Positions 1 through 64,000 of a stretch of 64,000 nucleotides of DNA are shown here, one piece after another. Every line of letters starts with the position of its first letter. Positions within the stretch are counted from its first letter, which is position 1. The translations under genes and the position numbers were made by a program. Source of the DNA: a virus; IMG/VR virus record IMGVR_UViG_3300028831_000097, positions 1 through 64,000 of that record; one strand, 5' to 3'. The notes under the pieces were generated by a model. That model ran no database searches and had not been told where the DNA came from. It was given only the letters and a program-made list of their open reading frames with translations.

Positions 1-1
1 C

Positions 2-1135
2 ATCAATACCATTACCGGACGCGGGTCACTCGGCGAGCAGGGTAACAAGTACGCGCCCGCTCTCAATCTCGCCATGTTTTCGCCGCGACTGGTGGCGTCG
101 CGGTTTCAATTCCTGAACAAGATGCTCAACCCGGTCGCGTGGGCGCGGATGCCTAAAAGTGCCCGGAAATTGCAGATGGCGGACAATCTCAAATTCCTCG
201 CTGGTACGGCGGCGGTGTTGGGGCTAGCTAAAGCAGCCGGTGCGAATGTCAACCTCGACCCGGATGACGCAGACTTTCTCAAGATCAAAATAGGCAACAC
301 TCGATTTGACACGCTCACCGGCCTACAGCAGCCTCTCCGCTTCACTATCCGCATGGCGAAGGCAATGCGTGGCGGGGAGACATATTCCGGCGACACTAAG
401 GGCGACATCTTTGCTGACTTTACGCGCTCCAAAGCCTCCCCGGAAATCGGCCTCGCTTGGGACTACCTTGCGGGCCAGAACCGCCTCAGCGGTAAGCAGT
501 TTGAAGCGAAAGACGTGGGTCGTAATCTCGTTCCGCTGCCAATGCAGGATTTTGCGGAGGCGATCAAGGAAGACGGGGCGCTGCGCGGATCGCTTGAAGC
601 CCTCCCCTCACTCTTCGGCGTGGGCGTGCAGACTTATCACAGCGCGGCAGAGAAGCCGACGACGGAAGCCGAGAAGCTGGCGCGGCGGTTCATTCGCAAC
701 AAGCTCCCGGATGAAGCTCGCGACCAGCAGCAGATCGACCTTGACACGAAGAAGTCGGAGTTACGTGCACGCGCGCGTCGGGGCGAGGATGTCAGTGGTG
801 ATCTCACAGCATTAGGCGCGCAACTCACCGAGCGTCAGACGAAGGCGATTCTCTCCGCGCGCAACAAATCTCGCCTACAGGAAGACGTGAACCGACTCAG
901 CGCGGAAGATGCTCTGCTCGTTTACTCAGTAGCCACGCCAGCGCAACGAGCGGAGCTGAAGGATATTCTGCAGAAGAAATCCGCCGCTATCGATGCCATG
1001 GCCCCTGAACGTGCCGCTAAGGTTCGCCAGCGCTATGAAGCCGCCGGATTCCAGCGCGGTCCACTGCCGCGCATCCGCGGCGAACGACAGGAGAGAAGCG
1101 AACGCAGATCGAGAGAAGGCTACATTGCGCCCTGA
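2..1135 (+). CDS. Hypothetical protein; 5' end lies outside the window, so only the C-terminal part is present
   Basis: The frame of ORF 74..1135 stays open with no stop back to nt 2. Hydrophobic stretch LKFLAGTAAVLGLAKAAGA is followed by a long charged helical tail. The TGA at 1133-1135 lies 4 nt before the terL ATG. Confidence 0.5.
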   Translation: MNTITGRGSLGEQGNKYAPALNLAMFSPRLVASRFQFLNKMLNPVAWARMPKSARKLQMADNLKFLAGTAAVLGLAKAAGANVNLDPDDADFLKIKIGNTRFDTLTGLQQPLRFTIRMAKAMRGGETYSGDTKGDIFADFTRSKASPEIGLAWDYLAGQNRLSGKQFEAKDVGRNLVPLPMQDFAEAIKEDGALRGSLEALPSLFGVGVQTYHSAAEKPTTEAEKLARRFIRNKLPDEARDQQQIDLDTKKSELRARARRGEDVSGDLTALGAQLTERQTKAILSARNKSRLQEDVNRLSAEDALLVYSVATPAQRAELKDILQKKSAAIDAMAPERAAKVRQRYEAAGFQRGPLPRIRGERQERSERRSREGYIAP

Positions 1136-1139
1136 GAAA

Positions 1140-3239
1140 ATGTCGAAAGTGAAATTCAATCCTGCGGACTTGATCAAAATTATCCCGCCTGAGATGCTGG
1201 AGGAGTTGCCGGAGGTCGCCGATTCCGAACTCTTTTCGCGTATCATCAGCGAACACATCAGTAAGCAGAAGCAGGCCCAGCTCGCAAAAAAGCTCCCCCT
1301 CATTGCGCAACTCCTGACCACGCCCGACGCAGTTGAAGCCGATGGACCACTCGCATGGGTAAAGCGTTTCTACCCGCAAACCTTCACCCGTGACTTCACG
1401 GGTTACCAACGCGACTTCTGGACGTGGGGCTGGGAGATTCAGCCGGACACTTACTATCGTCCGCGAGTGGAATGCGAACCGCGTGGAGCGGGTAAGTCAA
1501 CTACAGCAGAGACATGGGTAACGCAGATCCTCGCCCGCAAACGTCGCAAGGCTATCGGTTACATCTCCGGCACTGAGACTCTTGTTAGCAAGCACTTCAG
1601 TGGTATTCGACGTAAACTGGAGAACACCGAGCTACTCAAAGTCTACCCGCATCTCAAACCTCAAGTACAAAAATATCGCAACGCCTTCAACTCGTGGTCG
1701 CAGGAGCGACTCGTTACCGAAGCGGGACAGATCATTATTCCGATTACCTTGCACGGCAGCAATCGTGGTTTCAAATCCGATGATGACACGCGCTTTGATC
1801 TGCTTGTGTTCGACGACATCGACTCGCTCGGGGAGTCGCCTGAGGTTATCGCCAAGAACATCGATCTTGTGAAGTCGGAAATTCTCCTCGCCGGTTACGC
1901 AAATACACTCAATGTCGTCTTTCAGAATCTCATCCATCGTGACTCCATAGTTGCGCAGGTCATGGACTATCGCGCGGACATGCTCTCCGATAGGGATTTC
2001 CGTGGTCCATACTCGCTGATGAAGTGGTACGACGCGGAGAAAGTGGATCTCCCCGACGGCGGCAAGCGTTGGGTTATCACAGCGGGTGAGCCATCCGACC
2101 CAGCCCTGCCTGTCGAATACTGTGAGTCCGTGCTCAATCAGGTAGGCCGTGACCTATTCGATCGTGAGGCACAGCAGGAAGTTAATAAGGTTGGGGACGA
2201 CAAGGATTTTCGTGAGTGGGATGAGATCTTTCACGTTATCACGCAGTCTGAGATGCGGCGCGGATTTCCAAATGTCAAGCTTGGTGATCAGTATCAATTC
2301 CGTATTCCTAATCGCTGGCATGTGGGACGCGGTCTGGATTGGGGCACTACGAGATCCCATCCTGCCGTGAACGCCTACGTCACCCGTCCTGATCTAACTT
2401 GTCCGCACGATGACTTTCACTTCGTTATCGGCGAGGTCGTCATGCCGAAGTTTCCCTGCGACGCTCATGTTGAGGCAGAAGTCGTCAGTCCCGGTCGCGT
2501 TGCGTCAGGCGCACGAACATTTCAGGAGCGTCTCGGCATACTTCCTAACCAGATCGAGCAGTCCAAGATGTCGCACGAAGCTTCAGCGGCGCTGAACACA
2601 ATGGTCATCGACTTGCCCGATGAGTTGAAACAATTCTATCGCAAGTGGAAGGCACAAAAAGGCTCAGGTGTGCCGCAAATCCAGAACATGCTGGAAATTG
2701 ATAGAAAGAAACTGCATCCCTTTCGTGTTTATCCTGAAGGTCACGAACACGCAGGAATGCCGCTGATGGGCTGTCCGCGCATCTTCTTCGTAGTGGCCGA
2801 TGGGCAGGGCGAGCTTTATCTTGACGGTAATGGCAAGATTCGCGTGCGTGGTGCGACAGACTCTGCCGGGCTGGCCCGCTGCCGCTATGAAATGCCGCTC
2901 TACTCGCATCGTAATCAGGGAAAGAAGAAGATTGACGACGATTTCGTGGACGCGCTCCGTGGTCTAATGTCCACCTTCGGCGTCGCTGCCGGGGCGCTCA
3001 CCGAACAGGAACAAGTCATTGCGGAGACACCTGATCGTTACACCTACGAAGCTCTTCTTGCGCGTTCTCCGTACCAGCACGGACTCACTCCCGAACTGGA
3101 GATGACCTATCGATTCCAACAGGCCCAAGCGAAGCAACGAGCAGAGGCGAAGACGCAATCACTTGTGAGTTTTAACGAATTCAATCAACCTATGTCACAA
3201 GATTATATTGATGCCGATGCTATGGAGATGCTAGGATGA
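1140..3239 (+). CDS. terL: Terminase large subunit
   Basis: ATG at 1140 follows the upstream stop; the 993 start in the ORF track would overlap that gene. Walker A-like PRGAGKST, Walker B-like DLLVFDDID and an RNaseH-type nuclease motif GLDWG in the C-terminal half. 699 aa. Confidence 0.9.
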   Translation: MSKVKFNPADLIKIIPPEMLEELPEVADSELFSRIISEHISKQKQAQLAKKLPLIAQLLTTPDAVEADGPLAWVKRFYPQTFTRDFTGYQRDFWTWGWEIQPDTYYRPRVECEPRGAGKSTTAETWVTQILARKRRKAIGYISGTETLVSKHFSGIRRKLENTELLKVYPHLKPQVQKYRNAFNSWSQERLVTEAGQIIIPITLHGSNRGFKSDDDTRFDLLVFDDIDSLGESPEVIAKNIDLVKSEILLAGYANTLNVVFQNLIHRDSIVAQVMDYRADMLSDRDFRGPYSLMKWYDAEKVDLPDGGKRWVITAGEPSDPALPVEYCESVLNQVGRDLFDREAQQEVNKVGDDKDFREWDEIFHVITQSEMRRGFPNVKLGDQYQFRIPNRWHVGRGLDWGTTRSHPAVNAYVTRPDLTCPHDDFHFVIGEVVMPKFPCDAHVEAEVVSPGRVASGARTFQERLGILPNQIEQSKMSHEASAALNTMVIDLPDELKQFYRKWKAQKGSGVPQIQNMLEIDRKKLHPFRVYPEGHEHAGMPLMGCPRIFFVVADGQGELYLDGNGKIRVRGATDSAGLARCRYEMPLYSHRNQGKKKIDDDFVDALRGLMSTFGVAAGALTEQEQVIAETPDRYTYEALLARSPYQHGLTPELEMTYRFQQAQAKQRAEAKTQSLVSFNEFNQPMSQDYIDADAMEMLG

Positions 3240-3457
3240 ACAGCGGTCTACCAATTCCAATGGCGGCGGGGATGATGCCGAACAAAGCCACATCTAAAGC
3301 TCAGTTCCGATTACTACAGGGAATCAAGCATGGCTCTATCGCTCCGAGAGGCTCCCTGACAGCGGACAAGGCAGGAGAAATGTTGGGCCACCAATCGCCA
3401 AAGGGATTACCCACGCGCAAGCGTTTGAAAGTCAAATATCCATCGCCGAAAAAGTAG
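3236..3457 (+). CDS. Hypothetical small basic protein
   Basis: ATGA overlap with the terL stop; 73 aa, Lys/Arg-rich C-terminus. Confidence 0.45.
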   Translation: MNSGLPIPMAAGMMPNKATSKAQFRLLQGIKHGSIAPRGSLTADKAGEMLGHQSPKGLPTRKRLKVKYPSPKK

Positions 3458-3468
3458 GAGAATATCCA

Positions 3469-3723
3469 ATGCCAGATCTTAACTTCGAGGTTGACTTTAG
3501 CTCCGACGCTGCTATCGCTCCAATTGCTGCTGCCGCATGGGACAAAGTACGCGGCAAGGATGACGCGACCTTCGCCAGTGCGGTAGATGATTTCAAGCAA
3601 CACCTGATCAATCACTGTCGCAGCGCTCTCAAGTCGAATCCATTGCAGGGCAAAACTAACATGGCCCTGTTCGAGCAGGAAGTTGCACGACTCTACGGTA
3701 ACGCGAAAAAACAGGAGGTCTAA
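3469..3723 (+). CDS. Hypothetical protein
   Basis: AGGAG 8 nt upstream of the ATG; in operon register. Confidence 0.55.
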   Translation: MPDLNFEVDFSSDAAIAPIAAAAWDKVRGKDDATFASAVDDFKQHLINHCRSALKSNPLQGKTNMALFEQEVARLYGNAKKQEV

Positions 3724-3725
3724 TC

Positions 3726-4082
3726 ATGGCCCAGCTTGCAGGTTTACATTTCGATCAGCAGCAGCTATCGAAACAGCAGATCGGTGCGGCGTGCAAACAG
3801 GCAGTAGCCGCATACGGTTACTATCCATTTCTTACGGATACGTCTATAGGTAACTCGAATACAAACGCCGCGCTGCAACTTGCGGTACTGGCGGCAGCGT
3901 CAGTGCGTCACGCGGATGAACGCTATGCGGCACCGAGAATTAACCTTGGAATTACCTTAGGGTTGTACTCGGGTGAACTGAGCGATGCGCGATTGGCGTC
4001 ACTGACCACGACTGCGGGCTTGATCGGGTTGACTTACGCTAATCCGGATACGATTGGTGGAGGTTCGCAGCCCCCGGAATAA
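3726..4082 (+). CDS. Hypothetical protein
   Basis: AGGAGG upstream of the ATG; abuts neighbouring genes. Confidence 0.55.
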   Translation: MAQLAGLHFDQQQLSKQQIGAACKQAVAAYGYYPFLTDTSIGNSNTNAALQLAVLAAASVRHADERYAAPRINLGITLGLYSGELSDARLASLTTTAGLIGLTYANPDTIGGGSQPPE

Positions 4083-4472
4083 ATGCTCGGCTATCTGCTC
4101 GTTTCCAAACGCGAATGGATGCGGCACCAACGCGAGTTGTCCGCTGCGCTCAAACGTGCAACCGACGCAGAGGATCGACTCAACTCCGAACGTCAGCGCA
4201 AGGATGCGGCGATCCTCGAACTTGCCTCTCGCGTCGTAACTAAGCACGGGGGCTATGGCCTGCGTTCATCCGTACCTGAAGTCGAATCTCCCGCGCCGCA
4301 CCCGCAACGCTTCACACACGAGCCGACTGAGGCGGATCTGGCCAAGCTTGATTACTACATTAATGAGTATCGTAAGGTTGGTAAGTCTGAAGAGGAAGCG
4401 AGGGCAATTTGGGAAATGGAAATGCGTGGCGAGACGCCGGTGTATCCGTATGAGAGTGAGGTGGAACAGTGA
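4083..4472 (+). CDS. Hypothetical protein
   Basis: ATG directly follows the upstream TAA; charged helical protein. Confidence 0.5.
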   Translation: MLGYLLVSKREWMRHQRELSAALKRATDAEDRLNSERQRKDAAILELASRVVTKHGGYGLRSSVPEVESPAPHPQRFTHEPTEADLAKLDYYINEYRKVGKSEEEARAIWEMEMRGETPVYPYESEVEQ

Positions 4473-4798
4473 ATCGTAGGCTGTTTCTATCGTCGTTAGC
4501 CGCAGCCGTAACAGGCGCGACAGTAGCGTATAGCTTTCCGTCTATCATCGTTCCGAAGAACATTCAGCCTGTCACTGACTATTCTTATGGACCATGCGGG
4601 TTGGCGTATCTTATTAACGAAGGTCGCACTTTTCGCGGTTTGAGTACGTCAACTTTCCCCGATCTGAATGCCTCTTCCGCGAGCTTGAACGGAGTCATAC
4701 TAACCCGTCGAATGATAGAAGATGCTCGTAAGGCGCTCAACGCAATGACGTGGAGAACGAATGAAAACCAGAGGCTATATCAACTGTCCATACTGTAG
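4469..4798 (+). CDS. Hypothetical protein with a twin-arginine (Tat)-like signal peptide
   Basis: GTGA overlap with the upstream stop. The N-terminus MNRRLFLSSLAAAVTGATVAYS matches the RR-x-F-L Tat consensus followed by a hydrophobic h-region. Confidence 0.5.
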   Translation: MNRRLFLSSLAAAVTGATVAYSFPSIIVPKNIQPVTDYSYGPCGLAYLINEGRTFRGLSTSTFPDLNASSASLNGVILTRRMIEDARKALNAMTWRTNENQRLYQLSIL

Positions 4799-4967
4799 AG
4801 AACTAATCACCGTTGAGTCCCGAGATTCGCACGTGATGTTCGTTCATTCCTCCAAGTGGCTTGCAGAACAGGGGCGCGGTAGTGTTCGCTACGCTGATAA
4901 CATGCTGGTCCAAAACTTTCTTTCTGATGATTCTGTAATCGCTCGCATTATGCGTAATGGCCGCTGA
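4761..4967 (+). CDS. Hypothetical small protein, possible C2H2-like zinc binder
   Basis: CPYC ... H-x4-H pattern; overlaps both neighbours, so it could instead be a shadow ORF. Confidence 0.3.
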   Translation: MKTRGYINCPYCRELITVESRDSHVMFVHSSKWLAEQGRGSVRYADNMLVQNFLSDDSVIARIMRNGR

Positions 4968-7584
4968 GCTTCAATCCCCCACGTCAAATTCCACCTACGC
5001 GCTGAATCGTGCGGCTTTGAAACCGCTTTTGGAATTAAAGAGAGGCGCAAAATCCCCTGACTCTTACGTCTCCAAGGCGTTAAAGTCGAAGTTCGACGAC
5101 AAGATGCGCAAGGACCGCGACGTATGGCGCGAGATTCACAACGTCGGTCAACTTACGAGTCTCTTCCTCAACGGCAAGCAGTTCCTCGTTCGCTCTCCCA
5201 TCGACGGCTCATGGGGCGTATTGCCACTCAAAGGCGCGAATCAGGACCAGCGCGCACTCAACATCCTAAACAACATCAAAACTAATCTCCTCGGCAAGTG
5301 GGAGAATTCTTCACCCGACATCGTCATTCGTCCCGGTCGTAATCTCGACACCTGTGTCTCTGCTGCGAAAGCTGCTGACACAATCAACAACTACTACGAG
5401 CGTCAATTCTACGATCACTACTTCACCCAGCAGGAAGCGCTGATGGGGATGACATTCGGTACTTACATCGATCGCTACAGATTTGATGCTGACAAGTGCT
5501 CGATGTCGGTCGTGCAGGAAGTGTTCGAGACGAAGGATGCGCAATTTGGAGAGGGATTCGGCTATTGCGCGGATTGCGAGTACGTCGGGAATGACAGCGA
5601 ATTCAAATCCGCGCTCAGCGGCGATGGTCCCATGTCGCGCGCTATGTGTCCCGAGTGTAGATCTACCGCAGTCGAAGTACTCGATGCGCCAATGGGCCAG
5701 CTCAGCAACGCCGTCGGCAAGCGCGAGCAGCAGCATGGGGATCTCACCTGCGAACTGCTTCCGCTCCCGTCCTGTCGCTGGGATCTTGCCCGTCGTCCTG
5801 AAGACTCGTCATGGTTCATTTACAATCAGGAGATTCCGAAAGGGGCAGTGGATCGCGTACTGGGGAATGTGCTGCTACCGGCTGATGGCCTCCTCGATGA
5901 TACGGGATTGGGCGTGCTACGCGCGCTGCAGAAACAGGGGCAAAGTCTGGCCGGTTACTCGGCCTTCGGCAATCGACGCGACAGACGTGACAGATCCGAT
6001 ACCTGCACCTTCAGTGAAATGTGGCTCTCCCCAGACGACTATGCAGATATCAGTCTCATTGGAGACGAGGAGACAATCGAAGGTCCGCCCCTGCCCAAAG
6101 GGAAACTCACTGACGTATTCCCTGACGGCCTTTGTGCAGTGGGATTGAATAGCATGTCAGTCGTCCTCGCGCTCTATCCTGAGAGACACAAGAATCATAT
6201 CGTCAGTGGTACGTGGTTCATGCAGGCGCAAACCGGGGCAGGACGAGGCTTGGCCGACTCAGTTGAGATTCAAAAGATCTTCAACACGATGAACAACCAA
6301 GCGCTTCAGTACATGACTAGCACTTACACTCCTGCTATTGGCTACGATCAATCCATCTGGAGCGGCTCCCGCGTCAAATACATCGGCACGCCACGCACGA
6401 ACATTCCTTTCGATCTCACTAAACTCCCCGAGGGGCGCAGGCTGCACGATTCGATCTATCAGTTTCAACCTACTGCGATGCCGAGCCAGTTCTTTAGCTT
6501 CGCACAGAACTTCATGAACATTTTGCTCCAGAAGACGAGCATGGTGACAGATTTCGCTAACGGAGAGCCGGGCATCGCGGCGCAGAACACGACTGCCACT
6601 GCGGCTGAGATCGATCAGGGCAACGCAGACTCGATCAATCAACCAATCTTCCTTATCAAGGCCGACGCGCGCCGTCGGGGATCTGAGCACACCATTCGCC
6701 TTTTCCGAGAGCACTTTCCGATGAAGCGTTATTTCGATCTCGGTGGTGAGTACGGCGAACAGGAAGGGATTGAGCTAGCGGCGTCCGACGTGAGCGCGGA
6801 TCTGATCTTCGGAGTCGTCCCCAACTCGGAGATGCCGCAGGGACCGTACACTAGACGTAAGAATCGCATGCAATTCTTCAACGCAGTGGGTGGGTTTGAA
6901 GGGCTCCTCGCCGCCAATCAAGCCGCGCCAAAGATGCTCGCCGCAACTGCACGCGACTTTGACGTGGATATCGAACTCAACGCGAGCTATGACGCGGTTG
7001 CTATTATCTGCCGCAAGCGTCTCAATCAGATGCAGGCAGCGGCGAAGATGGGCGTGAGCGATCCGCAAATCCTTCTTGAAGCAATTGACCCGCCGATTAG
7101 TGAAGTTGAGCCAGACTTGGCCGATTGTGGGAAGTGGTATGCAAATTGGCTCCGTACGGATCAGGGCCAGAATGCTCCGATGCCGCTGAGACTCGCAATC
7201 GAACTCCTCACTCGCATGCTCATTCAAGGTCAGGTGATGCAGGAGTCCGCGCTTGCGATGGGTCAAGGTCAGGTGCAGGCAGCGGGTATGGCGATCCCCG
7301 CAGTCGGGCAGGCAGCGCTGGAGCAGCAGGCGAATCAGCAGGCTGAGCAGACCGAGCCGGACCCGAGTGCGCAGTTGCAGTTCGCGCAGGAGCAATCGAC
7401 TCAACAACACGAAGCAGAGCAGAATGCCCTTGATCGCGAACATGAAGCCTCGATGATGGACAAGGAGCTGGCAAAGGATAAAGAAACGGCGAAAGTAGAG
7501 GCGGATCATAAGATTCGGATTGAGAAGGCTAAGCCGAAGAAGCCAGTTGCTAAACCCGCAAGCGAAGGAGCAGCTAAAAAATGA
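4957..7584 (+). CDS. Portal protein with a zinc-ribbon insertion and a Gln/Glu/Lys-rich C-terminal tail
   Basis: 875-aa ORF downstream of terL and upstream of the scaffold and capsid genes. CADC-x22-CPEC insertion. Low-complexity acidic/Gln C-terminus, as seen in portals. Confidence 0.65.
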   Translation: MAAELQSPTSNSTYALNRAALKPLLELKRGAKSPDSYVSKALKSKFDDKMRKDRDVWREIHNVGQLTSLFLNGKQFLVRSPIDGSWGVLPLKGANQDQRALNILNNIKTNLLGKWENSSPDIVIRPGRNLDTCVSAAKAADTINNYYERQFYDHYFTQQEALMGMTFGTYIDRYRFDADKCSMSVVQEVFETKDAQFGEGFGYCADCEYVGNDSEFKSALSGDGPMSRAMCPECRSTAVEVLDAPMGQLSNAVGKREQQHGDLTCELLPLPSCRWDLARRPEDSSWFIYNQEIPKGAVDRVLGNVLLPADGLLDDTGLGVLRALQKQGQSLAGYSAFGNRRDRRDRSDTCTFSEMWLSPDDYADISLIGDEETIEGPPLPKGKLTDVFPDGLCAVGLNSMSVVLALYPERHKNHIVSGTWFMQAQTGAGRGLADSVEIQKIFNTMNNQALQYMTSTYTPAIGYDQSIWSGSRVKYIGTPRTNIPFDLTKLPEGRRLHDSIYQFQPTAMPSQFFSFAQNFMNILLQKTSMVTDFANGEPGIAAQNTTATAAEIDQGNADSINQPIFLIKADARRRGSEHTIRLFREHFPMKRYFDLGGEYGEQEGIELAASDVSADLIFGVVPNSEMPQGPYTRRKNRMQFFNAVGGFEGLLAANQAAPKMLAATARDFDVDIELNASYDAVAIICRKRLNQMQAAAKMGVSDPQILLEAIDPPISEVEPDLADCGKWYANWLRTDQGQNAPMPLRLAIELLTRMLIQGQVMQESALAMGQGQVQAAGMAIPAVGQAALEQQANQQAEQTEPDPSAQLQFAQEQSTQQHEAEQNALDREHEASMMDKELAKDKETAKVEADHKIRIEKAKPKKPVAKPASEGAAKK

Positions 7585-7937
7585 CAGACAAGGAATTCTT
7601 TACCAGTGAGATGAATAAAGCATTGGAAAATTGCCGGAACCGAGTTATCAACATGGGAGGCGATGCGCACGACGTTGGAATTTTCGTGCCGATTGAAACC
7701 GCTATTTATGGATCCCTTGGAACCGGGAGCTTATACGCAATGGCCGACGCGCTTCTTTCCATGCCTATGACCTCGTGGGAGGCTTTTTATCGAGGCTATT
7801 CAGACTGGGCGCGTGATCTACCGGAACGGAAACTACCCCTTGAGACGGTCGAGGAAAATGCTCGTGGGGCAATGTTGATGGCGTTAAAGAACCGAATTGA
7901 CGATCTTCAGTGGCAGGTTACGCAGGCGGCGGCGTAG
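7581..7937 (+). CDS. Hypothetical protein (head module)
   Basis: ATGA overlap with the portal stop. Confidence 0.55.
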   Translation: MTDKEFFTSEMNKALENCRNRVINMGGDAHDVGIFVPIETAIYGSLGTGSLYAMADALLSMPMTSWEAFYRGYSDWARDLPERKLPLETVEENARGAMLMALKNRIDDLQWQVTQAAA

Positions 7938-7949
7938 AGGAGCGAAAAA

Positions 7950-8162
7950 GTGACCCCTACAGAGGTAATGGACAGGATACATTCTACGCGCTCTCACTTA
8001 ATGCCTGAGATAAAGATTGCAAAACGCTCGCAATCTGATATTCTTCCCTCCCGTAAGGCCCAAGCCCTGCACGGAATAGAGCAAATGGCATCTGAGTTGG
8101 GCCGGATGCAGAAGTTATTGGACGAACTGCGGGCAGACGTATTACATCTGACAGTTGAATAG
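7950..8162 (+). CDS. Hypothetical protein
   Basis: GTG start preceded by GAGGAG; 70 aa, helical. Confidence 0.45.
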   Translation: MTPTEVMDRIHSTRSHLMPEIKIAKRSQSDILPSRKAQALHGIEQMASELGRMQKLLDELRADVLHLTVE

Positions 8163-8187
8163 GCGACCGACCTTTTAATAGGTACTT

Positions 8188-8242
8188 GCCACTGGTTGGG
8201 TCCGCAACGTTTCACGTGAAACCTGCGCACTGAGTCAGTGGC
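8188..8242. promoter_or_regulatory. Nested palindromes in the 89-bp gap upstream of the scaffold-like gene
   Basis: GCCACTG (8188-8194) pairs with CAGTGGC (8236-8242) and encloses the perfect 14-bp palindrome GTTTCACGTGAAAC (8209-8222). CACTGAgTCAGTG lies at 8228-8240. Confidence 0.5.
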
Positions 8243-8251
8243 ATTTGTCAT

Positions 8252-9691
8252 TTGACGACAAGTATGGACGAAGCAACCCAAACGGAAGTAATCGACAGTT
8301 CATCTCCTGCTGTCGAAGCGCCTGAGTCCGGCGCGGTCACTGCTCCGGGTGACGTTCAGGGTGAATCGCAAGCGCAATCTTCTACCGAACAACCAACTGG
8401 GGAGGCTGCGGCTCCCTTCCAGATCCCTGAGAACGACGACGATCTCAAGGGGCAGGAAACCAATCCGCACGTACAGGCGATTGTTCAACTAAGGCAGGAG
8501 TTGCGAGCACGCAATCAGTCGCTCGATGAATACAAGCCGCTGGATAACTGGAAGCCCATCGTCGAGTCAGTCGGCGATCCGCAACTGGCCCAGTCAGCTT
8601 ACGAACTCGTTAATGCGCTCTATACCCCGTCAACGGAGAATCCTTCAGGGTTCGACCCGCGACCGTTCTTGGATCAGGTTGAGACAGATTCACCGGGAAC
8701 AATTAACCAACTCTTTTCGACGATCTGCTCCTATCAAATCCAAGACGACAAGGGCAATCCAACCACTGTAGTACGAGAACTCTACCGTGCGCACGGGTTG
8801 GACCCGGACCGCATTGACGACTATCGCAACATCGACAACCTGCGTGCTTCGGGAATTGTAACTACGGAAGATCTGGCCAAGATACCGGAAAAGTACCACG
8901 AGGCGTTCAAGTCAATGTCGTCTGCGGCGCGTGAGGACCTTCTCGATCAAATGGACTCAAAGCCATTGGTCGCTGAGGAATCCCTTCGTAATGCACAGGT
9001 AGCATTGAAGGCGCTTCAGTACGAGCAACAGCAGGAGCAGGTTAAGGCTACCGAGACTCAGCAACAGGAAGCTCAGTTTAAGCGGCAGGTTGAAACCGCT
9101 GTCACTGAAGGTGTCAATTCCAAAATCTCCGCATGGAGCAATTCCATTCACCAGAAGCTTTCGTCGCAGTGGAAGCCTTCTACTGACGAGACGATCAACG
9201 AGTTCGAGTATGCAAAGGTCATCGGAGCGATTGCGGCGCTGCAACAGCCTGCTTATCGACCTATTGTCGAGAAAGCATTGGGAGCAGACGCAACCAAGGG
9301 CTTCGATGAACTTGTCAACCAATGGTCAACGAGCTACTCCGCTCAGATTGCTTACGAGCAAATGGGCCAGCAGAACAGCATCCCGGCCAAACGTGCAAAG
9401 GCGGCAGCGGATTTAGCCGAGCAGCGGATTCTTCTTAAATTGGGAGATTTCGCCAAACGGCTCTCCGAACCAACCAGCACTCGAACTATTCAATCATCTC
9501 AACAGCAGGCTACCCAACTGGCGGCGGCACAGGGGCGATTCGTACCGACTAATGGCAGCGGTGGAAACCAGCAGGGATTTACAAATCCCTACTCACAAAA
9601 CCCCCATCCCGTCGGCTCGCCGGAGTATTTTGCCTTCAATCGCAAGGTTGACAAAGACTTCCAGCTTACGAACGCGTCAGTGTTTGGCTAA
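8252..9691 (+). CDS. Scaffolding-like protein (acidic, Gln-rich, coiled-coil)
   Basis: Sits immediately upstream of the major capsid gene. Composition is E/Q/A-rich and helical. The start is uncertain: TTG at 8252 or ATG at 8264. Confidence 0.5.
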   Translation: MTTSMDEATQTEVIDSSSPAVEAPESGAVTAPGDVQGESQAQSSTEQPTGEAAAPFQIPENDDDLKGQETNPHVQAIVQLRQELRARNQSLDEYKPLDNWKPIVESVGDPQLAQSAYELVNALYTPSTENPSGFDPRPFLDQVETDSPGTINQLFSTICSYQIQDDKGNPTTVVRELYRAHGLDPDRIDDYRNIDNLRASGIVTTEDLAKIPEKYHEAFKSMSSAAREDLLDQMDSKPLVAEESLRNAQVALKALQYEQQQEQVKATETQQQEAQFKRQVETAVTEGVNSKISAWSNSIHQKLSSQWKPSTDETINEFEYAKVIGAIAALQQPAYRPIVEKALGADATKGFDELVNQWSTSYSAQIAYEQMGQQNSIPAKRAKAAADLAEQRILLKLGDFAKRLSEPTSTRTIQSSQQQATQLAAAQGRFVPTNGSGGNQQGFTNPYSQNPHPVGSPEYFAFNRKVDKDFQLTNASVFG

Positions 9692-9704
9692 GAAGGAGAC
9701 ACCG

Positions 9705-10982
9705 ATGCCAGCAGTTGAATTCAGTCAGATCACCGACCTGAAACGACAGGCGGTGGAAGATGACGTGCGCCAGTTCTTCGAGAACAACGACCCCGGCATG
9801 CGCGCGTTCGGCAAGGCGGTAGACAAGCCTAAGATCACCGAGAAGGGGTATCGACTTCCCGACTACTCACGTCGTCCCACTGGTATGACGTGGTTTACCC
9901 CGGACAATTCCGACTTCAATCAGGCCAATGGTCCACAGACTGTGTCGATGTGGGTCTATCCCACCATGTCCGCATGGCCCATGTTGTGGACGGGTTCCGC
10001 TATCGAATCGATGGAGAACGACACTGAGGATAACGTTCAGTCCTATGACCAAGTCATGGTCCAGTACACGGACGTTTTCCGCAAGCGCATGAATCAGTAT
10101 TTCTACGGTACTGGTAATGGCGCGGTGGCTTACTCCGCGTCAACAATCACCACACTGGGATCGCAAACTCTCAGTGGCACAACCACTGCCGCCACCACTC
10201 CCGGCCAGACCAAGGGCACGACGTGGTTGTGGGCGGACGAGGTTTATCAGGCGATTAACGCCTCTACCGGAGCCGTGCGGGGAACATTCACCGTCACCAC
10301 GCCGGGCACGACAAGTTGTACGATTAACCTGCTCAGCGGCACGATCAGCTCTGGCGATCCAATCGTCATCCAAGGCAGCTACCAGCTTGCCATGCGCGGA
10401 CTCTATTGGCTCATCTCGGACCAGAATCGCGTCTTACAGGGTCTCGACACCTCAGTCTATCCCGATCTCAACGTGCCGACTGTCGATCTCGCCGGTGCGC
10501 TGCTAACCCCAGCCGCAATCGAGAACGGCAAGGCGCTGCTTCAGACTCGCAATAACCAAGTTGAAGCTAAGAACAATCTCACAGCTTTTATCACTCCCGG
10601 CCAGTACTCCACGATTCGTAAACAAGGCTACAATCTTGGCTACTACCTTCGTGAAGACGCCGGTTCGGAGACGATGAAAGGCGTGCAGGGCGACTACACC
10701 GACGGCGACACACGCTTCATTCTCGACGCCGACAATGATGAGGATCGCGTACCGCTCACCAAGACGAGTGATTACAAGATCTATGAGATGAAACCATTCG
10801 GCCCCTATAAGCGAGACGGACTTGACATGCGTATGCTGCTGGGCGCGAACCAGACCGGTTCGGACAACTGGCAGAAGGCGGTTGGATGGAAAGGAAATCC
10901 AGCCACGCTCTCAGGTCGAGGTTCGGCACTCATTAAGCGTGCTCAGCTCGCTTATGCTACTCAGATAACGGCGGGTCTTTAA
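9705..10982 (+). CDS. Major capsid protein
   Basis: ATG at 9705 with AAGGAG 7 nt upstream; the 9552 start in the ORF track overlaps the scaffold gene. 425 aa. Position after the scaffold gene. Followed by a strong stem-loop region. Confidence 0.75.
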   Translation: MPAVEFSQITDLKRQAVEDDVRQFFENNDPGMRAFGKAVDKPKITEKGYRLPDYSRRPTGMTWFTPDNSDFNQANGPQTVSMWVYPTMSAWPMLWTGSAIESMENDTEDNVQSYDQVMVQYTDVFRKRMNQYFYGTGNGAVAYSASTITTLGSQTLSGTTTAATTPGQTKGTTWLWADEVYQAINASTGAVRGTFTVTTPGTTSCTINLLSGTISSGDPIVIQGSYQLAMRGLYWLISDQNRVLQGLDTSVYPDLNVPTVDLAGALLTPAAIENGKALLQTRNNQVEAKNNLTAFITPGQYSTIRKQGYNLGYYLREDAGSETMKGVQGDYTDGDTRFILDADNDEDRVPLTKTSDYKIYEMKPFGPYKRDGLDMRMLLGANQTGSDNWQKAVGWKGNPATLSGRGSALIKRAQLAYATQITAGL

Positions 10983-10997
10983 AGGAGGATGTAAACA

Positions 10998-11333
10998 ATG
11001 GCAGCTAACACTTCAAGTAACCCGGCGTTTATCTACGACAACGTTATGCAGAACTGTAAAGTGGTCAATCCTACTACTGCGTATACAGTTCTCGCTGATG
11101 ATAACGTGGTTATCGCGGGTGCGAATTCGATCGCGATCACTCTTACGGCTACGTCAAATTCACCTGTGTATATCACATCAATTGATGGCACGACCCAGAG
11201 GACGGGCGTGACCGCAGTGGTCGGTTCACAGGACTTTGTTCTAGCGGACGGGGGCTGTACGGCGCTCTGTATTCGTTATGGTCCAGCATCGGCGAATCAA
11301 TGGCTTGTCATAGGTAGTAAAACGGCGAGCTAA
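10998..11333 (+). CDS. Small beta-rich virion protein, possibly a head decoration protein
   Basis: AAAGGAGGA RBS; 111 aa, directly after the capsid gene. Shares domain pattern AYT..DD..I...S..(I/V)TL ... W.I.G with the N-terminus of 23471..24061. Confidence 0.5.
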   Translation: MAANTSSNPAFIYDNVMQNCKVVNPTTAYTVLADDNVVIAGANSIAITLTATSNSPVYITSIDGTTQRTGVTAVVGSQDFVLADGGCTALCIRYGPASANQWLVIGSKTAS

Positions 11334-11348
11334 TTCGATCCTTGAATA

Positions 11349-11357
11349 TGTTACAAT
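11349..11357 (+). promoter_or_regulatory. Possible extended -10 promoter element TGtTACAAT
   Basis: Sequence TGTTACAAT in the intergenic gap. No convincing -35, which an extended -10 can tolerate. Confidence 0.25.
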
Positions 11358-11370
11358 GGGCCAACTAAAA

Positions 11371-11401
11371 GCTCCGGCGACTGCCTTAACAGTCCCGGAG
11401 C
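11371..11401 (+). terminator. Strong stem-loop after the capsid/decoration genes
   Basis: GCTCCGG-c-GACTG ccttaa CAGTC-CCGGAGC forms a 12-bp stem with one bulge and a 6-nt loop. No U-tract follows, so it may be a processing or stability element rather than an intrinsic terminator. Confidence 0.45.
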
Positions 11402-11440
11402 ACGGTCCAATCATTACCGGATTAAGGAGAATGATCAGAC

Positions 11441-12217
11441 ATGCACAAGGATACTTACAACCGTAGAAAGCGGCAAGGGCTATGCCCTCTCTGCGGCGCG
11501 ATTCCTTCAGAAGGGTTCGTAAATTGCGCTGAGTGCCGTGTGATTAACAGTCAAAAGGCTAAAGGGTGGCGTAACCGGAGAATAGGTGACGGTCGGTGTG
11601 CTCAGTGCGGGAGGCCGAACACGCGGGGAACGCGAGAATGCGTTGACTGTAGTCAGGAGAAGGGTAGGCGCTCTACCGCGCGAGCGCAACGGCGTCAACT
11701 GGCCCAGATCTGTACTAAGTGCGGCGAGCCACGGGTAGGCAGGTCTAAGTGGTGCTTGAGGCACCAAGAAGATCGAAAGGTTGCTGGTGAACGATGGCGG
11801 CAAACACGCATTGCCGAACACAGATGCGTAAGCTGCGGATTCAAACTGCCGGAAGATTGGAAGATCTTGTCGTGTGTAAAGTGTGTTCACCGTAGCCGTC
11901 TAAAGACTGAGACTATGCGTCGAGAGGTCATTGAGATGTACGGCGGTAAGTGTGCATGTTGCGGGGAGTCAAACTTCTACTTCCTGACCCTAGATCATGT
12001 AAACAATAACGGCGCAGAAGAACGAAGGCACCCGTCAGGGCAGAATAGAATTTGGGCACGCTTACGACGAGAGAAGATAGTGTCACCCGATTACCAAATT
12101 CTTTGTTACAACTGCAACTGTACTAAGGGTCATCTCGGATCGTGTCCGCATACTTGGGAGGATGCAAGTGTGCGGCCTGTCAAGGCAGCGCGAGGCGCAT
12201 TGCGATTAGTTAGCTAA
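11441..12217 (+). CDS. HNH endonuclease with N-terminal tandem CxxC zinc ribbons
   Basis: AAGGAGA RBS. Repeated CxxC...CxxC pairs in the N-terminus. C-terminal motif LDHVNNNG...N...LCYNCNCTKGH. Confidence 0.7.
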   Translation: MHKDTYNRRKRQGLCPLCGAIPSEGFVNCAECRVINSQKAKGWRNRRIGDGRCAQCGRPNTRGTRECVDCSQEKGRRSTARAQRRQLAQICTKCGEPRVGRSKWCLRHQEDRKVAGERWRQTRIAEHRCVSCGFKLPEDWKILSCVKCVHRSRLKTETMRREVIEMYGGKCACCGESNFYFLTLDHVNNNGAEERRHPSGQNRIWARLRREKIVSPDYQILCYNCNCTKGHLGSCPHTWEDASVRPVKAARGALRLVS

Positions 12218-13156
12218 ATGGATAACCATCCGTATAACGACCAGAAGCACTGGGCTGATGCAGGTATCTTTCGCGCCCCGCTGTTTGACGCTACTTCTTT
12301 CCAGCGGAAGATCGACAAGGTAGTCGGCATCAGCCCGTCTGGTCATTCCATCGTCAAGCTCATCTGGGCATGGGAGGCTCGCAAGTGGGAGAACGTGGAA
12401 TGGGATCAATTCGGTAACGCCACTTCTGGTGAATGGCGACAGAAATACCGCGCGCTTACTATCGACATTGGCAACGACGACTACGTGGACATCGCGCCGC
12501 CGAGGTGGCTGCTTGAGGAGAGATACGAACCGCAGGCTATCGCGGAGTCATGGGAACTGACGAGATATCGATTGAAGATCGTCGAGCCTGTCCCAATTAT
12601 GTGTCGCTATTGCAAGTCTCCGGGGCGCTTCTACAGCGTCGAGGAATTAATCTCGATCTTTGCCAAGTGGGACGCAAGTCAGGTGCAGGACGGGAAGGTA
12701 TTTGTTCACTGGGTTGATACGGATCGATCCGAGGGCCACGTCCTCGCCTGTCGCTTCTGTAATATCGACACAGAACTCCGTACCGTGAAACAGGACATCT
12801 GGGGAGAGGTTCCGCGAGAAGGTTGGTACAACTTGCTCCCGCATATTGGAATCATTGCAGACCACGCAAACGGATGCTGCAAGCGCGCCGCGGATGAGTT
12901 TGGTGAGATCTGCTACGGCACCTACAAGGAGCCTGACGGACGTGAGCTAAAGCGATTGAAGAAAGCGATCTCCAAACGTAATCAGGAAGTGGCAACGAAT
13001 CCGCAAATTCGTCCCGAGTTGGACAAAGTCGCACTCGAACAGGCCAAGCGCTGGGGCTTGCAGATGATGGCCGAGCGTGGAGTAAAGAAGCGTGGAGAAC
13101 TGGCCGAGATTCGTCGCGCACACAAGTTCAATAATAACATTGTCTATTCAATCTGA
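12218..13156 (+). CDS. Hypothetical protein with CxxC pairs
   Basis: ATG abuts the upstream TAA. Contains CRYCKS and CRFCNI motifs. Not obviously structural. Confidence 0.55.
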   Translation: MDNHPYNDQKHWADAGIFRAPLFDATSFQRKIDKVVGISPSGHSIVKLIWAWEARKWENVEWDQFGNATSGEWRQKYRALTIDIGNDDYVDIAPPRWLLEERYEPQAIAESWELTRYRLKIVEPVPIMCRYCKSPGRFYSVEELISIFAKWDASQVQDGKVFVHWVDTDRSEGHVLACRFCNIDTELRTVKQDIWGEVPREGWYNLLPHIGIIADHANGCCKRAADEFGEICYGTYKEPDGRELKRLKKAISKRNQEVATNPQIRPELDKVALEQAKRWGLQMMAERGVKKRGELAEIRRAHKFNNNIVYSI

Positions 13157-13168
13157 GAGGGGAAAGGA

Positions 13169-13330
13169 ATGACCGTTACAGGAAATAGCTTTACGGTGGC
13201 AGATATCGATCGGGCAGTGGATCGGGTAAGGGAAGCATTAACGAGACTTCATCTACTAATGGACCTATATCTTGGCGCAATCGACAAATCCAAGGAAGAT
13301 AACTCGCAGGCCAAGAGTGCCTCGAACTAA
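13169..13330 (+). CDS. Hypothetical 53-aa protein (below the ORF-track cutoff)
   Basis: My own translation gives MTVTGNSFTVADIDRAVDRVREALTRLHLLMDLYLGAIDKSKEDNSQAKSASN. GAGGGGAAAGG lies upstream. The ORF exactly fills the gap between neighbouring genes. Confidence 0.45.
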   Translation: MTVTGNSFTVADIDRAVDRVREALTRLHLLMDLYLGAIDKSKEDNSQAKSASN

Positions 13331-13338
13331 GGAGATCT

Positions 13339-14463
13339 ATGAGCGCAGTTGTTGAACGACCCAAACCCCAAGTATTCGACGCAGTCAACTATTTTGACAA
13401 GCGCGTAGCCGGAGCCAACGTCACTCGTTGGGTGTGGTTTCCCGGTGATCTGATTATCCCCGAGCGTAAAGCGGAGATCGACTGGCTGGCAACGGGAGGT
13501 GAGGAGACAACTTCTCCCTGCCTGCAGCGCTACGGACGCGGATTCGTACCACGCGGACTCTCCGCCATCCTCGAACTCGGCGGCGAACCCATCCCCATGC
13601 GCCATCTTGGCGATCTCCAAGCGGTGGCATGGCAGGGGATTCCGTTGAATGAGAACGCGGTGAAGAATAACTTCGGTTTTGTTCCCGTTTATCCCGGCGA
13701 TGGGCTGCGCATCTTACGTCGCTACTCAATGAACGATGGCGGGATTCGCAAAGGATTGGATGAGGACTCGGCGCTACTCGGCAAATCATGGGACGAATGT
13801 CACAACGAGACCGGAGACGGCATTCTCGATGTGATCGAGCGCGAAATGTTTGGTGACGGAATGGAATTGACACTGAGCGGACTGGAGGATCAAATCCGTC
13901 ACGCACAGATCTCCGACATGCGTATTGACATCGGAAAGATGAAGGTGGATCGCCTGCGCATGTGTGATGAATTTCGCAACTGGGCCACGCGCAAAGTGAG
14001 TTACGAACATGGGTTGCTCAAGTCGGGCACAGTGGCGATTGCGAATGATGCTGTAGGTTCGGTGGGGGGATGGTCCTACTCGTATTCACCCGTTACGGAA
14101 ATGCTCCTGCAACAACTCGGTATCCCGCGTCAGGATCAGCCGCTCGCGGAAATGGCCCGCATGATCGGCTCTATGCCGCAACCTGCGCCATCAGGACTGA
14201 GCGCAGCAGACATGGAACTCATTCAGCGTCAGATGTCAACGCAGTTCGAGTCGAAGATCGAGGAGAGACTAGCCCTTGCGCGCGCGGCTGACGCAGAGAA
14301 GATTGCGCGACTCGAAGCCGAACTCTCGCGCAAGGCTGACGCGAATCCGAGACTTGTACGTCGTTCAGTGATGCGTCCTGAGTCTCCGAAGGTTACGGAT
14401 GCACAATCGGTAGACGAAAGTATCAACCTGTCGGAGATCGCTGACGAATCCGGTTCTGAGTGA
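13339..14463 (+). CDS. Hypothetical virion-module protein with a C-terminal coiled coil
   Basis: AAGGAG RBS; 374 aa. Confidence 0.6.
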   Translation: MSAVVERPKPQVFDAVNYFDKRVAGANVTRWVWFPGDLIIPERKAEIDWLATGGEETTSPCLQRYGRGFVPRGLSAILELGGEPIPMRHLGDLQAVAWQGIPLNENAVKNNFGFVPVYPGDGLRILRRYSMNDGGIRKGLDEDSALLGKSWDECHNETGDGILDVIEREMFGDGMELTLSGLEDQIRHAQISDMRIDIGKMKVDRLRMCDEFRNWATRKVSYEHGLLKSGTVAIANDAVGSVGGWSYSYSPVTEMLLQQLGIPRQDQPLAEMARMIGSMPQPAPSGLSAADMELIQRQMSTQFESKIEERLALARAADAEKIARLEAELSRKADANPRLVRRSVMRPESPKVTDAQSVDESINLSEIADESGSE

Positions 14464-14471
14464 GGTGATGC

Positions 14472-15230
14472 GTGGCTTCAATTCAAGGTATGAGCGCGGA
14501 AGTGAGGACGCTGTGTGACGATCCATTGCCACAGAAGCCCTCACTTCGTCGCATCTTACTTGCAGTACTACAAGCCACGCAGTCATTCTACAGCCAATTG
14601 GAAAACTCAGGGACGAGCTGGGTAATCAAACCCGATTATACGCTCACGGTGGCGAACGGAACCTCAGACTACCTCCTCGCTATCGACAATTCATTTGGCA
14701 AACCAGTTCAAGTCCTCACCTACTATCCACAGAATCCAAGCTACATTCAGCGCTATGTCGAGTTTCGCGTCTTCAACGACATGAACTTTGACTGGCCTTA
14801 TCCGGTTAATATCGCGAGCTGGATGTGGACCGATGGTTCTAATTGCACGGCGATGCGAATGGCCTTCTATACGAAAGATGACGGGACGAACTGGGTGCGA
14901 GTATTGCCGCAGCCGCAGTTGAGCGCGAGTTACCTCATTACGTTTCAGGGATCAGACTGGACGAGCAATGCGAGTCTGGAGGATTCGCCCATTCTCAGCC
15001 AGTTCCACTCGCTCATCGAACTCTGGGCCGCTCAGTCTATCCTCCCCTCGTGCCAGTGGAAAGACGACGACAGCTACAATATGAGTCATCGCAAGGAGAT
15101 TGCGCTGGCATTAAAGAATGACGAAGCGAGGATTACAGACGACTTCCGGCAGTACATTAGATCGACCACGATGGATCACATGTCCACTCGCGCATCCTCG
15201 ATGGATGAGTCTTATGGAGGCTGGTGGTGA
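14472..15230 (+). CDS. Hypothetical virion-module protein
   Basis: GTG start; 252 aa; in operon register. Confidence 0.55.
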   Translation: MASIQGMSAEVRTLCDDPLPQKPSLRRILLAVLQATQSFYSQLENSGTSWVIKPDYTLTVANGTSDYLLAIDNSFGKPVQVLTYYPQNPSYIQRYVEFRVFNDMNFDWPYPVNIASWMWTDGSNCTAMRMAFYTKDDGTNWVRVLPQPQLSASYLITFQGSDWTSNASLEDSPILSQFHSLIELWAAQSILPSCQWKDDDSYNMSHRKEIALALKNDEARITDDFRQYIRSTTMDHMSTRASSMDESYGGWW

Positions 15231-15958
15231 GTGTTTCGTATTCGACAATTCTGAGACAGATCGCGGTGACTGTAAACGCGCTCACTGGCGCACTCCCGGC
15301 CTCGTTGCAGACCTCCTACGCCACCGTCCCGCTCACGTCCGCAAACTTTCAGTCGTCCATTCTCCCTTTTGGCTATCTCAAGGATAAGATGCTTAACGCG
15401 CAGGAGAGTTTGTTTCTTGCGCTTGCCTCGACTGCAACTAATCCCCTACGCAGATTTATCGAGTCGCAAACAGATCCCCTCAGCTACGGCGATCAAGTCA
15501 CCACGAACGCAGACGGCCTCCCTGTCGTGGGTGCATACGGAGCAGTGCGAGACGCGGAAACAGGCCGCGTGCTTACCTTGGAAGAAGTTGAGAACATCCA
15601 ACTGCGCGTGATTAATCCTAATTCGATGTTCAAAGTGAAGGTGTATCAGTACGCTATTGTCGGGGATCGCGTCTATCCAACCGTTGACGAGGTGATCGTC
15701 GATGTCTGTGCGTATGAGCGGCCTGATTCAGATGCGCTCGATCTGGAATCTGACATTCTCCTGCCGGACATCCTCGGTCCGGCAATGGTTCAGGGAGCGA
15801 TCTCTGAGTGTTATCGTGATGACGAGTATCTGGAGCAGTCAGGACAGGCGCGTGGATTCTTCAATCAGTGGATTCAGGCACTGCAATCAGGTATGGCCCA
15901 GATCCAGCCGCAGACGAATCCGACGCCGGATGCGCAGACGAAGTACGAGGCAGCTTAG
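15224..15958 (+). CDS. Hypothetical virion-module protein
   Basis: GTG start overlapping the upstream stop; GGAGG upstream. Confidence 0.55.
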   Translation: MVSVSYSTILRQIAVTVNALTGALPASLQTSYATVPLTSANFQSSILPFGYLKDKMLNAQESLFLALASTATNPLRRFIESQTDPLSYGDQVTTNADGLPVVGAYGAVRDAETGRVLTLEEVENIQLRVINPNSMFKVKVYQYAIVGDRVYPTVDEVIVDVCAYERPDSDALDLESDILLPDILGPAMVQGAISECYRDDEYLEQSGQARGFFNQWIQALQSGMAQIQPQTNPTPDAQTKYEAA

Positions 15959-15960
15959 AT

Positions 15961-15974
15961 GTTTCACGAGAAAC
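15961..15974. promoter_or_regulatory. Near-copy (13/14) of the GTTTCACGTGAAAC palindrome
   Basis: GTTTCACGAGAAAC lies in the 53-bp intergenic gap upstream of 16012..16575. Confidence 0.4.
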
Positions 15975-16011
15975 CTTAAATCTTGAGTTTGCACCTTAGC
16001 TTAATTAAGCA

Positions 16012-16575
16012 ATGACTTATACCGAACTGATTACCCGCATCATCTTCGAAGCCCAGCGTGGCGGTGAGAAGGCGGAGCTTGCGAATCTCAACACGCAATC
16101 TGTCGCCGAGTCGATCATGCCGAGCGTATTGCAGGAAGTGACGCAGAAGTATGCGAGTGGGGATTCAAGCAAGCAGTCGCTACTCAGGCAAACGCACGCA
16201 ATCACGCTTACAAACGGCGTCGGTACAATTCCCGATGAAGTAATGACGACCTTTGTCTGGGGGTCTTCGGTCTATATCGATGACGAACCAACGATTGGCC
16301 CACTAATGACCTACACTCCTTGGATCTCCTTTATCAATCCTGCTGACGATCGTCTCGGCTACTACTCCATCCGCGGCACGGACGAATTCTACTGGGCCGA
16401 TCCGGGCGAGAATTATCCAGATCTAACCCGCACCGGCGACGTGTCGCTGACTATTGCCACTGTGCTGACGGTCCCAGATGATCCCGATACTGACACAGAC
16501 TGGCCCGCGGAAGCCGAGAGTGACGTTATAGATCGCGCCGCTGAATACCTCAGAGGGGCGAAGATTGCTGCCTGA
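16012..16575 (+). CDS. Hypothetical virion-module protein
   Basis: 187-aa ORF with no obvious SD sequence. Confidence 0.5.
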   Translation: MTYTELITRIIFEAQRGGEKAELANLNTQSVAESIMPSVLQEVTQKYASGDSSKQSLLRQTHAITLTNGVGTIPDEVMTTFVWGSSVYIDDEPTIGPLMTYTPWISFINPADDRLGYYSIRGTDEFYWADPGENYPDLTRTGDVSLTIATVLTVPDDPDTDTDWPAEAESDVIDRAAEYLRGAKIAA

Positions 16576-18320
16576 TGGGAAAAACTCTAACACCTCGCGT
16601 GATTCGTTCTGGTCCCTATTTCCCCACGCAGCCGCGCACGGGAGATGAAGATAATCGGATATTTCGCAAAAAGGGCTTAATTACCCGCGGACGCGATGGC
16701 CTACTCTATGAAGAATGTCTTCCCGGTCTGGGCGATGTTTCCCCGGATACTCCCGAAACTTTCGATCAAGTCGCACTCACGGGCACGCTCGAACTCACAG
16801 CAGACTCCACGACTATTACCGGGACAGGGACGCAATTCGTCACCGAATGCGGACTGGGCCAGCGTATTGTGGTCATCAATCCCGGTGTGGCGAGCTGGCT
16901 GATCCAGCCACAGCGAATTGTCTCTGATACTGAAATGATTGTATGGGAAGCGCCCGACACGACGATCTCAGGACTAACCGGCTGGCAGATCCAGAAGATT
17001 CAGGCGATTGGCGATAATCAACGCGCAACTTTCCTGCGCGGTAGTCTGGTCAAATCCGACAAGGGCAATTACTTCTCGGCTGGAACTGGTGAACTGCGCA
17101 TCAATGGCGTAGATCTTCCCGGCGCGTCTCTCACGATGACCCTCCAGCCCCAGTTGAGCCTGCTTGATCCCACAGCAGGAACTTACACTAACTTCACTCT
17201 CGGTATGGACATGCCGACCGGGGTGAGCGCAGCAGGAGTTGCAGGCGGCACGAAAGGAATGCAGGCGGGCACGTATTCAGTCGTAGCACAGCCCGCACGC
17301 AAGGAGACAGGAGGATACAATCTCGCCTCGCTCCCGGCCTCGGTAACGATCACTGCCGGACAGAAAGTGCGCGTCACGCTCCCGACGATGGATACTGCGA
17401 ACGGGCAGAACGCATGGCGCATTTCGGTTACCCCTTTTCTTGCCTCATTGGGCACGACGAAGGCAAATCTCCTCGGGCCGTGGTTCTTCTATCAACCCGC
17501 AACGCAAACACTCCCGAACATTACCTGTACGGATAGCGACGTATCCCCGTCGGGAGGGACGTTTGATATCGAATGGCTGGATGCAGAGGTGATCTTCAAC
17601 GACAAGGTAGACTTCACCACGCCCGACGATCCCCCCGTCGAAGCTGACTACGTCGTCTCATTGAATTCAAACCTCGTCTGGTGTAGTTGTCAGGGACGGG
17701 GATTTACAACGCATCCTGAAGCTACCGCACCGGGGCCATTTATCGTGCCCGCGAAGCCGACAAATCCCGAAGCAGCCCCACTAACCCTCGCGTTCTCATC
17801 CTCTCCTCCCGAGACGATTCTGGGCGCATTTGAGGCACAGGGACGAATCTACTTACCCACTACTAATCACTTACAGATTGCTCAAGCCACTCCTGACGAT
17901 GTAACCCCAATTCTTATTCGCCCCTATTGGACAGATGGGTTCGCACACGAGAACCAACTCATCTTCCTCGACGGAGTACTGTACGGATTCACGCTTGGTG
18001 GCCCAACGCGATCCAGCGAGAATGACGACGAGATGCAACGTAACTGGGCGGCTCCAGTGTTTGAGATCACGCGCAACTGGAATGCGGCTCAGGTACTGGT
18101 AGGGTACGATCCAACTGAGGACGTGATTTTATTCTTTCACATTGCAGACTCACTTAACGAAGCCGGATTCTGGACCACGCGTGTGCTGGGATATTCAGTA
18201 GCGCAGCAGATGTGGAATTACGATGACGTGGTTAGCAGCGATGAGCGAGACATGATTCTGGGTGGAGTGGCGACAGTGGGAGATCATTTGGAGGTGACGG
18301 TGGGAGGCCGCGACAGTTGA
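16575..18320 (+). CDS. Hypothetical large virion (tail-associated?) protein
   Basis: TGATG overlap; 581 aa. Confidence 0.6.
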   Translation: MGKTLTPRVIRSGPYFPTQPRTGDEDNRIFRKKGLITRGRDGLLYEECLPGLGDVSPDTPETFDQVALTGTLELTADSTTITGTGTQFVTECGLGQRIVVINPGVASWLIQPQRIVSDTEMIVWEAPDTTISGLTGWQIQKIQAIGDNQRATFLRGSLVKSDKGNYFSAGTGELRINGVDLPGASLTMTLQPQLSLLDPTAGTYTNFTLGMDMPTGVSAAGVAGGTKGMQAGTYSVVAQPARKETGGYNLASLPASVTITAGQKVRVTLPTMDTANGQNAWRISVTPFLASLGTTKANLLGPWFFYQPATQTLPNITCTDSDVSPSGGTFDIEWLDAEVIFNDKVDFTTPDDPPVEADYVVSLNSNLVWCSCQGRGFTTHPEATAPGPFIVPAKPTNPEAAPLTLAFSSSPPETILGAFEAQGRIYLPTTNHLQIAQATPDDVTPILIRPYWTDGFAHENQLIFLDGVLYGFTLGGPTRSSENDDEMQRNWAAPVFEITRNWNAAQVLVGYDPTEDVILFFHIADSLNEAGFWTTRVLGYSVAQQMWNYDDVVSSDERDMILGGVATVGDHLEVTVGGRDS

Positions 18321-20830
18321 GAGAGTTCGACGCTGACTTTCGAGAGTACGAGAACGATCTGCTTAGTGCGGAGTTCGACGACGTGTCGCCTGATTTCGAC
18401 GATGGCTCAATCCTGCAGGAAGTCAACTCAGGCCGGGACGGCTCAGGCGGCGTCACTTTCACCCCCGCTACGACTGTAAATGGCGGCAACTATCCGCTCT
18501 GGATCGGCAAGCAACTCACCGCGCAATCGACTCGCATCGTGCAACTGTACGTTGAGCAACTCAGCGCACAGGGCACACTCGGAGGCCGTCTCCTCACTCT
18601 CACCGATGCTCCTGAAGACGTGTTTGGTGCAACCGTACAAGTCGCCATCAACATCATGGACGACAATACGCTGCAGGCCACGAGAGCGAGCGTGGCAAAT
18701 TCAGGCATCATCCTGCGCGGCGTAGATCAGGGCGGCGATGCGCAAATGACATTACTGGGTACGTCATCGGGCACGCTCGATGGAACCGACTATCTTGAGA
18801 TCGTCGTAGTCCATCATCCAACGACAGGCTCCATTACTGTTTATCAGAATAACGTGCTGTTTTGGACCTTGAATAACGTCAACACCGCAGTGAGTGGTCA
18901 GAATCAATCCACTACCTTTCTCCTTGGCGGCTACGCGGTGACGGGCGATGGAGATGACGTGCTGCATCACGAGGACTTGAACGCCACGCTCAGCGATCTC
19001 ATGGTCATTAACGGGGAGACTAATCCAGACGATCTCAACGACCCGACTCAGCGCATCGGCGATCACAAACCCTTGCTCAGCGTTCCTGAAGGAGTGGGAT
19101 TCTATTCGCAACTCACCGCTGATCCAGCGGGGCCAAACTGGTCCAATGTCGAAGAAATTCCCCCTGATAACGCAAGTGAGATCTATGCTCCGACTACCGA
19201 CTTGCGCGATACCTACGCAATGAACGACGTGGCGGGGACAGGTGCAAATCAAGTCTATCTTACCCATCGCGCCTACGTGCGCGCGGACACACCAGCGGAA
19301 TGTGGCGTGAGCGATGTACCTGCGAACTTTGAAGCTTTCGTCTACATGGAGCAAACTGAGGCAGGAAGTTGCCTGACGGGCGTGCACGATACTTCAAGTT
19401 GTCACTTCACTGATTTCGTGGCGAGACGCGCACAGTCCACTTGCACGATTGGCTCGAACACTGAATCTGTAAGATTCAAAATCAACCTCGTCAATCAGGA
19501 CGGCATGTGGGTGTTTCTTACTCCGTTAAACGCTCCTCCGCGAGCGTTGAACGCCAGTGGCCCAAGTCGTTACTCGTCTGCAGTATTCAATGGGAATAAT
19601 CGTAATGTCGAGGTAACTCCGGCACAGGTGCGCTATTCACTTCCATACTATCAGCCGTGGCTGGGATATGCTGTTGACACGCAGGATAATCTTGATTCAA
19701 CCAGTGATTTCGTTGAGTTCCGCGTGCTGAATATCGGAATTGGAATCGATGTCGTGCTCATCGACAACGCAGATGCAAATTTATTCAATCCCTACACCAG
19801 TCCACTGACGGGATTCCACTTCAGAGAAGACGTGATTGGTTCGCCTTACTTCTGGATTGGCAACTCATTCGCCTACAACGGCGAGACTATCTACTCCTAC
19901 AGTGAGACCGATAACTTCAAGATGACGCGCAACGGTACTGATGTACAGATACGCCAGAATGCGACATTACTTGAGACGATCCCCGTCACCTATCCAACGC
20001 ATACGAACGTTGCGGTATTCGCGGGTCGTTGGGGCTGGGACGCGGCGGGAATCCCACCCGCTTACTCGCTCCGTCCCGGTATCAAGCAATGTTTCGTGCA
20101 AATTGGCGGGAGTGATTGCGTGATCGGTAACTACACGCAACTCACTTGTCTCGTACCGGGAACGTTTACAGGGGCAAGTGCAGCTCCGAGTGAGACGTCT
20201 CAGTGGGGTGTGGAGTTCGATCCCGGTGATGGAACAGTAGGAGACGCGACAGTGTTCGATTCGGGTGGTCCAAATTCACCCAATACTCCAGTATTCGGCT
20301 ACGACGAAAATACGCAACTGGAATTCTCATTAAGTGGTGGGAACGTCATTCTTACCGTCACCGATTGGGTGAATTACGCGGACAATATGACGACTGTGGT
20401 AGGGAATGTTGCTACGTGGATCTACACACGACCCTTTGCGGATACGGATGATTTCACGCTGCAAGCCCCGGCAAGTGGGTACAGCATTGGCGTGCCGACT
20501 TTTCCATTTCCTGCTTTAGAGTACGCCTTCGTCAACGCGGAGCCCAACGCTCCCTTGCGACTGGGAGTGATCTGCTCCGGTGACAGCGACTACGCATTAC
20601 CTGATCACGCAGGCGTGAAGGAAGTCGAATTCACTTTTCTCGCCACGGAAAATCCATCGCAATACGCAGGCGTAATGCGGCAGGATAGCGTGGATCGTGT
20701 CGGGACGGTGAGTGAAGTATCCGCAAGTGAATTCAGATTCAATCAATCGTTTCAAAGTTCCACACCAGCGGACACGCCGGTGACGCTAACTGACGCGAAT
20801 GCAGCCGAACATGGACCGGAAGCTGTATAA
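18317..20830 (+). CDS. Hypothetical large virion (tail-associated?) protein
   Basis: TTGA overlap with GGGAGG upstream; 837 aa. Confidence 0.6.
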   Translation: MREFDADFREYENDLLSAEFDDVSPDFDDGSILQEVNSGRDGSGGVTFTPATTVNGGNYPLWIGKQLTAQSTRIVQLYVEQLSAQGTLGGRLLTLTDAPEDVFGATVQVAINIMDDNTLQATRASVANSGIILRGVDQGGDAQMTLLGTSSGTLDGTDYLEIVVVHHPTTGSITVYQNNVLFWTLNNVNTAVSGQNQSTTFLLGGYAVTGDGDDVLHHEDLNATLSDLMVINGETNPDDLNDPTQRIGDHKPLLSVPEGVGFYSQLTADPAGPNWSNVEEIPPDNASEIYAPTTDLRDTYAMNDVAGTGANQVYLTHRAYVRADTPAECGVSDVPANFEAFVYMEQTEAGSCLTGVHDTSSCHFTDFVARRAQSTCTIGSNTESVRFKINLVNQDGMWVFLTPLNAPPRALNASGPSRYSSAVFNGNNRNVEVTPAQVRYSLPYYQPWLGYAVDTQDNLDSTSDFVEFRVLNIGIGIDVVLIDNADANLFNPYTSPLTGFHFREDVIGSPYFWIGNSFAYNGETIYSYSETDNFKMTRNGTDVQIRQNATLLETIPVTYPTHTNVAVFAGRWGWDAAGIPPAYSLRPGIKQCFVQIGGSDCVIGNYTQLTCLVPGTFTGASAAPSETSQWGVEFDPGDGTVGDATVFDSGGPNSPNTPVFGYDENTQLEFSLSGGNVILTVTDWVNYADNMTTVVGNVATWIYTRPFADTDDFTLQAPASGYSIGVPTFPFPALEYAFVNAEPNAPLRLGVICSGDSDYALPDHAGVKEVEFTFLATENPSQYAGVMRQDSVDRVGTVSEVSASEFRFNQSFQSSTPADTPVTLTDANAAEHGPEAV

Positions 20831-21301
20831 ATGACCCTGCACGTCGAACAATTCACGATGACCGTTTGGGCACCGGAAGGAGACGTGCCGCCGCCGGTGA
20901 CTCCTCCCGTTACGCGAACCATGAGATTTGCGGCAGGGACAACAGGGAACAGGTGGCGACTTGCGCCTTCTGTGGTAGACAGCGGCAATGAATTGCGGTC
21001 TAAGACAGTGAAAGCTACTCACGCAACAGGTAAGTTCACGAATGCTTTCCTGCAAGTCTACACATGGGACGTTACTCAGGATATTAACGTGACTGATTTG
21101 GAGAATGGCACTGGCTCGATAACAGGAAATATCGACCTTCCTGACACTACGCAAGTGCAACAGACCGTTCGCTACCAAGTAAACTGCCCCAATGCTGATC
21201 TTTCAAATCTTTGTATTGAAGGAGAGTGGGATGGTATAGGCATTCCCGACAGAATTGATGAATTAGTATTGGAAATCGCAGTTCAAGGAGCGAGACGCTG
21301 A
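20831..21301 (+). CDS. Hypothetical virion-module protein
   Basis: ATG abuts the upstream TAA. Confidence 0.55.
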   Translation: MTLHVEQFTMTVWAPEGDVPPPVTPPVTRTMRFAAGTTGNRWRLAPSVVDSGNELRSKTVKATHATGKFTNAFLQVYTWDVTQDINVTDLENGTGSITGNIDLPDTTQVQQTVRYQVNCPNADLSNLCIEGEWDGIGIPDRIDELVLEIAVQGARR

Positions 21302-21897
21302 TGGCTGACGACGAACTTGGAAATCCAGATCTTAACCCCTCTCAATTGTATTACAATTACGCAGTCCCGCTCCCGCCTGATAGCATCTCCAGCACCTTCA
21401 CTGGCGATGTCAACCTATTTGTCACGACAATCAATGGAGCCAGTGGTCCCAATGTCACCATTGCTACTTCGCTCAGCGGGCTCTCGTTCAACACTGCAGG
21501 CTCAACGATTACGCTTAGCGGGACGCTGGGGGAGACATCTGGAGGCACGGGACAGTCAACTTACGCACAGGGGGATCTACTCTTTGCCTCTGCCGCGAAC
21601 ACGCTGAGCAAGCTGGCCAAGAGCGCCGCCGCGACTCGCTACCTTTCCAATACCGGAACCTCGAATAACCCGGCATGGGCACAGATCGATTTAACCAACG
21701 GCGTTACTGGAGTGCTTCCGGTAGTAAGTGGCGGAGCAGCTAAGAGTAACGTCACTAATGCCGCGCCAACAGTAAACGACGATAGCGGGGACGGATACGA
21801 GATCCACTCTCTATGGACCGATACGACTGGGCCAACGACATACATCTGCCAGAGCGCAGCCTTAGGAGCAGCGGTATGGACACAAATCGCGCCCTGA
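21301..21897 (+). CDS. Tail-fibre-like protein (short)
   Basis: Carries cassette GDLLFASAANTLSKLAKSAAATRYLSNTGTSNNPAWAQ, which is shared with the 1379-aa fibre. Confidence 0.6.
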   Translation: MADDELGNPDLNPSQLYYNYAVPLPPDSISSTFTGDVNLFVTTINGASGPNVTIATSLSGLSFNTAGSTITLSGTLGETSGGTGQSTYAQGDLLFASAANTLSKLAKSAAATRYLSNTGTSNNPAWAQIDLTNGVTGVLPVVSGGAAKSNVTNAAPTVNDDSGDGYEIHSLWTDTTGPTTYICQSAALGAAVWTQIAP

Positions 21898-22388
21898 TTC
21901 GGCGATTGACGGTTGCTGACGCGGATTTGCTCCGACTCGCTTACGAGTGGGATCGCGGACGCGCGCAATGGTACGTGGAAATGGATCGCGTGTTCAATTC
22001 AGGCTCGGTGGACGATCTACTTGCTAAGTTGTCAGACGTAAACCACGCCTTCATCGGAGTATTCGATCCCGCGCTCACTGCAATTGTCATCATCCAGCAC
22101 CACGAGCAGGGCCAGTTCGAGGGGCATCTGATGGCTCGGCGAGGCGCGAACCTACAACTCATCAAGTCTGTAATCTCGTATCTGCTCTACGATCTACTCA
22201 ACCTTGGACTTAGCGAAGCCTTTGTCTGGGTCGCAGAAAAGCATCGCAGTGTGCGCAAGTTATGTGCTAACATCCAGTTCCAGCCGGACGGGCTTGTCAT
22301 GTACAAGGGCGCGTATCGCCGCCGCGTCATCAAATGGATCAGGTATTCAATTCAACGGGAACAAATTTTAATGGCCCAAGCAGCATAG
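21876..22388 (+). CDS. GNAT-family acetyltransferase-like protein
   Basis: ATG at 21876 inside ORF 21813..22388. Pattern H..ARRGANLQLIKSV...LGL..AFVWV...N..RKLC..IQF is typical of a GNAT core. Confidence 0.5.
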   Translation: MDTNRALIRRLTVADADLLRLAYEWDRGRAQWYVEMDRVFNSGSVDDLLAKLSDVNHAFIGVFDPALTAIVIIQHHEQGQFEGHLMARRGANLQLIKSVISYLLYDLLNLGLSEAFVWVAEKHRSVRKLCANIQFQPDGLVMYKGAYRRRVIKWIRYSIQREQILMAQAA

Positions 22389-22397
22389 ATTCCCCCG

Positions 22398-22844
22398 ATG
22401 CCGAAGCAGACCTCGAAAACAAATACCTCCTCCACTGCGAGTTATGGGCAGATCCAGCCCCAGTCGAATCAGTACATAGACAAGTTTGCCAACTGGACGC
22501 CGGAGTTAGATCCGACAATTCCCTTTCGTGCTGCTGCATCGAGAAATCGACTCAATTCATCGTTTCTGAATCCGAATGGAGGCTACGCCACGCCGCAGAT
22601 GCTGGAAGCGCGACGTAACGCGGCGAATCGTGGTATAGACGAGCAACAGGGGATGGAGATGCGCGCCGGACAGTACGATGCGAATAACCAACGCATGGGC
22701 CAACTGGGGAGCTTAGCCGCGCTCATGGCCCCGCGTATTGTGCAGACCGGCTCAACAGGTACGTCGAACACAGCGGCGGGACAGAATTTGTTCGGCGAAA
22801 TCCTCGATTTAGGGATGGGAGCCGCGTCGATGGCACTCGGATGA
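22398..22844 (+). CDS. Hypothetical protein (Gln/Asn/Ser-rich)
   Basis: 148-aa ORF in operon register. Confidence 0.5.
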   Translation: MPKQTSKTNTSSTASYGQIQPQSNQYIDKFANWTPELDPTIPFRAAASRNRLNSSFLNPNGGYATPQMLEARRNAANRGIDEQQGMEMRAGQYDANNQRMGQLGSLAALMAPRIVQTGSTGTSNTAAGQNLFGEILDLGMGAASMALG

Positions 22845-23458
22845 GAGAGATATTCGAACACGCAACTAACCCTGCGCTCTGGCTCTCATTTGGCAAAGAT
22901 TCACTACTACTCCTGCAGTTCGCGCTCGAAGCAGGATTCATCGGCCCTTGTTACTTCTTCGGAGATGAATTGAGCGACTTCGCACGACAGGTAATCAGCG
23001 ACCACTCGCTCACGGTCTACTCATGGCCGAGCGCGGATCGTTATCTCATTCCCGACGGAGAGGGATTGACCCAAATCGATGAATACGTCATCGGGAAAGC
23101 TCGCGTACCACTAATCTCGTCCGTAGTCGCAGGTGAGAGATGTGCGCATGGGGAGTATCGTAGATTCACGCGCAGGTTTGATTACAAGCATGACATCACT
23201 CTCACGGGATATAAGAAGTCAGATGTGAGTGGGGTAATCGGAATGACCTTTCCGCGTGAGTTAGACATCGGAGTGACGCGTATTATCAACCCGCTCTACG
23301 ATCTCACTGACGAGGAAGTGATTGCACAACTTGGATTTACCCCGCCTGACAACAGCCCAGTTGAGTATTGCGATAAATGTTTAGCGACCATTCAATCCAG
23401 CGACTGGGACAGGGAAGCAGCACTGGCGGGTTTCCGTCAGCGATTTGGATTTCACTAA
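22841..23458 (+). CDS. PP-loop / PAPS-reductase-like protein
   Basis: ATGA overlap. N-terminal SFGKDS motif resembles the SGGxDS PP-loop. Confidence 0.5.
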   Translation: MREIFEHATNPALWLSFGKDSLLLLQFALEAGFIGPCYFFGDELSDFARQVISDHSLTVYSWPSADRYLIPDGEGLTQIDEYVIGKARVPLISSVVAGERCAHGEYRRFTRRFDYKHDITLTGYKKSDVSGVIGMTFPRELDIGVTRIINPLYDLTDEEVIAQLGFTPPDNSPVEYCDKCLATIQSSDWDREAALAGFRQRFGFH

Positions 23459-23470
23459 AGGAGACTCGCG

Positions 23471-24061
23471 ATGGCAATTGACAACATCACCCGACAGGTC
23501 ATTACAAAGAATGTTAGTGCGGCCTACACGGCCCAGTTGGACGACACACAGATCGTCTGCGATGCCACGAGCGCCGGATTCACAGTGACATTGTACAAGG
23601 TGAACGATAACGCTGTGCATCGACTCATCGTTGCGATCGATCCCGACGACTCATCCGGCAATACGGTTACGATCACAGACGGCACGTTCTCGACCACGCT
23701 CAGTGCCGCAGGTGCGGCGGTAACGCTGGAGACGCAATATGATGGCTCGTGGATGATTGCGGGACAGTATCCCGTGACGAGTTCGGCGACTGCGACGAGT
23801 AGTGCGACATCCGCCGGACTTGCGGCTTCAGTAGCCCAATCAGCGGGCGTCTCCGCAGCGGCGGGTGGTACTGGCGCATCATCGTCCACTTCAACTGCCA
23901 CGTCACAAAACCTCTCGCAGAGTACGACGATCTCCACTGTTGGTTCGGTAGCGGGTAGTGCGACGTTGAGTGGGGTATCCGCAACTGCGAGCGTAGCGAC
24001 GAGTCAGAACGCATCGCAGTCATTGAACGTGAGCACGGCACAGAGTACGGCGGCGAGCTAA
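23471..24061 (+). CDS. Beta-rich domain protein with a roughly 95-aa Ser/Thr/Ala-rich C-terminal tail
   Basis: AGGAG RBS. The N-terminal domain is paralogous to 10998..11333. The tail reads SSATATSSATSAG...STSTATSQNLSQSTTIST... Confidence 0.6.
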   Translation: MAIDNITRQVITKNVSAAYTAQLDDTQIVCDATSAGFTVTLYKVNDNAVHRLIVAIDPDDSSGNTVTITDGTFSTTLSAAGAAVTLETQYDGSWMIAGQYPVTSSATATSSATSAGLAASVAQSAGVSAAAGGTGASSSTSTATSQNLSQSTTISTVGSVAGSATLSGVSATASVATSQNASQSLNVSTAQSTAAS

Positions 24062-25119
24062 TGACGACTAAGAAGAAAGTCGCAAACAAGATTCGCAAAC
24101 GGGCAATGCCAACGATGGTTGCCGCCAGTGCGCAACGGCCTCTTAAGATTTGTCACTGGTCGGCCCACAATCTCTCAGGAATGCATCGGGTCGCTGAAAC
24201 CTTGATGCTGGCCGAGCGCAAGCTTGGCCTAGACAGTTATTTGATAAACGTTCAGGAAGTCCCAACTGCTGAGTGGGATCAATACGCAGATGCGGACATT
24301 CACGTTCCGCATACGCACTTCCCGAATGAGATGCGAAAGCGGTTAACTCGTCCGTTGAAAATGGTCTTTGTTTCACATGGGACACCTGAGTACATAATCA
24401 ATTCAGCTTTCAGTGAAAGTAAAATGGGATACGGACACGGGGATAGTCTGCAGCTCTGGATGTACTGGCTAAAAACAGCAGATGCTATCTGCACTTTTTG
24501 GCCGCGTCACCAAGCGATTATGCAGTCGATGGCCGATAAAAACACAAAGGTTCATTTGCTTCCATTAGGATTGGATTTACCCTTTTGGCGAGCGGCAAAA
24601 AGCAGGGGCAAATTCGCTGGAAATCCGAGCGTGATGACAAGTGAGAATAGCCACTCAATCAAGTGGGCCTACGATCTTTTTGTGTGCTGGAGCTGGATCT
24701 ATAAAGAGATACCGGACGCGTCCCTTCATGCCACTTATGTCCCCACGGACCAGCACCGGATCTGGATGCCGCTACTGAACCGCAACGGCTGTTCATACGG
24801 CGCGTTTATTTCGCCCTTAACGTGGCCTCACGATGAATGGAGACACGTCCTGAATAGTATAGATTTCTACTGGAACGGGGTTCGATATGGCGATTTCAAC
24901 CGAGTAGGAATGGAAGCAAATCTATGCGGAGCAAAGGTTATTTCCTATCGAGGTAATCCCTACTCGCATTACTGGATCACCGAAGGCGACCAACGTGAGA
25001 TGGCTCGTGAATTTATTGAGATTTTTAAGGGAGATCGAGAACCTCGGACTCCTGATCGAATCCCTTCCGACATTGAGATGGCAACTGCGATGCGGGCAAT
25101 TTACCAGTCAATTCTTTGA
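24061..25119 (+). CDS. Glycosyltransferase-like protein (GT-B/GT4-like)
   Basis: TAATG overlap with the upstream gene. C-terminal pattern NRVGMEANLCGAKVIS resembles the GT4 nucleotide-sugar-binding region. Confidence 0.5.
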   Translation: MTTKKKVANKIRKRAMPTMVAASAQRPLKICHWSAHNLSGMHRVAETLMLAERKLGLDSYLINVQEVPTAEWDQYADADIHVPHTHFPNEMRKRLTRPLKMVFVSHGTPEYIINSAFSESKMGYGHGDSLQLWMYWLKTADAICTFWPRHQAIMQSMADKNTKVHLLPLGLDLPFWRAAKSRGKFAGNPSVMTSENSHSIKWAYDLFVCWSWIYKEIPDASLHATYVPTDQHRIWMPLLNRNGCSYGAFISPLTWPHDEWRHVLNSIDFYWNGVRYGDFNRVGMEANLCGAKVISYRGNPYSHYWITEGDQREMAREFIEIFKGDREPRTPDRIPSDIEMATAMRAIYQSIL

Positions 25120-25623
25120 ACGACGGTTCGACGGAGTGGTCAATGCTTTTTCTAGGGTCCAATATTTCAATCGGTAATACAGACCAAATTCCGAAATTCC
25201 AATTTGCTGCGCCCAGTCGGTGAAGCACAGAGTTTTGCCATTGAATGTAATGAGATGATTTCGACTGTAGTTTCTATTCTGCTTGTCCCATGTGGTCCAC
25301 TCGCAGTTCTCTGGAGTGTAGTGCCCATTGTTATCAAGGCGATTAATCGAATACAAACGACTCGGTTCTGGTTTCTCGCCCATGTCGGCAAGAAAGTTTT
25401 CGAACGAATTCAACCACCGATCACAGGTTTTTATTCCACGTCCCCCATATCGGGCGTAGTCCGTATCCCGAGAATTGGTAGTACGTCGAATCATAGCTTC
25501 CCATGCCCTGTAGGTAGGGGTCCCAGAATAGCCATGTGTAGTATTGAAGTGTTTTCCTTGAGTCAAGACGTGAACCTCCGATTCAGGTTTGCGATTGATA
25601 GGACGCTGAGACTGCGGAAACAA
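25108..25623 (-). CDS. Free-standing endonuclease-like protein (family commonly annotated HNH/homing endonuclease); copy 1 of 3
   Basis: Antisense to the late operon. Motifs TPTYRAWEAMIRR, YGGRGIKTCDRW, FLADMGEKP, NRLDNNGHYTPENCEW. The start is uncertain: TTG at 25623, or TTG at 25566 which has a GGAGG upstream. Confidence 0.55.
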   Translation of the reverse strand: MFPQSQRPINRKPESEVHVLTQGKHFNTTHGYSGTPTYRAWEAMIRRTTNSRDTDYARYGGRGIKTCDRWLNSFENFLADMGEKPEPSRLYSINRLDNNGHYTPENCEWTTWDKQNRNYSRNHLITFNGKTLCFTDWAQQIGISEFGLYYRLKYWTLEKALTTPSNRRSKN

Positions 25624-25646
25624 TCCCAGCGTCCGCTAATTATAAC

Positions 25647-26171
25647 ATGGGGCACAGTCTAATGAATCAATTCTCTAATGGTGCCTTTAACTTTGTGGAC
25701 CAATCCGCCATGATCGGCGAAGGGACCGAGATCTGGCACTACGCGGTAGTGCTGGCCGATGTCGTAATCGGCACCAACTGCAGTATCGGCTCACATGCAG
25801 AGATTGGACGGGGAACGCACGTTGGCAATAATACCCGCGTTGGCAAAGGTGTTTTCCTGCCACCGGATTCCATCGTTGGCGATAATGTTTTTATTTCGCC
25901 GGGAGTTTTCTGTGCAGATGATAAGAGGCCAAGATGCGGGAACATGAACTACGATGCGCGTCCTCCGATCATCGGAAACTTCGCCGTCATCGGTATGTGT
26001 TCCGTGCTATTGCCGGGGGTGCGAATTGGCACCAACGCCTTTATAGGCGCGGGCAGTATTGTAACGAAAAATGTTCCTGATGGCGGAGTCGTATACGGGG
26101 ACGCGGCAAGGCTGAGAGAAATGAGCCTGACGCATCTCTCTCGTGAGTATGGCTGGATTGGAGGCGCGTAG
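25647..26171 (+). CDS. Hexapeptide-repeat (left-handed beta-helix) acyl/acetyltransferase
   Basis: Repeated [LIV]-G-x4 hexapeptides, for example IGEGTEI, IGTNCSI, IGRGTHV, VGKGVFL, IGTNAFIGAGSIV. Confidence 0.7.
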   Translation: MGHSLMNQFSNGAFNFVDQSAMIGEGTEIWHYAVVLADVVIGTNCSIGSHAEIGRGTHVGNNTRVGKGVFLPPDSIVGDNVFISPGVFCADDKRPRCGNMNYDARPPIIGNFAVIGMCSVLLPGVRIGTNAFIGAGSIVTKNVPDGGVVYGDAARLREMSLTHLSREYGWIGGA

Positions 26172-26519
26172 ATGTCAGAGCAGAGGTTTTTTTACAATAC
26201 GGTCCAGTTGACCGCCACGGCCACGGCCCGATCACTTTACGATCTGGTCACTGACGTAAATCTCAGCTATGCGTTACCAAAGAACCTTATAGGCCCCTGC
26301 GTCTCGCTGAATTTCATCTCTAACGTCGCTATCAAAGTAGGCGGCACGGCCGCAGAGTTGGATGATACGCATGGCGGTGGTCTAGCGGCGGGCACCCCAT
26401 TTCAGGATTCCGCCACGGGAGCGGCGGGAAATTCAATCCCGCTGGCGCAAATCTTTTTGTACTCGCCGACAGCAAGCGGCACCGCGACTGTAACAATCTA
26501 TCTCAGATTCATCGGATAA
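26172..26519 (+). CDS. Hypothetical protein
   Basis: ATG abuts the upstream TAG. Confidence 0.5.
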   Translation: MSEQRFFYNTVQLTATATARSLYDLVTDVNLSYALPKNLIGPCVSLNFISNVAIKVGGTAAELDDTHGGGLAAGTPFQDSATGAAGNSIPLAQIFLYSPTASGTATVTIYLRFIG

Positions 26520-26533
26520 AGGAGAGCCTTCTT

Positions 26534-27037
26534 ATGCCCGGACCGCAACCTTCTGCAGTGTCTGTTTTTTCTCAGACAGTCACGCTAACGAACGCCCAGA
26601 TTAAGGCGCTTCCTGTCACGCCGGTTGTGATCGTTCCCGCCACGGAAGTCATCGACTACGTAGGAATACCTACGCAGCTGCAGATTCCTATCTTTGCGAT
26701 GGTGCGGTCCGTGATCCCGGTAGCATACGACAACCTCAATGTCAGTTTAACGACCAATATTAACCTCGGAAGCGATAACAGCTTTACTTTTTCCGGACCG
26801 CTTGCTGGAGGTGCCCTATATCAGTACGATGGGTCTGTAGCCTTCTACGCGTCTCCTGCGCAAACTGGCGCGTCGTTTGGTAGTCCTGTAACCGCTGCAT
26901 TCAATAACATTAAGGACAGCCTTTACGATAACGCGATTGTACTGGCTGTTAACAATCAAGGAGATGGCGTGTTCACACAAGGAGATGACGAAAACTCCCT
27001 AATTGTAACGGTACTCTATACCACTATCAGCGTTTAA
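26534..27037 (+). CDS. Hypothetical protein
   Basis: AGGAGA RBS; 167 aa. Confidence 0.55.
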   Translation: MPGPQPSAVSVFSQTVTLTNAQIKALPVTPVVIVPATEVIDYVGIPTQLQIPIFAMVRSVIPVAYDNLNVSLTTNINLGSDNSFTFSGPLAGGALYQYDGSVAFYASPAQTGASFGSPVTAAFNNIKDSLYDNAIVLAVNNQGDGVFTQGDDENSLIVTVLYTTISV

Positions 27038-27046
27038 TAAATTTAG

Positions 27047-30000
27047 ATGTCAGAGTTAGTAATTACAGCCGCAGGGTTTGTGATCCAGCCTCTCGTGGAC
27101 CAACGCAACGGGCCGTGCGAGATTCGCTGGTGGTACTCGCGCTCGTTCCTTACCTCGGATAATGTTCAAATCAATTACGGTACGGGTACGACTGGATTCT
27201 GGATTACTACTCCCTGCTCGATTGCGGATGGCTTGATTACCGTCGATCAGGATACCGAGCTATGGTGTACAGACGACGCTCAGGACCCGGCACCACAATC
27301 GATCTTTCTCAGCGCGGGAATTTATTCGTCGCGCGGGAAGTTGATCCAGCAACTACAAATCTCCAGCAAGGCCCAATGGGTAGTGCCGTCGTCACTTGCG
27401 CCGACGACAACATGGGCAGACTTCTCCGCGTACAATCTCGCGGTCTTTCTCGCCAATCCGCCTTCGATCTTCTATACCGCGCCGCAGATAGATGCGCTAC
27501 TGGATCGGGCGTTCGATCAACATCCCGCGTTGGACACAGACCTCGGGACAGTCTTACTTACAATTCCAGCTGACATTCCTGCGTCACCTGTAGTCTGGGG
27601 CGCGAATGATCCCCTCGTGAGAGACGCAGTTGCAATTCAAGGTGTAGATGTCAGTGATACTGTTCCGCTCGACTCGCAGATACTCGTCTATAATCAAGCC
27701 AACAATCAGTACGAACCAGCGAATCAAGCGGCAGGTGCGGGGAACGTTACCTCGAATGAGGTGTCGTCAGTCGATGGAAACGTGACGCTCGCCTCAGGCA
27801 CGGGCGGGAAGACGATTAAGTTCGACTCGTCGGCCCACTTCGACGGCAATGGGTTATTGACTGGCGCAACTGTAGACACGCCCGCCACAGGGACGGAGAT
27901 CGCCAACAAGGACTACGTTGATTCAGCGATTGGGGGACTAGGTGCGATTCTGGCCGATGGTTCCATACCCTTCGCGGCGGACGAGTCGATGGGCGGATTC
28001 AAGCTCACGAATGTCGCAGATCCCGAGGATGATACGGACGCGGCTAACAAGGAATTCGTCCTCGCTTCAGTTGCCGCTGCCGTGCAGCAGACGCCGAATA
28101 TCTCCGCTCTTGTCTCAGGCGGAGGCGTCTTCTGGGTTGACGATTACGACTTTCAGGTAGCGGCTGCGACCTACCTGATTCAGGGAGATTTGTTTACCTC
28201 GACCGGGGACACGGTCACGCTCGATCCGGCAGATCCAACGCTGGATCGCATCGACGTGATTGCACTCGACGACACTGGGAGCGTGGTGGTCATCACCGGA
28301 ACTGCCGCGTCTCAGCCCTCTCAGCCTGATGTCGATCCGGGTACGCAGTTGCTCCTTACCTTTGTCCTCGTCACTGCGAATACTACTCAACCTGTCGGAG
28401 TGAGCAATACCGACATTTACCTTGACAACGCAGAATGGACTGCGACTACGAGTGGGTCTGGTTGGAATGTCAACTCAACAACGAATCCGTTCAGCGGGAC
28501 GAAGTGTATCGAAGGAACGAACGTCGCCAACGCAGCTTACGTGCAACTGCAAGCTCTCGCGCCACTGACGTTGGATACCTACGCCATTCTCAGTGTGTTT
28601 ATCTCGCCGAAAGCCGCATGGCCCAAAAAGCGCAGTCTCGTCTTCCAGTGGTTCAGCGCAGGCGTGGCGCTCGGCGTGCCGGTGACGATCAATACCGGAT
28701 TCTTTGGGTTTGACTCGGCGAATGCGACTTACCAGTTGCTCGCAATTCCAATTGCTCAATTTGCTATTCCCGCTGCGACTTCGCTAAACCAGCTACGCAT
28801 CACCGATCAAGGCGGCGCAATTGGGATGTTCGTCGATAACGTCGTATTGCAGGCGAATGGTTCTTCAATTGGCCCACCAATAGCTTCAGGAATCACTCAA
28901 GCGCAGGCGGATGCGAGATACCTGCAGCAGGCGAATAATTTGAGCGACGTAGCGAGCGCCAGTACGGCCCGCACAAACATCGGAGCGCAGGCTGGCCCGC
29001 TAACAGGCGATGTGACCACGAGTGGAGCAGCGGCAACACTGGCCAACACCGCAGTCACACCGGGCAGCTACACGAACACGAACCTGACAGTCGATGCGAA
29101 AGGACGCATCACCGCCGCAGCAAATGGAGCCGCTGGACCGGGATCGAGCATTCCGACAACGGTTCAGGGGGATACGCTCTACGCTTCAGCACCTGATACT
29201 CTCTCCGCGCTGGCGAAGGATACGAATGCGACGAGATATTTGAGCAACACCGGAGCAAGTAACAATCCCGCATGGGCACAGGTTGCGCTCTCGACTGGGA
29301 TCTCAGGATTTGGAACCGGAGTAGCAGCTGCGCTCGCAACAAATGTTGGTTCTGCCGGTGCTCCCGTCGTCAATGGCGGCGCATTGGGAACGCCGTCGTC
29401 GGGAACACTGAGCGCATGTACGGGTCTGCCGGTCTCATCGGGAATCACCGGACTTGGGACTGGGGTTGCCGCGGCACTGGCGGTTAATATCGGTTCGGCG
29501 GGCGCGTTTGTCGCGTTCAATGGAGCACTTGGAACGCCGTCAAGCGGCACGCTTTCAAGTTGCTCGGGCTTGCCAATCTCTACCGGCGTGAGCGGACTGG
29601 GATCAAACGTTGCAACTTTCCTCGCTACACCGTCAAGCGCAAACCTCGCAGCCGCAGTCACAGATGAAACGGGAAGTGGATTGCTGGTCTTCGCCACCTC
29701 GCCGGTGTTCAGTACTGACATTACGCTTCCAAATAGCTCATCACCCACCACGGGATCAGTGGCTAAAGTCGCCTTCGACACCGATGCATGGGCTGCCAGT
29801 CGCGGTGCGGTGCAAGTGCATGACGGTACGGCTAACACATATCTCGTCGGCGTGTTGGCCTCTGATACTCCAAGCAACGGGCAAGTGCCAACTTGGAATA
29901 CAGGGGGAACGGTGACATGGGAGACGCCCAGCAGTGGCGGTACGTTTAATTCCACGACGGGTGCGACGCCCTACCTGTCAGCTACGAACGTGTTCAGCGA

Positions 30001-31186
30001 CTCGCCTCTATTCAGGGAAGACGCCGATACGCTTGCCCAGCGACATGGTACTACTAATCAAACTTTTCTCGTTTACCAATCCTTCACCAGCAGCACAAAC
30101 TACTCCCGCCTGCGTCTTTACGGTGACGGAACATCGATAGGCTTACTCAGTGAGAAAGGATCAGGTGGAGGTAGTTTCCAGCACGTCATCCTCGGCAATA
30201 CGAGCAATGGCTACTGGCGTATTCGCGGCGACAACGGCCAACTGGAACCGAGCGGTAATAACAATATCAATCTCGCCACGAGCGGGTCAGGTAGTATCAC
30301 CAGCGGCGGCAACGTGCAGGCAGCGCAAACCTCGGCTTTTCTCTTCTCAAGTGAAGCGCGGCTCAAGGCGGGTGGTAATGGATACTCAATCAGCATAATC
30401 GATTCAGGCGGCACAAACGCCGGAACGATTGTAATGGGATTTCGGGATTACACCGCATCTTCCGGCTCGACTAATAATCCTGATTTCGGTACTGGGGCAT
30501 TTGGAGTACGAGTTTCTCCCAACGCAGCCGGATCGACCCTCACTGGCTGTCGGGATGTTACTGTTAGTGGAGAACTCCATCGTCTTTACAATGTAAGCAC
30601 CGCATTGCTCACCCTCGCCAACCAGAACACCGGCAGCACAGCGGGAAATCGCTGGTTGTCGAACACCGGGATGGACATTAATCTCGCCGCCGATGAGGTT
30701 GCGCTTTACCAGAATGATGGTTCGACTGCGCGACAGAGGGTGGGGAAGTTCCAGACCTTTGACACGGCAGTGGTGACTACTCAATTCGACAAAACTTCGG
30801 ATGTCACACTCGCTAACATAACGATGGACCGGACGTTTAACGTCTCGGCGTCGCGCACTTATGAATTTGAGGCGATTCTCTACACGTCGAGCAATATCGC
30901 AGGCGGAGTGCAGTTTGCTATTGCCGGGACTGCAACTGCGACTGCGATCGTCTATGAAGCAGTAGTCTTCAGTGCTGCCACACTGGCCGCGGAAACACGC
31001 GCGACGGCATTAGGTACAGCAGTCGGCGGCATTACGGCAGTCACGGCGGCCTACGTTCGCATCACCGGCATGATCACAGTGAATGCGGCAGGGACGTTGA
31101 CTGTTCAGTTCGCCCAGAACGCAAGTAACGGGACCGCATCATCCGTGCTGGTGGGTTCAATTTTTCGGGTAAATAAAATCAGATGA
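27047..31186 (+). CDS. Large tail fibre protein (1379 aa)
   Basis: Size, Gly/Ser/Thr/Ala-rich composition, internal 48-aa tandem repeats, and a fibre cassette shared with 21301..21897. Confidence 0.75.
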   Translation: MSELVITAAGFVIQPLVDQRNGPCEIRWWYSRSFLTSDNVQINYGTGTTGFWITTPCSIADGLITVDQDTELWCTDDAQDPAPQSIFLSAGIYSSRGKLIQQLQISSKAQWVVPSSLAPTTTWADFSAYNLAVFLANPPSIFYTAPQIDALLDRAFDQHPALDTDLGTVLLTIPADIPASPVVWGANDPLVRDAVAIQGVDVSDTVPLDSQILVYNQANNQYEPANQAAGAGNVTSNEVSSVDGNVTLASGTGGKTIKFDSSAHFDGNGLLTGATVDTPATGTEIANKDYVDSAIGGLGAILADGSIPFAADESMGGFKLTNVADPEDDTDAANKEFVLASVAAAVQQTPNISALVSGGGVFWVDDYDFQVAAATYLIQGDLFTSTGDTVTLDPADPTLDRIDVIALDDTGSVVVITGTAASQPSQPDVDPGTQLLLTFVLVTANTTQPVGVSNTDIYLDNAEWTATTSGSGWNVNSTTNPFSGTKCIEGTNVANAAYVQLQALAPLTLDTYAILSVFISPKAAWPKKRSLVFQWFSAGVALGVPVTINTGFFGFDSANATYQLLAIPIAQFAIPAATSLNQLRITDQGGAIGMFVDNVVLQANGSSIGPPIASGITQAQADARYLQQANNLSDVASASTARTNIGAQAGPLTGDVTTSGAAATLANTAVTPGSYTNTNLTVDAKGRITAAANGAAGPGSSIPTTVQGDTLYASAPDTLSALAKDTNATRYLSNTGASNNPAWAQVALSTGISGFGTGVAAALATNVGSAGAPVVNGGALGTPSSGTLSACTGLPVSSGITGLGTGVAAALAVNIGSAGAFVAFNGALGTPSSGTLSSCSGLPISTGVSGLGSNVATFLATPSSANLAAAVTDETGSGLLVFATSPVFSTDITLPNSSSPTTGSVAKVAFDTDAWAASRGAVQVHDGTANTYLVGVLASDTPSNGQVPTWNTGGTVTWETPSSGGTFNSTTGATPYLSATNVFSDSPLFREDADTLAQRHGTTNQTFLVYQSFTSSTNYSRLRLYGDGTSIGLLSEKGSGGGSFQHVILGNTSNGYWRIRGDNGQLEPSGNNNINLATSGSGSITSGGNVQAAQTSAFLFSSEARLKAGGNGYSISIIDSGGTNAGTIVMGFRDYTASSGSTNNPDFGTGAFGVRVSPNAAGSTLTGCRDVTVSGELHRLYNVSTALLTLANQNTGSTAGNRWLSNTGMDINLAADEVALYQNDGSTARQRVGKFQTFDTAVVTTQFDKTSDVTLANITMDRTFNVSASRTYEFEAILYTSSNIAGGVQFAIAGTATATAIVYEAVVFSAATLAAETRATALGTAVGGITAVTAAYVRITGMITVNAAGTLTVQFAQNASNGTASSVLVGSIFRVNKIR
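29297..29640 (+). repeat. In-frame tandem repeat, 144-nt period, about 2.4 copies, inside the fibre gene
   Basis: Units start at 29297, 29441 and 29585. Consensus is G(I/V)(S/T)G(F/L)G(T/S)(G/N)VA..LA..(V/I)GSAGA.V..NGALGTPSSGTLS.C.GLP(V/I)S. Confidence 0.8.
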
Positions 31187-31368
31187 CCATTCAGGAACGA
31201 ATCACACAACTTGAAGCAGAACTGCAACAAGCTCAGTTACAAATCCAGCAATGGAACGAAATACGCTTACGGACCGAAGGCGCATTGTTCATTGTTCGGA
31301 AAATCAAAGAGGAAGAAGATGCGACGACTACTGATACTAATCCTGCTCCTGCCGGGGATGGCGTATAG
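31183..31368 (+). CDS. Small coiled-coil protein, possibly a fibre assembly factor
   Basis: ATGA overlap with the fibre stop; 61 aa with a heptad-like LQQAQLQIQQ. Confidence 0.4.
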   Translation: MTIQERITQLEAELQQAQLQIQQWNEIRLRTEGALFIVRKIKEEEDATTTDTNPAPAGDGV

Positions 31369-31381
31369 CCAAGCGGCCAAT

Positions 31382-31960
31382 CTACTTTCTAAGATACATT
31401 CCTTTCGAGTCAGGTCTCCAAGTCTTGCCTCGACAGATATAACCAATAGTTGCGCAGTGAATATTGAGTTGACGGCCAATTTGCACATACGTAAAAGAGC
31501 CAGTGGCGTAAAGTTCTCGAATTTTAGCAACTTGTGCAAGGGTTAACTTCTCGCGGCGTTTGCCGCCCTCGGAATCTTTTCGGTATTTAGCGCGGTCGCA
31601 GGAGATACACCACGAGAGATAGGCGCGACGGTCTTTGGGATTTTGTCGCTTCCAAAATTCAGTTAGAGGTTTAATTAAATGACACTTCGAGCATTCTTTG
31701 CTGGTATCATCTTGAAACGACCCGTGAAGATACCGATGGTGAGCACGATCTGTAATTTCAAGATTGTCCAGATCATTGTTCAGTTTATTGTCGTCTTTGT
31801 GATGGACTATCTCACTTGGCAAAAGCCTTCGGCCAAGCGCCAGTTCCATAACCAGTCGATGTTCCCGAATTGTTCGCCCGTTAATGGTCCAGACGCGGTA
31901 GCCCTTGCCGTTGTCTTCAATGTGGGACGAGCAGGATATGGTAGGGTAGGGTCGAGCCAT
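31382..31960 (-). CDS. HNH homing endonuclease
   Basis: Antisense, located between two fibre genes. ATG at 31960 with AAGGAG 6 nt upstream. Motifs EHRLVME, VHHKDDNKLNNDLDNLE and HHRYLH. Confidence 0.8.
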   Translation of the reverse strand: MARPYPTISCSSHIEDNGKGYRVWTINGRTIREHRLVMELALGRRLLPSEIVHHKDDNKLNNDLDNLEITDRAHHRYLHGSFQDDTSKECSKCHLIKPLTEFWKRQNPKDRRAYLSWCISCDRAKYRKDSEGGKRREKLTLAQVAKIRELYATGSFTYVQIGRQLNIHCATIGYICRGKTWRPDSKGMYLRK

Positions 31961-32002
31961 CAAGGTCTCCTTCATAGACTTTGTTGGTTACGGCTCAGCC
32001 GA

Positions 32003-33553
32003 ATGTCAAAAGCGTTCAGCTGGGCCTTCGTTATTATTATAGCATCGTTTATGTCCGTACAAGGGCAGGCATCATCGCAGTGGCGACAGGTCACGTATGC
32101 TAATCTAGGCGTTCCGGCTGAGAATCAGACTCGCTACTGTACCGACTGCCAGCCAACCGCGCCGTGTACGAGCGGCGGGCGCGGCGCTTATGCGGTGCGG
32201 GCGCAAACAGGAGCTTCGACTTTCACGTGGAACTGTTCAATCTTTGAACCTAGCGGCGGAGGCACAGGGGACGTGACCTCGGATACGTCCACTGCATCCG
32301 TGGGCCAAGTGGCAATCTTCTCCAGCACTACAGGTAAACAAATTGGCAGGTTCACTTCTTCAGGCTGGGTCAAAGCCACGGGCGGCATACTGAGCACAGT
32401 TGCATCAATTAACGCCGCTACTGACATCACTGGAAATCTCCCGATTGCAAATCTCAACTCAGGCTCCAACGCCTCTTCTCTCACTTTCTGGCGCGGGGAC
32501 GGTACATGGGCGACTCCGGCAGGTGGAGGTACAGTTACTTCCGTCTCAGCCACAAGCGGAGTGAGTGGGTTAAGCTTCTCGGTGAGCACCGCTACCTCCA
32601 CTCCCTCCATCGTCATGACCGGCGTGCCCAATATCAACGCGTCGAACGTGACGGGCGGAGTGCTGAATGTTGCGCGACTGGGCACGGGTAGTCCGTCGTC
32701 ATCGAACTTTCTCCGTGGAGATGGGACGTGGGCTGCGACAGGTGCGGGAATCGGTTCAGTGACAAGCGTGGGACTTAGCTTGCCGAATCTATTCTCAGTG
32801 AGTGGATCGCCTGTGACTACGACAGGGACCCTCACCGCCATGCTCGCAACCCAATCCGCCAATCAACTCCTCGCCGGGCCTGCGACAGGCTCAGCGGCGA
32901 CTCCATCGTTTCGCGCGCTGGTTGCGGCGGATATTCCCAGTCTGGACGCGACGAAGATTGCATCGGGTACCGTAGCGACCGCACGGCTCGGTTCCGGCTC
33001 AGCTTCATCCTCAACCTGTCTCAAGGGCGATCAAACATGGGGTACATGTAGCGGCAGTGGGACACCGGGAGGGAGTAGTACGCAGATCCAGTTCAACAAC
33101 TCATCCTCGTTCGGGGGTGCGGCAAACTTTCTCTTCAACTCAGTTACAGGTCAGGTAACACTCAACCAGTCAGGGAACGGGAATAACGCATTGTACGGGA
33201 AGCGTGTTACCGATTCAGCGCCAACCGGCAATCTCATCCTGTTTCAAAATCAGGCCGCATCCGTGGATCTGTTCAAGGTGGATATCAACGGTACTGCAAC
33301 CCTTGCCGGAGCGATGAACTTCAACTCGGCAAGCGGGACGGACGGCGTGCTGAAGGTGAACGCGCCGGACACCGCCCCAACTGCAGGTGGCGCACTACAA
33401 CTCACCTCGGGAACAAGGCCAACCTGCGTGGAAGCGCTTCGCGGAACTTTTTACTATGTTGCCGGAGGGACAGGCGTAGCAGATACATTACAAGCCTGCG
33501 TGAAGAATTCTTCAAATGCTTTTGCATGGGTAAACGTGGCGACGATTCCATGA
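32003..33553 (+). CDS. Tail-fibre-like protein with an N-terminal Sec-type signal-peptide-like segment
   Basis: ATG at 32003; the 31679 start in the ORF track would overlap the antisense HNH gene. N-terminus MSKAFSWAFVIIIASFMSVQGQA. Three dispersed repeats end in F(L/W)RGDGTWA or LKGDQTWG. Confidence 0.6.
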   Translation: MSKAFSWAFVIIIASFMSVQGQASSQWRQVTYANLGVPAENQTRYCTDCQPTAPCTSGGRGAYAVRAQTGASTFTWNCSIFEPSGGGTGDVTSDTSTASVGQVAIFSSTTGKQIGRFTSSGWVKATGGILSTVASINAATDITGNLPIANLNSGSNASSLTFWRGDGTWATPAGGGTVTSVSATSGVSGLSFSVSTATSTPSIVMTGVPNINASNVTGGVLNVARLGTGSPSSSNFLRGDGTWAATGAGIGSVTSVGLSLPNLFSVSGSPVTTTGTLTAMLATQSANQLLAGPATGSAATPSFRALVAADIPSLDATKIASGTVATARLGSGSASSSTCLKGDQTWGTCSGSGTPGGSSTQIQFNNSSSFGGAANFLFNSVTGQVTLNQSGNGNNALYGKRVTDSAPTGNLILFQNQAASVDLFKVDINGTATLAGAMNFNSASGTDGVLKVNAPDTAPTAGGALQLTSGTRPTCVEALRGTFYYVAGGTGVADTLQACVKNSSNAFAWVNVATIP

Positions 33554-35040
33554 TCCGACACCTTCTGTACGTACTGCTATTCATCCCGTTCGCCTCTGTC
33601 TCTATCTCCGCGCAGGCCGTTTCTTTCCCGTCCGCTGAAGTTGAATTCATCATTGGTCCGCAAGTAACAAGCGGCTCGGCAACTCTTCCCGGGGCAACGT
33701 GGTTTGACTCGAATGCAATCGAGAAGGGACTGCAATTCGGCGCGGCGTTTCCCTCTGCTCCTCCATACCACGTTCTGAGCGGCACGCTCTCCCTCGCTCA
33801 CGGTTCAGCAGTCGTCACCGGGACGGGCACGTCATTTCTCACCGATTTCCCTGCCCCGATCAATCGCTTCAATGTCTATATTCGCGCGGCAGACGGCACA
33901 CTACAAACCTGCTTTCTTGCCTCGGTGAACAGCGACACCTCTCTCACTCTCAGCCAGTCATGGCAACCAACGACACAGTCAGGCCGCACTTTCTCCACTG
34001 CAACCGGAGATGAGTCAAACGCGTTCCTGGACGCAAACTACTATGATCAGGCAATGGTGCAGTACATCAACTACTACCGCACCGGCGATGTGAGATTTCG
34101 CGACTATGCCCGCAAGATCGCCGACTCGTGGTGGCAGGCATCGTTTATCGACGAAGGCAGGACTCCGTTTACGAATCAGATCGCCCCAAGAAGCGTGAGC
34201 CTGAACGGATTGATGCTGCGGGCGCTCGATGGGCGGCCGGAGATGTGGCCGTGGATAGTTGACTTTACTCGACAGGCGTTTGATCTCTGGGTAGGACAAC
34301 GAATCAACGGAGATGGGTTGTACTTCGGCGCACGGGAGGGCGGGTATATGCTCCTGTTCGCGGCGAACGTAGCCAGAACCCATCCCGACGCTGTAATCCG
34401 AGTCGAGTTTCAGGCGAAGGCGCTGGATGCGGCAGTCAACTATTACGCACGCCTGCAACTTGCTGACGGCACTTGGCGGTGGCTGGACCCGGATTTCTGG
34501 ATCGGGAACGCAGAGCAGCCGTTCCATGTCGGCATCTTACTTGAAGGCATGATCGCCACACATCGTCTCACGGCAAACACAACTGTTCGTATGTCGATTC
34601 TTAAGGCCGTCGAAGGGCTTTATCTCGTCGGCTACAATCCAGTTAACTGGGATGCGATGTACTATCAGGTTGGCGGTACATGGACGGATGGGACGAATTG
34701 TGCTGCCGGGTGCGGCTTGGCTAGTGGTCCCTATCCCGGTACATACTTCGGCGCGGTAGCGGATGCGCGGCAACTGAACGCGACCTGTATTCACTCATTT
34801 GGCTATGCTTACGCGCTCACCGCAGATCCAAAGTACGTCGCTTGGGGAGACGAGATCTTCACGGCGTCCTTCGGTGCGGAGCGGGGGTTTCGTCTGCTCG
34901 CATGGTTCAACGAGAAAACCTATGACGAGGCGTATCGCACTGGCGGTCGCTACCTCGCATGGAGAGAGACGGTCCCCGTGCGGAGAGTGGAACTACAGGG
35001 CCGGGTGAAGCTGAGTGGGAAGTCAGGAGTGAGTCCGTGA
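33550..35040 (+). CDS. Signal-peptide protein with helical-repeat (alpha/alpha-toroid-like) features; possible polysaccharide-degrading enzyme
   Basis: ATGA overlap. N-terminus MIRHLLYVLLFIPFASVSISAQA. Repeated aromatic-rich helical segments (WWQASF, GGYMLLFAAN, DGTWRW, FHVGILLEGM). The fold call is by eye only. Confidence 0.3.
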   Translation: MIRHLLYVLLFIPFASVSISAQAVSFPSAEVEFIIGPQVTSGSATLPGATWFDSNAIEKGLQFGAAFPSAPPYHVLSGTLSLAHGSAVVTGTGTSFLTDFPAPINRFNVYIRAADGTLQTCFLASVNSDTSLTLSQSWQPTTQSGRTFSTATGDESNAFLDANYYDQAMVQYINYYRTGDVRFRDYARKIADSWWQASFIDEGRTPFTNQIAPRSVSLNGLMLRALDGRPEMWPWIVDFTRQAFDLWVGQRINGDGLYFGAREGGYMLLFAANVARTHPDAVIRVEFQAKALDAAVNYYARLQLADGTWRWLDPDFWIGNAEQPFHVGILLEGMIATHRLTANTTVRMSILKAVEGLYLVGYNPVNWDAMYYQVGGTWTDGTNCAAGCGLASGPYPGTYFGAVADARQLNATCIHSFGYAYALTADPKYVAWGDEIFTASFGAERGFRLLAWFNEKTYDEAYRTGGRYLAWRETVPVRRVELQGRVKLSGKSGVSP

Positions 35041-35120
35041 AGGTAGACGTGCCGTCAGCGCAACTTTCTCTATTCGTTTAGTAGAAGATGATGATAAGAT
35101 GCGCACGGGAGGAAGTGGCA

Positions 35121-35270
35121 ATGGGTACTGATTTTAAGCCTGATTACAAGGAAGAGCAATGTCACTATTGCAAGCATTGGTACCCCGCTCCAGTGGGCCA
35201 TTACCACGCTGAGGAAGAGTGTTTGGCTAATCAACGAACCACAGAAAGGAAAGTAAATGGCATCCCTTAA
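35121..35270 (+). CDS. Hypothetical 49-aa Cys/His-rich protein
   Basis: GGGAGG lies 8 nt upstream of ATG 35121; contains CHYCKH...H.H...C. Confidence 0.3.
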   Translation: MGTDFKPDYKEEQCHYCKHWYPAPVGHYHAEEECLANQRTTERKVNGIP

Positions 35271-35499
35271 TCCGATATACCAAATTCTTGTACCTGCGGG
35301 AATGATCTCCATCGGCACTTACCTACAAGGTAAAGACGCGAACAGGACCGGAGCGGATGACGCGGTAGGCCAGATTCTCGTTGCCGCAGCCCCGGCAGTT
35401 ACCGCCGCGCTCGATGGTTCTCAGGGGGGACCAGCCGTAAAGCGTGCAATGACCGCCATTCGGGATGCGGCTCAATCGTACTTGGATTCAAGTGCTTAA
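35257..35499 (+). CDS. Hypothetical small hydrophobic protein (holin candidate)
   Basis: 80 aa with hydrophobic stretches ILVPAGMISIGTY and ILVAAAPAVTAAL. Confidence 0.4.
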   Translation: MASLNPIYQILVPAGMISIGTYLQGKDANRTGADDAVGQILVAAAPAVTAALDGSQGGPAVKRAMTAIRDAAQSYLDSSA

Positions 35500-35544
35500 A
35501 CGGGCGCTCTAAGTAGCTACTGATTTTATCCTCAAAGGAAAACA

Positions 35545-35661
35545 ATGACTCTTTGTGAAATAGCACTAGCCAGACGGTTCTATGATCTCGAACGGAAAGC
35601 CCCGAACCGCAACTTCGCTAAGGACCATTCATTTGAGGAGTGGTTGGAGCGGAGGGGATAG
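35545..35661 (+). CDS. Hypothetical 38-aa protein
   Basis: My own translation gives MTLCEIALARRFYDLERKAPNRNFAKDHSFEEWLERRG; AAAGGAAAA upstream. Confidence 0.25.
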   Translation: MTLCEIALARRFYDLERKAPNRNFAKDHSFEEWLERRG

Positions 35662-35667
35662 TCGAGA

Positions 35668-36084
35668 ATGATCGCGTCACTTCTCTTTCTGATCCTCTCA
35701 ATCCCGCAGGAGCCGAAGATCGTCACCTGCATCTACAGCAAGCCCAACGAGTCGGTTAATTGCGTCCAGACGTTCACTAAGCGCAGGCTGACTGGAGTCA
35801 TCTTCCCAGTGAGTGATATCGATCTGACGGAGTGGCGACTCACGGCCCCGCTACAAGGGGAGAGCGTGAATTCCGATGCTCCGTTATTCGAAGTTGACTT
35901 GGTTGACAAACAGCAAGTCAAAGCCATCGTTGACGGTGAGAAGCTAATCCCCGTAGCGAGTTGCAAGGTGAGAGTGTGGCGGAAGTTGAAGGATTACACT
36001 GCGAACCACCCCGGCGAGAGGGTTCCGCTCACGTTGCGGACTGAGCCGGATGATTGTCAGCCGTGGTACGGGAAACAGCCATGA
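35668..36084 (+). CDS. Hypothetical protein with an N-terminal hydrophobic or signal segment
   Basis: GGAGGGG RBS; N-terminus MIASLLFLILSIP. Confidence 0.5.
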   Translation: MIASLLFLILSIPQEPKIVTCIYSKPNESVNCVQTFTKRRLTGVIFPVSDIDLTEWRLTAPLQGESVNSDAPLFEVDLVDKQQVKAIVDGEKLIPVASCKVRVWRKLKDYTANHPGERVPLTLRTEPDDCQPWYGKQP

Positions 36085-36233
36085 GTACAAAAGACTACAC
36101 ACCTAACGAAGCTGATCACTCAACAGGCTGGCTACTCGTAGCGCTGGGTGAGCTAGGCGCTATCATCCTGATGATCTGGATGGCTATTGGGGTAAGTAGG
36201 GAGATCCTGAGCTTCCTGACGCTGACGCACTGA
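36081..36233 (+). CDS. Hypothetical 50-aa single-pass membrane protein
   Basis: ATGA overlap. Own translation has TM segment WLLVALGELGAIILMIWMAIGV. Below the ORF-track cutoff. Confidence 0.45.
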   Translation: MSTKDYTPNEADHSTGWLLVALGELGAIILMIWMAIGVSREILSFLTLTH

Positions 36234-36245
36234 GAATCCAGCCCC

Positions 36246-36926
36246 GTGTCGATTGAGTATCGAGAAAAGATGCTGGGAGTAAAAACAAAGCGAGATCGCC
36301 AGTTTGAGTTACTCGACGGACGGCTTATCGACACACAAGGACGACTTGCTAAAATCAGGCAATCGCAGCACGAGCAGGCAGGGTTGGATAAGGATCGCTT
36401 TGATGCGCTCATTAACGCACTCGCCCCAATTGCGAATCTAGGGCTCATTAAAGACGAACTTGAAACTATTCACCGGCTGGTTTCCGATCTAACAAACCCG
36501 CCATCACCGCTAGAACCCTTCACGCCATTTCGAGTAGAAGTGGAATCAGGGTTCATTGAGACAGGAGATATTACATTCATGCAGATCACAGATTCACAGC
36601 AATTCAAAATCACATTTCCAGCCCCAGCTGACAAGAAGGGCTTTCCGGCCAGAGTGCAAGACGGCTCCGTGGCTATCACGGTCGGCAATGACACAGCTAC
36701 AATTGAACCCAACCCTGACGATCCATCGAATCCGTTCAGCGCGCTTGTCAAAGGCAATCGCCCCGGCGCGGACGATGGCTCGGAAGTCACCGCTGTTACA
36801 ATCAGTGCCGATGCAGATCTCGGCGAAGGCGTCAGCACTATCAGCAAGGCCGTGGAGTTGCTGGTTACCAGTGGAGCCGCGACTGGATTTGGTGAGCCGA
36901 CCGTAGGCGCGATTGAGGAGCAGTAA
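36246..36926 (+). CDS. Hypothetical protein; N-terminal coiled coil, C-terminal beta-rich (Ig-like?) region
   Basis: GTG start; 226 aa. Confidence 0.5.
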   Translation: MSIEYREKMLGVKTKRDRQFELLDGRLIDTQGRLAKIRQSQHEQAGLDKDRFDALINALAPIANLGLIKDELETIHRLVSDLTNPPSPLEPFTPFRVEVESGFIETGDITFMQITDSQQFKITFPAPADKKGFPARVQDGSVAITVGNDTATIEPNPDDPSNPFSALVKGNRPGADDGSEVTAVTISADADLGEGVSTISKAVELLVTSGAATGFGEPTVGAIEEQ

Positions 36927-36956
36927 GACCTACTGGAACGATGTCCCCTTCCCCCA

Positions 36957-37205
36957 ATGAGTACCCGTGACCCCATGACCGAGCTGGCGGTCACTATGGA
37001 GAATCTTATCGATGCCGTGAAGGTGCTAACGGGGAAGGTGGAATTACTGCAAAACGAGAAAGTGGCACATATTTCCGAAAAGGTAGCGGTGATGGACACC
37101 AACCTGAACCGGCTCCAGTCTATCGTCTACGGCTCAGCCGCGGCGATTGCACTGCAGCTACTTGCAGCCCTCGTAGCAGGACTCGTATGGGCAATCAGGA
37201 AATAG
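36957..37205 (+). CDS. Hypothetical tail-anchored membrane protein
   Basis: Coiled coil followed by C-terminal TM segment AAAIALQLLAALVAGLVWAI. Confidence 0.5.
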   Translation: MSTRDPMTELAVTMENLIDAVKVLTGKVELLQNEKVAHISEKVAVMDTNLNRLQSIVYGSAAAIALQLLAALVAGLVWAIRK

Positions 37206-37627
37206 ATCTTGATCGACTGAAAGCCCGTCTCCGAGCCATGCGTGTGAACCGGGCGACGTGGAGTGAGTGGCTGGTTGATATTGCCGCTGCATTACTGGTT
37301 GACGAGAGTGGGTATATTATCGACGCGACCAAGCCGGCAGATTTGCTCTTCGGCTATATTCCCGGAGAGTTAGCGGGCAAGCCGCTCAAGATAATCATCC
37401 CCACGCGCTATCACGCGGTCCACGATCAGCACTGGACCCGCTACTGGCAAAACCCCGTCACGCAGGCAATGGGTTCGCGAGTGACGGAAGCAGGGCGAGG
37501 CCCGCGCCCGCTGGACATCGTCGGCGCAATGAAGAACGGCACCGAGAAGAATTTAACCATAGGCTTGACGCCGCTGGTAGTAAATGAGTCAAGGTGTGCA
37601 ATTGCGCTGGTTTCAGAGCGCTTTTGA
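37187..37627 (+). CDS. Stand-alone PAS-domain-like protein
   Basis: Pattern LVDESGYIIDATKPADLLFGYIPGELAGKPLKIIIP...H...MKNGTEKNLTIGLTPLV...AIALV matches the PAS fold signature by eye. Confidence 0.5.
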   Translation: MGNQEIDLDRLKARLRAMRVNRATWSEWLVDIAAALLVDESGYIIDATKPADLLFGYIPGELAGKPLKIIIPTRYHAVHDQHWTRYWQNPVTQAMGSRVTEAGRGPRPLDIVGAMKNGTEKNLTIGLTPLVVNESRCAIALVSERF

Positions 37628-37833
37628 ATTGCAAGGTAATTGAAACTGTTACGTAATGTCGAACATGGCAAACTTAGCCCATGCGAAAAGAAGCTGAAGT
37701 GAATGTACCACGCACCGCATTTCGAGAGCATGCAAGGAGTAACGGCGCGAATATCCGCTTGCATGATTTCATTGATGCGCCGGAATTACGACCGCCGCGA
37801 CACTGGTTCCTGCCCACCAAGGAGACACGTAAC

Positions 37834-38103
37834 ATGGCTGACGAGATAAACCGCTCTACTGGCCTGTTTATTCCGTTTCCGCTATTAGGATTGATTCTCA
37901 CGCTCGTATTAGCATTAGGCGGGGGGATCATTGGCATGTACGTGAAGATCGACACCATGCAGGCGACAATGCTGATGCGAGATTCGGACCAGCGCGAGAC
38001 CATTCGGGAGTTAAAGAACAAGCTGGAGTTACAGGAAATGTACGTACGCGACATTCGCGAGACGCTGGCAGCGCGCGGGGAATTAAAAAAGAGAAACAAC
38101 TAA
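37834..38103 (+). CDS. Hypothetical membrane-anchored coiled-coil protein
   Basis: ATG at 37834 with AAGGAG upstream. TM segment LFIPFPLLGLILTLVLALGGGIIGMYV, then a coiled coil. Confidence 0.55.
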   Translation: MADEINRSTGLFIPFPLLGLILTLVLALGGGIIGMYVKIDTMQATMLMRDSDQRETIRELKNKLELQEMYVRDIRETLAARGELKKRNN

Positions 38104-38118
38104 AGGAGCCTACCCGAC

Positions 38119-38349
38119 ATGGGCGAACAAGCTTGCAAGTTGAAGATCATCCTCGATGGTGGCAGTGCTGCCGGATATGCGCAGGCGCTATGCTCTGCCG
38201 CGATGTCCATGACGGATAAGCAGACTACCGCGCTCACCGATGAAAAGGCTTATCCAATTATCAACAATCTAATCAAAGCCGAGCACGCACTTGAAGAGGC
38301 CCACAACGGGTTGCTCGATGTGATCGGGTACGATGGGCCACGGCCCTGA
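38119..38349 (+). CDS. Hypothetical protein; last gene of the rightward module
   Basis: AAAGGAG RBS; 76 aa. Confidence 0.5.
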   Translation: MGEQACKLKIILDGGSAAGYAQALCSAAMSMTDKQTTALTDEKAYPIINNLIKAEHALEEAHNGLLDVIGYDGPRP

Positions 38350-38358
38350 GCGCCTTCG

Positions 38359-39051
38359 TTACCGAATATTATCAAAACTCCCCTTAGCCTGCTTTCTCAT
38401 CTCATTAAACAACATCCCGTTGCCGTAGACATACCCATGCTTTGTCTTGATCCAGTTATCCATCCTCTCCTCGGTGGCAAGGGTGCGCAATTTCGTGTTG
38501 CTGCCGTTCCCGGCTCTGACTACTTCACCACGCAGTAAGTGCATCGGCATGAAGCAGCGTAACTTTCCATCCGACACAACTGCCCCGATTCCCTGCGCGT
38601 GGTAGACGTTGATTTGCCCATCGTCGAACTCGTTGATTAGCCGACGCAATGCGAGCTTAGGAATCTGTACCGCTTGCACAGTAGTTGTAAGCCACGTCAG
38701 AAAGAACTTATCCATGTCGTTGGGGAGTTGATGAGAGAGTAGGGAATTAGCAACTTCCTCGAAAGCTGAGAGGACTCCAACGTCTCGGTAGTACTGGGCC
38801 AGTCGAACCAGCTTGGGACGATCTAGGCCCATGGGAGGATTCGAATCAACTTCTTTCTTCTCCGACTTCAGCGGTAACGGTTTGCCATCACGCACAGCTA
38901 CCTCCTCACCTGATAACGTAGCTTGTATACCTGTGACTTTTACGCTTAGTAAAAACTGTAAGTGCTGATTACAGTTCGGACATGTAAATCCTCGTGTTTC
39001 CTTCTCAATTGCCTCCAACTGTAAAGCGGTCTTTAGTCTGGGATCGCTCAT
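38359..39051 (-). CDS. Hypothetical protein with an N-terminal CxxC motif
   Basis: ATG at 39051 with AAGGAA upstream. Its stop lies 9 nt from the convergent + strand stop. Confidence 0.55.
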   Translation of the reverse strand: MSDPRLKTALQLEAIEKETRGFTCPNCNQHLQFLLSVKVTGIQATLSGEEVAVRDGKPLPLKSEKKEVDSNPPMGLDRPKLVRLAQYYRDVGVLSAFEEVANSLLSHQLPNDMDKFFLTWLTTTVQAVQIPKLALRRLINEFDDGQINVYHAQGIGAVVSDGKLRCFMPMHLLRGEVVRAGNGSNTKLRTLATEERMDNWIKTKHGYVYGNGMLFNEMRKQAKGSFDNIR

Positions 39052-39188
39052 GGTTTTTCCTTTCAAGTTGTCAAATTATCTCAGCAACAGAGCGCCACTT
39101 AGCCTGTCACCGCCTCACGACGCTCTGCTGTTCTCAGTCGAACTAACTAACTTCTCTTTCTCCTTTGTTTAGTGTTCTTCTCTAATAT

Positions 39189-39404
39189 CTAACCCGGTAA
39201 CTGGAAAGAATTATTCGACGCTTCCCGATCCTGCACCTTCGGCATAATTTCCTGCAACTTCCGCTGTAATACCGAGATCGTCAACATCACTTCCTGTCGC
39301 TCATTAGCACTGAGAAATGTAAATGTGCTGGTGAAGGGATCGAATACTGAGAGGTAGAGATAGAACCCTAATAAGTAATCGTATTCTGTTTTAGCTGCGT
39401 CCAT
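39189..39404 (-). CDS. Hypothetical protein
   Basis: ATG at 39404 preceded by GGAG. Confidence 0.45.
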   Translation of the reverse strand: MDAAKTEYDYLLGFYLYLSVFDPFTSTFTFLSANERQEVMLTISVLQRKLQEIMPKVQDREASNNSFQLPG

Positions 39405-39672
39405 TTGAATCTCCAAATTGAGCTTTCACTGCGCGTAAGGTTGCGATAGTTGATTCGATCTGTGCGAGATCGATTCTAATCGCTTTGATCTTCTCGTACT
39501 CAGCCGCAGTGATCTCGTAAGTAGTGAAACGTTGATAGCAGTGATTACATTGATGCCGACGACGACGAGATTTGCCTGAGACTGAGTCGCGTGAGTCGAT
39601 CACAGAACTACTATTGTGATGACAGTGCGGGCAGTCCAAGCCAACTGGAAGATTTTTCGTTGAGCGTCTCAC
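39391..39672 (-). CDS. NrdR-like zinc-ribbon protein lacking the ATP-cone
   Basis: CPHC-x5-VIDSRDS-x6-RRRRHQCNHCYQRFTTYE aligns with the NrdR N-terminal zinc ribbon (CPxC..V.DSR...RRRR.C..C..RFTT.E). Only 93 aa, with a coiled-coil C-terminus. Confidence 0.6.
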   Translation of the reverse strand: MRRSTKNLPVGLDCPHCHHNSSSVIDSRDSVSGKSRRRRHQCNHCYQRFTTYEITAAEYEKIKAIRIDLAQIESTIATLRAVKAQFGDSNGRS

Positions 39673-39851
39673 TTCTTCTCAGTGTAGTTGGGAAGTGACT
39701 TGCGAACTACCGCATCTCGATCCAACAACGGTGCTCCACTATCTCTCACATTCGTCCTCGGGAGATTGAGCCGCTCTGCATCGGATTGCCACTTGACTGG
39801 CTCCAGCTTGTCCAGTACGTCGTTGATTTCTTTGGGAGTAGGGTTGCTCAT
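39669..39851 (-). CDS. Hypothetical protein
   Basis: ATGA overlap upstream and GTGA overlap downstream. Confidence 0.5.
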   Translation of the reverse strand: MSNPTPKEINDVLDKLEPVKWQSDAERLNLPRTNVRDSGAPLLDRDAVVRKSLPNYTEKK

Positions 39852-40063
39852 TTGCGTTCCTCGATTACTTGTCTCAGGTAGACCACAAGGTCCAATGCTT
39901 CTTCGTAAGCGTCCTGTAATGCGTCTCGCCCATTGTTCGCCTGCAAAGGCGTCCCGTATCTCTCGCGGCCTACCTGATCGCGTTCATACATATCTGTGAT
40001 GACTAATTCCCAAATCGGCCGGGAGTCGTTAGCTATTGGCGCTGGCTGCGCTTCGTTAATCAT
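39848..40063 (-). CDS. Hypothetical helical protein (conserved phage pattern RYGTPLQ..NGRD..DAYEE.LD...YL)
   Basis: ATG at 40063 in an ATGA overlap with the upstream stop; 71 aa. May be related to all-alpha NTP-PPase-like proteins, which is only a guess. Confidence 0.45.
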   Translation of the reverse strand: MINEAQPAPIANDSRPIWELVITDMYERDQVGRERYGTPLQANNGRDALQDAYEEALDLVVYLRQVIEERK

Positions 40064-40257
40064 CCCACCCTCCACATCCTCCCCACTTCCTCCCACTCCC
40101 CGAACACTACTCGCGAACTCAACTCCATCAGCGACAAGCTGTCCTCTCTGTACTCCTGCATCTCGTCGTACTGTCGCAACATCTGCGTGCCGCACTGATT
40201 GCACAATTGCTGGAATTTGTCGGGTTCGTAGGAGTCGTGGCATTCAGCGCAGAGCAT
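40060..40257 (-). CDS. Small zinc-ribbon protein
   Basis: ATG at 40257; CAEC-x13-CNQC. Confidence 0.45.
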   Translation of the reverse strand: MLCAECHDSYEPDKFQQLCNQCGTQMLRQYDEMQEYREDSLSLMELSSRVVFGEWEEVGRMWRVG

Positions 40258-40274
40258 TTGTTTGCGTCCTCGGC

Positions 40275-40751
40275 TTAGCTGATGTCGTTGGAGTCGAACT
40301 GCTCGTGATACCGTTCTTCCAGTAACTTCCAAACTGCATCGCTACCTTCACGCAGCAGTAACTCAAACACGGGTTCTGCGTTCAGTCCGCTGCCATCGTA
40401 ATAGCACGCGCCGCCTGTCCATTCGCAATCGCCTGTCAATGGTTCCTGATCCTCGTACATCGGCACTTTGGAATGGTAGCCTAAGTCAGCAGCCATCGGG
40501 TGGTATAGAGCGCTAATGTCGTACTTGTCCAGCAAACCGCTTTGCGCCTTCTGTAACGTGCGCTCGTCCTGCTCCGCTTGCACGTGCGGTAACATCCAAT
40601 TGGTAAACACTTTGAACTGAATAGCACCCTTCTTGCCTAGGACCAGCATTAACAACTCGACGCCGTGGACGCCGTAATTCTTTCGTGGATCAGTATTGCG
40701 CTTGTCAAACGCCGGGGAAAACTCAACAATTCGTTGTAGGTTATCGCTCAT
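40275..40751 (-). CDS. Hypothetical conserved phage protein
   Basis: 158 aa with motifs YGVHGVEL, DLGYHS and CYYDGSGL. Confidence 0.55.
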   Translation of the reverse strand: MSDNLQRIVEFSPAFDKRNTDPRKNYGVHGVELLMLVLGKKGAIQFKVFTNWMLPHVQAEQDERTLQKAQSGLLDKYDISALYHPMAADLGYHSKVPMYEDQEPLTGDCEWTGGACYYDGSGLNAEPVFELLLREGSDAVWKLLEERYHEQFDSNDIS

Positions 40752-40754
40752 CTC

Positions 40755-41003
40755 TCACTCTCCACTCGTAGCGGGGGTTGCATTGGTGTCGTTGTAGGCG
40801 TCTTTCAACTTTCGCAGCCCTTGGTCAAACACGCCAATCGCATCATCGATCGCTTCCTTACGCGACTGCCCGCATCCGATGCATAAACCGTCAAAGTCAC
40901 CAACGTCCGTATTCAACCAGACCCACCAGTTTCCGTCTTCGTTGGAAATATGAATTTGATTACTGTCTAATTCTAAATGCTCGCCCTGTGTCGATTTACT
41001 CAC
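40755..41003 (-). CDS. Hypothetical protein
   Basis: GTG at 41003 with GGAGG 5 nt upstream. Confidence 0.45.
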   Translation of the reverse strand: MSKSTQGEHLELDSNQIHISNEDGNWWVWLNTDVGDFDGLCIGCGQSRKEAIDDAIGVFDQGLRKLKDAYNDTNATPATSGE

Positions 41004-41559
41004 TTGAACCTCCCGCTGCACCTTGCGCACTCTCCACGCCCTCCCCAGAACTCGCTCCTGACGACGACGCACTTTGGCCCAGCCCGTCGCTCACCCGCGT
41101 CATAGACTTGGCAGTACTGCGAGTGGGATTCGCCGGAGCAGACGATGCGCCATTCGTTGACGATCTCCCTGCCGCACTGGCTGCATGCGACTTTCCCGAG
41201 TCGAACTCGTGATACCCCAAATATCCCGCACTCTTGTCATGGATCGGATCTCCCTCAACGGCTTGGCATTCCGCACCGTTACCACCCCCACTATCGGAGA
41301 TGTAGGTACACATCTCAGCCGGCGTCGGTCTACGATCGGGAAGGTTACGTTTTAGTGCTGCCTCGATCCCCGCTGCTCGTTGGGATTTCTTAACGGACCT
41401 CTTCGTCGTCTTCTTCACCACCTTCCCCGGACTGAGTGATTCGACGAGTTGCTCACGATCACTCTCACTCAGACTGCGCAGTGTTTCGAGGAGCGCGGAT
41501 TCGTCGTCGGTGAGATTGCGCAGGATTGCATACGCTTTTAGTACTTGCTTAAAGTTCAA
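40996..41559 (-). CDS. Hypothetical protein with a disordered Ser/Gly/Ala-rich C-terminus
   Basis: TTG at 41559 with AAGGAG 8 nt upstream. The alternative ATG at 41601 has no SD sequence. Confidence 0.45.
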   Translation of the reverse strand: MNFKQVLKAYAILRNLTDDESALLETLRSLSESDREQLVESLSPGKVVKKTTKRSVKKSQRAAGIEAALKRNLPDRRPTPAEMCTYISDSGGGNGAECQAVEGDPIHDKSAGYLGYHEFDSGKSHAASAAGRSSTNGASSAPANPTRSTAKSMTRVSDGLGQSASSSGASSGEGVESAQGAAGGSSE

Positions 41560-42277
41560 CTGATTGCTCCTTTGTTTTATGGGCTGCTCGAAATCTTGCA
41601 TTTGCAGCTCGGGTTCTACACGGGACACCACAGAACCTTTGAGACTTATAACCGGGCCTAAATTCATTGCCGCACCGCTCGCAGAAACCACGTACAGGCA
41701 ACGGCGTCACGGCGTCGATTTCATTGTATCCCTTAGATAGTCGGCCTAACACGGTTCCCCTCGGCACCCCGTTCAACTTGGCCCAGTCACTTGCGCACAA
41801 TGTTATGCCGTCCAGTGTGATTAAACGAGTCGCTCTCGTGTTACGCATTTGCTCTTTTCGCGTGGCCCACTTCACGTTACTCGGTTCGTATCCTTTACTA
41901 TTATCGATCCGCTCTATAGTGTAATCAGGAAACGGTCTATGGCCCACGTCTTTAAGGAAACATGCAAACGACTCTGCCCATTCTCGACAGATCGTAATAC
42001 CCCTACTGCCGTAATACTGAAAGGCCGGAGAATTTGGGTTCAAGCATCGGTCCTTGATACCCGACCACAGGTAGTATTCCGGAAGTTCGGAGTATCCGTG
42101 CCGTTCGTATCCGATCTGAGTACGTTGCGAACGAACGGGACGCCCAACACGTCTAGCGTAAGTCTCGTTGGACTGGGCGCGTGAGCACGGCTTGCACAAA
42201 GAATTCAGGCCGTCCTTTGACGAGCTAGATTTCGTAAATCCGTTCTCCGTGGAACCACAACGCCTACACGCTTTCAT
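41549..42277 (-). CDS. Endonuclease-like protein (same family as 25108..25623) flanked by zinc ribbons; copy 2 of 3
   Basis: Motifs LPEYYLWSGIKDRC, YGSRGITICREW, FLKDVGHRP and ERIDNSKGYEPSNVKW. N-terminal CRRC..CKPC and C-terminal CERC..C..PC. Confidence 0.55.
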   Translation of the reverse strand: MKACRRCGSTENGFTKSSSSKDGLNSLCKPCSRAQSNETYARRVGRPVRSQRTQIGYERHGYSELPEYYLWSGIKDRCLNPNSPAFQYYGSRGITICREWAESFACFLKDVGHRPFPDYTIERIDNSKGYEPSNVKWATRKEQMRNTRATRLITLDGITLCASDWAKLNGVPRGTVLGRLSKGYNEIDAVTPLPVRGFCERCGNEFRPGYKSQRFCGVPCRTRAANARFRAAHKTKEQSVEL

Positions 42278-42282
42278 CGACT

Positions 42283-42591
42283 TTACCCCTCACATCCCTT
42301 CAGCATCTTCTCGCATTGCTTGACAATCGCCAGCGCCTTCTCTGGCGTGTCGAAGTAGACCGCTTCACGAGCCTTCTGTCGTAGTGCTTCGTTGCGCTTC
42401 CCGGCCTGACAGGCGCGTAACTTCTCCCCCTTGTCCCAGCGCTCGATCAGCTTGCGCGCCTGCTTTACTTCAGCAGGTTCGGGACGCTCCTTGTAGCCGT
42501 TCATCTGATAGGATGACGGAATTCTTTCCAGTAGGTAGCGTTGCTGTACCGTTAACTGTTTGCTGTTGGGTATAGTTTTACTTCGTCGCAT
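42283..42591 (-). CDS. Hypothetical protein
   Basis: 102-aa ORF in operon register. Confidence 0.5.
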   Translation of the reverse strand: MRRSKTIPNSKQLTVQQRYLLERIPSSYQMNGYKERPEPAEVKQARKLIERWDKGEKLRACQAGKRNEALRQKAREAVYFDTPEKALAIVKQCEKMLKGCEG

Positions 42592-42871
42592 CTTTCATCT
42601 CCTTCTCGCGTTGTTCAATTTCTTTCAGGATCTCTCCCGCAATAGCTTCGTCGTCATCTCCGTAAGGATTGTCAGGCGCGGTCTTCATCGTTGCAATTAC
42701 AGCCTGAACCCACGCGCTTGCTTCAGAAGCGATCGATGAGAACTTCCCACGATTAGTGATTACGTCTAGTCCCTTAGTGAATGAATCCTTGCCACTGCCG
42801 GCCGGAATCGCAAGTAGCGCCATCTTGCGCGCAATTAGACGACGAACATTAGGACCGATTTGTTGCGTCAT
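42578..42871 (-). CDS. Hypothetical protein
   Basis: 97-aa ORF. Confidence 0.5.
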   Translation of the reverse strand: MTQQIGPNVRRLIARKMALLAIPAGSGKDSFTKGLDVITNRGKFSSIASEASAWVQAVIATMKTAPDNPYGDDDEAIAGEILKEIEQREKEMKDATK

Positions 42872-43040
42872 CTCTCTTCTCCTCTCGTTGTCGTAGCCAG
42901 ATGATGAACTCGGATAACTTCAACTGCTCCGCCATGCGCTCTGGCGGCTTAAAAGTCTCGTCGATGTACTCCCGCGCGAGTGATTCGTATTCGGAGAGTG
43001 TTAGCAGGAATCGATCTTTGCTCATGGCGTTCAACTCCAT
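42849..43040 (-). CDS. Hypothetical protein
   Basis: Start is uncertain: ATG at 43040, or ATG at 43025 which has a GGAG upstream. Confidence 0.4.
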   Translation of the reverse strand: MELNAMSKDRFLLTLSEYESLAREYIDETFKPPERMAEQLKLSEFIIWLRQREEKRDDATNRS

Positions 43041-43154
43041 AACCAAACCCACACAGTTGCCATGCCCAGTCCAATCACCACGCCGAGCAGCACAAGCGCA
43101 ATCGCAATACACCCTCCACTCGCAGCGGAGGAGTTGTGGGCGTCGGTCATTCGT

Positions 43155-43436
43155 TTAGTCCTCTGGCCATTCAATTTCAGCCCAGTGGGTTACGAGATAT
43201 TCGTCGTCAGCCGTCAGATATCCCTCACCGCCGCGTTCGTAGACCTCATGGTCATGTATGGCCCATAGCCATCCGTTTTCGCCGTCCACGCGACCACCGA
43301 GAGCCATTAGATCGCAGTGGTCATATCCCTGCTCGTTAGGTTTCAAGATTACGTGGACCACCTTGTCCATCGCGGGCAATCGTTCTGGATGCGCGTCATT
43401 GTCGGCGGGGTCTGGTTCAACTTTAATCCACTTCAT
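43155..43436 (-). CDS. DUF551-like phage protein
   Basis: ATG at 43436. The C-terminal ...YLVTHWAEIEWPE resembles the DUF551 ..THW.P.P.P ending. Confidence 0.45.
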   Translation of the reverse strand: MKWIKVEPDPADNDAHPERLPAMDKVVHVILKPNEQGYDHCDLMALGGRVDGENGWLWAIHDHEVYERGGEGYLTADDEYLVTHWAEIEWPED

Positions 43437-43600
43437 CTCAACTCCATCTCTCGATACTTGTTCAAATCTACGTCCCCGCACTCACACTTGTTCGAGTGGT
43501 CCAGAAACACATGCGACTTCTTCCCTTCCTCGCGAGTGACACAGCGTAACTTCGCTATTCGATCAGGAGTCCACTGCTCGATCTCTTCTTCGTCGCTCAT
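43433..43600 (-). CDS. Hypothetical 55-aa protein (below the ORF-track cutoff)
   Basis: ATGA overlaps at both ends, with the dnaN stop and with the next gene's start. Own translation begins MSDEEEIEQWTPDRIAKLRCVTREEGKKSHVFLDHSNKCECGD... Confidence 0.5.
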   Translation of the reverse strand: MSDEEEIEQWTPDRIAKLRCVTREEGKKSHVFLDHSNKCECGDVDLNKYREMELR

Positions 43601-44694
43601 AACCTCGTCGGCACTATTACGTATTCAAAATTAGAATTGTCTGTCAGCCGTAAGACTGAGCTTCCGTCTTTCAGCGTGCATTCGGTTGTCTCCCCGGCGA
43701 ATCTCAGAAAATCCATTACGTAGTCAGGGTTGATGCCCATATAAATCAAATCCCCGTTCAGGTTTGAACTCAGCGCCACGGATTCTTCAGATCGGCCCTT
43801 GACTCCATGCTTCGTGTCGATTACAAGTTCTTCTTTTCCGAAGACTAAAACCACGCCAAGTAAAATTCTGCCGACTCCGGTTTTGAATGTTTCCTCACGG
43901 GTCACGTTCGCTCGCTTCAGAGCTTCCATAAATTCTTCGGTCGAACACTGAGCCGTCAAAGGTAAATGCTTCGGCATGAACATCTGCCAGTTGGGAAATG
44001 TTCCTGTACTCAATCGGGTAATCAACATTCTCGGTCCAAAACTAAACGACGCCTGATTCCCATCCTGCCAGATCAATACCTCTTCGGATTTCAACCGGGG
44101 CAACAGCAAGGCGGCATTCAGTGGAACGAATAGATTCAGGTTCCCCGCAGCCGGGATCGTCGCCACGCCTAAGCGATGCGTATTGGTGCCGACAACTTTC
44201 AGCTCGCCGTCTTTAGCCTCCAGTTTTATTCCCTGTACCATCCACTGCATTGTGTCTTCATGGGCGGCGCAGGGAAGTACGCGTTCTAAAGCTGAAGCCA
44301 AATCATCTGTCTTGACCGAGAGCCGCTCGCCTTCTGCCACTGGTCCCTGAACGTCGGGAAACTTGGAAAACTCGGTTACGGGCAATCTGTGACGTGAACG
44401 GCCCCATGTGATTTGAATATGTTCACCCTGAACCGTAAAAGTTATTTCCTCTGCTTTAGCCAGTCGAATCAAATCGTTTAGCTGTCGAGCCGGGATACAT
44501 CCTTGCCAGTCTTTGCCCTCCACAGGAACGTCCGTAAATAGCGCCATATCTGCGTTAGAAGCCAGCAGGGAGGCATTTCCGTCCCGAACCTCGAACCTGA
44601 TAGTCGAAAGGGCAGGAATGACGTTTCTCTCCCCAGCAATATGCGCCAGAAGAGAAAGTTCCACAGCTAATGCTTTACGATTTATTTTGAACAT
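43597..44694 (-). CDS. dnaN: DNA polymerase III beta subunit (sliding clamp)
   Basis: 365 aa with three-domain length. Motifs ...LLASNADMAL..., GTNTHRLGVA, TGTFPNWQMFMP and a C-terminal YVIVPTRL. Confidence 0.8.
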   Translation of the reverse strand: MFKINRKALAVELSLLAHIAGERNVIPALSTIRFEVRDGNASLLASNADMALFTDVPVEGKDWQGCIPARQLNDLIRLAKAEEITFTVQGEHIQITWGRSRHRLPVTEFSKFPDVQGPVAEGERLSVKTDDLASALERVLPCAAHEDTMQWMVQGIKLEAKDGELKVVGTNTHRLGVATIPAAGNLNLFVPLNAALLLPRLKSEEVLIWQDGNQASFSFGPRMLITRLSTGTFPNWQMFMPKHLPLTAQCSTEEFMEALKRANVTREETFKTGVGRILLGVVLVFGKEELVIDTKHGVKGRSEESVALSSNLNGDLIYMGINPDYVMDFLRFAGETTECTLKDGSSVLRLTDNSNFEYVIVPTRL

Positions 44695-44950
44695 GTCTCG
44701 TGGTTAGATCCTGAATGTCTTTCAGGGTTGCGCGCAAATCCTCCGCCTCGGAAGCGTAGAGATCTCGTTCTTCAATAAGACTGGCGTTCTCGTCGTCAAC
44801 CTTTTCCAGTCGAGCAAGTTCAGTTGCGGCCTCGTCCAGCTTTGTTGCGAGATGCTCGATCTTCTCGGCGTCCGTAGTTACGCCAAGATGTAGAGGCCAG
44901 TGATTCATTCTGGCATTAAGAACCAGATTTGTAATTTCCTGTCCTTCCAT
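44675..44950 (-). CDS. Hypothetical coiled-coil protein
   Basis: ATG at 44950 overlaps the upstream TAA by 1 nt. Confidence 0.5.
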   Translation of the reverse strand: MEGQEITNLVLNARMNHWPLHLGVTTDAEKIEHLATKLDEAATELARLEKVDDENASLIEERDLYASEAEDLRATLKDIQDLTTRHVQNKS

Positions 44951-45192
44951 TATCGTTGTGCTCCGTAATAGACTTTGGCCGCTTCCCATCCGGCATCGAA
45001 CGCACGTCGCTCGTCAGGACGTAACCGCCCTCGCAGCGATGAACGGTTTACCGAATCCTCTAAAGACAGCCCATAGTTGTCACCCGCTACCTGTTGGGCC
45101 AATTGCTCGCGTTCAGATAGGGTTAGAACCACGTTCAGCGGTTCGTTACTTGGACTGACTTCCTGCCAATGCGGCGAGTCTGTATTCGGCAT
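44950..45192 (-). CDS. Hypothetical protein
   Basis: 80-aa ORF. Confidence 0.5.
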   Translation of the reverse strand: MPNTDSPHWQEVSPSNEPLNVVLTLSEREQLAQQVAGDNYGLSLEDSVNRSSLRGRLRPDERRAFDAGWEAAKVYYGAQR

Positions 45193-45203
45193 ATCTTCCC
45201 CTT

Positions 45204-45545
45204 CTATGCTGCCTTCTTTTTAATGCTACTCCAGCCCCGATGTGGCTCTGTAAGCGCCCGCTCAACCGACCATCCATAACGAATTCGGTCCTTTAACATA
45301 GCTCGTGGCATTTTCAGCTCACGCGCCCACTGCGATATGGTTAGGGTCTTACCGTTCCAAGTCAGCCAATGGTTATTGCTTTTATTTGCGCCCTGCTGAT
45401 AGTCGTCTTCCCAGCGACAATTTTCGGGATAGTAACCCTTTGTTCCGTCCCGTCGTCCGATGCTGTACCGCCCCTCGGGTCGCTCGCCCATGTCGGCAAG
45501 AAAGCTCGTGAAGCCGTTGCGTCCGCGCCATTTACCACAAACCAA
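45204..45545 (-). pseudogene. N-terminally truncated third copy of the endonuclease-like family
   Basis: Retains FLADMGERP, GRRDGTKGYYPENCRW and the C-terminal wHTH-like part. Lacks the TP.YRAW/YGGRGI segment. An in-frame TGA lies 8 codons upstream of the only available (TTG) start, and there is no SD sequence. Confidence 0.45.
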
Positions 45546-45582
45546 GACCGCCCTGACTTTTAGTGTTCACCTCAACCCCTCG

Positions 45583-45627
45583 GGGAGAATTGGGCCAGCC
45601 CTGTTGCGAAACCAGCCCAATTCTCCC
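45583..45627. promoter_or_regulatory. 13-bp perfect inverted repeat GGGAGAATTGGGC / GCCCAATTCTCCC with a 19-nt spacer
   Basis: Read directly in the 100-bp gap upstream of the truncated endonuclease gene. No U-tract follows on either strand. Confidence 0.45.
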
Positions 45628-45646
45628 ACGCAGCCGCCCCCTCGGG

Positions 45647-45886
45647 CTAAGCCCTTTTGCGTTTATCCTCGCGCGCTTTTGCAGCCATGCGGGCAATTTC
45701 ACTCCGTCGTTTCTTACTGAGTTTCTTTGCCCGCATGGTGCCCCCCATCCGCCCCAATTCGGCGGCGGCATCCTCAACCAAAGCGTCCAAGCTGTCCGCG
45801 ATAGCGGTAATATCTTCCTGAAATTCCGGTGCCACTCCTTTTCGCAATCGCGCAATGGCCTGTTTCGCTTCTCGCTTCGTTGTCAT
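45647..45886 (-). CDS. Hypothetical protein with a basic C-terminal motif RAKKLSKKRRSEIARMAAKAR
   Basis: ATG at 45886; 79 aa. Confidence 0.5.
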   Translation of the reverse strand: MTTKREAKQAIARLRKGVAPEFQEDITAIADSLDALVEDAAAELGRMGGTMRAKKLSKKRRSEIARMAAKAREDKRKRA

Positions 45887-45917
45887 GGCGGTAAGATACG
45901 CGCTTGGCGGTAAGATG

Positions 45918-46397
45918 TCAAGCAGCAATTTGTTCAAATCGAAGTTTTTCTTTCTCGTAAAGCTTTTTGTAAATTGTGGCCGTGAGAGCGCGGTCTTTCT
46001 TTTGGGTTGTGTGGGCACGAATCATCAATCGATCATATTCAGGTTGACCAATTTGTTTCAGCTTCCACTCTCGATGAAGCTCAGGATTAGCGGTCAGGAA
46101 CGCATGGCATCCGTGGCAGTGGGCCACGCAGTTAACCGGATCGAATCTGGTTGATTCACGGGCACGGCCCCAGAAATGAGAACAGTGAAGCCCCTGACTG
46201 CCGACTTCAAATTCCTTTTTGCATCTCTCACAGGTCCAATTAGCCCGGTAACGAATATAGAGAGAAAAGTACTTATCAGCCAGATCGATCCTAACCCCGC
46301 GCATAAGCTTGCCCCTTCGGGGTTTTCGAGACGCAAGGGCAGCGGCGTAGGTCTTTTTAGCGAAGCCGGATCGTTTCATCGGCTTAGAATGTTTCAC
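45918..46397 (-). CDS. NinG/Rap-like recombination endonuclease
   Basis: Pattern ADKYFSLYIRYR..W.CERC...L.CSHFWGR...TR.D..N....C..CH matches the lambda NinG family. GTG start is preceded by GGGGTGAGGG. Confidence 0.6.
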   Translation of the reverse strand: MKHSKPMKRSGFAKKTYAAALASRKPRRGKLMRGVRIDLADKYFSLYIRYRANWTCERCKKEFEVGSQGLHCSHFWGRARESTRFDPVNCVAHCHGCHAFLTANPELHREWKLKQIGQPEYDRLMIRAHTTQKKDRALTATIYKKLYEKEKLRFEQIAA

Positions 46398-46596
46398 GTG
46401 AAACCCTCACCCCTCGGGATACATTCGGAATGCGAGTGATCAGTCCGTCACCTTCAAGCTTAGTTAAGATTTCATGGACAGTGGCGGAAGATCTTAAATT
46501 AAACTGTCGGCCAATTTCTGCCAGCGTGGGGGTTTCATGGTTAGATTGATAGTAACGGCGGATAAAATTCAAAACTCTCTGTGGTTCAACTTTCAT
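46384..46596 (-). CDS. LexA N-terminal (winged-HTH) DNA-binding-domain-only protein
   Basis: PQRVLNFIRRYYQSNHETPTLAEIGRQFNLRSSATVHEILTKLEGDGLITRIPNVSRGVRV aligns with the LexA DNA-binding domain. At 70 aa it has no S24 peptidase domain. Confidence 0.65.
   Translation of the reverse strand: MKVEPQRVLNFIRRYYQSNHETPTLAEIGRQFNLRSSATVHEILTKLEGDGLITRIPNVSRGVRVSRETF
46391..46404. promoter_or_regulatory. Second perfect copy of the palindrome GTTTCACGTGAAAC
   Basis: Spans the last codons of the LexA-DBD-like gene and the GTG start of the NinG-like gene. Confidence 0.45.
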
Positions 46597-46808
46597 TTTC
46601 CGTCTCCAGTTCTCAATGGCGGTCGTTCGTAATTCGTGTCGCCCCGGTAAACAACTCGATCATCAAGTGGTGTGTAGAATGTGGCCTTCGTGAATTTCAC
46701 CTCCACGTATCCATCTTCTGCTAATCCTTCCGAGATGAATTCCCCCACGTCTTCACGACGACGCGCGATGAATGATTCGACTCGCTCACGAGGGGTTTCT
46801 TTCTTCAT
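46593..46808 (-). CDS. Hypothetical protein
   Basis: ATGA-type overlap; 71 aa. Confidence 0.5.
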   Translation of the reverse strand: MKKETPRERVESFIARRREDVGEFISEGLAEDGYVEVKFTKATFYTPLDDRVVYRGDTNYERPPLRTGDGK

Positions 46809-46814
46809 GGTTTC

Positions 46815-47279
46815 TTAATGTGTGCAAACCGCACCGTAAGAGTAGTCCCGGCCCAGAATCAAATCATGCTTGACGACAGGCTTTGTTCCCGTTCCGTTGC
46901 AATGAGGACAGACATCTTTAGTCCCTAGCTCATAACTACCCGATGGCCGTAAATAACGTTGCGCGTCTTTCATTTGCTGCCAAGCGCCACAAACCTCAGA
47001 TACGTCCATCTGGAAACTTGAATTGCGATTTCTCCGGGCACGAACGAACGCCTCCGCGAGTTTGTATTCCGGCACTGCGTCCTGCAAGGTTTCCGTCCAC
47101 GCGGCCACCATCAGTTTGAATTCATTCTCACTGGGGCGGGATGGGTTTCCCGCGAACATCTTCATCAGTTGTTCCGCTACTGCGGCCCCGTAGCTCGGTG
47201 ATAACCGATTCATATCCCCGGAAATCGGCATCCCGTCGCTCAGCATTAGTTTGATAGCCCCCGGATTTATGCGTTCCAT
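46815..47279 (-). CDS. Hypothetical protein with a C-terminal CxxCxGxG zinc finger (at the position a replication accessory gene would occupy)
   Basis: ATG at 47279 with AAAGGGAA upstream. Overlaps the 3' end of the upstream ORF by 152 nt. Confidence 0.45.
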   Translation of the reverse strand: MERINPGAIKLMLSDGMPISGDMNRLSPSYGAAVAEQLMKMFAGNPSRPSENEFKLMVAAWTETLQDAVPEYKLAEAFVRARRNRNSSFQMDVSEVCGAWQQMKDAQRYLRPSGSYELGTKDVCPHCNGTGTKPVVKHDLILGRDYSYGAVCTH

Positions 47280-48006
47280 TGGTTCCCTTTCGTGATTCTA
47301 GTTCCCGCAGTCGATTGCGAAACGTGGCGTTCCAGTCCAACTTACGCCCTCGCGCTCCCGCAATCCCGGCCCAGTAATCTCGGAATTCATCCAAAGCGGC
47401 GACAAGATCAACCCTCGGAGCATTCTTGCTGGCCCACGCTTCCATCTCCGGCGACAAAGCAAAGTTCTCAGGAAGGCGCGTTGCCTGTCGCCCAGCGGAG
47501 CGCTCAGCGCGAAGCGGTTGCTCGGACCGGGTGTCGTGATCGTTATCGTATTGGTTATCGTTATCGTTATCGTTATCGGAGGCTTGGGATGCACTGGATA
47601 CATCTGGATTCACCCGGATACACCCGGATTCACCCAATCGCGGTAAGGGGTGTCTTTGCAGTCGTTTACCGTTCTTGCCTGCTGGCTGCATGTCCTCGAA
47701 CCCAAAAACGTGTAAAAATTTCTCAGTACCAACGACGTAAAACAGAATTAGCTTCTGACGCTCCATTTCCAGAAGCCATTTATTGACCTGATCGGGTTTG
47801 AGTCTTTGGCGGTGGCCGACTGTGAGGTTGTAGCAGATGGTTGGATCTGCCTGCATGTTACCAAAGTCGTCTACGGTGGCAAGGATGCGCCAGAACCAGC
47901 ATTCTGCTTCCATGCTGAGCTTGTTAATTCTTTGCCCGTAAATAAACCCGCTATAGATGCGACGGTAAATGCCGCGCGTGAGATCGGTAGTATTGGATGT
48001 ACTCAA
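47128..48006 (-). CDS. Replication initiator / replisome-organizer-like protein
   Basis: The C-terminal pattern LPENFALSPEMEAWASKN...FRDYW......DWNATFRNRLRE is typical of phage replication-organizer (DnaD/DnaT-like) proteins. The central linker is encoded by repeat DNA. TTG start. Confidence 0.5.
   Translation of the reverse strand: MSTSNTTDLTRGIYRRIYSGFIYGQRINKLSMEAECWFWRILATVDDFGNMQADPTICYNLTVGHRQRLKPDQVNKWLLEMERQKLILFYVVGTEKFLHVFGFEDMQPAGKNGKRLQRHPLPRLGESGCIRVNPDVSSASQASDNDNDNDNQYDNDHDTRSEQPLRAERSAGRQATRLPENFALSPEMEAWASKNAPRVDLVAALDEFRDYWAGIAGARGRKLDWNATFRNRLRELESRKGTNGTHKSGGYQTNAERRDADFRGYESVITELRGRSSGTTDEDVRGKPIPPQ
47538..47579. repeat. Hexanucleotide repeat (GTTATC)n, encoding the DNDNDN linker
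   Basis: Four perfect tandem GTTATC copies at 47554-47577, plus one copy at 47542-47547. Confidence 0.85.
47587..47635. repeat. Five tandem 9-10 bp GGAT-initiated repeats (iteron-like); putative replication origin
   Basis: GGATGCACT GGATACATCT GGATTCACCC GGATACACCC GGATTCACCC, in phase with the helical repeat, inside the linker region of the initiator gene. Confidence 0.45.
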
Positions 48007-48178
48007 ATGGAAAACGGCCTTTCACCGCCGCGCTCGCGTTTGTGGCCCGCCGTCCTACCCCTTACCGTAGATAGAAAGTCGTTGCGAAAACGCGGCTGTG
48101 AAAAGCCGTCCGGTAAGATGGTACGCTGGAGCCACTCAGCGCGTCAAACCTTATATTGTCAAAAAGCAATTGCGTTTT

Positions 48179-48235
48179 TATCACGCCTGACCAAAGATCG
48201 CAATAAATTTTGTACGTTATCGATCAGGCGTGATA
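48179..48235. promoter_or_regulatory. 12-bp perfect inverted repeat TATCACGCCTGA / TCAGGCGTGATA with a 33-nt spacer
   Basis: Lies in the 239-bp gap between the SSB-like gene and the replication gene. The inner GATCG/CGATC also pairs. Confidence 0.4.
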
Positions 48236-48245
48236 TTCCAACCTG

Positions 48246-48854
48246 TCAAAAAGGAATGTCGTCATCACTGAAGTCGGACGCAGGACTGGTTTCCATTACG
48301 TTGTTACCGTTCTGAAGATAGCCCCACTCCTCGGACTTCTTGATGATCCCTTTTATCCCGTCTGGTATCTCATTGAATTTTTCTTCGTCGAATTCATCCA
48401 GCCAGAACGAAAAGCTTTCATTGATCTGATCGGAACAGGTGGTATTTTTCGGCAGGCCGCTTACTGAAGCCACTTTAGTCTTTCCATTATCAGCGGCAAC
48501 GATTGTCAGCATGCAGGGCTTGCCGAGAATGTTTTCCAGATCGAATCTGCGCAGCTCGTCTTCAGTGAACATTCGCCCGCGCCACGACTCTAGGTCTTTG
48601 CGCAAATTGGCTTTCTCCCCCAGCGAGTTCGTGTAGAAGCGGCTCGTGGTGATAGGGATGTCTTCTCCGTCAACTTCGATCATTTCATCTGGCAGTTCCC
48701 ATGTAACCAGTATTTGATTACGTCTCGTGGGCTGACCTTTGTACTCGCCATGTTGTGTGCCGAGATCGGTGATTCTGATACATCGGGCAATGTGTGTTCC
48801 GGTTGGCGCGGGAGTGAAACTTCCCCCGCCTGAGTCTGTAGCGTATCTTCCCAT
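48246..48854 (-). CDS. Phage ssDNA-binding protein (DUF669-like) with an SSB-type acidic tail
   Basis: The C-terminus ...SDFSDDDIPF is identical to the E. coli SSB tip DDDIPF. The N-terminal pattern G.F.P.P.G.H.A..I.I.DLGTQ....G......I.WEL is as in DUF669 phage proteins. Confidence 0.65.
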   Translation of the reverse strand: MGRYATDSGGGSFTPAPTGTHIARCIRITDLGTQHGEYKGQPTRRNQILVTWELPDEMIEVDGEDIPITTSRFYTNSLGEKANLRKDLESWRGRMFTEDELRRFDLENILGKPCMLTIVAADNGKTKVASVSGLPKNTTCSDQINESFSFWLDEFDEEKFNEIPDGIKGIIKKSEEWGYLQNGNNVMETSPASDFSDDDIPF

Positions 48855-48877
48855 GTTTACTTATTCTCCTTCTTCTT

Positions 48878-49255
48878 CTAAGGTTTGTGTCTTTGGTTTA
48901 TTTGCCACTCGTCACGTAGGTTAGCTCCGAGTGACTGCGCAGCGTCGAGCTGCTTTCTGGTTGTTTCCAGAACTGTTCTCAGGTACTTGTAGCGAACATC
49001 TCCCTTGAGCATTCGCTTGTAAGCCTCACGGCACTCAGAATCCGCTTTCGCCTTCTTTTCCTGAACCGTACCTATTGCTTTCAAGACCTCACGGGCATAA
49101 GAATCTTCGTAGTCAACCTTACTGTCGATGTATTCATCGCCGGCTTTGTAGATTTCAGTAACGACTTCATTTGCACGTTTAATGAGTCGCCAAATTTCAG
49201 CGTTGACCTCTCCCGGTGTTACGGGTGATTGTTGGTTTCTAATCGGATGGCTCAC
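48878..49255 (-). CDS. Hypothetical helical protein (recombination module)
   Basis: 125-aa ORF between the nuclease and SSB genes. Confidence 0.5.
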   Translation of the reverse strand: MSHPIRNQQSPVTPGEVNAEIWRLIKRANEVVTEIYKAGDEYIDSKVDYEDSYAREVLKAIGTVQEKKAKADSECREAYKRMLKGDVRYKYLRTVLETTRKQLDAAQSLGANLRDEWQINQRHKP

Positions 49256-50039
49256 GTTTGATTTCCACCTCTCCCCATCCGACGTTTACACACGCGGATA
49301 GATAGCTACAGTAACCACAGGGAAACTTTACCTTCAGAGGGTTCTGAATAATGTCCCCACGGTATTCCCGGTCAGGATACTTGCCCTGTCTTACCAACGC
49401 AACGATGTTTCGTAGACGGGCAATCTCAACTTCAGCCTCGTCTTTGAAATCATTTGCGATAAAACGCCATTCATGCAGAATCGGCTCGTCTTTGGCGGCG
49501 GTTTTGCGAGCGTAAACAATGGCGATGTACTTAGCTTCCAGCATCCGGGCATAAATAAGATTTTGCAGTAGATGCTCTCGCTTTGGGCCTTCAGCCTGAC
49601 GATCTTTTTTGCGCCAGCGTCCATTACTCTTTAGCTCGGCCCCAGTGGCCAGTTCAAAAGCAAAATCGGACACGGATTTGATTTCGCAGACCACTTTCTC
49701 TCCATCGTCAGCACCGTATAAAACATCTGCATGGCCGGAGAGAAAATCGTCAAGCGAGCAGGTTACTTCTGTGGTAGCATCGGGCAATCTACCAACGATT
49801 GCTCTTTGAACAATGTCATGGATTGAATCACCGATATAAAAATTAACAAGGCTATCGGCTGCCGGCGGATTACTGGCCGGAACAGCGGCGACGCGAAAAG
49901 CTATAGCGCGTGCGCACCCTCCGGCAGAGCTGGCGCTGGCGTGCATCACGTTCGGCAGTGGATCGCGACGAGCTTCTCGGGCATCACGTTCGGCAAGTAG
50001 AAAGTCATGTAGAATTTCTTCGACTCGTGGCAATGTCAT
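49239..50039 (-). CDS. PD-(D/E)XK nuclease, Cas4/RecB-like, with a 4-Cys cluster
   Basis: Motifs GHADVL...CEIKS (D...ExK), QNLIY (QxxxY), an N-terminal Cys (GGCARA) and C-terminal CGYCSYLSAC (CxxCx5C). Confidence 0.7.
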   Translation of the reverse strand: MTLPRVEEILHDFLLAERDAREARRDPLPNVMHASASSAGGCARAIAFRVAAVPASNPPAADSLVNFYIGDSIHDIVQRAIVGRLPDATTEVTCSLDDFLSGHADVLYGADDGEKVVCEIKSVSDFAFELATGAELKSNGRWRKKDRQAEGPKREHLLQNLIYARMLEAKYIAIVYARKTAAKDEPILHEWRFIANDFKDEAEVEIARLRNIVALVRQGKYPDREYRGDIIQNPLKVKFPCGYCSYLSACVNVGWGEVEIKREPSD

Positions 50040-50140
50040 TCCTGATCCTCCGCGTCGGCTTCCAATTCTTCCTCTGAAGGCCAGCGTTCTACTTCTTCGT
50101 CATAACGTGGTTCGAATTCCCGATTGAAATGGTCAAGCAT
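50036..50140 (-). CDS. Hypothetical 34-aa acidic peptide
   Basis: ATGA overlap with the nuclease start. Own translation begins MLDHFNREFEPRYDEEVERWPSEEELEADAEDQE. No clear SD sequence. Confidence 0.25.
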   Translation of the reverse strand: MLDHFNREFEPRYDEEVERWPSEEELEADAEDQE

Positions 50141-50154
50141 TCTTTTTGATAGAC

Positions 50155-51210
50155 TCACTTCCCCTCTCCCTTTAGTTGTTCAAGAGCGGCAACACAGTCA
50201 CCCTTGACGAGCCATGCTGTTTTGTAAGTCTGGTCCGCATTCGTGACCGGCACGTCAGATATTGCGTCAACGCACTCTCCAATAGCATCAGCACGGGCAC
50301 CTTGCGCTTCCTGTTGCAGTATCTTCGCGTGTTCCGTAGCCGCTGCGAGTCTTGCGTCAAGGTATGCCCAACTGTTCTGGACCTTTTGTAGGGCATAGCC
50401 GGTTTCGTTCAGATCGGCTTTGAGACGCTCTACCTCACCTTTAAGGCGCGAGACTTCGGCGTCGGCTTCGTCATCGCGATTCTCAAGCATGTCTGCGAGC
50501 GCAATTTTGTCCTTGCAAACACTTCGACAGAGTTTTTCGATGCGCGCATATTCCGCAAAGGACACATACCGTTCGCCGGAAACCGTCAAGATGTCCGGCT
50601 GTCCGATCTTCGTCTTCGGTGCGACCTCAACTTCTGGTTGCTGTGCTGGTAAGTGCTTGGAGATGATGGCGGCGACTTTCTCAGAGTCGTTCTGGTCGGT
50701 GCCGCAGTAGTCGCAGATTTCCATCGCAGCCGCGTTCACTGCTTCTATTGCTGTAGTGGTTGGGGTAGTAGTGCTCGGCTCTCTGCCGTGGCTGCAATTA
50801 GGTTCGTGCGCGGTCTTGCCGCCACAGAACATGCACCGATCTTCAGTCAGCCAATTAACCGGATCGGCTTCTGGTTGCGCTACTGGAGTAACAGGAGCGT
50901 CAGGCTTCACTGTCGCATCCAGCACGGCTTCAGCCTGAACGTAAGACTCGTCGCAAAGTTGGCACACGATGAGATCGAATACATGTTCGCCCTCATGCTT
51001 ACCGCGATTGCGGATGAAGGTTTTGATTGCCTCTTCGAACCATAAGCGTTCGCGCAACACTTGATCAATAAATCCGTTGACTACTTCTTTACCGCTCGTG
51101 CCGTGCTCACGCAAGACCGCCTCAGCTTCCTCGTCGGTGGGTAGATCGCATTGCGAACATGGTCTGGTTTGCCCGTGTGGGCAGACGTACAGGTCAGCCA
51201 TTGTTATCAT
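50155..51210 (-). CDS. Hypothetical multi-zinc-ribbon / coiled-coil protein
   Basis: ATGA overlap. Cys pairs CPHG..CSQC, CQLC, CMFCGG..C.H and CDYCG. Long C-terminal coiled coil. Confidence 0.55.
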   Translation of the reverse strand: MITMADLYVCPHGQTRPCSQCDLPTDEEAEAVLREHGTSGKEVVNGFIDQVLRERLWFEEAIKTFIRNRGKHEGEHVFDLIVCQLCDESYVQAEAVLDATVKPDAPVTPVAQPEADPVNWLTEDRCMFCGGKTAHEPNCSHGREPSTTTPTTTAIEAVNAAAMEICDYCGTDQNDSEKVAAIISKHLPAQQPEVEVAPKTKIGQPDILTVSGERYVSFAEYARIEKLCRSVCKDKIALADMLENRDDEADAEVSRLKGEVERLKADLNETGYALQKVQNSWAYLDARLAAATEHAKILQQEAQGARADAIGECVDAISDVPVTNADQTYKTAWLVKGDCVAALEQLKGEGK

Positions 51211-51779
51211 CCTTTCTCCCCCGCCTGTTCAGTTGATGCAGGGAATATACACTTGATTTCGTCTCGGTATCTTTGTGCCGCTTCGACCAAAAACCAGCGT
51301 TGCTCCCACCCGTTGCAATCGCATTCATGCGAGACGTGAAGATGCTGTGCCCACTCAACCAATAAGCGCAAAGTCTCTGAAAGCGGGAACGCCGTATCGA
51401 CGCCCAGCTCCCCGCACCGTGCGCTCGTCTCGGTTGGGGCGGTGGCAATTTGGTCGCGCGCACTTTGAACTAATTCTTTCCGCGTGGTCCATGCATTCAG
51501 TCTGTTGACGATCTCCAGTTCGCGCTTGTCTCCGATGCTGAATGTCAGCCAGTCACCGTGGACGGCGATCAGTTCTACGTGGGCCGGCATTTCTTCGTCG
51601 GGCTTGTGCCAGATCTCGTTCTTTGCTCCACCGTCTTTAAGCTGGGAGAGAAGGTAGTCGATAGAGTTAAGCATCTTGCGAATCTCAGAACGCTGCACAA
51701 TCTTATAACTGTCGTGCGAATCGAATAACGCCGAGTGCGCCGCTTGCTGCTTTACAATCTCATCAATCCTGCTACTCAT
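51207..51779 (-). CDS. Hypothetical protein
   Basis: ATG at 51779 with GAAAGG upstream; 190 aa. Confidence 0.5.
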   Translation of the reverse strand: MSSRIDEIVKQQAAHSALFDSHDSYKIVQRSEIRKMLNSIDYLLSQLKDGGAKNEIWHKPDEEMPAHVELIAVHGDWLTFSIGDKRELEIVNRLNAWTTRKELVQSARDQIATAPTETSARCGELGVDTAFPLSETLRLLVEWAQHLHVSHECDCNGWEQRWFLVEAAQRYRDEIKCIFPASTEQAGEKG

Positions 51780-51792
51780 GCTGTTGTGCCTT

Positions 51793-51948
51793 TCACTTCG
51801 CTTTCTTCGCGAGTCGCTCAAGATAGTAGAGTCTCTTGAAGGCCTCGTTGGACTTGCCAGCTGCTTTGACTTCCAGTAACGCATTTTCAACCGCGTCAAC
51901 AGCGGCCCGGATCTTTCGCAGTCGCTCCGCTCGTTTCGTATCGCTCAC
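51793..51948 (-). CDS. Hypothetical 51-aa coiled-coil protein (below the ORF-track cutoff)
   Basis: GTGA overlap with the upstream stop. Own translation is VSDTKRAERLRKIRAAVDAVENALLEVKAAGKSNEAFKRLYYLERLAKKAK. Confidence 0.45.
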   Translation of the reverse strand: MSDTKRAERLRKIRAAVDAVENALLEVKAAGKSNEAFKRLYYLERLAKKAK

Positions 51949-52160
51949 GATCCTTCACCGCCTTTCACTTCGCGCTCGTACTTGCGGATAAAACTTCTCA
52001 GCTTCTTAGCTGCGCTTTCGGTATGTTTCAGCGAGCCGCGCGCAATCGCCAGAACGCGCTCAAGCGGAAGTTCGTCAAGCGCATCCGATATGTGGGCGAA
52101 TCCAAGATCCTGTTCCACGAGCCTGAACAATTCACCGCCCGGCGTCTTTTCCTTGCTCAC
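51945..52160 (-). CDS. Hypothetical protein
   Basis: GTG at 52160 preceded by GGAAGGAGAGAGG. Confidence 0.45.
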   Translation of the reverse strand: MSKEKTPGGELFRLVEQDLGFAHISDALDELPLERVLAIARGSLKHTESAAKKLRSFIRKYEREVKGGEGS

Positions 52161-52235
52161 GTCCTCTCTCCTTCCCTCTGACCACGGGACTTGGCCCAAC
52201 GACGACGCGCGATCTTGCTATCTCTCTCGTCGTGT

Positions 52236-52511
52236 TCATGGTTTCATCCGCTCCATTAAGTTTCTGGCGAGTTGGCACTCGTCATCGTGGTCATCAATTG
52301 CTCGCATTTGCGTATACCCACCACCGCGCTCTGGGCACCAGCAAGGCGATCCGTCCACCTCGAAAGGCGCTACCGTCGCGAGCACTTCCCGCACTTCCTG
52401 AAGCTCGGCATCCAACTGCCGCGCGATCCCCGCGATCTCCGTGTCACTGAACCGATAACCCTGAAATCTGAAAGCTTTCTCGGCGGCGACCTTACTGAAC
52501 TTACTCGCCAT
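52236..52511 (-). CDS. Hypothetical protein
   Basis: ATG at 52511; overlaps the upstream stop by 11 nt. Confidence 0.45.
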   Translation of the reverse strand: MASKFSKVAAEKAFRFQGYRFSDTEIAGIARQLDAELQEVREVLATVAPFEVDGSPCWCPERGGGYTQMRAIDDHDDECQLARNLMERMKP

Positions 52512-52872
52512 TCCCTTCACCTTCTTTCCCGCTCAGCGCGGTGCGAGCGGCAATCACCTGAGAGTCGCCCTCGATATCTCGCTGCTTTCCGTTGTAAAGA
52601 AGTTTCTGGCTCCGCTTCCACAAATCCAGCATGTCTTCCAGCGCCTCACGCAGTCGGCCTACCTCTGCAAGTAGGGCATCACGTTCGTTGACTGCGGTGA
52701 CGATCAATTCTGCGTTGGCGTCGGCGGGCATTCGGTATGAGTTCGCATTGCAACGACCCGATTTGTAAACCTGAGCTATCATGCTGGACCACTCGCCCGT
52801 GTCGGCCTTGATTTCCAAGCGCCTGCTGTTGTGCTCAAGTCGCCACGGTCGCGCTGTCGCCTCATTGCTCAT
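52501..52872 (-). CDS. Hypothetical protein with the motif ANAELIVTAVNERDALLAEV
   Basis: 123 aa. A similar helix motif is seen in 55759..56367 and 57487..57861. Confidence 0.5.
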   Translation of the reverse strand: MSNEATARPWRLEHNSRRLEIKADTGEWSSMIAQVYKSGRCNANSYRMPADANAELIVTAVNERDALLAEVGRLREALEDMLDLWKRSQKLLYNGKQRDIEGDSQVIAARTALSGKEGEGNGE

Positions 52873-52877
52873 TGGGG

Positions 52878-53087
52878 TTACTCCTCAACTGGAAAATTAC
52901 TAAGAAATCGGCGCATGGTTGCTACACCCTGCTCCTGTTGTTCATCGTCCGCAGCGAGAACGCGGTAGACCGCAGTGAGAAATTCCCGTTCGTCGTCATT
53001 GTCGGCGGTTAGCGCAAGTCGTCCTACGCCCTGATCTTCGCGCACGTCGCCCTTCCCGCGCTTATGAGTGCTCGCTTGGATTCGCAT
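52878..53087 (-). CDS. Hypothetical protein
   Basis: 69-aa ORF. Confidence 0.45.
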   Translation of the reverse strand: MRIQASTHKRGKGDVREDQGVGRLALTADNDDEREFLTAVYRVLAADDEQQEQGVATMRRFLSNFPVEE

Positions 53088-53199
53088 GTTCGATAACCAC
53101 CTTCCCGCAATCGAAGCATTCCCACTGAATCACTGAACCATCAACGTGTGGCGCTCCCTGCGTCATTCGACTCCCGCATCTCGGACATTGTTTAGCCAT
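53062..53199 (-). CDS. 45-aa zinc-ribbon protein (below the ORF-track cutoff)
   Basis: Own codon-by-codon translation is MAKQCPRCGSRMTQGAPHVDGSVIQWECFDCGKVVIEHANPSEHS. GGGAAAGGGG lies upstream. Overlaps the next gene by 26 nt. Confidence 0.45.
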   Translation of the reverse strand: MAKQCPRCGSRMTQGAPHVDGSVIQWECFDCGKVVIEHANPSEHS

Positions 53200-53219
53200 C
53201 TATTCCCCTTTCCCTGCAA

Positions 53220-53411
53220 TCAATCGTCAAAGTGACAACAGTCCTCGTCGTCTGACGTGAGCGACGATTTGCACTGACTACACTCACCCGCATCGACATC
53301 AGCCTGAGTGAGAGTTGCCAGACAATTCCCGCACTCGCCTAGGCCGTAGTCTGAGCGAGGTTCGGTGAGACGTGAGCGCAGACGTTCGCGGAGGGTATCG
53401 AAGTTAGTCAT
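53220..53411 (-). CDS. Small Cys-rich acidic protein
   Basis: ATG at 53411 with GAGGAG upstream; CGNC...CSQC. Confidence 0.5.
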   Translation of the reverse strand: MTNFDTLRERLRSRLTEPRSDYGLGECGNCLATLTQADVDAGECSQCKSSLTSDDEDCCHFDD

Positions 53412-53425
53412 CGTGGTATTCTCCT

Positions 53426-53767
53426 CTAATCCGTGTACGGTTCCACGATCCGCACGAACCAGCGCGTCTTCTCCTTCGGTTCCCATGTTCCCGGTCCAAC
53501 TTCCTTCTTCATTTCCTCGCTTGGTCCAACATCCTTACATTCAACGAGTCGTGCAGAAGCCCAGTTTTTTGGTTCGTCATTAAAACCGCGCACGCACAAC
53601 CGTGCCAAGTCTTTGACCTTTTCCTCGTCAAGCTGCACGTAGAACTTCTGGTTATTCAGCAGCATTCCCTCGCGTCGTAGTGAAATGTATGCGCTGTGAA
53701 CTGAATCTGCATAAGGTCGTGGTTGACCGCCTTCAACATGATCGATAATTACGTAGTCTCTTCTCAT
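53426..53767 (-). CDS. Hypothetical protein
   Basis: 113-aa ORF. Confidence 0.5.
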   Translation of the reverse strand: MRRDYVIIDHVEGGQPRPYADSVHSAYISLRREGMLLNNQKFYVQLDEEKVKDLARLCVRGFNDEPKNWASARLVECKDVGPSEEMKKEVGPGTWEPKEKTRWFVRIVEPYTD

Positions 53768-53976
53768 TTCATCACCCTCTCTCGCGCCACGCGCAACACT
53801 ACTCGCTGTCCTCGCTGTAACGGACTCTCAATCACGTCGAACAAGCCTATAACTTCCGTTCCCGTCTTCTGCTTCACTGTGTAACCGAGAATGAAGTTAT
53901 CCAATCTCTGCCAGCCTGCTAGCACGTCATCAGCCAGCTCTGATGTATTGTGTTTGACGGTCATTGCGATGATCAT
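53764..53976 (-). CDS. Hypothetical protein
   Basis: ATGA overlaps on both sides. Confidence 0.5.
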   Translation of the reverse strand: MIIAMTVKHNTSELADDVLAGWQRLDNFILGYTVKQKTGTEVIGLFDVIESPLQRGQRVVLRVARERVMK

Positions 53977-54404
53977 CTGGTGATCCTTTCTCTCGCTACG
54001 CGCAACATTTCCTTCATATCCTCGTTCTGCTCCAGCAACATCCGCGCACGTTCCGCCAACCTCCCGCGCTCAAACCAGAACTCAGCATTCTCTCTCTCCG
54101 TGTAACGAGTCTGAGAGAGCGGCGCTAGTTCCCATTCGTCGGCGAAGGAGGGGAGGAGATAGCCGCCATTAGCTCGTACTTCTGCGGTGGTCGCATCAAT
54201 CGCAGCGTCGATCACCCGTACCCGCTCAGTCTGAGAGAGTTGATGCAGCGCACAGTCGCAGTTCGAGTCACTCAACATCTCTCTCGTTCGCTCCAACACT
54301 TGCTTAGTCTCGTACTCGATTGCTGCAGCGCACATTTCGCACGGAGCGCCATTAGCTAAGTCGCAAGTTGAACTGTCGTGGATGTCACTTACTGTCTGAG
54401 TCAT
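53973..54404 (-). CDS. Hypothetical protein
   Basis: 143-aa ORF. Confidence 0.5.
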   Translation of the reverse strand: MTQTVSDIHDSSTCDLANGAPCEMCAAAIEYETKQVLERTREMLSDSNCDCALHQLSQTERVRVIDAAIDATTAEVRANGGYLLPSFADEWELAPLSQTRYTERENAEFWFERGRLAERARMLLEQNEDMKEMLRVARERITR

Positions 54405-54619
54405 GGTTTGGGAATCGCCTGTTGATTGCGTCGTATCCTAGATTCTTCTTCCTTTTGCTTCGCTTTGTATAACAACCACGCCTTTCGTTTCGTACCTGTC
54501 TCTGCTTCATATCGAGCTTCGTCGTTCTGCCTCTGGAAGAAATCTAGCCAGCGCTCATACGCTTCTCGTATACGCTTGTCATCGATAGCAGCTACTCTCT
54601 GTCGGTACTCCTGAATCGT
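54401..54619 (-). CDS. 72-codon ORF with no canonical start, in frame with and directly downstream of the TGA of the 54620..54778 gene
   Basis: Own translation begins TIQEYRQRVAAIDDKRIREAYERWLDFFQRQNDEARYEAETGTKRKAW... The first ATG/GTG/TTG is codon 50. It ends in an ATGA overlap with the next gene. There is no other plausible gene on either strand here. Confidence 0.35.
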   Translation of the reverse strand, partial: TIQEYRQRVAAIDDKRIREAYERWLDFFQRQNDEARYEAETGTKRKAWLLYKAKQKEEESRIRRNQQAIPKP

Positions 54620-54778
54620 TCATCTCCTCCCCTTCCCTTTCGGCCCCAGCTTCCCTTTCTGTCGCGGTCTGTCCCAGTACGGTGAATTACAACTTGCACA
54701 GGTGCGCGGTTTATCGGTTGTGCGTGGCCACCAATAATGTCCGCAACGCAGGCAGTGCAGTTGTTTAAGAACTGTCAT
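54620..54778 (-). CDS. 52-aa zinc-ribbon protein (below the ORF-track cutoff)
   Basis: Own translation is MTVLKQLHCLRCGHYWWPRTTDKPRTCASCNSPYWDRPRQKGKLGPKGKGRR, followed by TGA at 54622-54620. Confidence 0.5.
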   Translation of the reverse strand: MTVLKQLHCLRCGHYWWPRTTDKPRTCASCNSPYWDRPRQKGKLGPKGKGRR

Positions 54779-54786
54779 TATGTTTC

Positions 54787-55395
54787 TTAACCCCACTGCT
54801 CAGCCATCGCGGTTGCGATCCCTGTAAAGGTTCGACTACGCTCTTTCCACCGAGTGGGAGACCGCGGAAGATGATGCAATCGCTGAGCTTCTGATTTCTT
54901 TTCTGGTAAGGGAACGATCTCCGTTGGCTGTAATAGCGGTAAGTTTCTCAACCATAAACAAGTCGCCTTGCGCTCGGCGTGACCAAATTCATATGGCTGG
55001 ATTGTTTGCATCGGCTCGCCCATGATTAACCGTGCGTCTCGATAAGGAATTGGATTTTCTCCTGCGATTCTTGGAATAGGCGAATTCAACAAGCGTCGAA
55101 AACATCGCGCAGAGTGCCGCATAGCTCGATAGCGAGGATAGCCGTAAAGGATATGTGCCTTTGGTTTTTTCGGGCGATTAAAGAACCAGCCCGCCTGAGC
55201 ACGGGTGAGATAAGTGCAGGGCCAGTGAAAGATTAGCAGATCCCAACCTCGATCCAGCACTGTGAATATATCGCATTGCAGGTGCGGGCCCGGCAGTTCC
55301 GAGGGAAGTAAATCGCAAGACCATGCGTCATGTCCGCGCTCTCGAAACGCCTCTCGAACGACCGCGCTGAATTCACAGCCAATGAGAACTTTCAT
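54787..55395 (-). CDS. Small DNA (cytosine-5) methyltransferase-like protein
   Basis: Pattern MKVLIGCEFS..VR.AF...GHDAWSCDL.P...WDLLIFHWPCTYL...IAGENP...TCLWL resembles short phage Dcm-like MTases (PC and ENV-type motifs). Motif IV here reads HWPC rather than PPC. Confidence 0.5.
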   Translation of the reverse strand: MKVLIGCEFSAVVREAFRERGHDAWSCDLLPSELPGPHLQCDIFTVLDRGWDLLIFHWPCTYLTRAQAGWFFNRPKKPKAHILYGYPRYRAMRHSARCFRRLLNSPIPRIAGENPIPYRDARLIMGEPMQTIQPYEFGHAERKATCLWLRNLPLLQPTEIVPLPEKKSEAQRLHHLPRSPTRWKERSRTFTGIATAMAEQWG

Positions 55396-55664
55396 ATCAT
55401 GATCTCACTTCCGTCGTTCGCCCAGACACGCCCGTTAAAAGAAACGTGAGCGATTTCCCGTCCGCTGGCGTCGTAAATCTGCCCGCCCGTCCAATTGCCG
55501 CTGCCCAGATTCTCACTCTGAAGGAATTGGCGGCATATAATTGACGCAGCCTTGAAAGTATAAATGGAAACACGACATGTTTTGACGCCAATCGATCCAA
55601 ATTGGCCAAAGTCAGGATTTCCCGTTGCGCTTAGTTTTACTGTCATTGCTGTTTGGTCTGCCAT
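55392..55664 (-). CDS. Hypothetical protein (C-terminal motif HVSFNGRVW)
   Basis: ATGA overlap downstream; first gene after a promoter-like site. Confidence 0.5.
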   Translation of the reverse strand: MADQTAMTVKLSATGNPDFGQFGSIGVKTCRVSIYTFKAASIICRQFLQSENLGSGNWTGGQIYDASGREIAHVSFNGRVWANDGSEIMI

Positions 55665-55673
55665 GATAAGAGC

Positions 55674-55702
55674 AGGATACTCTCTATGTATCGACTTGTC
55701 AA
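55674..55702 (-). promoter_or_regulatory. Sigma70-like promoter TTGACA-17 nt-TATCCT
   Basis: The minus strand reads ctaTTGACAagtcgatacatagagagTATCCTgctcttatcATG. The -10 ends 9 nt before the ATG, so the mRNA would be leaderless or nearly so. Confidence 0.45.
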
Positions 55703-55758
55703 TAGGGTAAAGCGAAATAGTGAGAATTTATTTCAGTCGTAGTTTGCCCTCCTCTCTC

Positions 55759-56367
55759 TCACCCACTCCGGCGCAGTGCTGCAAGCATCTCTCGGTCAGC
55801 ACACTCACCGCACTTCGCTCCGAGCATGATATTGCAGTAGCACTTGGTTGGTGAGACGCGACGTTGCAGCGCTTCCACCAGTCGCGGCAAAGCGTTATGC
55901 TCAGCAACGATTTGCTCAGCATCTTCCTTGCGGTAAACGTCTGCGACTATCTCCTGTCCGGTTGCGTCGACGACGCGCCAGCCATGCGTTGGTAGCGGCT
56001 CGACACGCCAGTCGCCAGCATCGAGCTTCAGGGTAGAGCTATGATCGCGTACTGTCTGCGCAGCGCGTTGTTCTGCGTATTCGTCCGGCAATGCCTGTAG
56101 CGGGATCGCACCGATAATCAACTGCTTATCTTCTTCGGTCAGCGCGGCGTCAAGTTCCGCGTATGCCTGAGTCGCGCCGGGATTATGTGTTAGATCGCGA
56201 GTCTCTGGTGCGGGTTGTGGCGATGCCAGCTTGCCACTCGGTTCCAGATCGGACCGTGTATGACTTGCATCGATAACGCAAAGTCCTTGATTGTCGATTG
56301 CGTAATGACAAACTCCGCAGAGTTCATCGCCGTAAGGGTTAACCGTGTTAGTTGTTTTATTCATCAT
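55759..56367 (-). CDS. Hypothetical protein with Cys pairs
   Basis: 202-aa ORF. Confidence 0.5.
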   Translation of the reverse strand: MMNKTTNTVNPYGDELCGVCHYAIDNQGLCVIDASHTRSDLEPSGKLASPQPAPETRDLTHNPGATQAYAELDAALTEEDKQLIIGAIPLQALPDEYAEQRAAQTVRDHSSTLKLDAGDWRVEPLPTHGWRVVDATGQEIVADVYRKEDAEQIVAEHNALPRLVEALQRRVSPTKCYCNIMLGAKCGECADREMLAALRRSG

Positions 56368-56539
56368 CCAATCCCCTTTCCAAGTTGCGGTCTGATGAGT
56401 TGAGTTGCTCGATTCTGATTCGTTCGGCTTCGGCTTTCACTGCATCCAGCAGTCTCGGAGCTTCGTGATACTCCTGACAACCCTTGCAGTAGAAGCGTTG
56501 GGTGCGGGGTTGAGGGAGGGTGGTCGGATGTTCAGTCAT
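56357..56539 (-). CDS. Hypothetical small protein (CKGC motif)
   Basis: 60-aa ORF overlapping both neighbours by a few nt. Confidence 0.45.
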   Translation of the reverse strand: MTEHPTTLPQPRTQRFYCKGCQEYHEAPRLLDAVKAEAERIRIEQLNSSDRNLERGLDDE

Positions 56540-57227
56540 GCGACTCCTTTTCCGATATGGTCGTCCAGTCCTTCGCCTCGATTACGTCATTCATCGGCAT
56601 TGCTATAACGGTCATATGCTGACGTGTATCCCAATTTCGCGCGTCAAACCGCACAGGAGTAAAGGAACGATCCGGCTTGTCGTGTTCGGACTTGTACACG
56701 CGCATCGTGACGGACTTGGTTCTATCTGGTCCAAACGCAGCCATTGCTTTCAGCGCTGGTAGCAACAGATTCAAGTCGAGCGTGACTACTGCAACGGGCT
56801 CGCCTTCAGGGATAGCTTTCTCCCACTTCGGAAACTGTTTCGAGGGTGGCTGCGGCGACTCGTCAACCTTGAACACGGTTTTAGTCTCAAGGTCAGTGGT
56901 GGCGATAACCTTTGACTGCCCGTCACTGTTGACGCCGATAAGTGCATGGTTTAGTGCTGGTAACTGTCGTTCGTTGGGGATTGCCTTAACGATTGCAGCA
57001 GCCTGCACAGCAGGTATTAGGAATGGTTCAAATTCAGCAAGCGGTGTAACGTTGTCAACGACCGGAAAATTCTCGTTTTTGGTTTCAGTGTTCGATACCA
57101 GCGCGAGTACATGCCCATCACAAGCCACGGTTTTATCAGGATGGATCTGGACAGTCGCCAGACTGAAACGGGTATCTTCTGATTTGGCTACCAGTGAGCC
57201 AATTGCGAAGTTCTTACGGTTGTGCAT
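56532..57227 (-). CDS. Short beta-clamp-like protein (231 aa)
   Basis: VACDGHVLALV compares with the DnaN motif ATDGHRLA. QFPKWEKAIP compares with FP.Y..VIP. The C-terminal VIAMPMN compares with the DnaN ending ..MPMRL. Length corresponds to about two clamp domains. Confidence 0.4.
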   Translation of the reverse strand: MHNRKNFAIGSLVAKSEDTRFSLATVQIHPDKTVACDGHVLALVSNTETKNENFPVVDNVTPLAEFEPFLIPAVQAAAIVKAIPNERQLPALNHALIGVNSDGQSKVIATTDLETKTVFKVDESPQPPSKQFPKWEKAIPEGEPVAVVTLDLNLLLPALKAMAAFGPDRTKSVTMRVYKSEHDKPDRSFTPVRFDARNWDTRQHMTVIAMPMNDVIEAKDWTTISEKESHD

Positions 57228-57239
57228 GGTTAATCTCCT

Positions 57240-57380
57240 TCACTTCTGTCGCGGATGCGCGGCATTCCATGCCGACCAGCGACATTGCTTCGTACAGTAA
57301 ACCTGCCAAGCTCGTTTCTGATCGAATTCATCCTTGCACCACGGACAGGTTATACGTGGCCGTTCTTTCTTGCGTGGCAT
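57240..57380 (-). CDS. 46-aa zinc-ribbon protein
   Basis: ATG at 57380 with GGGAGG upstream; CPWC-x13-C..QC. Confidence 0.5.
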   Translation of the reverse strand: MPRKKERPRITCPWCKDEFDQKRAWQVYCTKQCRWSAWNAAHPRQK

Positions 57381-57410
57381 AGGGTAGTCCTCCCGTTTAA
57401 GGTGTCGGGA

Positions 57411-57439
57411 ATAGTAACCCACGCACATGCGTTTGTCAA
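57411..57439 (-). promoter_or_regulatory. Sigma70-like promoter TTGACA-17 nt-TACTAT
   Basis: The minus strand reads cccgTTGACAaacgcatgtgcgtgggtTACTATtcccgacacc, followed by a GGGAGG RBS and ATG 57380. Confidence 0.5.
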
Positions 57440-57486
57440 CGGGTTGCAATGCGTTGTTCATGTAGGTAGTCTGATTAGAGTCTCCC

Positions 57487-57861
57487 CTATCCCCGCACGC
57501 GGCTGAGCGCTTCATTCGCCGCGATCCATGCCGGATCTGACATCCATGCCTCACCTGTTTGTTCGAAGCGCGTCATCAGCCCTCGCAGCGCCGCGACGAG
57601 TTGCGCGTGGTTGTTCACGTAGTCCACGATACCTTTCGCCGTCTCCTCCGTCTTGATTCCAGACGCGATGAGGTTGTTGTAGTAGTCATAAACGCAGTAA
57701 TCGGGATAGCCCTTGCGATACTTCCAGCCTAATCCTTGGGGCTGGCAGATATGTTCTTCCATACTCGCATTCGTCCCCACTTCCCCACACTCATCACAAG
57801 TCGCGGGATACTCAGGGGCGGACATCCCCTCGAAGATCTGATCGAATTCAGTTGTGGTCAT
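57487..57861 (-). CDS. Hypothetical protein
   Basis: 124-aa ORF. Confidence 0.5.
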   Translation of the reverse strand: MTTTEFDQIFEGMSAPEYPATCDECGEVGTNASMEEHICQPQGLGWKYRKGYPDYCVYDYYNNLIASGIKTEETAKGIVDYVNNHAQLVAALRGLMTRFEQTGEAWMSDPAWIAANEALSRVRG

Positions 57862-58067
57862 TTGTGTGCTCCTTCAGTCAACCAGCGGCATGCCTTAATA
57901 TAGTCCCTGATCGTGAGCGGTTTGTAGCACGGCTCAAGTGGTAAGACCTGACGAAACATGCCGCCTTTAATCTCGGTCTTAAATCCAAGTTCACAGGGAC
58001 GACGAACGCCAATTGAATTGTTCAGTGCCCGGCAATTGTCGCAGATGCGTTTTTGAGATAGTTTCAT
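57858..58067 (-). CDS. Hypothetical small Cys-containing protein
   Basis: ATG at 58067, just after the upstream stop at 58070. Confidence 0.45.
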   Translation of the reverse strand: MKLSQKRICDNCRALNNSIGVRRPCELGFKTEIKGGMFRQVLPLEPCYKPLTIRDYIKACRWLTEGAHK

Positions 58068-58069
58068 TG

Positions 58070-58348
58070 TCAGTAAGCCTCTCGACTCCCATTCTTCTCC
58101 ACGCAATCCTGATCACTCCCACAGGGAATCGTACATTTCCCCGCGTGTGCGTCTCGCAGTGAGCAGCCTTCGATGTAGCTCACCACTTCCCGGACTGGAT
58201 CAGGACCGCAGATTCTGTTTCCGTGTACGCGACAATCCCAGCGCGGATCGTCCTCGGTGATTATCCCCTTCGGCCAGTGATAGCCGCTGATGAAGGCACA
58301 GGTCATGGCGAAGGCTAGGGTTAGAATTTGTAGCAGTCGTAGTTTCAT
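58070..58348 (-). CDS. Small secreted cysteine-rich protein
   Basis: Signal-like N-terminus MKLRLLQILTLAFAMTCAFISG, then 6 further Cys in about 65 aa. Confidence 0.5.
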   Translation of the reverse strand: MKLRLLQILTLAFAMTCAFISGYHWPKGIITEDDPRWDCRVHGNRICGPDPVREVVSYIEGCSLRDAHAGKCTIPCGSDQDCVEKNGSREAY

Positions 58349-58542
58349 TGTGTTCTCTCCTTTTCAATCCGCTTCCTCTGCCGGTACAGAAACCCCAGCA
58401 ACTCCTCCCCTGCCTGTGTCAGCCAATAACCCGTACCCTGACACACGCTGCAAACGTGTCCACTGTTAAGCGGGTACTCGCCACTGGACCGACAACTGAG
58501 ACAGGGACCATCCAGATGTTTTGATAAGCTCTCGTCACTCAT
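58345..58542 (-). CDS. Small zinc-finger protein (CxxC ... CxxCxGxG)
   Basis: CLSC...CSVCQGTG; ATGA overlaps. Confidence 0.5.
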   Translation of the reverse strand: MSDESLSKHLDGPCLSCRSSGEYPLNSGHVCSVCQGTGYWLTQAGEELLGFLYRQRKRIEKERTQ

Positions 58543-58760
58543 CGATCCTCCTCCCTCGGCGGCAACTCAATAAACTCACCGAGAATCAACCGCGAGCGCT
58601 GTGTGAGTGCATCTATCCCGGTGCGCAACTGCCCCTCCCCAGCGATCTCCAGCACGGCATTGGCTAATATCTGCACCTGAGACGCAAGCTCAAGCAGGGC
58701 TCTTTGTTGAGCATCTCGATTTCCACTCTCGATTGCGTAGTAGACTTCTCTGGCGTTCAT
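58539..58760 (-). CDS. Hypothetical helical protein
   Basis: ATG at 58760 in an ATGA overlap, with GAGGAGG 7 nt upstream. Confidence 0.45.
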   Translation of the reverse strand: MNAREVYYAIESGNRDAQQRALLELASQVQILANAVLEIAGEGQLRTGIDALTQRSRLILGEFIELPPREEDR

Positions 58761-58984
58761 CTCCATTCCTCCTCTTTCGTCTGAGCCTTCGTTTCGTAAC
58801 GGCCGCACACGCATTTGTCGCAAAGGTAAAAGAATGAAACGCCGGTTGTATTGCCCGTATTCCAGTCTACCTGCTCGCACACCATTGCGTTTTGCTGGCA
58901 GTCGCCATAGTTTCCCGTGCACTTAATCCGAGCGGAATCCTTGGCCTGTAGCCGCCTGTAAGTGTAGATTGCCATGATCATCAA
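58757..58984 (-). CDS. Hypothetical Cys-rich protein
   Basis: 75-aa ORF. Confidence 0.45.
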   Translation of the reverse strand: MMIMAIYTYRRLQAKDSARIKCTGNYGDCQQNAMVCEQVDWNTGNTTGVSFFYLCDKCVCGRYETKAQTKEEEWR

Positions 58985-59015
58985 TTCCTTTCGTCTAAGA
59001 GTGAGTGCGGGCTAC

Positions 59016-59237
59016 TTAACGCCATGTCTCAGCGTCTTTTTCAACTCCCGCATGTTTCTCGCAGAGCGGAATGTACTGCCACCACTCTGACGACCATACG
59101 CGTCGAACCTCACCATGCTTTCCCTGTTCGGATAAATAGCAAAATCCGCATTCACCTTTCGGGTCAATTTCGCTCCGGTAGTATTCTTCAACCAGTTCAG
59201 TACTCATAGTGTTCTCCGTTGCATTTGTCTCGTTCAT
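59016..59237 (-). CDS. Hypothetical protein
   Basis: 73-aa ORF with GAAGGAG upstream. Confidence 0.5.
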   Translation of the reverse strand: MNETNATENTMSTELVEEYYRSEIDPKGECGFCYLSEQGKHGEVRRVWSSEWWQYIPLCEKHAGVEKDAETWR

Positions 59238-59298
59238 CGTGAGTGCATCCTACTCCTTCGTGATAACTCAATGAGGCATCGCGGCTAGTTGTTATTAG

Positions 59299-59574
59299 TT
59301 ACTTCGTGACTCGGTTGAGCCATGATTCAAAGCGTGTCGGATTAGTGGCGACTACGCGGAAGTTTGGCAGCTTAAATGTACCGATAGGCCAGTAGTAAGT
59401 GTCGTTCTCTCTTCCTTGATATATCTTGTCGTCTAATTCGTAGCACATGCGTTTCACTTGAACTAGATCCCCCTCAATTCCATCGACGCGGTAGTAGTTC
59501 CGCGCGTCTTCACTAATCCAAACTTGACCGACTACCGGAGGTTGACTGCTTGCGATTTGTTTTTGATTCAGCAT
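59299..59574 (-). CDS. Hypothetical protein; first gene of the leftward early block
   Basis: ATG at 59574 with a purine-rich GAAAGAGAG upstream. The alternative TTG at 59613 lacks an SD sequence. Confidence 0.45.
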   Translation of the reverse strand: MLNQKQIASSQPPVVGQVWISEDARNYYRVDGIEGDLVQVKRMCYELDDKIYQGRENDTYYWPIGTFKLPNFRVVATNPTRFESWLNRVTK

Positions 59575-59663
59575 TAGAATCTCTCTTTCTGCGATGCCTG
59601 ACTCAGTTATCAAAGAGCCGCGTCAATCGAACAATCCGCATCCTACTCCTACTAGAACACCTA

Positions 59664-59736
59664 GAAAGCGGCTCCGGTTCGTGCTTACCTTCCCCGGAAT
59701 TGAGAGCAAAGGTCATTTTCGTGCTCTGCCGCTTTC
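59664..59736. other. 73-nt structured element: a 9-bp closing stem around two hairpins
   Basis: GAAAGCGGC (59664-72) pairs with GCCGCTTTC (59728-36). These enclose TCCGG-16 nt-CCGGA and AGAGCA-13 nt-TGCTCT. Located in the roughly 370-bp non-coding divergent region. Confidence 0.35.
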
Positions 59737-59946
59737 GGCCATCAGGCCAACCGTCCCGTAACTATTCGCCGGTTGCGATTTTGGCTTTTCAATGGCTTGG
59801 CTTGCGCCTTGCACTGACAATTACAGCAACGTTAGTGCCACAAGTGATACGGGTACTAAGTTCTTTAGAATCAACGAAAGTAGCAATCAGGTAAGAATCA
59901 GTACTACACGAAATCGGATAGTCAAGTTGACAGACAATCAGCATAA

Positions 59947-60192
59947 ATGAGCGTAAAACCAAACAAGTCAACAGTTTCACTAAGTACACCAAATAGTATC
60001 ACTACCGCACCAAATAGTATACGCTTGAGATTGCCGGAGTATGCTAATGTGCGTTGGCTGATTGAGCATGGCTTTGTGAAGCGCACGGCCTACAGATTGG
60101 TACGTGAGCCTAGTCGAATTGATTTGACGACACTGGCGAAACTTTGCAATCTACTGCAATGTAAACCGAGTGACTTGCTTGTAACCGAGTAA
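59947..60192 (+). CDS. XRE/Cro-type helix-turn-helix regulator
   Basis: IRLRLPEY...TAYRLVREPSRIDLTTLAKLCNLLQCKPSDLL fits the HTH pattern ..IDL.TL.KLC..L.C.P.DLL. The true start may be TTG 60025, since homologs start at M-I/V-R-L. Confidence 0.6.
   Translation: MSVKPNKSTVSLSTPNSITTAPNSIRLRLPEYANVRWLIEHGFVKRTAYRLVREPSRIDLTTLAKLCNLLQCKPSDLLVTE
59987..60020. promoter_or_regulatory. Two 13-bp direct repeats CACCAAATAGTAT spaced 21 bp apart
   Basis: Copies at 59987-59999 and 60008-60020, just upstream of the conserved start of the HTH domain (TTG 60025). Confidence 0.45.
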
Positions 60193-60309
60193 GTACGCAG
60201 ACCGAAGCGAAAGGGGTGAGGGAATGATATTTCCAGCATCAGGTGAGAAACAGCACCATCACTATACGTATCCCGCAAAAGCAGTGCCGAAGAGGAGGGT
60301 GGATAGTTG

Positions 60310-60558
60310 ATGAGCACTGCTCGACGTAAAGCTGAGCCCGTAGTCAACACAATCACGCTCGACGGGCGTGATCTTTCCGGTGATTGGTACGACACCGAAG
60401 GGCGCGAGTATTATGTCGGCGTAGCATGGCATGGTTATGTGATAGTTTGCTATCGTCAACGCAATAGTATTCAGCCGTGGCCGTTTCTGGTGACGGATGG
60501 CGACTTTGGGCCGGGGCGACGATTTCAACGGAAGACTAAACACGGAGAATCGCAATGA
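60310..60558 (+). CDS. Hypothetical protein
   Basis: ATG at 60310 with GAGGAGGG upstream. Confidence 0.45.
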   Translation: MSTARRKAEPVVNTITLDGRDLSGDWYDTEGREYYVGVAWHGYVIVCYRQRNSIQPWPFLVTDGDFGPGRRFQRKTKHGESQ

Positions 60559-60641
60559 TCACCACCACCTACAACCTCTGGCGTAATGCGATGATAGTTT
60601 TTGCCCTGATTTGTGCAATTCGTGCGATAATTCCCGGCTGA
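60555..60641 (+). CDS. Hypothetical 28-aa hydrophobic peptide
   Basis: ATGA overlap upstream, and its stop abuts the terS GTG. Own translation is MITTTYNLWRNAMIVFALICAIRAIIPG. Confidence 0.3.
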   Translation: MITTTYNLWRNAMIVFALICAIRAIIPG

Positions 60642-61358
60642 GTGAGCACTGAGCTAACACAATTCAATTCCACGTCTCGTGCCCCAATTTTATTTGGTGG
60701 CCTAACCTCGAAACAGAATCAGTTCGTTGCTAACTTTACCGGGAACGATCCACAACTCACAGGCAACGGTGCAAAGTCAGCATTTGCAGCAGGTTACGGT
60801 TCAACGCTGGAGATTGCTGCTATTCGGGCATCACAACTCTTAAGAACGCGTAAGATACGTGAAGAGGTCCAGCGCAGACTGGGTATTAGCGTTGCATCAC
60901 CCTCAGAAGTACTAGAAACCCTCACGCGACACGCACGCGCCGATCTTACTGACGTACTCACTCCTGACGGTGAATTCTCATTCAAAGCCGCGAGAAATAA
61001 GCGATTACTGAAGAAGCTGAAGATTAAGAAGCGTTACGAGAAAGACGCCGATGGTAATCTTCAGCCGGTGATTGAGCAGGAGTTCGAGATCCACGATCCC
61101 CAAGCGGCACTTGATAAGCTCGGCAAATTCCATCGATTGTGGTCTGAGCGGGCTGAGATTGAAACTCAAGCTGATCCGGCGCAACTGGCCACTCTCCTTA
61201 CCTCCATGCTCGGCGTAGTCCGAGATGCAGTCCTCGCTCATCGCGCAAGTGAGAGTGCGTTACTAGGTTCAGGTGAGAGTGGTGACGAGTTGTCGCAATC
61301 GTCGCAAGTAATCGAAGCTGAGGTGATTAGTACTCGCAACAGTGAGAATGGACCATGA
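60642..61358 (+). CDS. terS: Terminase small subunit
   Basis: LTSKQNQFVANF...GNGAKSAFAAGYGS...AAIRASQLL matches the Terminase_2-type N-terminal HTH pattern (LT.KQ..F...Y...N...A...AGYS...A...AS.LL). GTG start. Confidence 0.65.
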   Translation: MSTELTQFNSTSRAPILFGGLTSKQNQFVANFTGNDPQLTGNGAKSAFAAGYGSTLEIAAIRASQLLRTRKIREEVQRRLGISVASPSEVLETLTRHARADLTDVLTPDGEFSFKAARNKRLLKKLKIKKRYEKDADGNLQPVIEQEFEIHDPQAALDKLGKFHRLWSERAEIETQADPAQLATLLTSMLGVVRDAVLAHRASESALLGSGESGDELSQSSQVIEAEVISTRNSENGP

Positions 61359-61471
61359 ATGACTACGACGAGTACTCGCGCACGTTGACGCTGATTACTT
61401 TCCCGCCGATGGCTCCTGATCAACTTGGCTGGTATCTCGACTCGCCCTCAAATCCGCTCATCGGATGGTGA
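61355..61471 (+). CDS. Hypothetical 38-aa protein
   Basis: ATGA overlap with the terS stop. Confidence 0.25.
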   Translation: MNDYDEYSRTLTLITFPPMAPDQLGWYLDSPSNPLIGW

Positions 61472-61533
61472 GACGTGGATTGCGCGTAATTGGTTCCCGA
61501 CACTGATCGTACCTGACGACTATACATCTAGCG

Positions 61534-61635
61534 GGGGTATAGGTGAGATGGGTTAGGTATGACAACGACTGTCGATGGTGACAGCTACCGGCGAGTGTCG
61601 CATACGAATAGCTACTACATGCGACACCTATACTC
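61534..61635. other. Structured element in the convergent intergenic region
   Basis: GTATAGGTG pairs with CACCTATAC as the outer stem. It encloses CTGTC-gatggt-GACAG and the 9-bp perfect inverted repeat GTGTCGCAT (61595-603) / ATGCGACAC (61619-627). Confidence 0.3.
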
Positions 61636-61775
61636 AGTTGCGTATAGCGATGACTGCTAGAGGTAAACATTCGCAAGGGGGCGGGGGTACTTTCACTCTC
61701 ACTCACAAAGGTGGTCGCCCGAGATAACGACGGGGCGGGAGTGGAACGGGACTCGATGCGTACGTCTGTAGAGCC

Positions 61776-62186
61776 TTAGAACGCAAACTCTCCCTCCAGC
61801 ACCTCGCATCCTTGCTCCTTTAATAACTCGCCACAACGACGATGAACAGTGTTGATAACGGTTGCCAGTAATTTTGCTGGCGCAACTCCGCAAACGTGCA
61901 GGTAAGCATCATCGTCGCCGAAATAATAATGCGCACAGCCGTCCCATTTAACAGAGCCTTCGAGATAGCGTTCGGCTTCGTCGAAGCCGGTAGTTGAGTC
62001 TCCCGGCAACGATTGGGCATTCTTGATCGGATATAGAATCTTACTCTCATCGTTCGCTTCCCGGCCGATGATCTCAGCGACAAAGAATTCGACGTGGTGT
62101 CGAAAGACGCGATAGCGCACGGTGACTCGTTCAGCGCCAGACCCGATTTGCTCGACGATTTCTCTATTGACGGTTTCGCCTGTCAT
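61776..62186 (-). CDS. Hypothetical protein
   Basis: 136-aa ORF. Confidence 0.5.
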   Translation of the reverse strand: MTGETVNREIVEQIGSGAERVTVRYRVFRHHVEFFVAEIIGREANDESKILYPIKNAQSLPGDSTTGFDEAERYLEGSVKWDGCAHYYFGDDDAYLHVCGVAPAKLLATVINTVHRRCGELLKEQGCEVLEGEFAF

Positions 62187-62196
62187 TAGTTTTCCC

Positions 62197-62514
62197 TTAG
62201 ACCAAACAGCACTCCTCGTTGAACATCTCTCTCACTCGCGACAGCTTCGTATCAGTAGTGAAAGTGGGATCACTCTGCGCGAGCAGCAAATGGACCAGTT
62301 CGTGAATCAATCCAGTATCCGAGAGGAGCCATTGCGTTTGCTTCTCCTTCAGCCAGCAGGTAACGCAGGCAAAGTGCAAGATAGGGAGCAGATTTGCGCT
62401 GAACTCCTCGTCCGACATGTGCGAGTAGCGTAAATAGTCTTCGCGCAGGGAGGAGTAGGAGAGCACGTAGTGTCCGGTACGATTGGAAGTGGGGTCAGGG
62501 TTGTAGCTGATCAC
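62197..62514 (-). CDS. Hypothetical protein carrying an HExxH motif
   Basis: Contains GLIHELVHLL; 105 aa. Confidence 0.45.
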   Translation of the reverse strand: MISYNPDPTSNRTGHYVLSYSSLREDYLRYSHMSDEEFSANLLPILHFACVTCWLKEKQTQWLLSDTGLIHELVHLLLAQSDPTFTTDTKLSRVREMFNEECCLV

Positions 62515-62715
62515 TTATAGATCTCGGTCGAGTAGTTTATCTACCTGTCTCCTGAATTCCACTTGTGCCTCGGTAATTTGACGAATTCTCTCGAACGGAT
62601 CTTCGCTGGCGTTGAGTTGCACCTGTCGCCACATTAGACGGTCTAACTCATTGAAGCGCCGCTGAACTTCGAGCACGTCTTCTAATCCTTGCTCAAAGTA
62701 ATCACGCTCAGTCAT
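62515..62715 (-). CDS. Hypothetical helical protein
   Basis: Abuts the downstream gene. Confidence 0.5.
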   Translation of the reverse strand: MTERDYFEQGLEDVLEVQRRFNELDRLMWRQVQLNASEDPFERIRQITEAQVEFRRQVDKLLDRDL

Positions 62716-62751
62716 CTCCTGTTACCCCTCCCCTTCGACTGTCGAGGCGAA

Positions 62752-62967
62752 TCACTTGTCGTCCTCAAACCAGTGCGGATGTATTTCTTGCATGAGTTCC
62801 CGTACTAATGGATGTTCCCGGTACGCGCTATCCGATTGACAGTCCCAATCACCGTCCTCAAGTGCCCTGATAACGGTCTTTAATACGGCTCGTTTATTAA
62901 TCGGTTTATCATTGAGAACAACTTCCGCGATCTGATCAAAGATTACCGTTGCGCTACACCAGCCCAT
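62752..62967 (-). CDS. Hypothetical protein
   Basis: 71-aa ORF. Confidence 0.5.
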   Translation of the reverse strand: MGWCSATVIFDQIAEVVLNDKPINKRAVLKTVIRALEDGDWDCQSDSAYREHPLVRELMQEIHPHWFEDDK

Positions 62968-62968
62968 T

Positions 62969-63175
62969 TTAACTTCTCTCTTTCTTCGGTCGACTGCCGT
63001 GCTGTTCTCTCTGGATCTTCGTCATTAACGACCATGCGACTAGATGATTTTCAATGTGCGGATCGAGGCCACCAGTGAATGGCCCGTCTGTCGGCACCCA
63101 CCATTGACATCGTAGGCAGTAGGCCCATCCGTCTTCGTACTGCTCATAGTCAAACACTTTGAAAGGAAGTGCCAT
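62969..63175 (-). CDS. Hypothetical protein
   Basis: 68-aa ORF. Confidence 0.5.
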   Translation of the reverse strand: MALPFKVFDYEQYEDGWAYCLRCQWWVPTDGPFTGGLDPHIENHLVAWSLMTKIQREQHGSRPKKERS

Positions 63176-63176
63176 T

Positions 63177-63371
63177 TCAGTTGACTTGTCGCGCTAGTCC
63201 ACTCTCCGCCTCCAGCGCCCACAGCTTTACCGTCACCCGTCCTGCTTCCTCGTCGAGATTTCGTAACCCTTGCAGCAGGGGAGCCGCGGTACGAGGCACG
63301 AAGCAGTCTTCGATGACGAGGTAGAGGGGCCATTGAAGGAGAAGATTCTCGTTCATTGAACCGGAATTCAT
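63177..63371 (-). CDS. Hypothetical protein
   Basis: ATG at 63371 in an ATGA overlap with the stop of 63368..63586. The longer 63548 start would overlap that gene. Confidence 0.45.
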   Translation of the reverse strand: MNSGSMNENLLLQWPLYLVIEDCFVPRTAAPLLQGLRNLDEEAGRVTVKLWALEAESGLARQVN

Positions 63372-63586
63372 AGCAATATCGCCGATTGATACGCGTCGAT
63401 AGCGGCGATTACCACGTCGCGTAAGTACACCTTCTCTTGCGGTGATTGAGCGGCATAGGTTTTCTTTAAGTAGTCTTGCTGGGTCGGTGTTAACTTTTCC
63501 CAATGGGCGTAGCCGTTCTTTCCCTCGATCCACTGCGAGCCGCGCCACCCCGGTTCTGCGAGTCCGTCATAGTTGATTTCGCTCAT
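63368..63586 (-). CDS. Hypothetical protein
   Basis: 72-aa ORF. Confidence 0.5.
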   Translation of the reverse strand: MSEINYDGLAEPGWRGSQWIEGKNGYAHWEKLTPTQQDYLKKTYAAQSPQEKVYLRDVVIAAIDAYQSAILL

Positions 63587-63589
63587 CGC

Positions 63590-63907
63590 TTACAACTCCA
63601 ATCTCCGCAGAATTGAATTCAACCTGTTCGCAATTGAGTGTAGTCGATCACTTGTGCCGTTGATTCGGGACGCTACTCCTACTACTGTGCGTTTTGGGTC
63701 ATTCGTCGTGCCACCTTCCGCTGCCTCTGGCTCGTTGCGCAGGACTCCGTTCAAACGCTTTTCCATCTCTGCGCATAACTCCTCGTGAGCCACAACTGAC
63801 TTTTCCAGCACGTCGAAAGCTTCAGGGATCTGGGCTTGGCGTGCGGGACTGGTCGAACTTACGGTGTCGGCGTATCTCTCTGATACTTGATTCATGTTCG
63901 TACTCAT
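63590..63907 (-). CDS. Hypothetical protein
   Basis: ATG at 63907 with GGAGG 7 nt upstream. Confidence 0.5.
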   Translation of the reverse strand: MSTNMNQVSERYADTVSSTSPARQAQIPEAFDVLEKSVVAHEELCAEMEKRLNGVLRNEPEAAEGGTTNDPKRTVVGVASRINGTSDRLHSIANRLNSILRRLEL

Positions 63908-63949
63908 CACTCATCCTCCATGGTTGATTTTATTTTAGTGATCCCTCGC

Positions 63950-63997
63950 AGTTTGGCCTAACTGAACCTACCCACTGACTACCATTCAGGCCAAACT
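63950..63997. promoter_or_regulatory. 10-bp perfect inverted repeat AGTTTGGCCT / AGGCCAAACT with a 28-nt spacer
   Basis: Read directly; lies upstream of the leftward gene 63590..63907, at the window edge. Confidence 0.35.
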
Positions 63998-64000
63998 TCA

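Follow-up and report, generated by a model that had tools for sequence, protein, structure and literature searches.

A glycosyltransferase-acetyltransferase pair that travels with a serine-repeat virion protein: a candidate route to glycosylated phage particles

Giant viruses glycosylate themselves, as in the fibril glycans of Mimivirus, which depend on virus-encoded glycosyltransferases (GTs) and an N-acetyltransferase, and in Vp54 of the chlorovirus PBCV-1, and in the bacterial cytoplasm soluble GT-B enzymes glycosylate serine-rich repeat proteins, with GtfA (a GT4 enzyme) and GtfB acting on the SRRPs and BAHT/TibC on AIDA-I/TibA. Seroconversion cassettes (gtrABC, oac) are prophage morons found near integrase/attP, and they encode the membrane proteins GtrA/B/C and the acyltransferase-3 Oac. 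To our knowledge, glycosylation of the phage virion has to date been demonstrated in mycobacteriophages only. In Che8, Corndog and Myrna, phage-encoded GTs O-glycosylate the C-termini of the phage's own capsid and tail-tube subunits in the cytoplasm, according to the account of Freeman et al. (2023, Cell Host Microbe) given in PMC12619734, and FlmG carries out cytoplasmic O-glycosylation of flagellins (PMC7591256). Here we discuss a locus in a 64,000-nucleotide stretch of viral DNA (positions 1 to 64,000 of IMG/VR record IMGVR_UViG_3300028831_000097, hereafter the window), for which the best reading, at roughly even probability, is that a serine-rich fibre of the virion is O-glycosylated and acetylated in the cytoplasm.

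The likeness to the mycobacteriophages lies in phage enzymes acting on structural proteins of the same phage, but where those acceptors, in that account, are capsid and tail-tube subunits, here an accessory protein (decoration or fibre) encoded beside the GT is predicted to offer a Ser-repeat tail dedicated to that role. No sequence relation between the mycobacteriophage GTs and this one is detectable, the hosts are probably not Actinobacteria, and an obligatory left-handed beta-helix (LbH) acetyltransferase partner sets this predicted system apart. Giant viruses also combine a viral GT with a sugar N-acetyltransferase on surface fibrils or capsid, independently of the host glycosylation machinery, but they are eukaryotic viruses with multi-gene sugar-nucleotide pathways, whereas the enzymes found here number just two, and genes for sugar-nucleotide synthesis were not found. 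With GtfA/GtfB, BAHT (TibC/Aah) and FlmG the locus shares a gene for a soluble GT-B-type enzyme adjoining that of a Ser/Thr-rich repetitive substrate, which in those systems is modified before export or assembly; their substrates, however, belong to cells (adhesins or flagellins), no homology to these families was detected at the sequence level, and the SRRPs have dipeptide-like repeats rather than the helical 18-residue Ser periodicity seen here. Seroconversion cassettes likewise pair phage-borne sugar transferase and acetyltransferase chemistry, yet the enzymes here are soluble and lie within late structural operons.

The island occupies the late, plus strand between a gene for a 198-aa short fibre-like protein (21301..21897; phrog_33012, 7.9e-07) and one for a 1379-aa fibre (27047..31186), two proteins that have the motif ATRYLSNTG[TA]SNNPAWAQ in common. 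An earlier note on this DNA had placed four enzymes between these fibre genes, and an ORF check of the window finds all four on the plus strand at the coordinates given there: a 170-aa GNAT-fold protein (21876..22388), a 205-aa PP-loop protein of the PAPS-reductase superfamily (22841..23458), a soluble 352-aa GT-B, GT4-like glycosyltransferase (24061..25119) and a 174-aa LbH (hexapeptide) acetyltransferase (25647..26171). Two non-enzyme ORFs that the note passed over also lie within the island on the plus strand, encoding a 148-aa polar Q/N/G-rich protein (22398..22844) and a serine-repeat virion protein (23471..24061), the latter with an N-terminal domain that would serve as anchor (23471..23776) and a periodic Ser/Thr-rich C-terminal tail of ~95 aa (23777..24061; S+T ~0.41), the proposed glycan acceptor. 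Passed over as well was a minus-strand HNH homing-endonuclease-like gene (25108..25623; phrog_3377 HNH endonuclease, 2.5e-45) that separates GT from LbH; it is missing in most relatives, where LbH lies directly 3' of GT, and is an insertion outside the GT-LbH system. Two small backbone proteins of 115 and 167 aa (26172..27037, plus strand) fill the space between LbH and the long fibre, and the first has a 68% identical counterpart in the GT-less relative L090. Translational coupling, also proposed before, is borne out by an ATGA overlap between the 148-aa and PP-loop genes (22841-22844) and a TAATG overlap between the serine-repeat stop and the GT start (24059-24063); in addition, the GNAT gene begins 22 nt inside the gene before it (ATG at 21876, preceded by AGGAG), and the LbH stop and the next start abut (TAG/ATG, 26171/26172). 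No excess of promoter- or terminator-like sites was seen across the island genes, no transmembrane segments were predicted in the island proteins, and neither an integrase nor a Gtr partner turned up among the window proteins scanned. The late-strand setting among fibre genes, away from any integrase-type moron, is supported.

Homologues of the GT were found at 80 IMG/VR loci. In 71, the next gene downstream is LbH, in the same orientation; of the nine exceptions five are truncated contigs and four have room but no LbH, so that the pair is complete in 71 of the 75 contigs long enough to show it. Of 71 loci, 46 (65%) encode a helically periodic Ser-repeat protein at position -1 of the GT, compared with a share of 1.4% (16 of 1127) for genes at the remaining positions, although by the periodicity score about a third of loci have no clear Ser-repeat gene directly upstream. 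While the window carries this triad (Ser-repeat, GT, LbH) in its fibre module, in L047 it sits between head maturation protease and major capsid protein, and in L068 the order is TerL, a putative portal (weak match), 101-aa and 320-aa proteins, triad, major head protein, so the fibre module named in the earlier note is one setting among others and does not define the context. In the cultured Sinorhizobium phage phi3LM21, which has neither GT nor LbH, the protease is followed by a 141-aa 'virion structural protein' and then by the major capsid protein. The 141-aa protein shares 52% identity (E = 4e-39) with residues 1-129 of the Ser-repeat protein from L047 and ends where the Ser tail of the latter starts. 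In L090, a 286-aa fibre-like protein at the same genomic position as 23471..24061 shares 36% identity (E = 5.5e-15) with the N-terminal domain of the window protein, but its C-terminus is a beta-type fibre free of Ser repeats. Thus in two independent lineages relatives free of GT-LbH keep the N-terminal virion domain and have no serine-rich tail, and this joint gain and loss of tail and enzymes is, like the ORFs, folds and synteny, directly observed. The comparison indicates that the triad moves as a unit between fibre and head modules, and the presence of the GT-LbH pair beside a Ser-rich virion-protein gene in some 70 further phage contigs suggests that these phages attach sugars to the fibre of their own particle. 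The serine-repeat product of 23471..24061, absent from the earlier note, is the likely target.

The same genes can be read as acting on the host, an explanation we consider unlikely, in which GT and LbH modify surface glycans (LPS-core, O-unit or EPS intermediates) at the inner membrane face and so alter the receptor bound by the neighbouring fibres. The outcome would be a masked receptor, progeny shielded from debris, or superinfection exclusion, and since masking has to suit receptor specificity, the enzymes would accompany a fibre gene. GT4 and LbH enzymes make up the usual repertoire of O-antigen/EPS loci, the closest LbH relatives of known structure (QdtC, WxcM-like, 3mqg) belong to LPS or surface-glycan sugar pathways, WaaG and PimA are GT4 enzymes that act on lipid acceptors without transmembrane segments, and receptor-masking genes such as T5 llp and lambdoid cor adjoin receptor-binding protein genes. 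The operon structure argues otherwise, since genes in a translationally coupled late structural operon with no promoter of their own would be silent in a lysogen and come on just minutes before lysis. In other lineages the triad is flanked by the genes for protease and major capsid protein, in the slot of a decoration protein, rather than by those for receptor-binding proteins, its constant partner is a Ser-rich tail gained and lost with the enzymes and bearing no globular receptor-binding domain, and partners of the Gtr, flippase or membrane acyltransferase type were not found.

The fold calls of the earlier note for GT and LbH were confirmed. The AlphaFold model of the GT (pLDDT 86) matches GT4 GT-B enzymes in Foldseek (BshA, PimA, MshA; E down to 7e-11, TM 0.6-0.68), and 6 of 32 family members match Pfam Glyco_transf_4. 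The GT is the most conserved gene in its neighbourhood, with 39-75% identity between loci whose remaining structural genes no longer match; in the EX7E motif the canonical first Glu is Gly, an invariant Asp stands one position later and the second Glu is kept. The LbH matches Pfam Hexapep (3.5e-28) and, over almost its full length, PDB entries of the WxcM-like (4mzu, 2.7e-27), N-acetyltransferase (7s3u, 1.2e-25), QdtC (8.8e-21) and 'lipopolysaccharides biosynthesis acetyltransferase' (3mqg, 4.2e-19) kinds, which points to an N-acetyltransferase of the nucleotide-sugar type, closest to enzymes of nucleotide-linked 3-amino sugars. Unlike members of the QdtC/PglD/NeuD class, it falls under the NCBIfam cut-off (NeuD/PglB/VioB family, 1.3e-21) and has no partner sugar-synthesis enzymes nearby: no aminotransferase, isomerase or dehydratase is encoded near its gene, and no aminotransferase or dehydratase for such an amino sugar was found among the ~40 window proteins scanned. 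Its substrate may be an NDP-amino-sugar or a protein-linked sugar.

It is highly unlikely that the two proteins are instead non-catalytic, as virion components (for example, sugar-binding tips) or assembly chaperones of the Ser-repeat fibre. LbH proteins are trimers, and one could dock on a trimeric coiled-coil fibre, perhaps through the conserved C-terminal motif that many Ser-repeat proteins share; the structural-operon setting and the strict adjacency to a fibre-like gene without a distal domain of its own would fit as well. The conservation of the GT is, however, enzyme-like (of its 46 invariant columns many are polar or charged, being H, D, E, R, K or N, and the second Glu is kept), the LbH scores like bona fide acetyltransferases along its whole length, and we know of no phage receptor-binding protein with a GT-B fold. 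DNA hypermodification, to which we give very little chance, would have the GT glycosylate modified phage-DNA bases and LbH or GNAT acetylate the adduct, on the model of T-even glucosyl-hmC and other glycosylated phage DNAs; the T4 alpha- and beta-glucosyltransferases are GT-B enzymes, and Mom is a GNAT-like DNA modifier. A cyanophage 'DNA alpha-GT' does appear at rank 37 of the remote structural matches of the GT (those to giant-virus GTs reflect generic GT-B similarity only), and diverse DNA-glycosylating phage GTs have been reported (Pyle et al., 2024, as cited in PMC12619734). But the genes lie in a late structural operon outside the replication module, the minus-strand ORFs of at least 250 aa that were scanned include no thymidylate-synthase-like hydroxymethylase, and the strict pairing and co-loss with a Ser-repeat virion protein would go unexplained.

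The GNAT and PP-loop calls of the earlier note also stand. Sequence searches of the GNAT against Pfam and PDB gave no match, but its AF2 model (pLDDT 90.3) matches SpeG, PaiA, ArsN and YdaF in Foldseek (E ~5e-9, TM 0.70-0.76); with 218 representatives among 1.84 billion proteins, a few remote ones matching Acetyltransf_3/4/1, it is an orphan family. The 148-aa protein found no family match in searches and has counterparts at 10 loci and in L089 and L090. For the PP-loop protein, 34 homologues were found, and over 33 of them S, G, D and S of the SFGKDS motif are invariant and F and K nearly so, C101 and C177xxC180 are near-invariant, and 18 match PF01507; the family profile reaches CysD in the PDB (E = 0.001). 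All four enzymes might work in a single pathway for making an unusual modified sugar and attaching it, with LbH and GNAT N-acetylating, the PP-loop enzyme performing amidation, thiolation or sulfation and the GT transferring, and the four genes are co-oriented within 4.3 kb in an order shared with the closest relatives (L001, L003-L008), and sugar-modification pathways do include PP-loop enzymes and GNATs. We nevertheless regard such a pathway as improbable. GNAT, 148-aa and PP-loop genes persist in the syntenic relatives L089 and L090, both without GT and LbH (in L090 the order runs GNAT, 148 aa, PP-loop, the 23471 N-domain homologue, 115-aa protein, fibre); L009, L010 and L082 keep GNAT and GT without the PP-loop gene; some 70 other contigs have GT-LbH with neither; and the NCBIfam matches of the PP-loop protein, to CysD/CysH and far under cut-offs, cover just its N-terminal PP-loop region and include no sugar amidotransferase model. 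By these distributions the single cassette of four chemistries proposed earlier is a composite of a mobile module and a backbone module of the phage lineage (GNAT, 148-aa, PP-loop) that is separate from GT-LbH. Comparative evidence favours the virion-modification reading for GT and LbH only. The GNAT, 148-aa and PP-loop proteins would work independently of the GT, and their most probable role may be a further modification of a virion or fibre protein through acylation and ATP-dependent adenylation chemistry.

Virion glycosylation would thus fall to a self-contained three-gene cassette (23471..26171 minus the HNH gene) of Ser-tail virion protein, GT and LbH. The lineage-specific N-terminal domain would anchor the Ser-repeat protein to the particle, the periodic Ser-rich tail forming the C-terminus, and late in infection the GT would move a sugar in the cytoplasm from a host nucleotide-sugar to Ser/Thr of the tail, and LbH would add an acetyl group to an amino-sugar donor ahead of this transfer or to the sugar once attached. 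Glycosylation itself is what we infer, together with acceptor, donor sugar, order of steps and presence of the product in the virion. The Ser periodicity of the repeat tails (lags of 4, 14, 18 and 22) fits an alpha-helical coiled-coil fibre, so that many serines could lie in a buried core rather than as exposed acceptors; Ser/Ala-rich helical repeats are common in fibre shafts in general. Also counting against the proposal are the Gly in the EX7E motif of the GT, the missing aminotransferase or dehydratase for an amino-sugar donor, the four loci with room but no LbH, and the loci that have no clear Ser-repeat gene upstream of the GT. The particle would end up with a glycosylated fibre, among the tail fibres here and in the capsid decoration-protein slot in other lineages. 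Some Ser-repeat proteins have capsid cement domains (PF09956, 1.1e-15). With 6 MAG contigs found in 185,579 species genomes, the GT family is essentially confined to phages, and a tblastn search of 50,697 phage records gave no match, and hence no cultured phage with this GT. If true, virion glycosylation here would be a variant beyond the mycobacteriophages, in phages for which no cultured representative bears the GT.

Between 21.3 and 31.2 kb of the window lies a series of co-oriented plus-strand ORFs, in which a 198-aa fibre-like gene (21301..21897) is followed by genes for a GNAT-like protein (21876..22388, 170 aa), a 148-aa protein (22398..22844), a PP-loop protein (22841..23458, 205 aa), a 196-aa protein with serine repeats (23471..24061), a glycosyltransferase (GT; 24061..25119, 352 aa), a hexapeptide acetyltransferase (LbH; 25647..26171, 174 aa), proteins of 115 aa (26172..26519) and 167 aa (26534..27037) and a 1379-aa fibre (27047..31186), with one minus-strand gene among them for a 171-aa HNH homing-endonuclease-like protein (HNH1; 25108..25623; phrog_3377, 2.5e-45). 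HNH1 and the serine-repeat ORF, the latter directly upstream of the GT gene, had been overlooked by the earlier note, which named four enzymes in this island and described them as translationally coupled to structural genes through ATGA and TAATG overlaps. The coupling was borne out on reinspection of 21876, 22841 and 24061: AGGAG precedes the GNAT start ATG at 21876, with a 22-nt overlap with the upstream gene, the 148-aa and PP-loop genes share an ATGA overlap at 22841, and the serine-repeat and GT genes a TAATG overlap at 24061. The LbH stop TAG and the next ATG also abut, at 26171/26172. Between 15 and 34 kb, sites that fit a promoter or terminator consensus are fewer than in shuffled sequence, and the base composition of the island is unremarkable except in two HNH genes. 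Judged by sequence, the surroundings are structural and fibre-like, with TerL at 993..3239 (+), a weak major-head match at 9552..10982, and tail-fibre N-terminal PHROG matches at 16575..18320 and 33526..35040.

The island is composite. Scanning IMG/VR with an alignment of the GT, followed by ORF calling, BLAST, clustering and HMM searches, gave 80 loci, all of which match the GT and 71 the LbH, with matches to the GNAT, 148-aa and PP-loop proteins in 11, 10 and 8 of them, respectively; these last three are confined to the closest relatives among the GT loci. The linkage of GT and LbH is plain: the next gene after GT on the same strand is LbH, except at two loci with a 1-1.4-kb insertion, and of the nine GT loci without LbH five are on contigs that end within 0.5 kb and four genuinely do without it. 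The HNH1-type split is seen at the window, and in nearly all relatives LbH comes directly after GT. Distant PP-loop homologues led to two further relatives, L089 and L090, whose synteny with the window extends through 14472..21301. Both carry the GNAT, 148-aa and PP-loop genes, a homologue of the 23471 N-terminal domain, the 115-aa protein and a fibre, and neither has GT or LbH; since the GNAT/148-aa/PP-loop set occurs there without GT and LbH and is scarce among GT loci, it is a backbone module of the lineage. Three other loci (L009, L010 and L082) have GNAT and no PP-loop. On gene content, then, GT-LbH is a separate unit, much more widespread than GNAT/148-aa/PP-loop, and a single pathway of all four enzymes is contradicted by this independent distribution, of which L089/L090 and L009/L010/L082 are examples.

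The 23471..24061 product is a two-part protein, in which the first ~100 residues form a compact domain and the last ~95 are Ser/Thr/Ala-rich (S+T ~0.41), and across the GT loci position -1 is in most cases held by a 150-390-aa protein with a Ser-rich repeat end, such as ...ADSKAVSNSVIASTNLSTGDSK... or ...SETSRVDS.... A Ser-repeat score, calculated as Ser content multiplied by the helical Ser moment in a 72-aa window, is passed by 46 of 71 GT-upstream neighbours compared to 16 of 1127 genes elsewhere in the same loci. Ser autocorrelation peaks at lags of 4, 14, 18 and 22, the Ser moment at 100 degrees per residue is 0.59 versus 0.27 in shuffles, and the tails contain almost no Pro; the pattern indicates a Ser stripe along a probable alpha-helical fibre, for which the helical-wheel test gave a strong Ser moment and a weak hydrophobic moment with an angle near the shuffled control, so that an exposed stripe and a Ser/Val-core stripe are not separated. 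The N-terminal domains differ by lineage and in a few lineages are a capsid cement domain (PF09956, 1.1e-15; PF22758 weakly), and PDB sequence searches returned no relative of the Ser-repeat proteins. In 25 of the 46 the C-terminus is a short motif that has a His among its last four residues (...SK[VIL]AS[YH]H[AP], ...VTSSAH or ...THSG), which is seen across loci L013-L079 (e.g., L045:8926-9990, L047:9310-9987 and L068:9227-9991), is absent from the window's clade, where the ending is ...NVSTAQSTAAS, and could be a docking or recognition peptide. A 93-aa upstream protein at another GT locus, L039, has a related ending, ...VLESKVASGGW, almost without repeats.

Together the Ser-repeat protein, GT and LbH make up a triad whose three genes, by gene order, travel together within structural modules. 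The window has it among fibre genes; in contigs of the L068 type the order is TerL (phrog_38, 6.6e-80), a putative portal (sole match weak, 3.7e-05, to phrog_332 'head-tail adaptor'), a 101-aa and a 320-aa protein, the triad and the major head protein (phrog_1328, 1.8e-36); in those of the L047 type it lies between the head maturation protease and a major capsid protein that is 44% identical to that of Sinorhizobium phage phi3LM21; and in L002, a further GT locus, SU10-type capsid and adaptor genes are upstream. L090, without GT-LbH, encodes a homologue of 23471..24061 that keeps the N-terminal domain (36% identity, E = 5.5e-15) and has a beta-type fibre as its C-terminus, with no Ser repeats. 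Similarly, phi3LM21, a cultured phage without GT or LbH, encodes between its protease and capsid genes a 141-aa "virion structural protein" that matches residues 1-129 of the L047 Ser-repeat protein (52% identity, E = 4e-39) and stops at the point where the L047 Ser tail begins. In two unrelated lineages the Ser tail and both enzymes are thus gained or lost together in the sequences compared, with the putative virion anchor domain retained; this co-presence and co-absence is the strongest evidence of the analysis for a joint role of tail and enzymes.

The reading I put forward, tentatively and as something short of probable, is that a portable "glyco-fibre" cassette, consisting of a Ser-repeat acceptor tail graftable to different virion anchor domains, a dedicated GT4-like protein O-glycosyltransferase and LbH, has spread in a large group of uncultured tailed phages. 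Upon late expression, the soluble GT, without a transmembrane segment, would take a host nucleotide-sugar and O-glycosylate Ser/Thr of the Ser-rich tail in the cytoplasm, LbH would acetylate either the donor amino-sugar or the attached sugar, and the modified Ser-repeat protein would assemble onto the virion via its N-terminal domain; folds, linkage and the joint gain and loss of tail and enzymes are shown by the data, I infer the acceptor, the donor, the reaction order and the virion incorporation, and every function ascribed to the triad, the GNAT and the PP-loop protein is a prediction. It is chemically plausible that GT and LbH instead modify a surface glycan of the host, but this fits poorly with late, translationally coupled expression, with the head-module location of the triad in other lineages and with enzymes that co-vary with a tail without a receptor-binding domain, and membrane partners for such a role are lacking.

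Among the four island enzymes only LbH is recognized directly by Pfam (PF00132 Hexapep, E = 3.5e-28; 96.5 bits, cut-off 27). Among solved proteins it is closest to the WxcM-like 4mzu (2.7e-27) and the N-acetyltransferase 7s3u (1.2e-25), followed by QdtC (8.8e-21) and 3mqg, a "lipopolysaccharides biosynthesis acetyltransferase" (4.2e-19), all of which I take to be nucleotide-sugar N-acetyltransferases; the nearest NCBIfam model, TIGR03570 NeuD/PglB/VioB, scores 77 bits, below its cut-off of 160.8, and NCBIfam places LbH in no substrate-defining equivalog (QdtC/WlbB/PglD/NeuD), the PDB likeness to QdtC and WxcM-like proteins being at the family level only. LbH homologues in 50,697 phage records were generic matches. 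Direct Pfam, PHROG and NCBIfam scans of GNAT, PP-loop and GT were empty, and their folds were therefore set by homologue bridging and by AlphaFold plus Foldseek. The GT, which had no match in PDB sequence searches either and has at least 628 metagenomic homologues, gave an AF2 model built on 32 homologues (pLDDT 86.1, pTM 0.83) with the predicted GT-B fold of two Rossmann-like domains, for which the top Foldseek matches in the PDB are all GT-B/GT4 (BshA 7e-11, then PimA, MshA and GlgM; TM 0.6-0.68) and those in BFVD are generic viral GT1/GT4 proteins. In the bridging, Glyco_transf_4 was matched by 6 of 32 homologues (best 3.7e-06), Glyco_trans_1_4 by 5 of 32, and PDB 8xsg was reached weakly by the family profile (E = 0.1); no transmembrane segments were found, and of the EX7E motif the second Glu (E285) is kept in at least 90% of members and the first is replaced by Gly277, followed by an invariant Asp278. 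GT and LbH may have a non-catalytic, structural or chaperone role, but this is at odds with the enzyme-like conservation of both.

The GNAT protein, without a sequence-level match in Pfam, PHROG, NCBIfam or PDB, yielded an AF2 model (pLDDT 90.3) with the predicted GNAT fold, a mixed beta-sheet with a V-shaped beta4-beta5 opening, and 550 PDB matches in Foldseek at E <= 0.001, of which the best 50 are all acetyltransferases (top matches SpeG, PaiA, ArsN and YdaF; E ~5e-9, TM 0.70-0.76). The loop equivalent to the acyl-CoA pyrophosphate-binding signature Q/R-x-x-G-x-G/A reads RRGAN and is variable across the family, an atypical signature; a few remote members touch Acetyltransf_3/4/1 (Acetyltransf_3 or Acetyltransf_4 matched in 3 of 58, best 1.1e-04), and only 218 representatives of this small family occur among 1.84 billion proteins. 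For the PP-loop protein, 34 homologues were found; PF01507 reaches E <= 0.01 in 18 of 33 (best 1.3e-07), and the family profile reaches CysD in the PDB (E = 0.001) with SFGKDS aligned to the CysD PP-loop; in 33 homologues S16, G18, D20 and S21 are invariant and F17 and K19 are conserved in at least 90%, and C101 and C177xxC180 are nearly invariant in the family. Against the NCBIfam CysD/CysH models the protein aligns over its first 30-70 residues only, at 12-24 bits (cut-offs 154-413), and because the alignment is limited to the PP-loop itself it is not a CysH/CysD orthologue; the family has no ECGLH-type C-terminal catalytic motif. The Cys spacing resembles Fe-S sites of APS reductases or TtuA-type PP-loop enzymes, and TtuA is among the weak PDB profile matches. 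A WbpG/PseA-type sugar amidotransferase was also considered and rejected because no NCBIfam model of that type matched. The four fold calls of the earlier note, which had suggested checking them by Pfam and AlphaFold-Foldseek, therefore stand on the Hexapep match, the GT4 and GNAT structure matches and PF01507 in the PP-loop homologues, with transferase folds supported for GT, LbH and GNAT and enzymatic competence a prediction. From their distribution, GNAT and PP-loop are a GT-independent enzyme pair, fixed with the coupled 148-aa protein in the tail/fibre region of this lineage, and it is a guess that they act in another virion-protein modification.

A role for the GT in glycosylating DNA is disfavored: the location of the gene counts against it, no hydroxymethylase is present among the scanned early-strand proteins, and the link to the Ser-repeat protein would be left unexplained. 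A Pfam scan of 30 further window proteins revealed no sugar-nucleotide or DNA-hypermodification genes; besides a beta clamp and a PAS domain there were only two weak matches, one of PD-(D/E)XK and one of coiled-coil type. The clamp is a DNA polymerase III beta sliding clamp with all three domains (43597-44694, minus strand; E = 7e-17 to 7e-10), and no DNA polymerase was recognized among the scanned minus-strand ORFs. The PAS domain, the sole Pfam match among 20 structural-side proteins, belongs to a small protein just past the structural block (37187-37627, plus strand; Pfam PAS, 1.3e-4, just below cut-off); a PAS protein was also called at the equivalent end of the relative L001, and one would not expect such a sensor-type domain in the late region of a phage.

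Several features of the fibre module deserve mention in their own right. The window's 198-aa and 1379-aa fibre proteins (21301-21897 and 27047-31186) have in common a highly conserved segment, ...LSKLAK...ATRYLSNTG[TA]SNNPAWAQ..., with 80% identity over 56 aa to a Peptidase_S74-containing fibre of L089 (L089:13546-14106), a hint at a common module for attachment or exchange. HNH1 (25108-25623) and a second such gene, HNH2 (31382-31975), both lie on the minus strand within the plus-strand late operon, the former separating GT from LbH and overlapping the GT 3' end by 12 nt and the latter located after the 1379-aa fibre gene, and their GC of 0.46-0.47 is below that of their neighbours. As an indicator of horizontal acquisition, base composition is not decisive, with lower GC only in the two HNH genes and slightly in GT. 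The maximal ORF of the fibre-like gene at 31679-33553 (+) overlaps HNH2, and its true start is probably near 32003 (MSKAFSWAFVIIIASFMSVQG...); with that start, the proteins of 31679-33553 and 33526-35040 (+) both have an N-terminal hydrophobic segment resembling a signal peptide (KD19 2.2 and 1.85), an uncommon feature in tail fibres.

The proposed mechanism has precedents: the GT4 enzymes GtfA/GtfB act on serine-rich repeat adhesins, BAHT enzymes act on AIDA-I/TibA, and Mimivirus and chloroviruses glycosylate themselves. Among phages, some mycobacteriophages are the only ones whose particles are known to be glycosylated, and Freeman reportedly saw little evidence of it in the wider phage population. 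Phage self-glycosylation is a known kind of system, as in mycobacteriophage capsids and tail tubes (Freeman 2023, as cited in PMC12619734), and for the window such a system is predicted from genomic association; FlmG, which acts on flagellins, provides a further precedent for the GT mechanism (PMC7591256). A tblastn search at E <= 1e-5 of 50,697 phage records, with actinobacteriophages expected among them, showed no homology of the GT to characterized mycobacteriophage GTs, and those of Gordonia and Arthrobacter phages have only generic fold similarity to it (BFVD). Seroconversion morons encode membrane Gtr/Oac proteins, have their own promoter and lie near an integrase/att, whereas the window genes encode soluble proteins without transmembrane segments and are translationally coupled in a late operon with no promoter excess; with no integrase among the scanned window ORFs, the earlier note was right that this is not a moron beside an integrase.

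Neither the GT nor the TerL of the window had a tblastn match in the 50,697 phage records, where the island (blastn) and the Ser-repeat proteins (tblastn) likewise gave essentially nothing. The lineage, with its TerL (993-3239) unmatched, is very remote from cultured phages. In 185,579 species genomes the GT occurs on only 6 MAG contigs; three of these GT-LbH contigs, L088 (JAQBQB010000021.1, 108.9 kb), L087 and L083, were binned as Gemmatimonadota, which may point to the host or reflect a prophage. No account of the triad came up in literature searches, and its architecture, a dedicated modular Ser-repeat acceptor with a GT4-like GT and LbH, portable between capsid-decoration and fibre slots, is not a known one.

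The triad is conserved, phage-specific and mobile, and none of its at least 628 GT homologues is in a cultured phage. The GNAT and PP-loop pair marks a further uncharacterized enzymatic function inside the tail module and, if the proposal is true, would represent a second kind of virion-protein modification. If the triad works as proposed, such a compact enzyme-acceptor pair could be used for glycan display on phage particles, and virion self-glycosylation would have its first example beyond the actinobacteriophages, as well as the first in which the acceptor is dedicated and modular. Phages would then coat their capsid or tail with their own acetylated glycan, and self-glycosylated virions would be common among environmental phages, with a bearing on adsorption, particle stability, adhesion to polysaccharide matrices and evasion of recognition.
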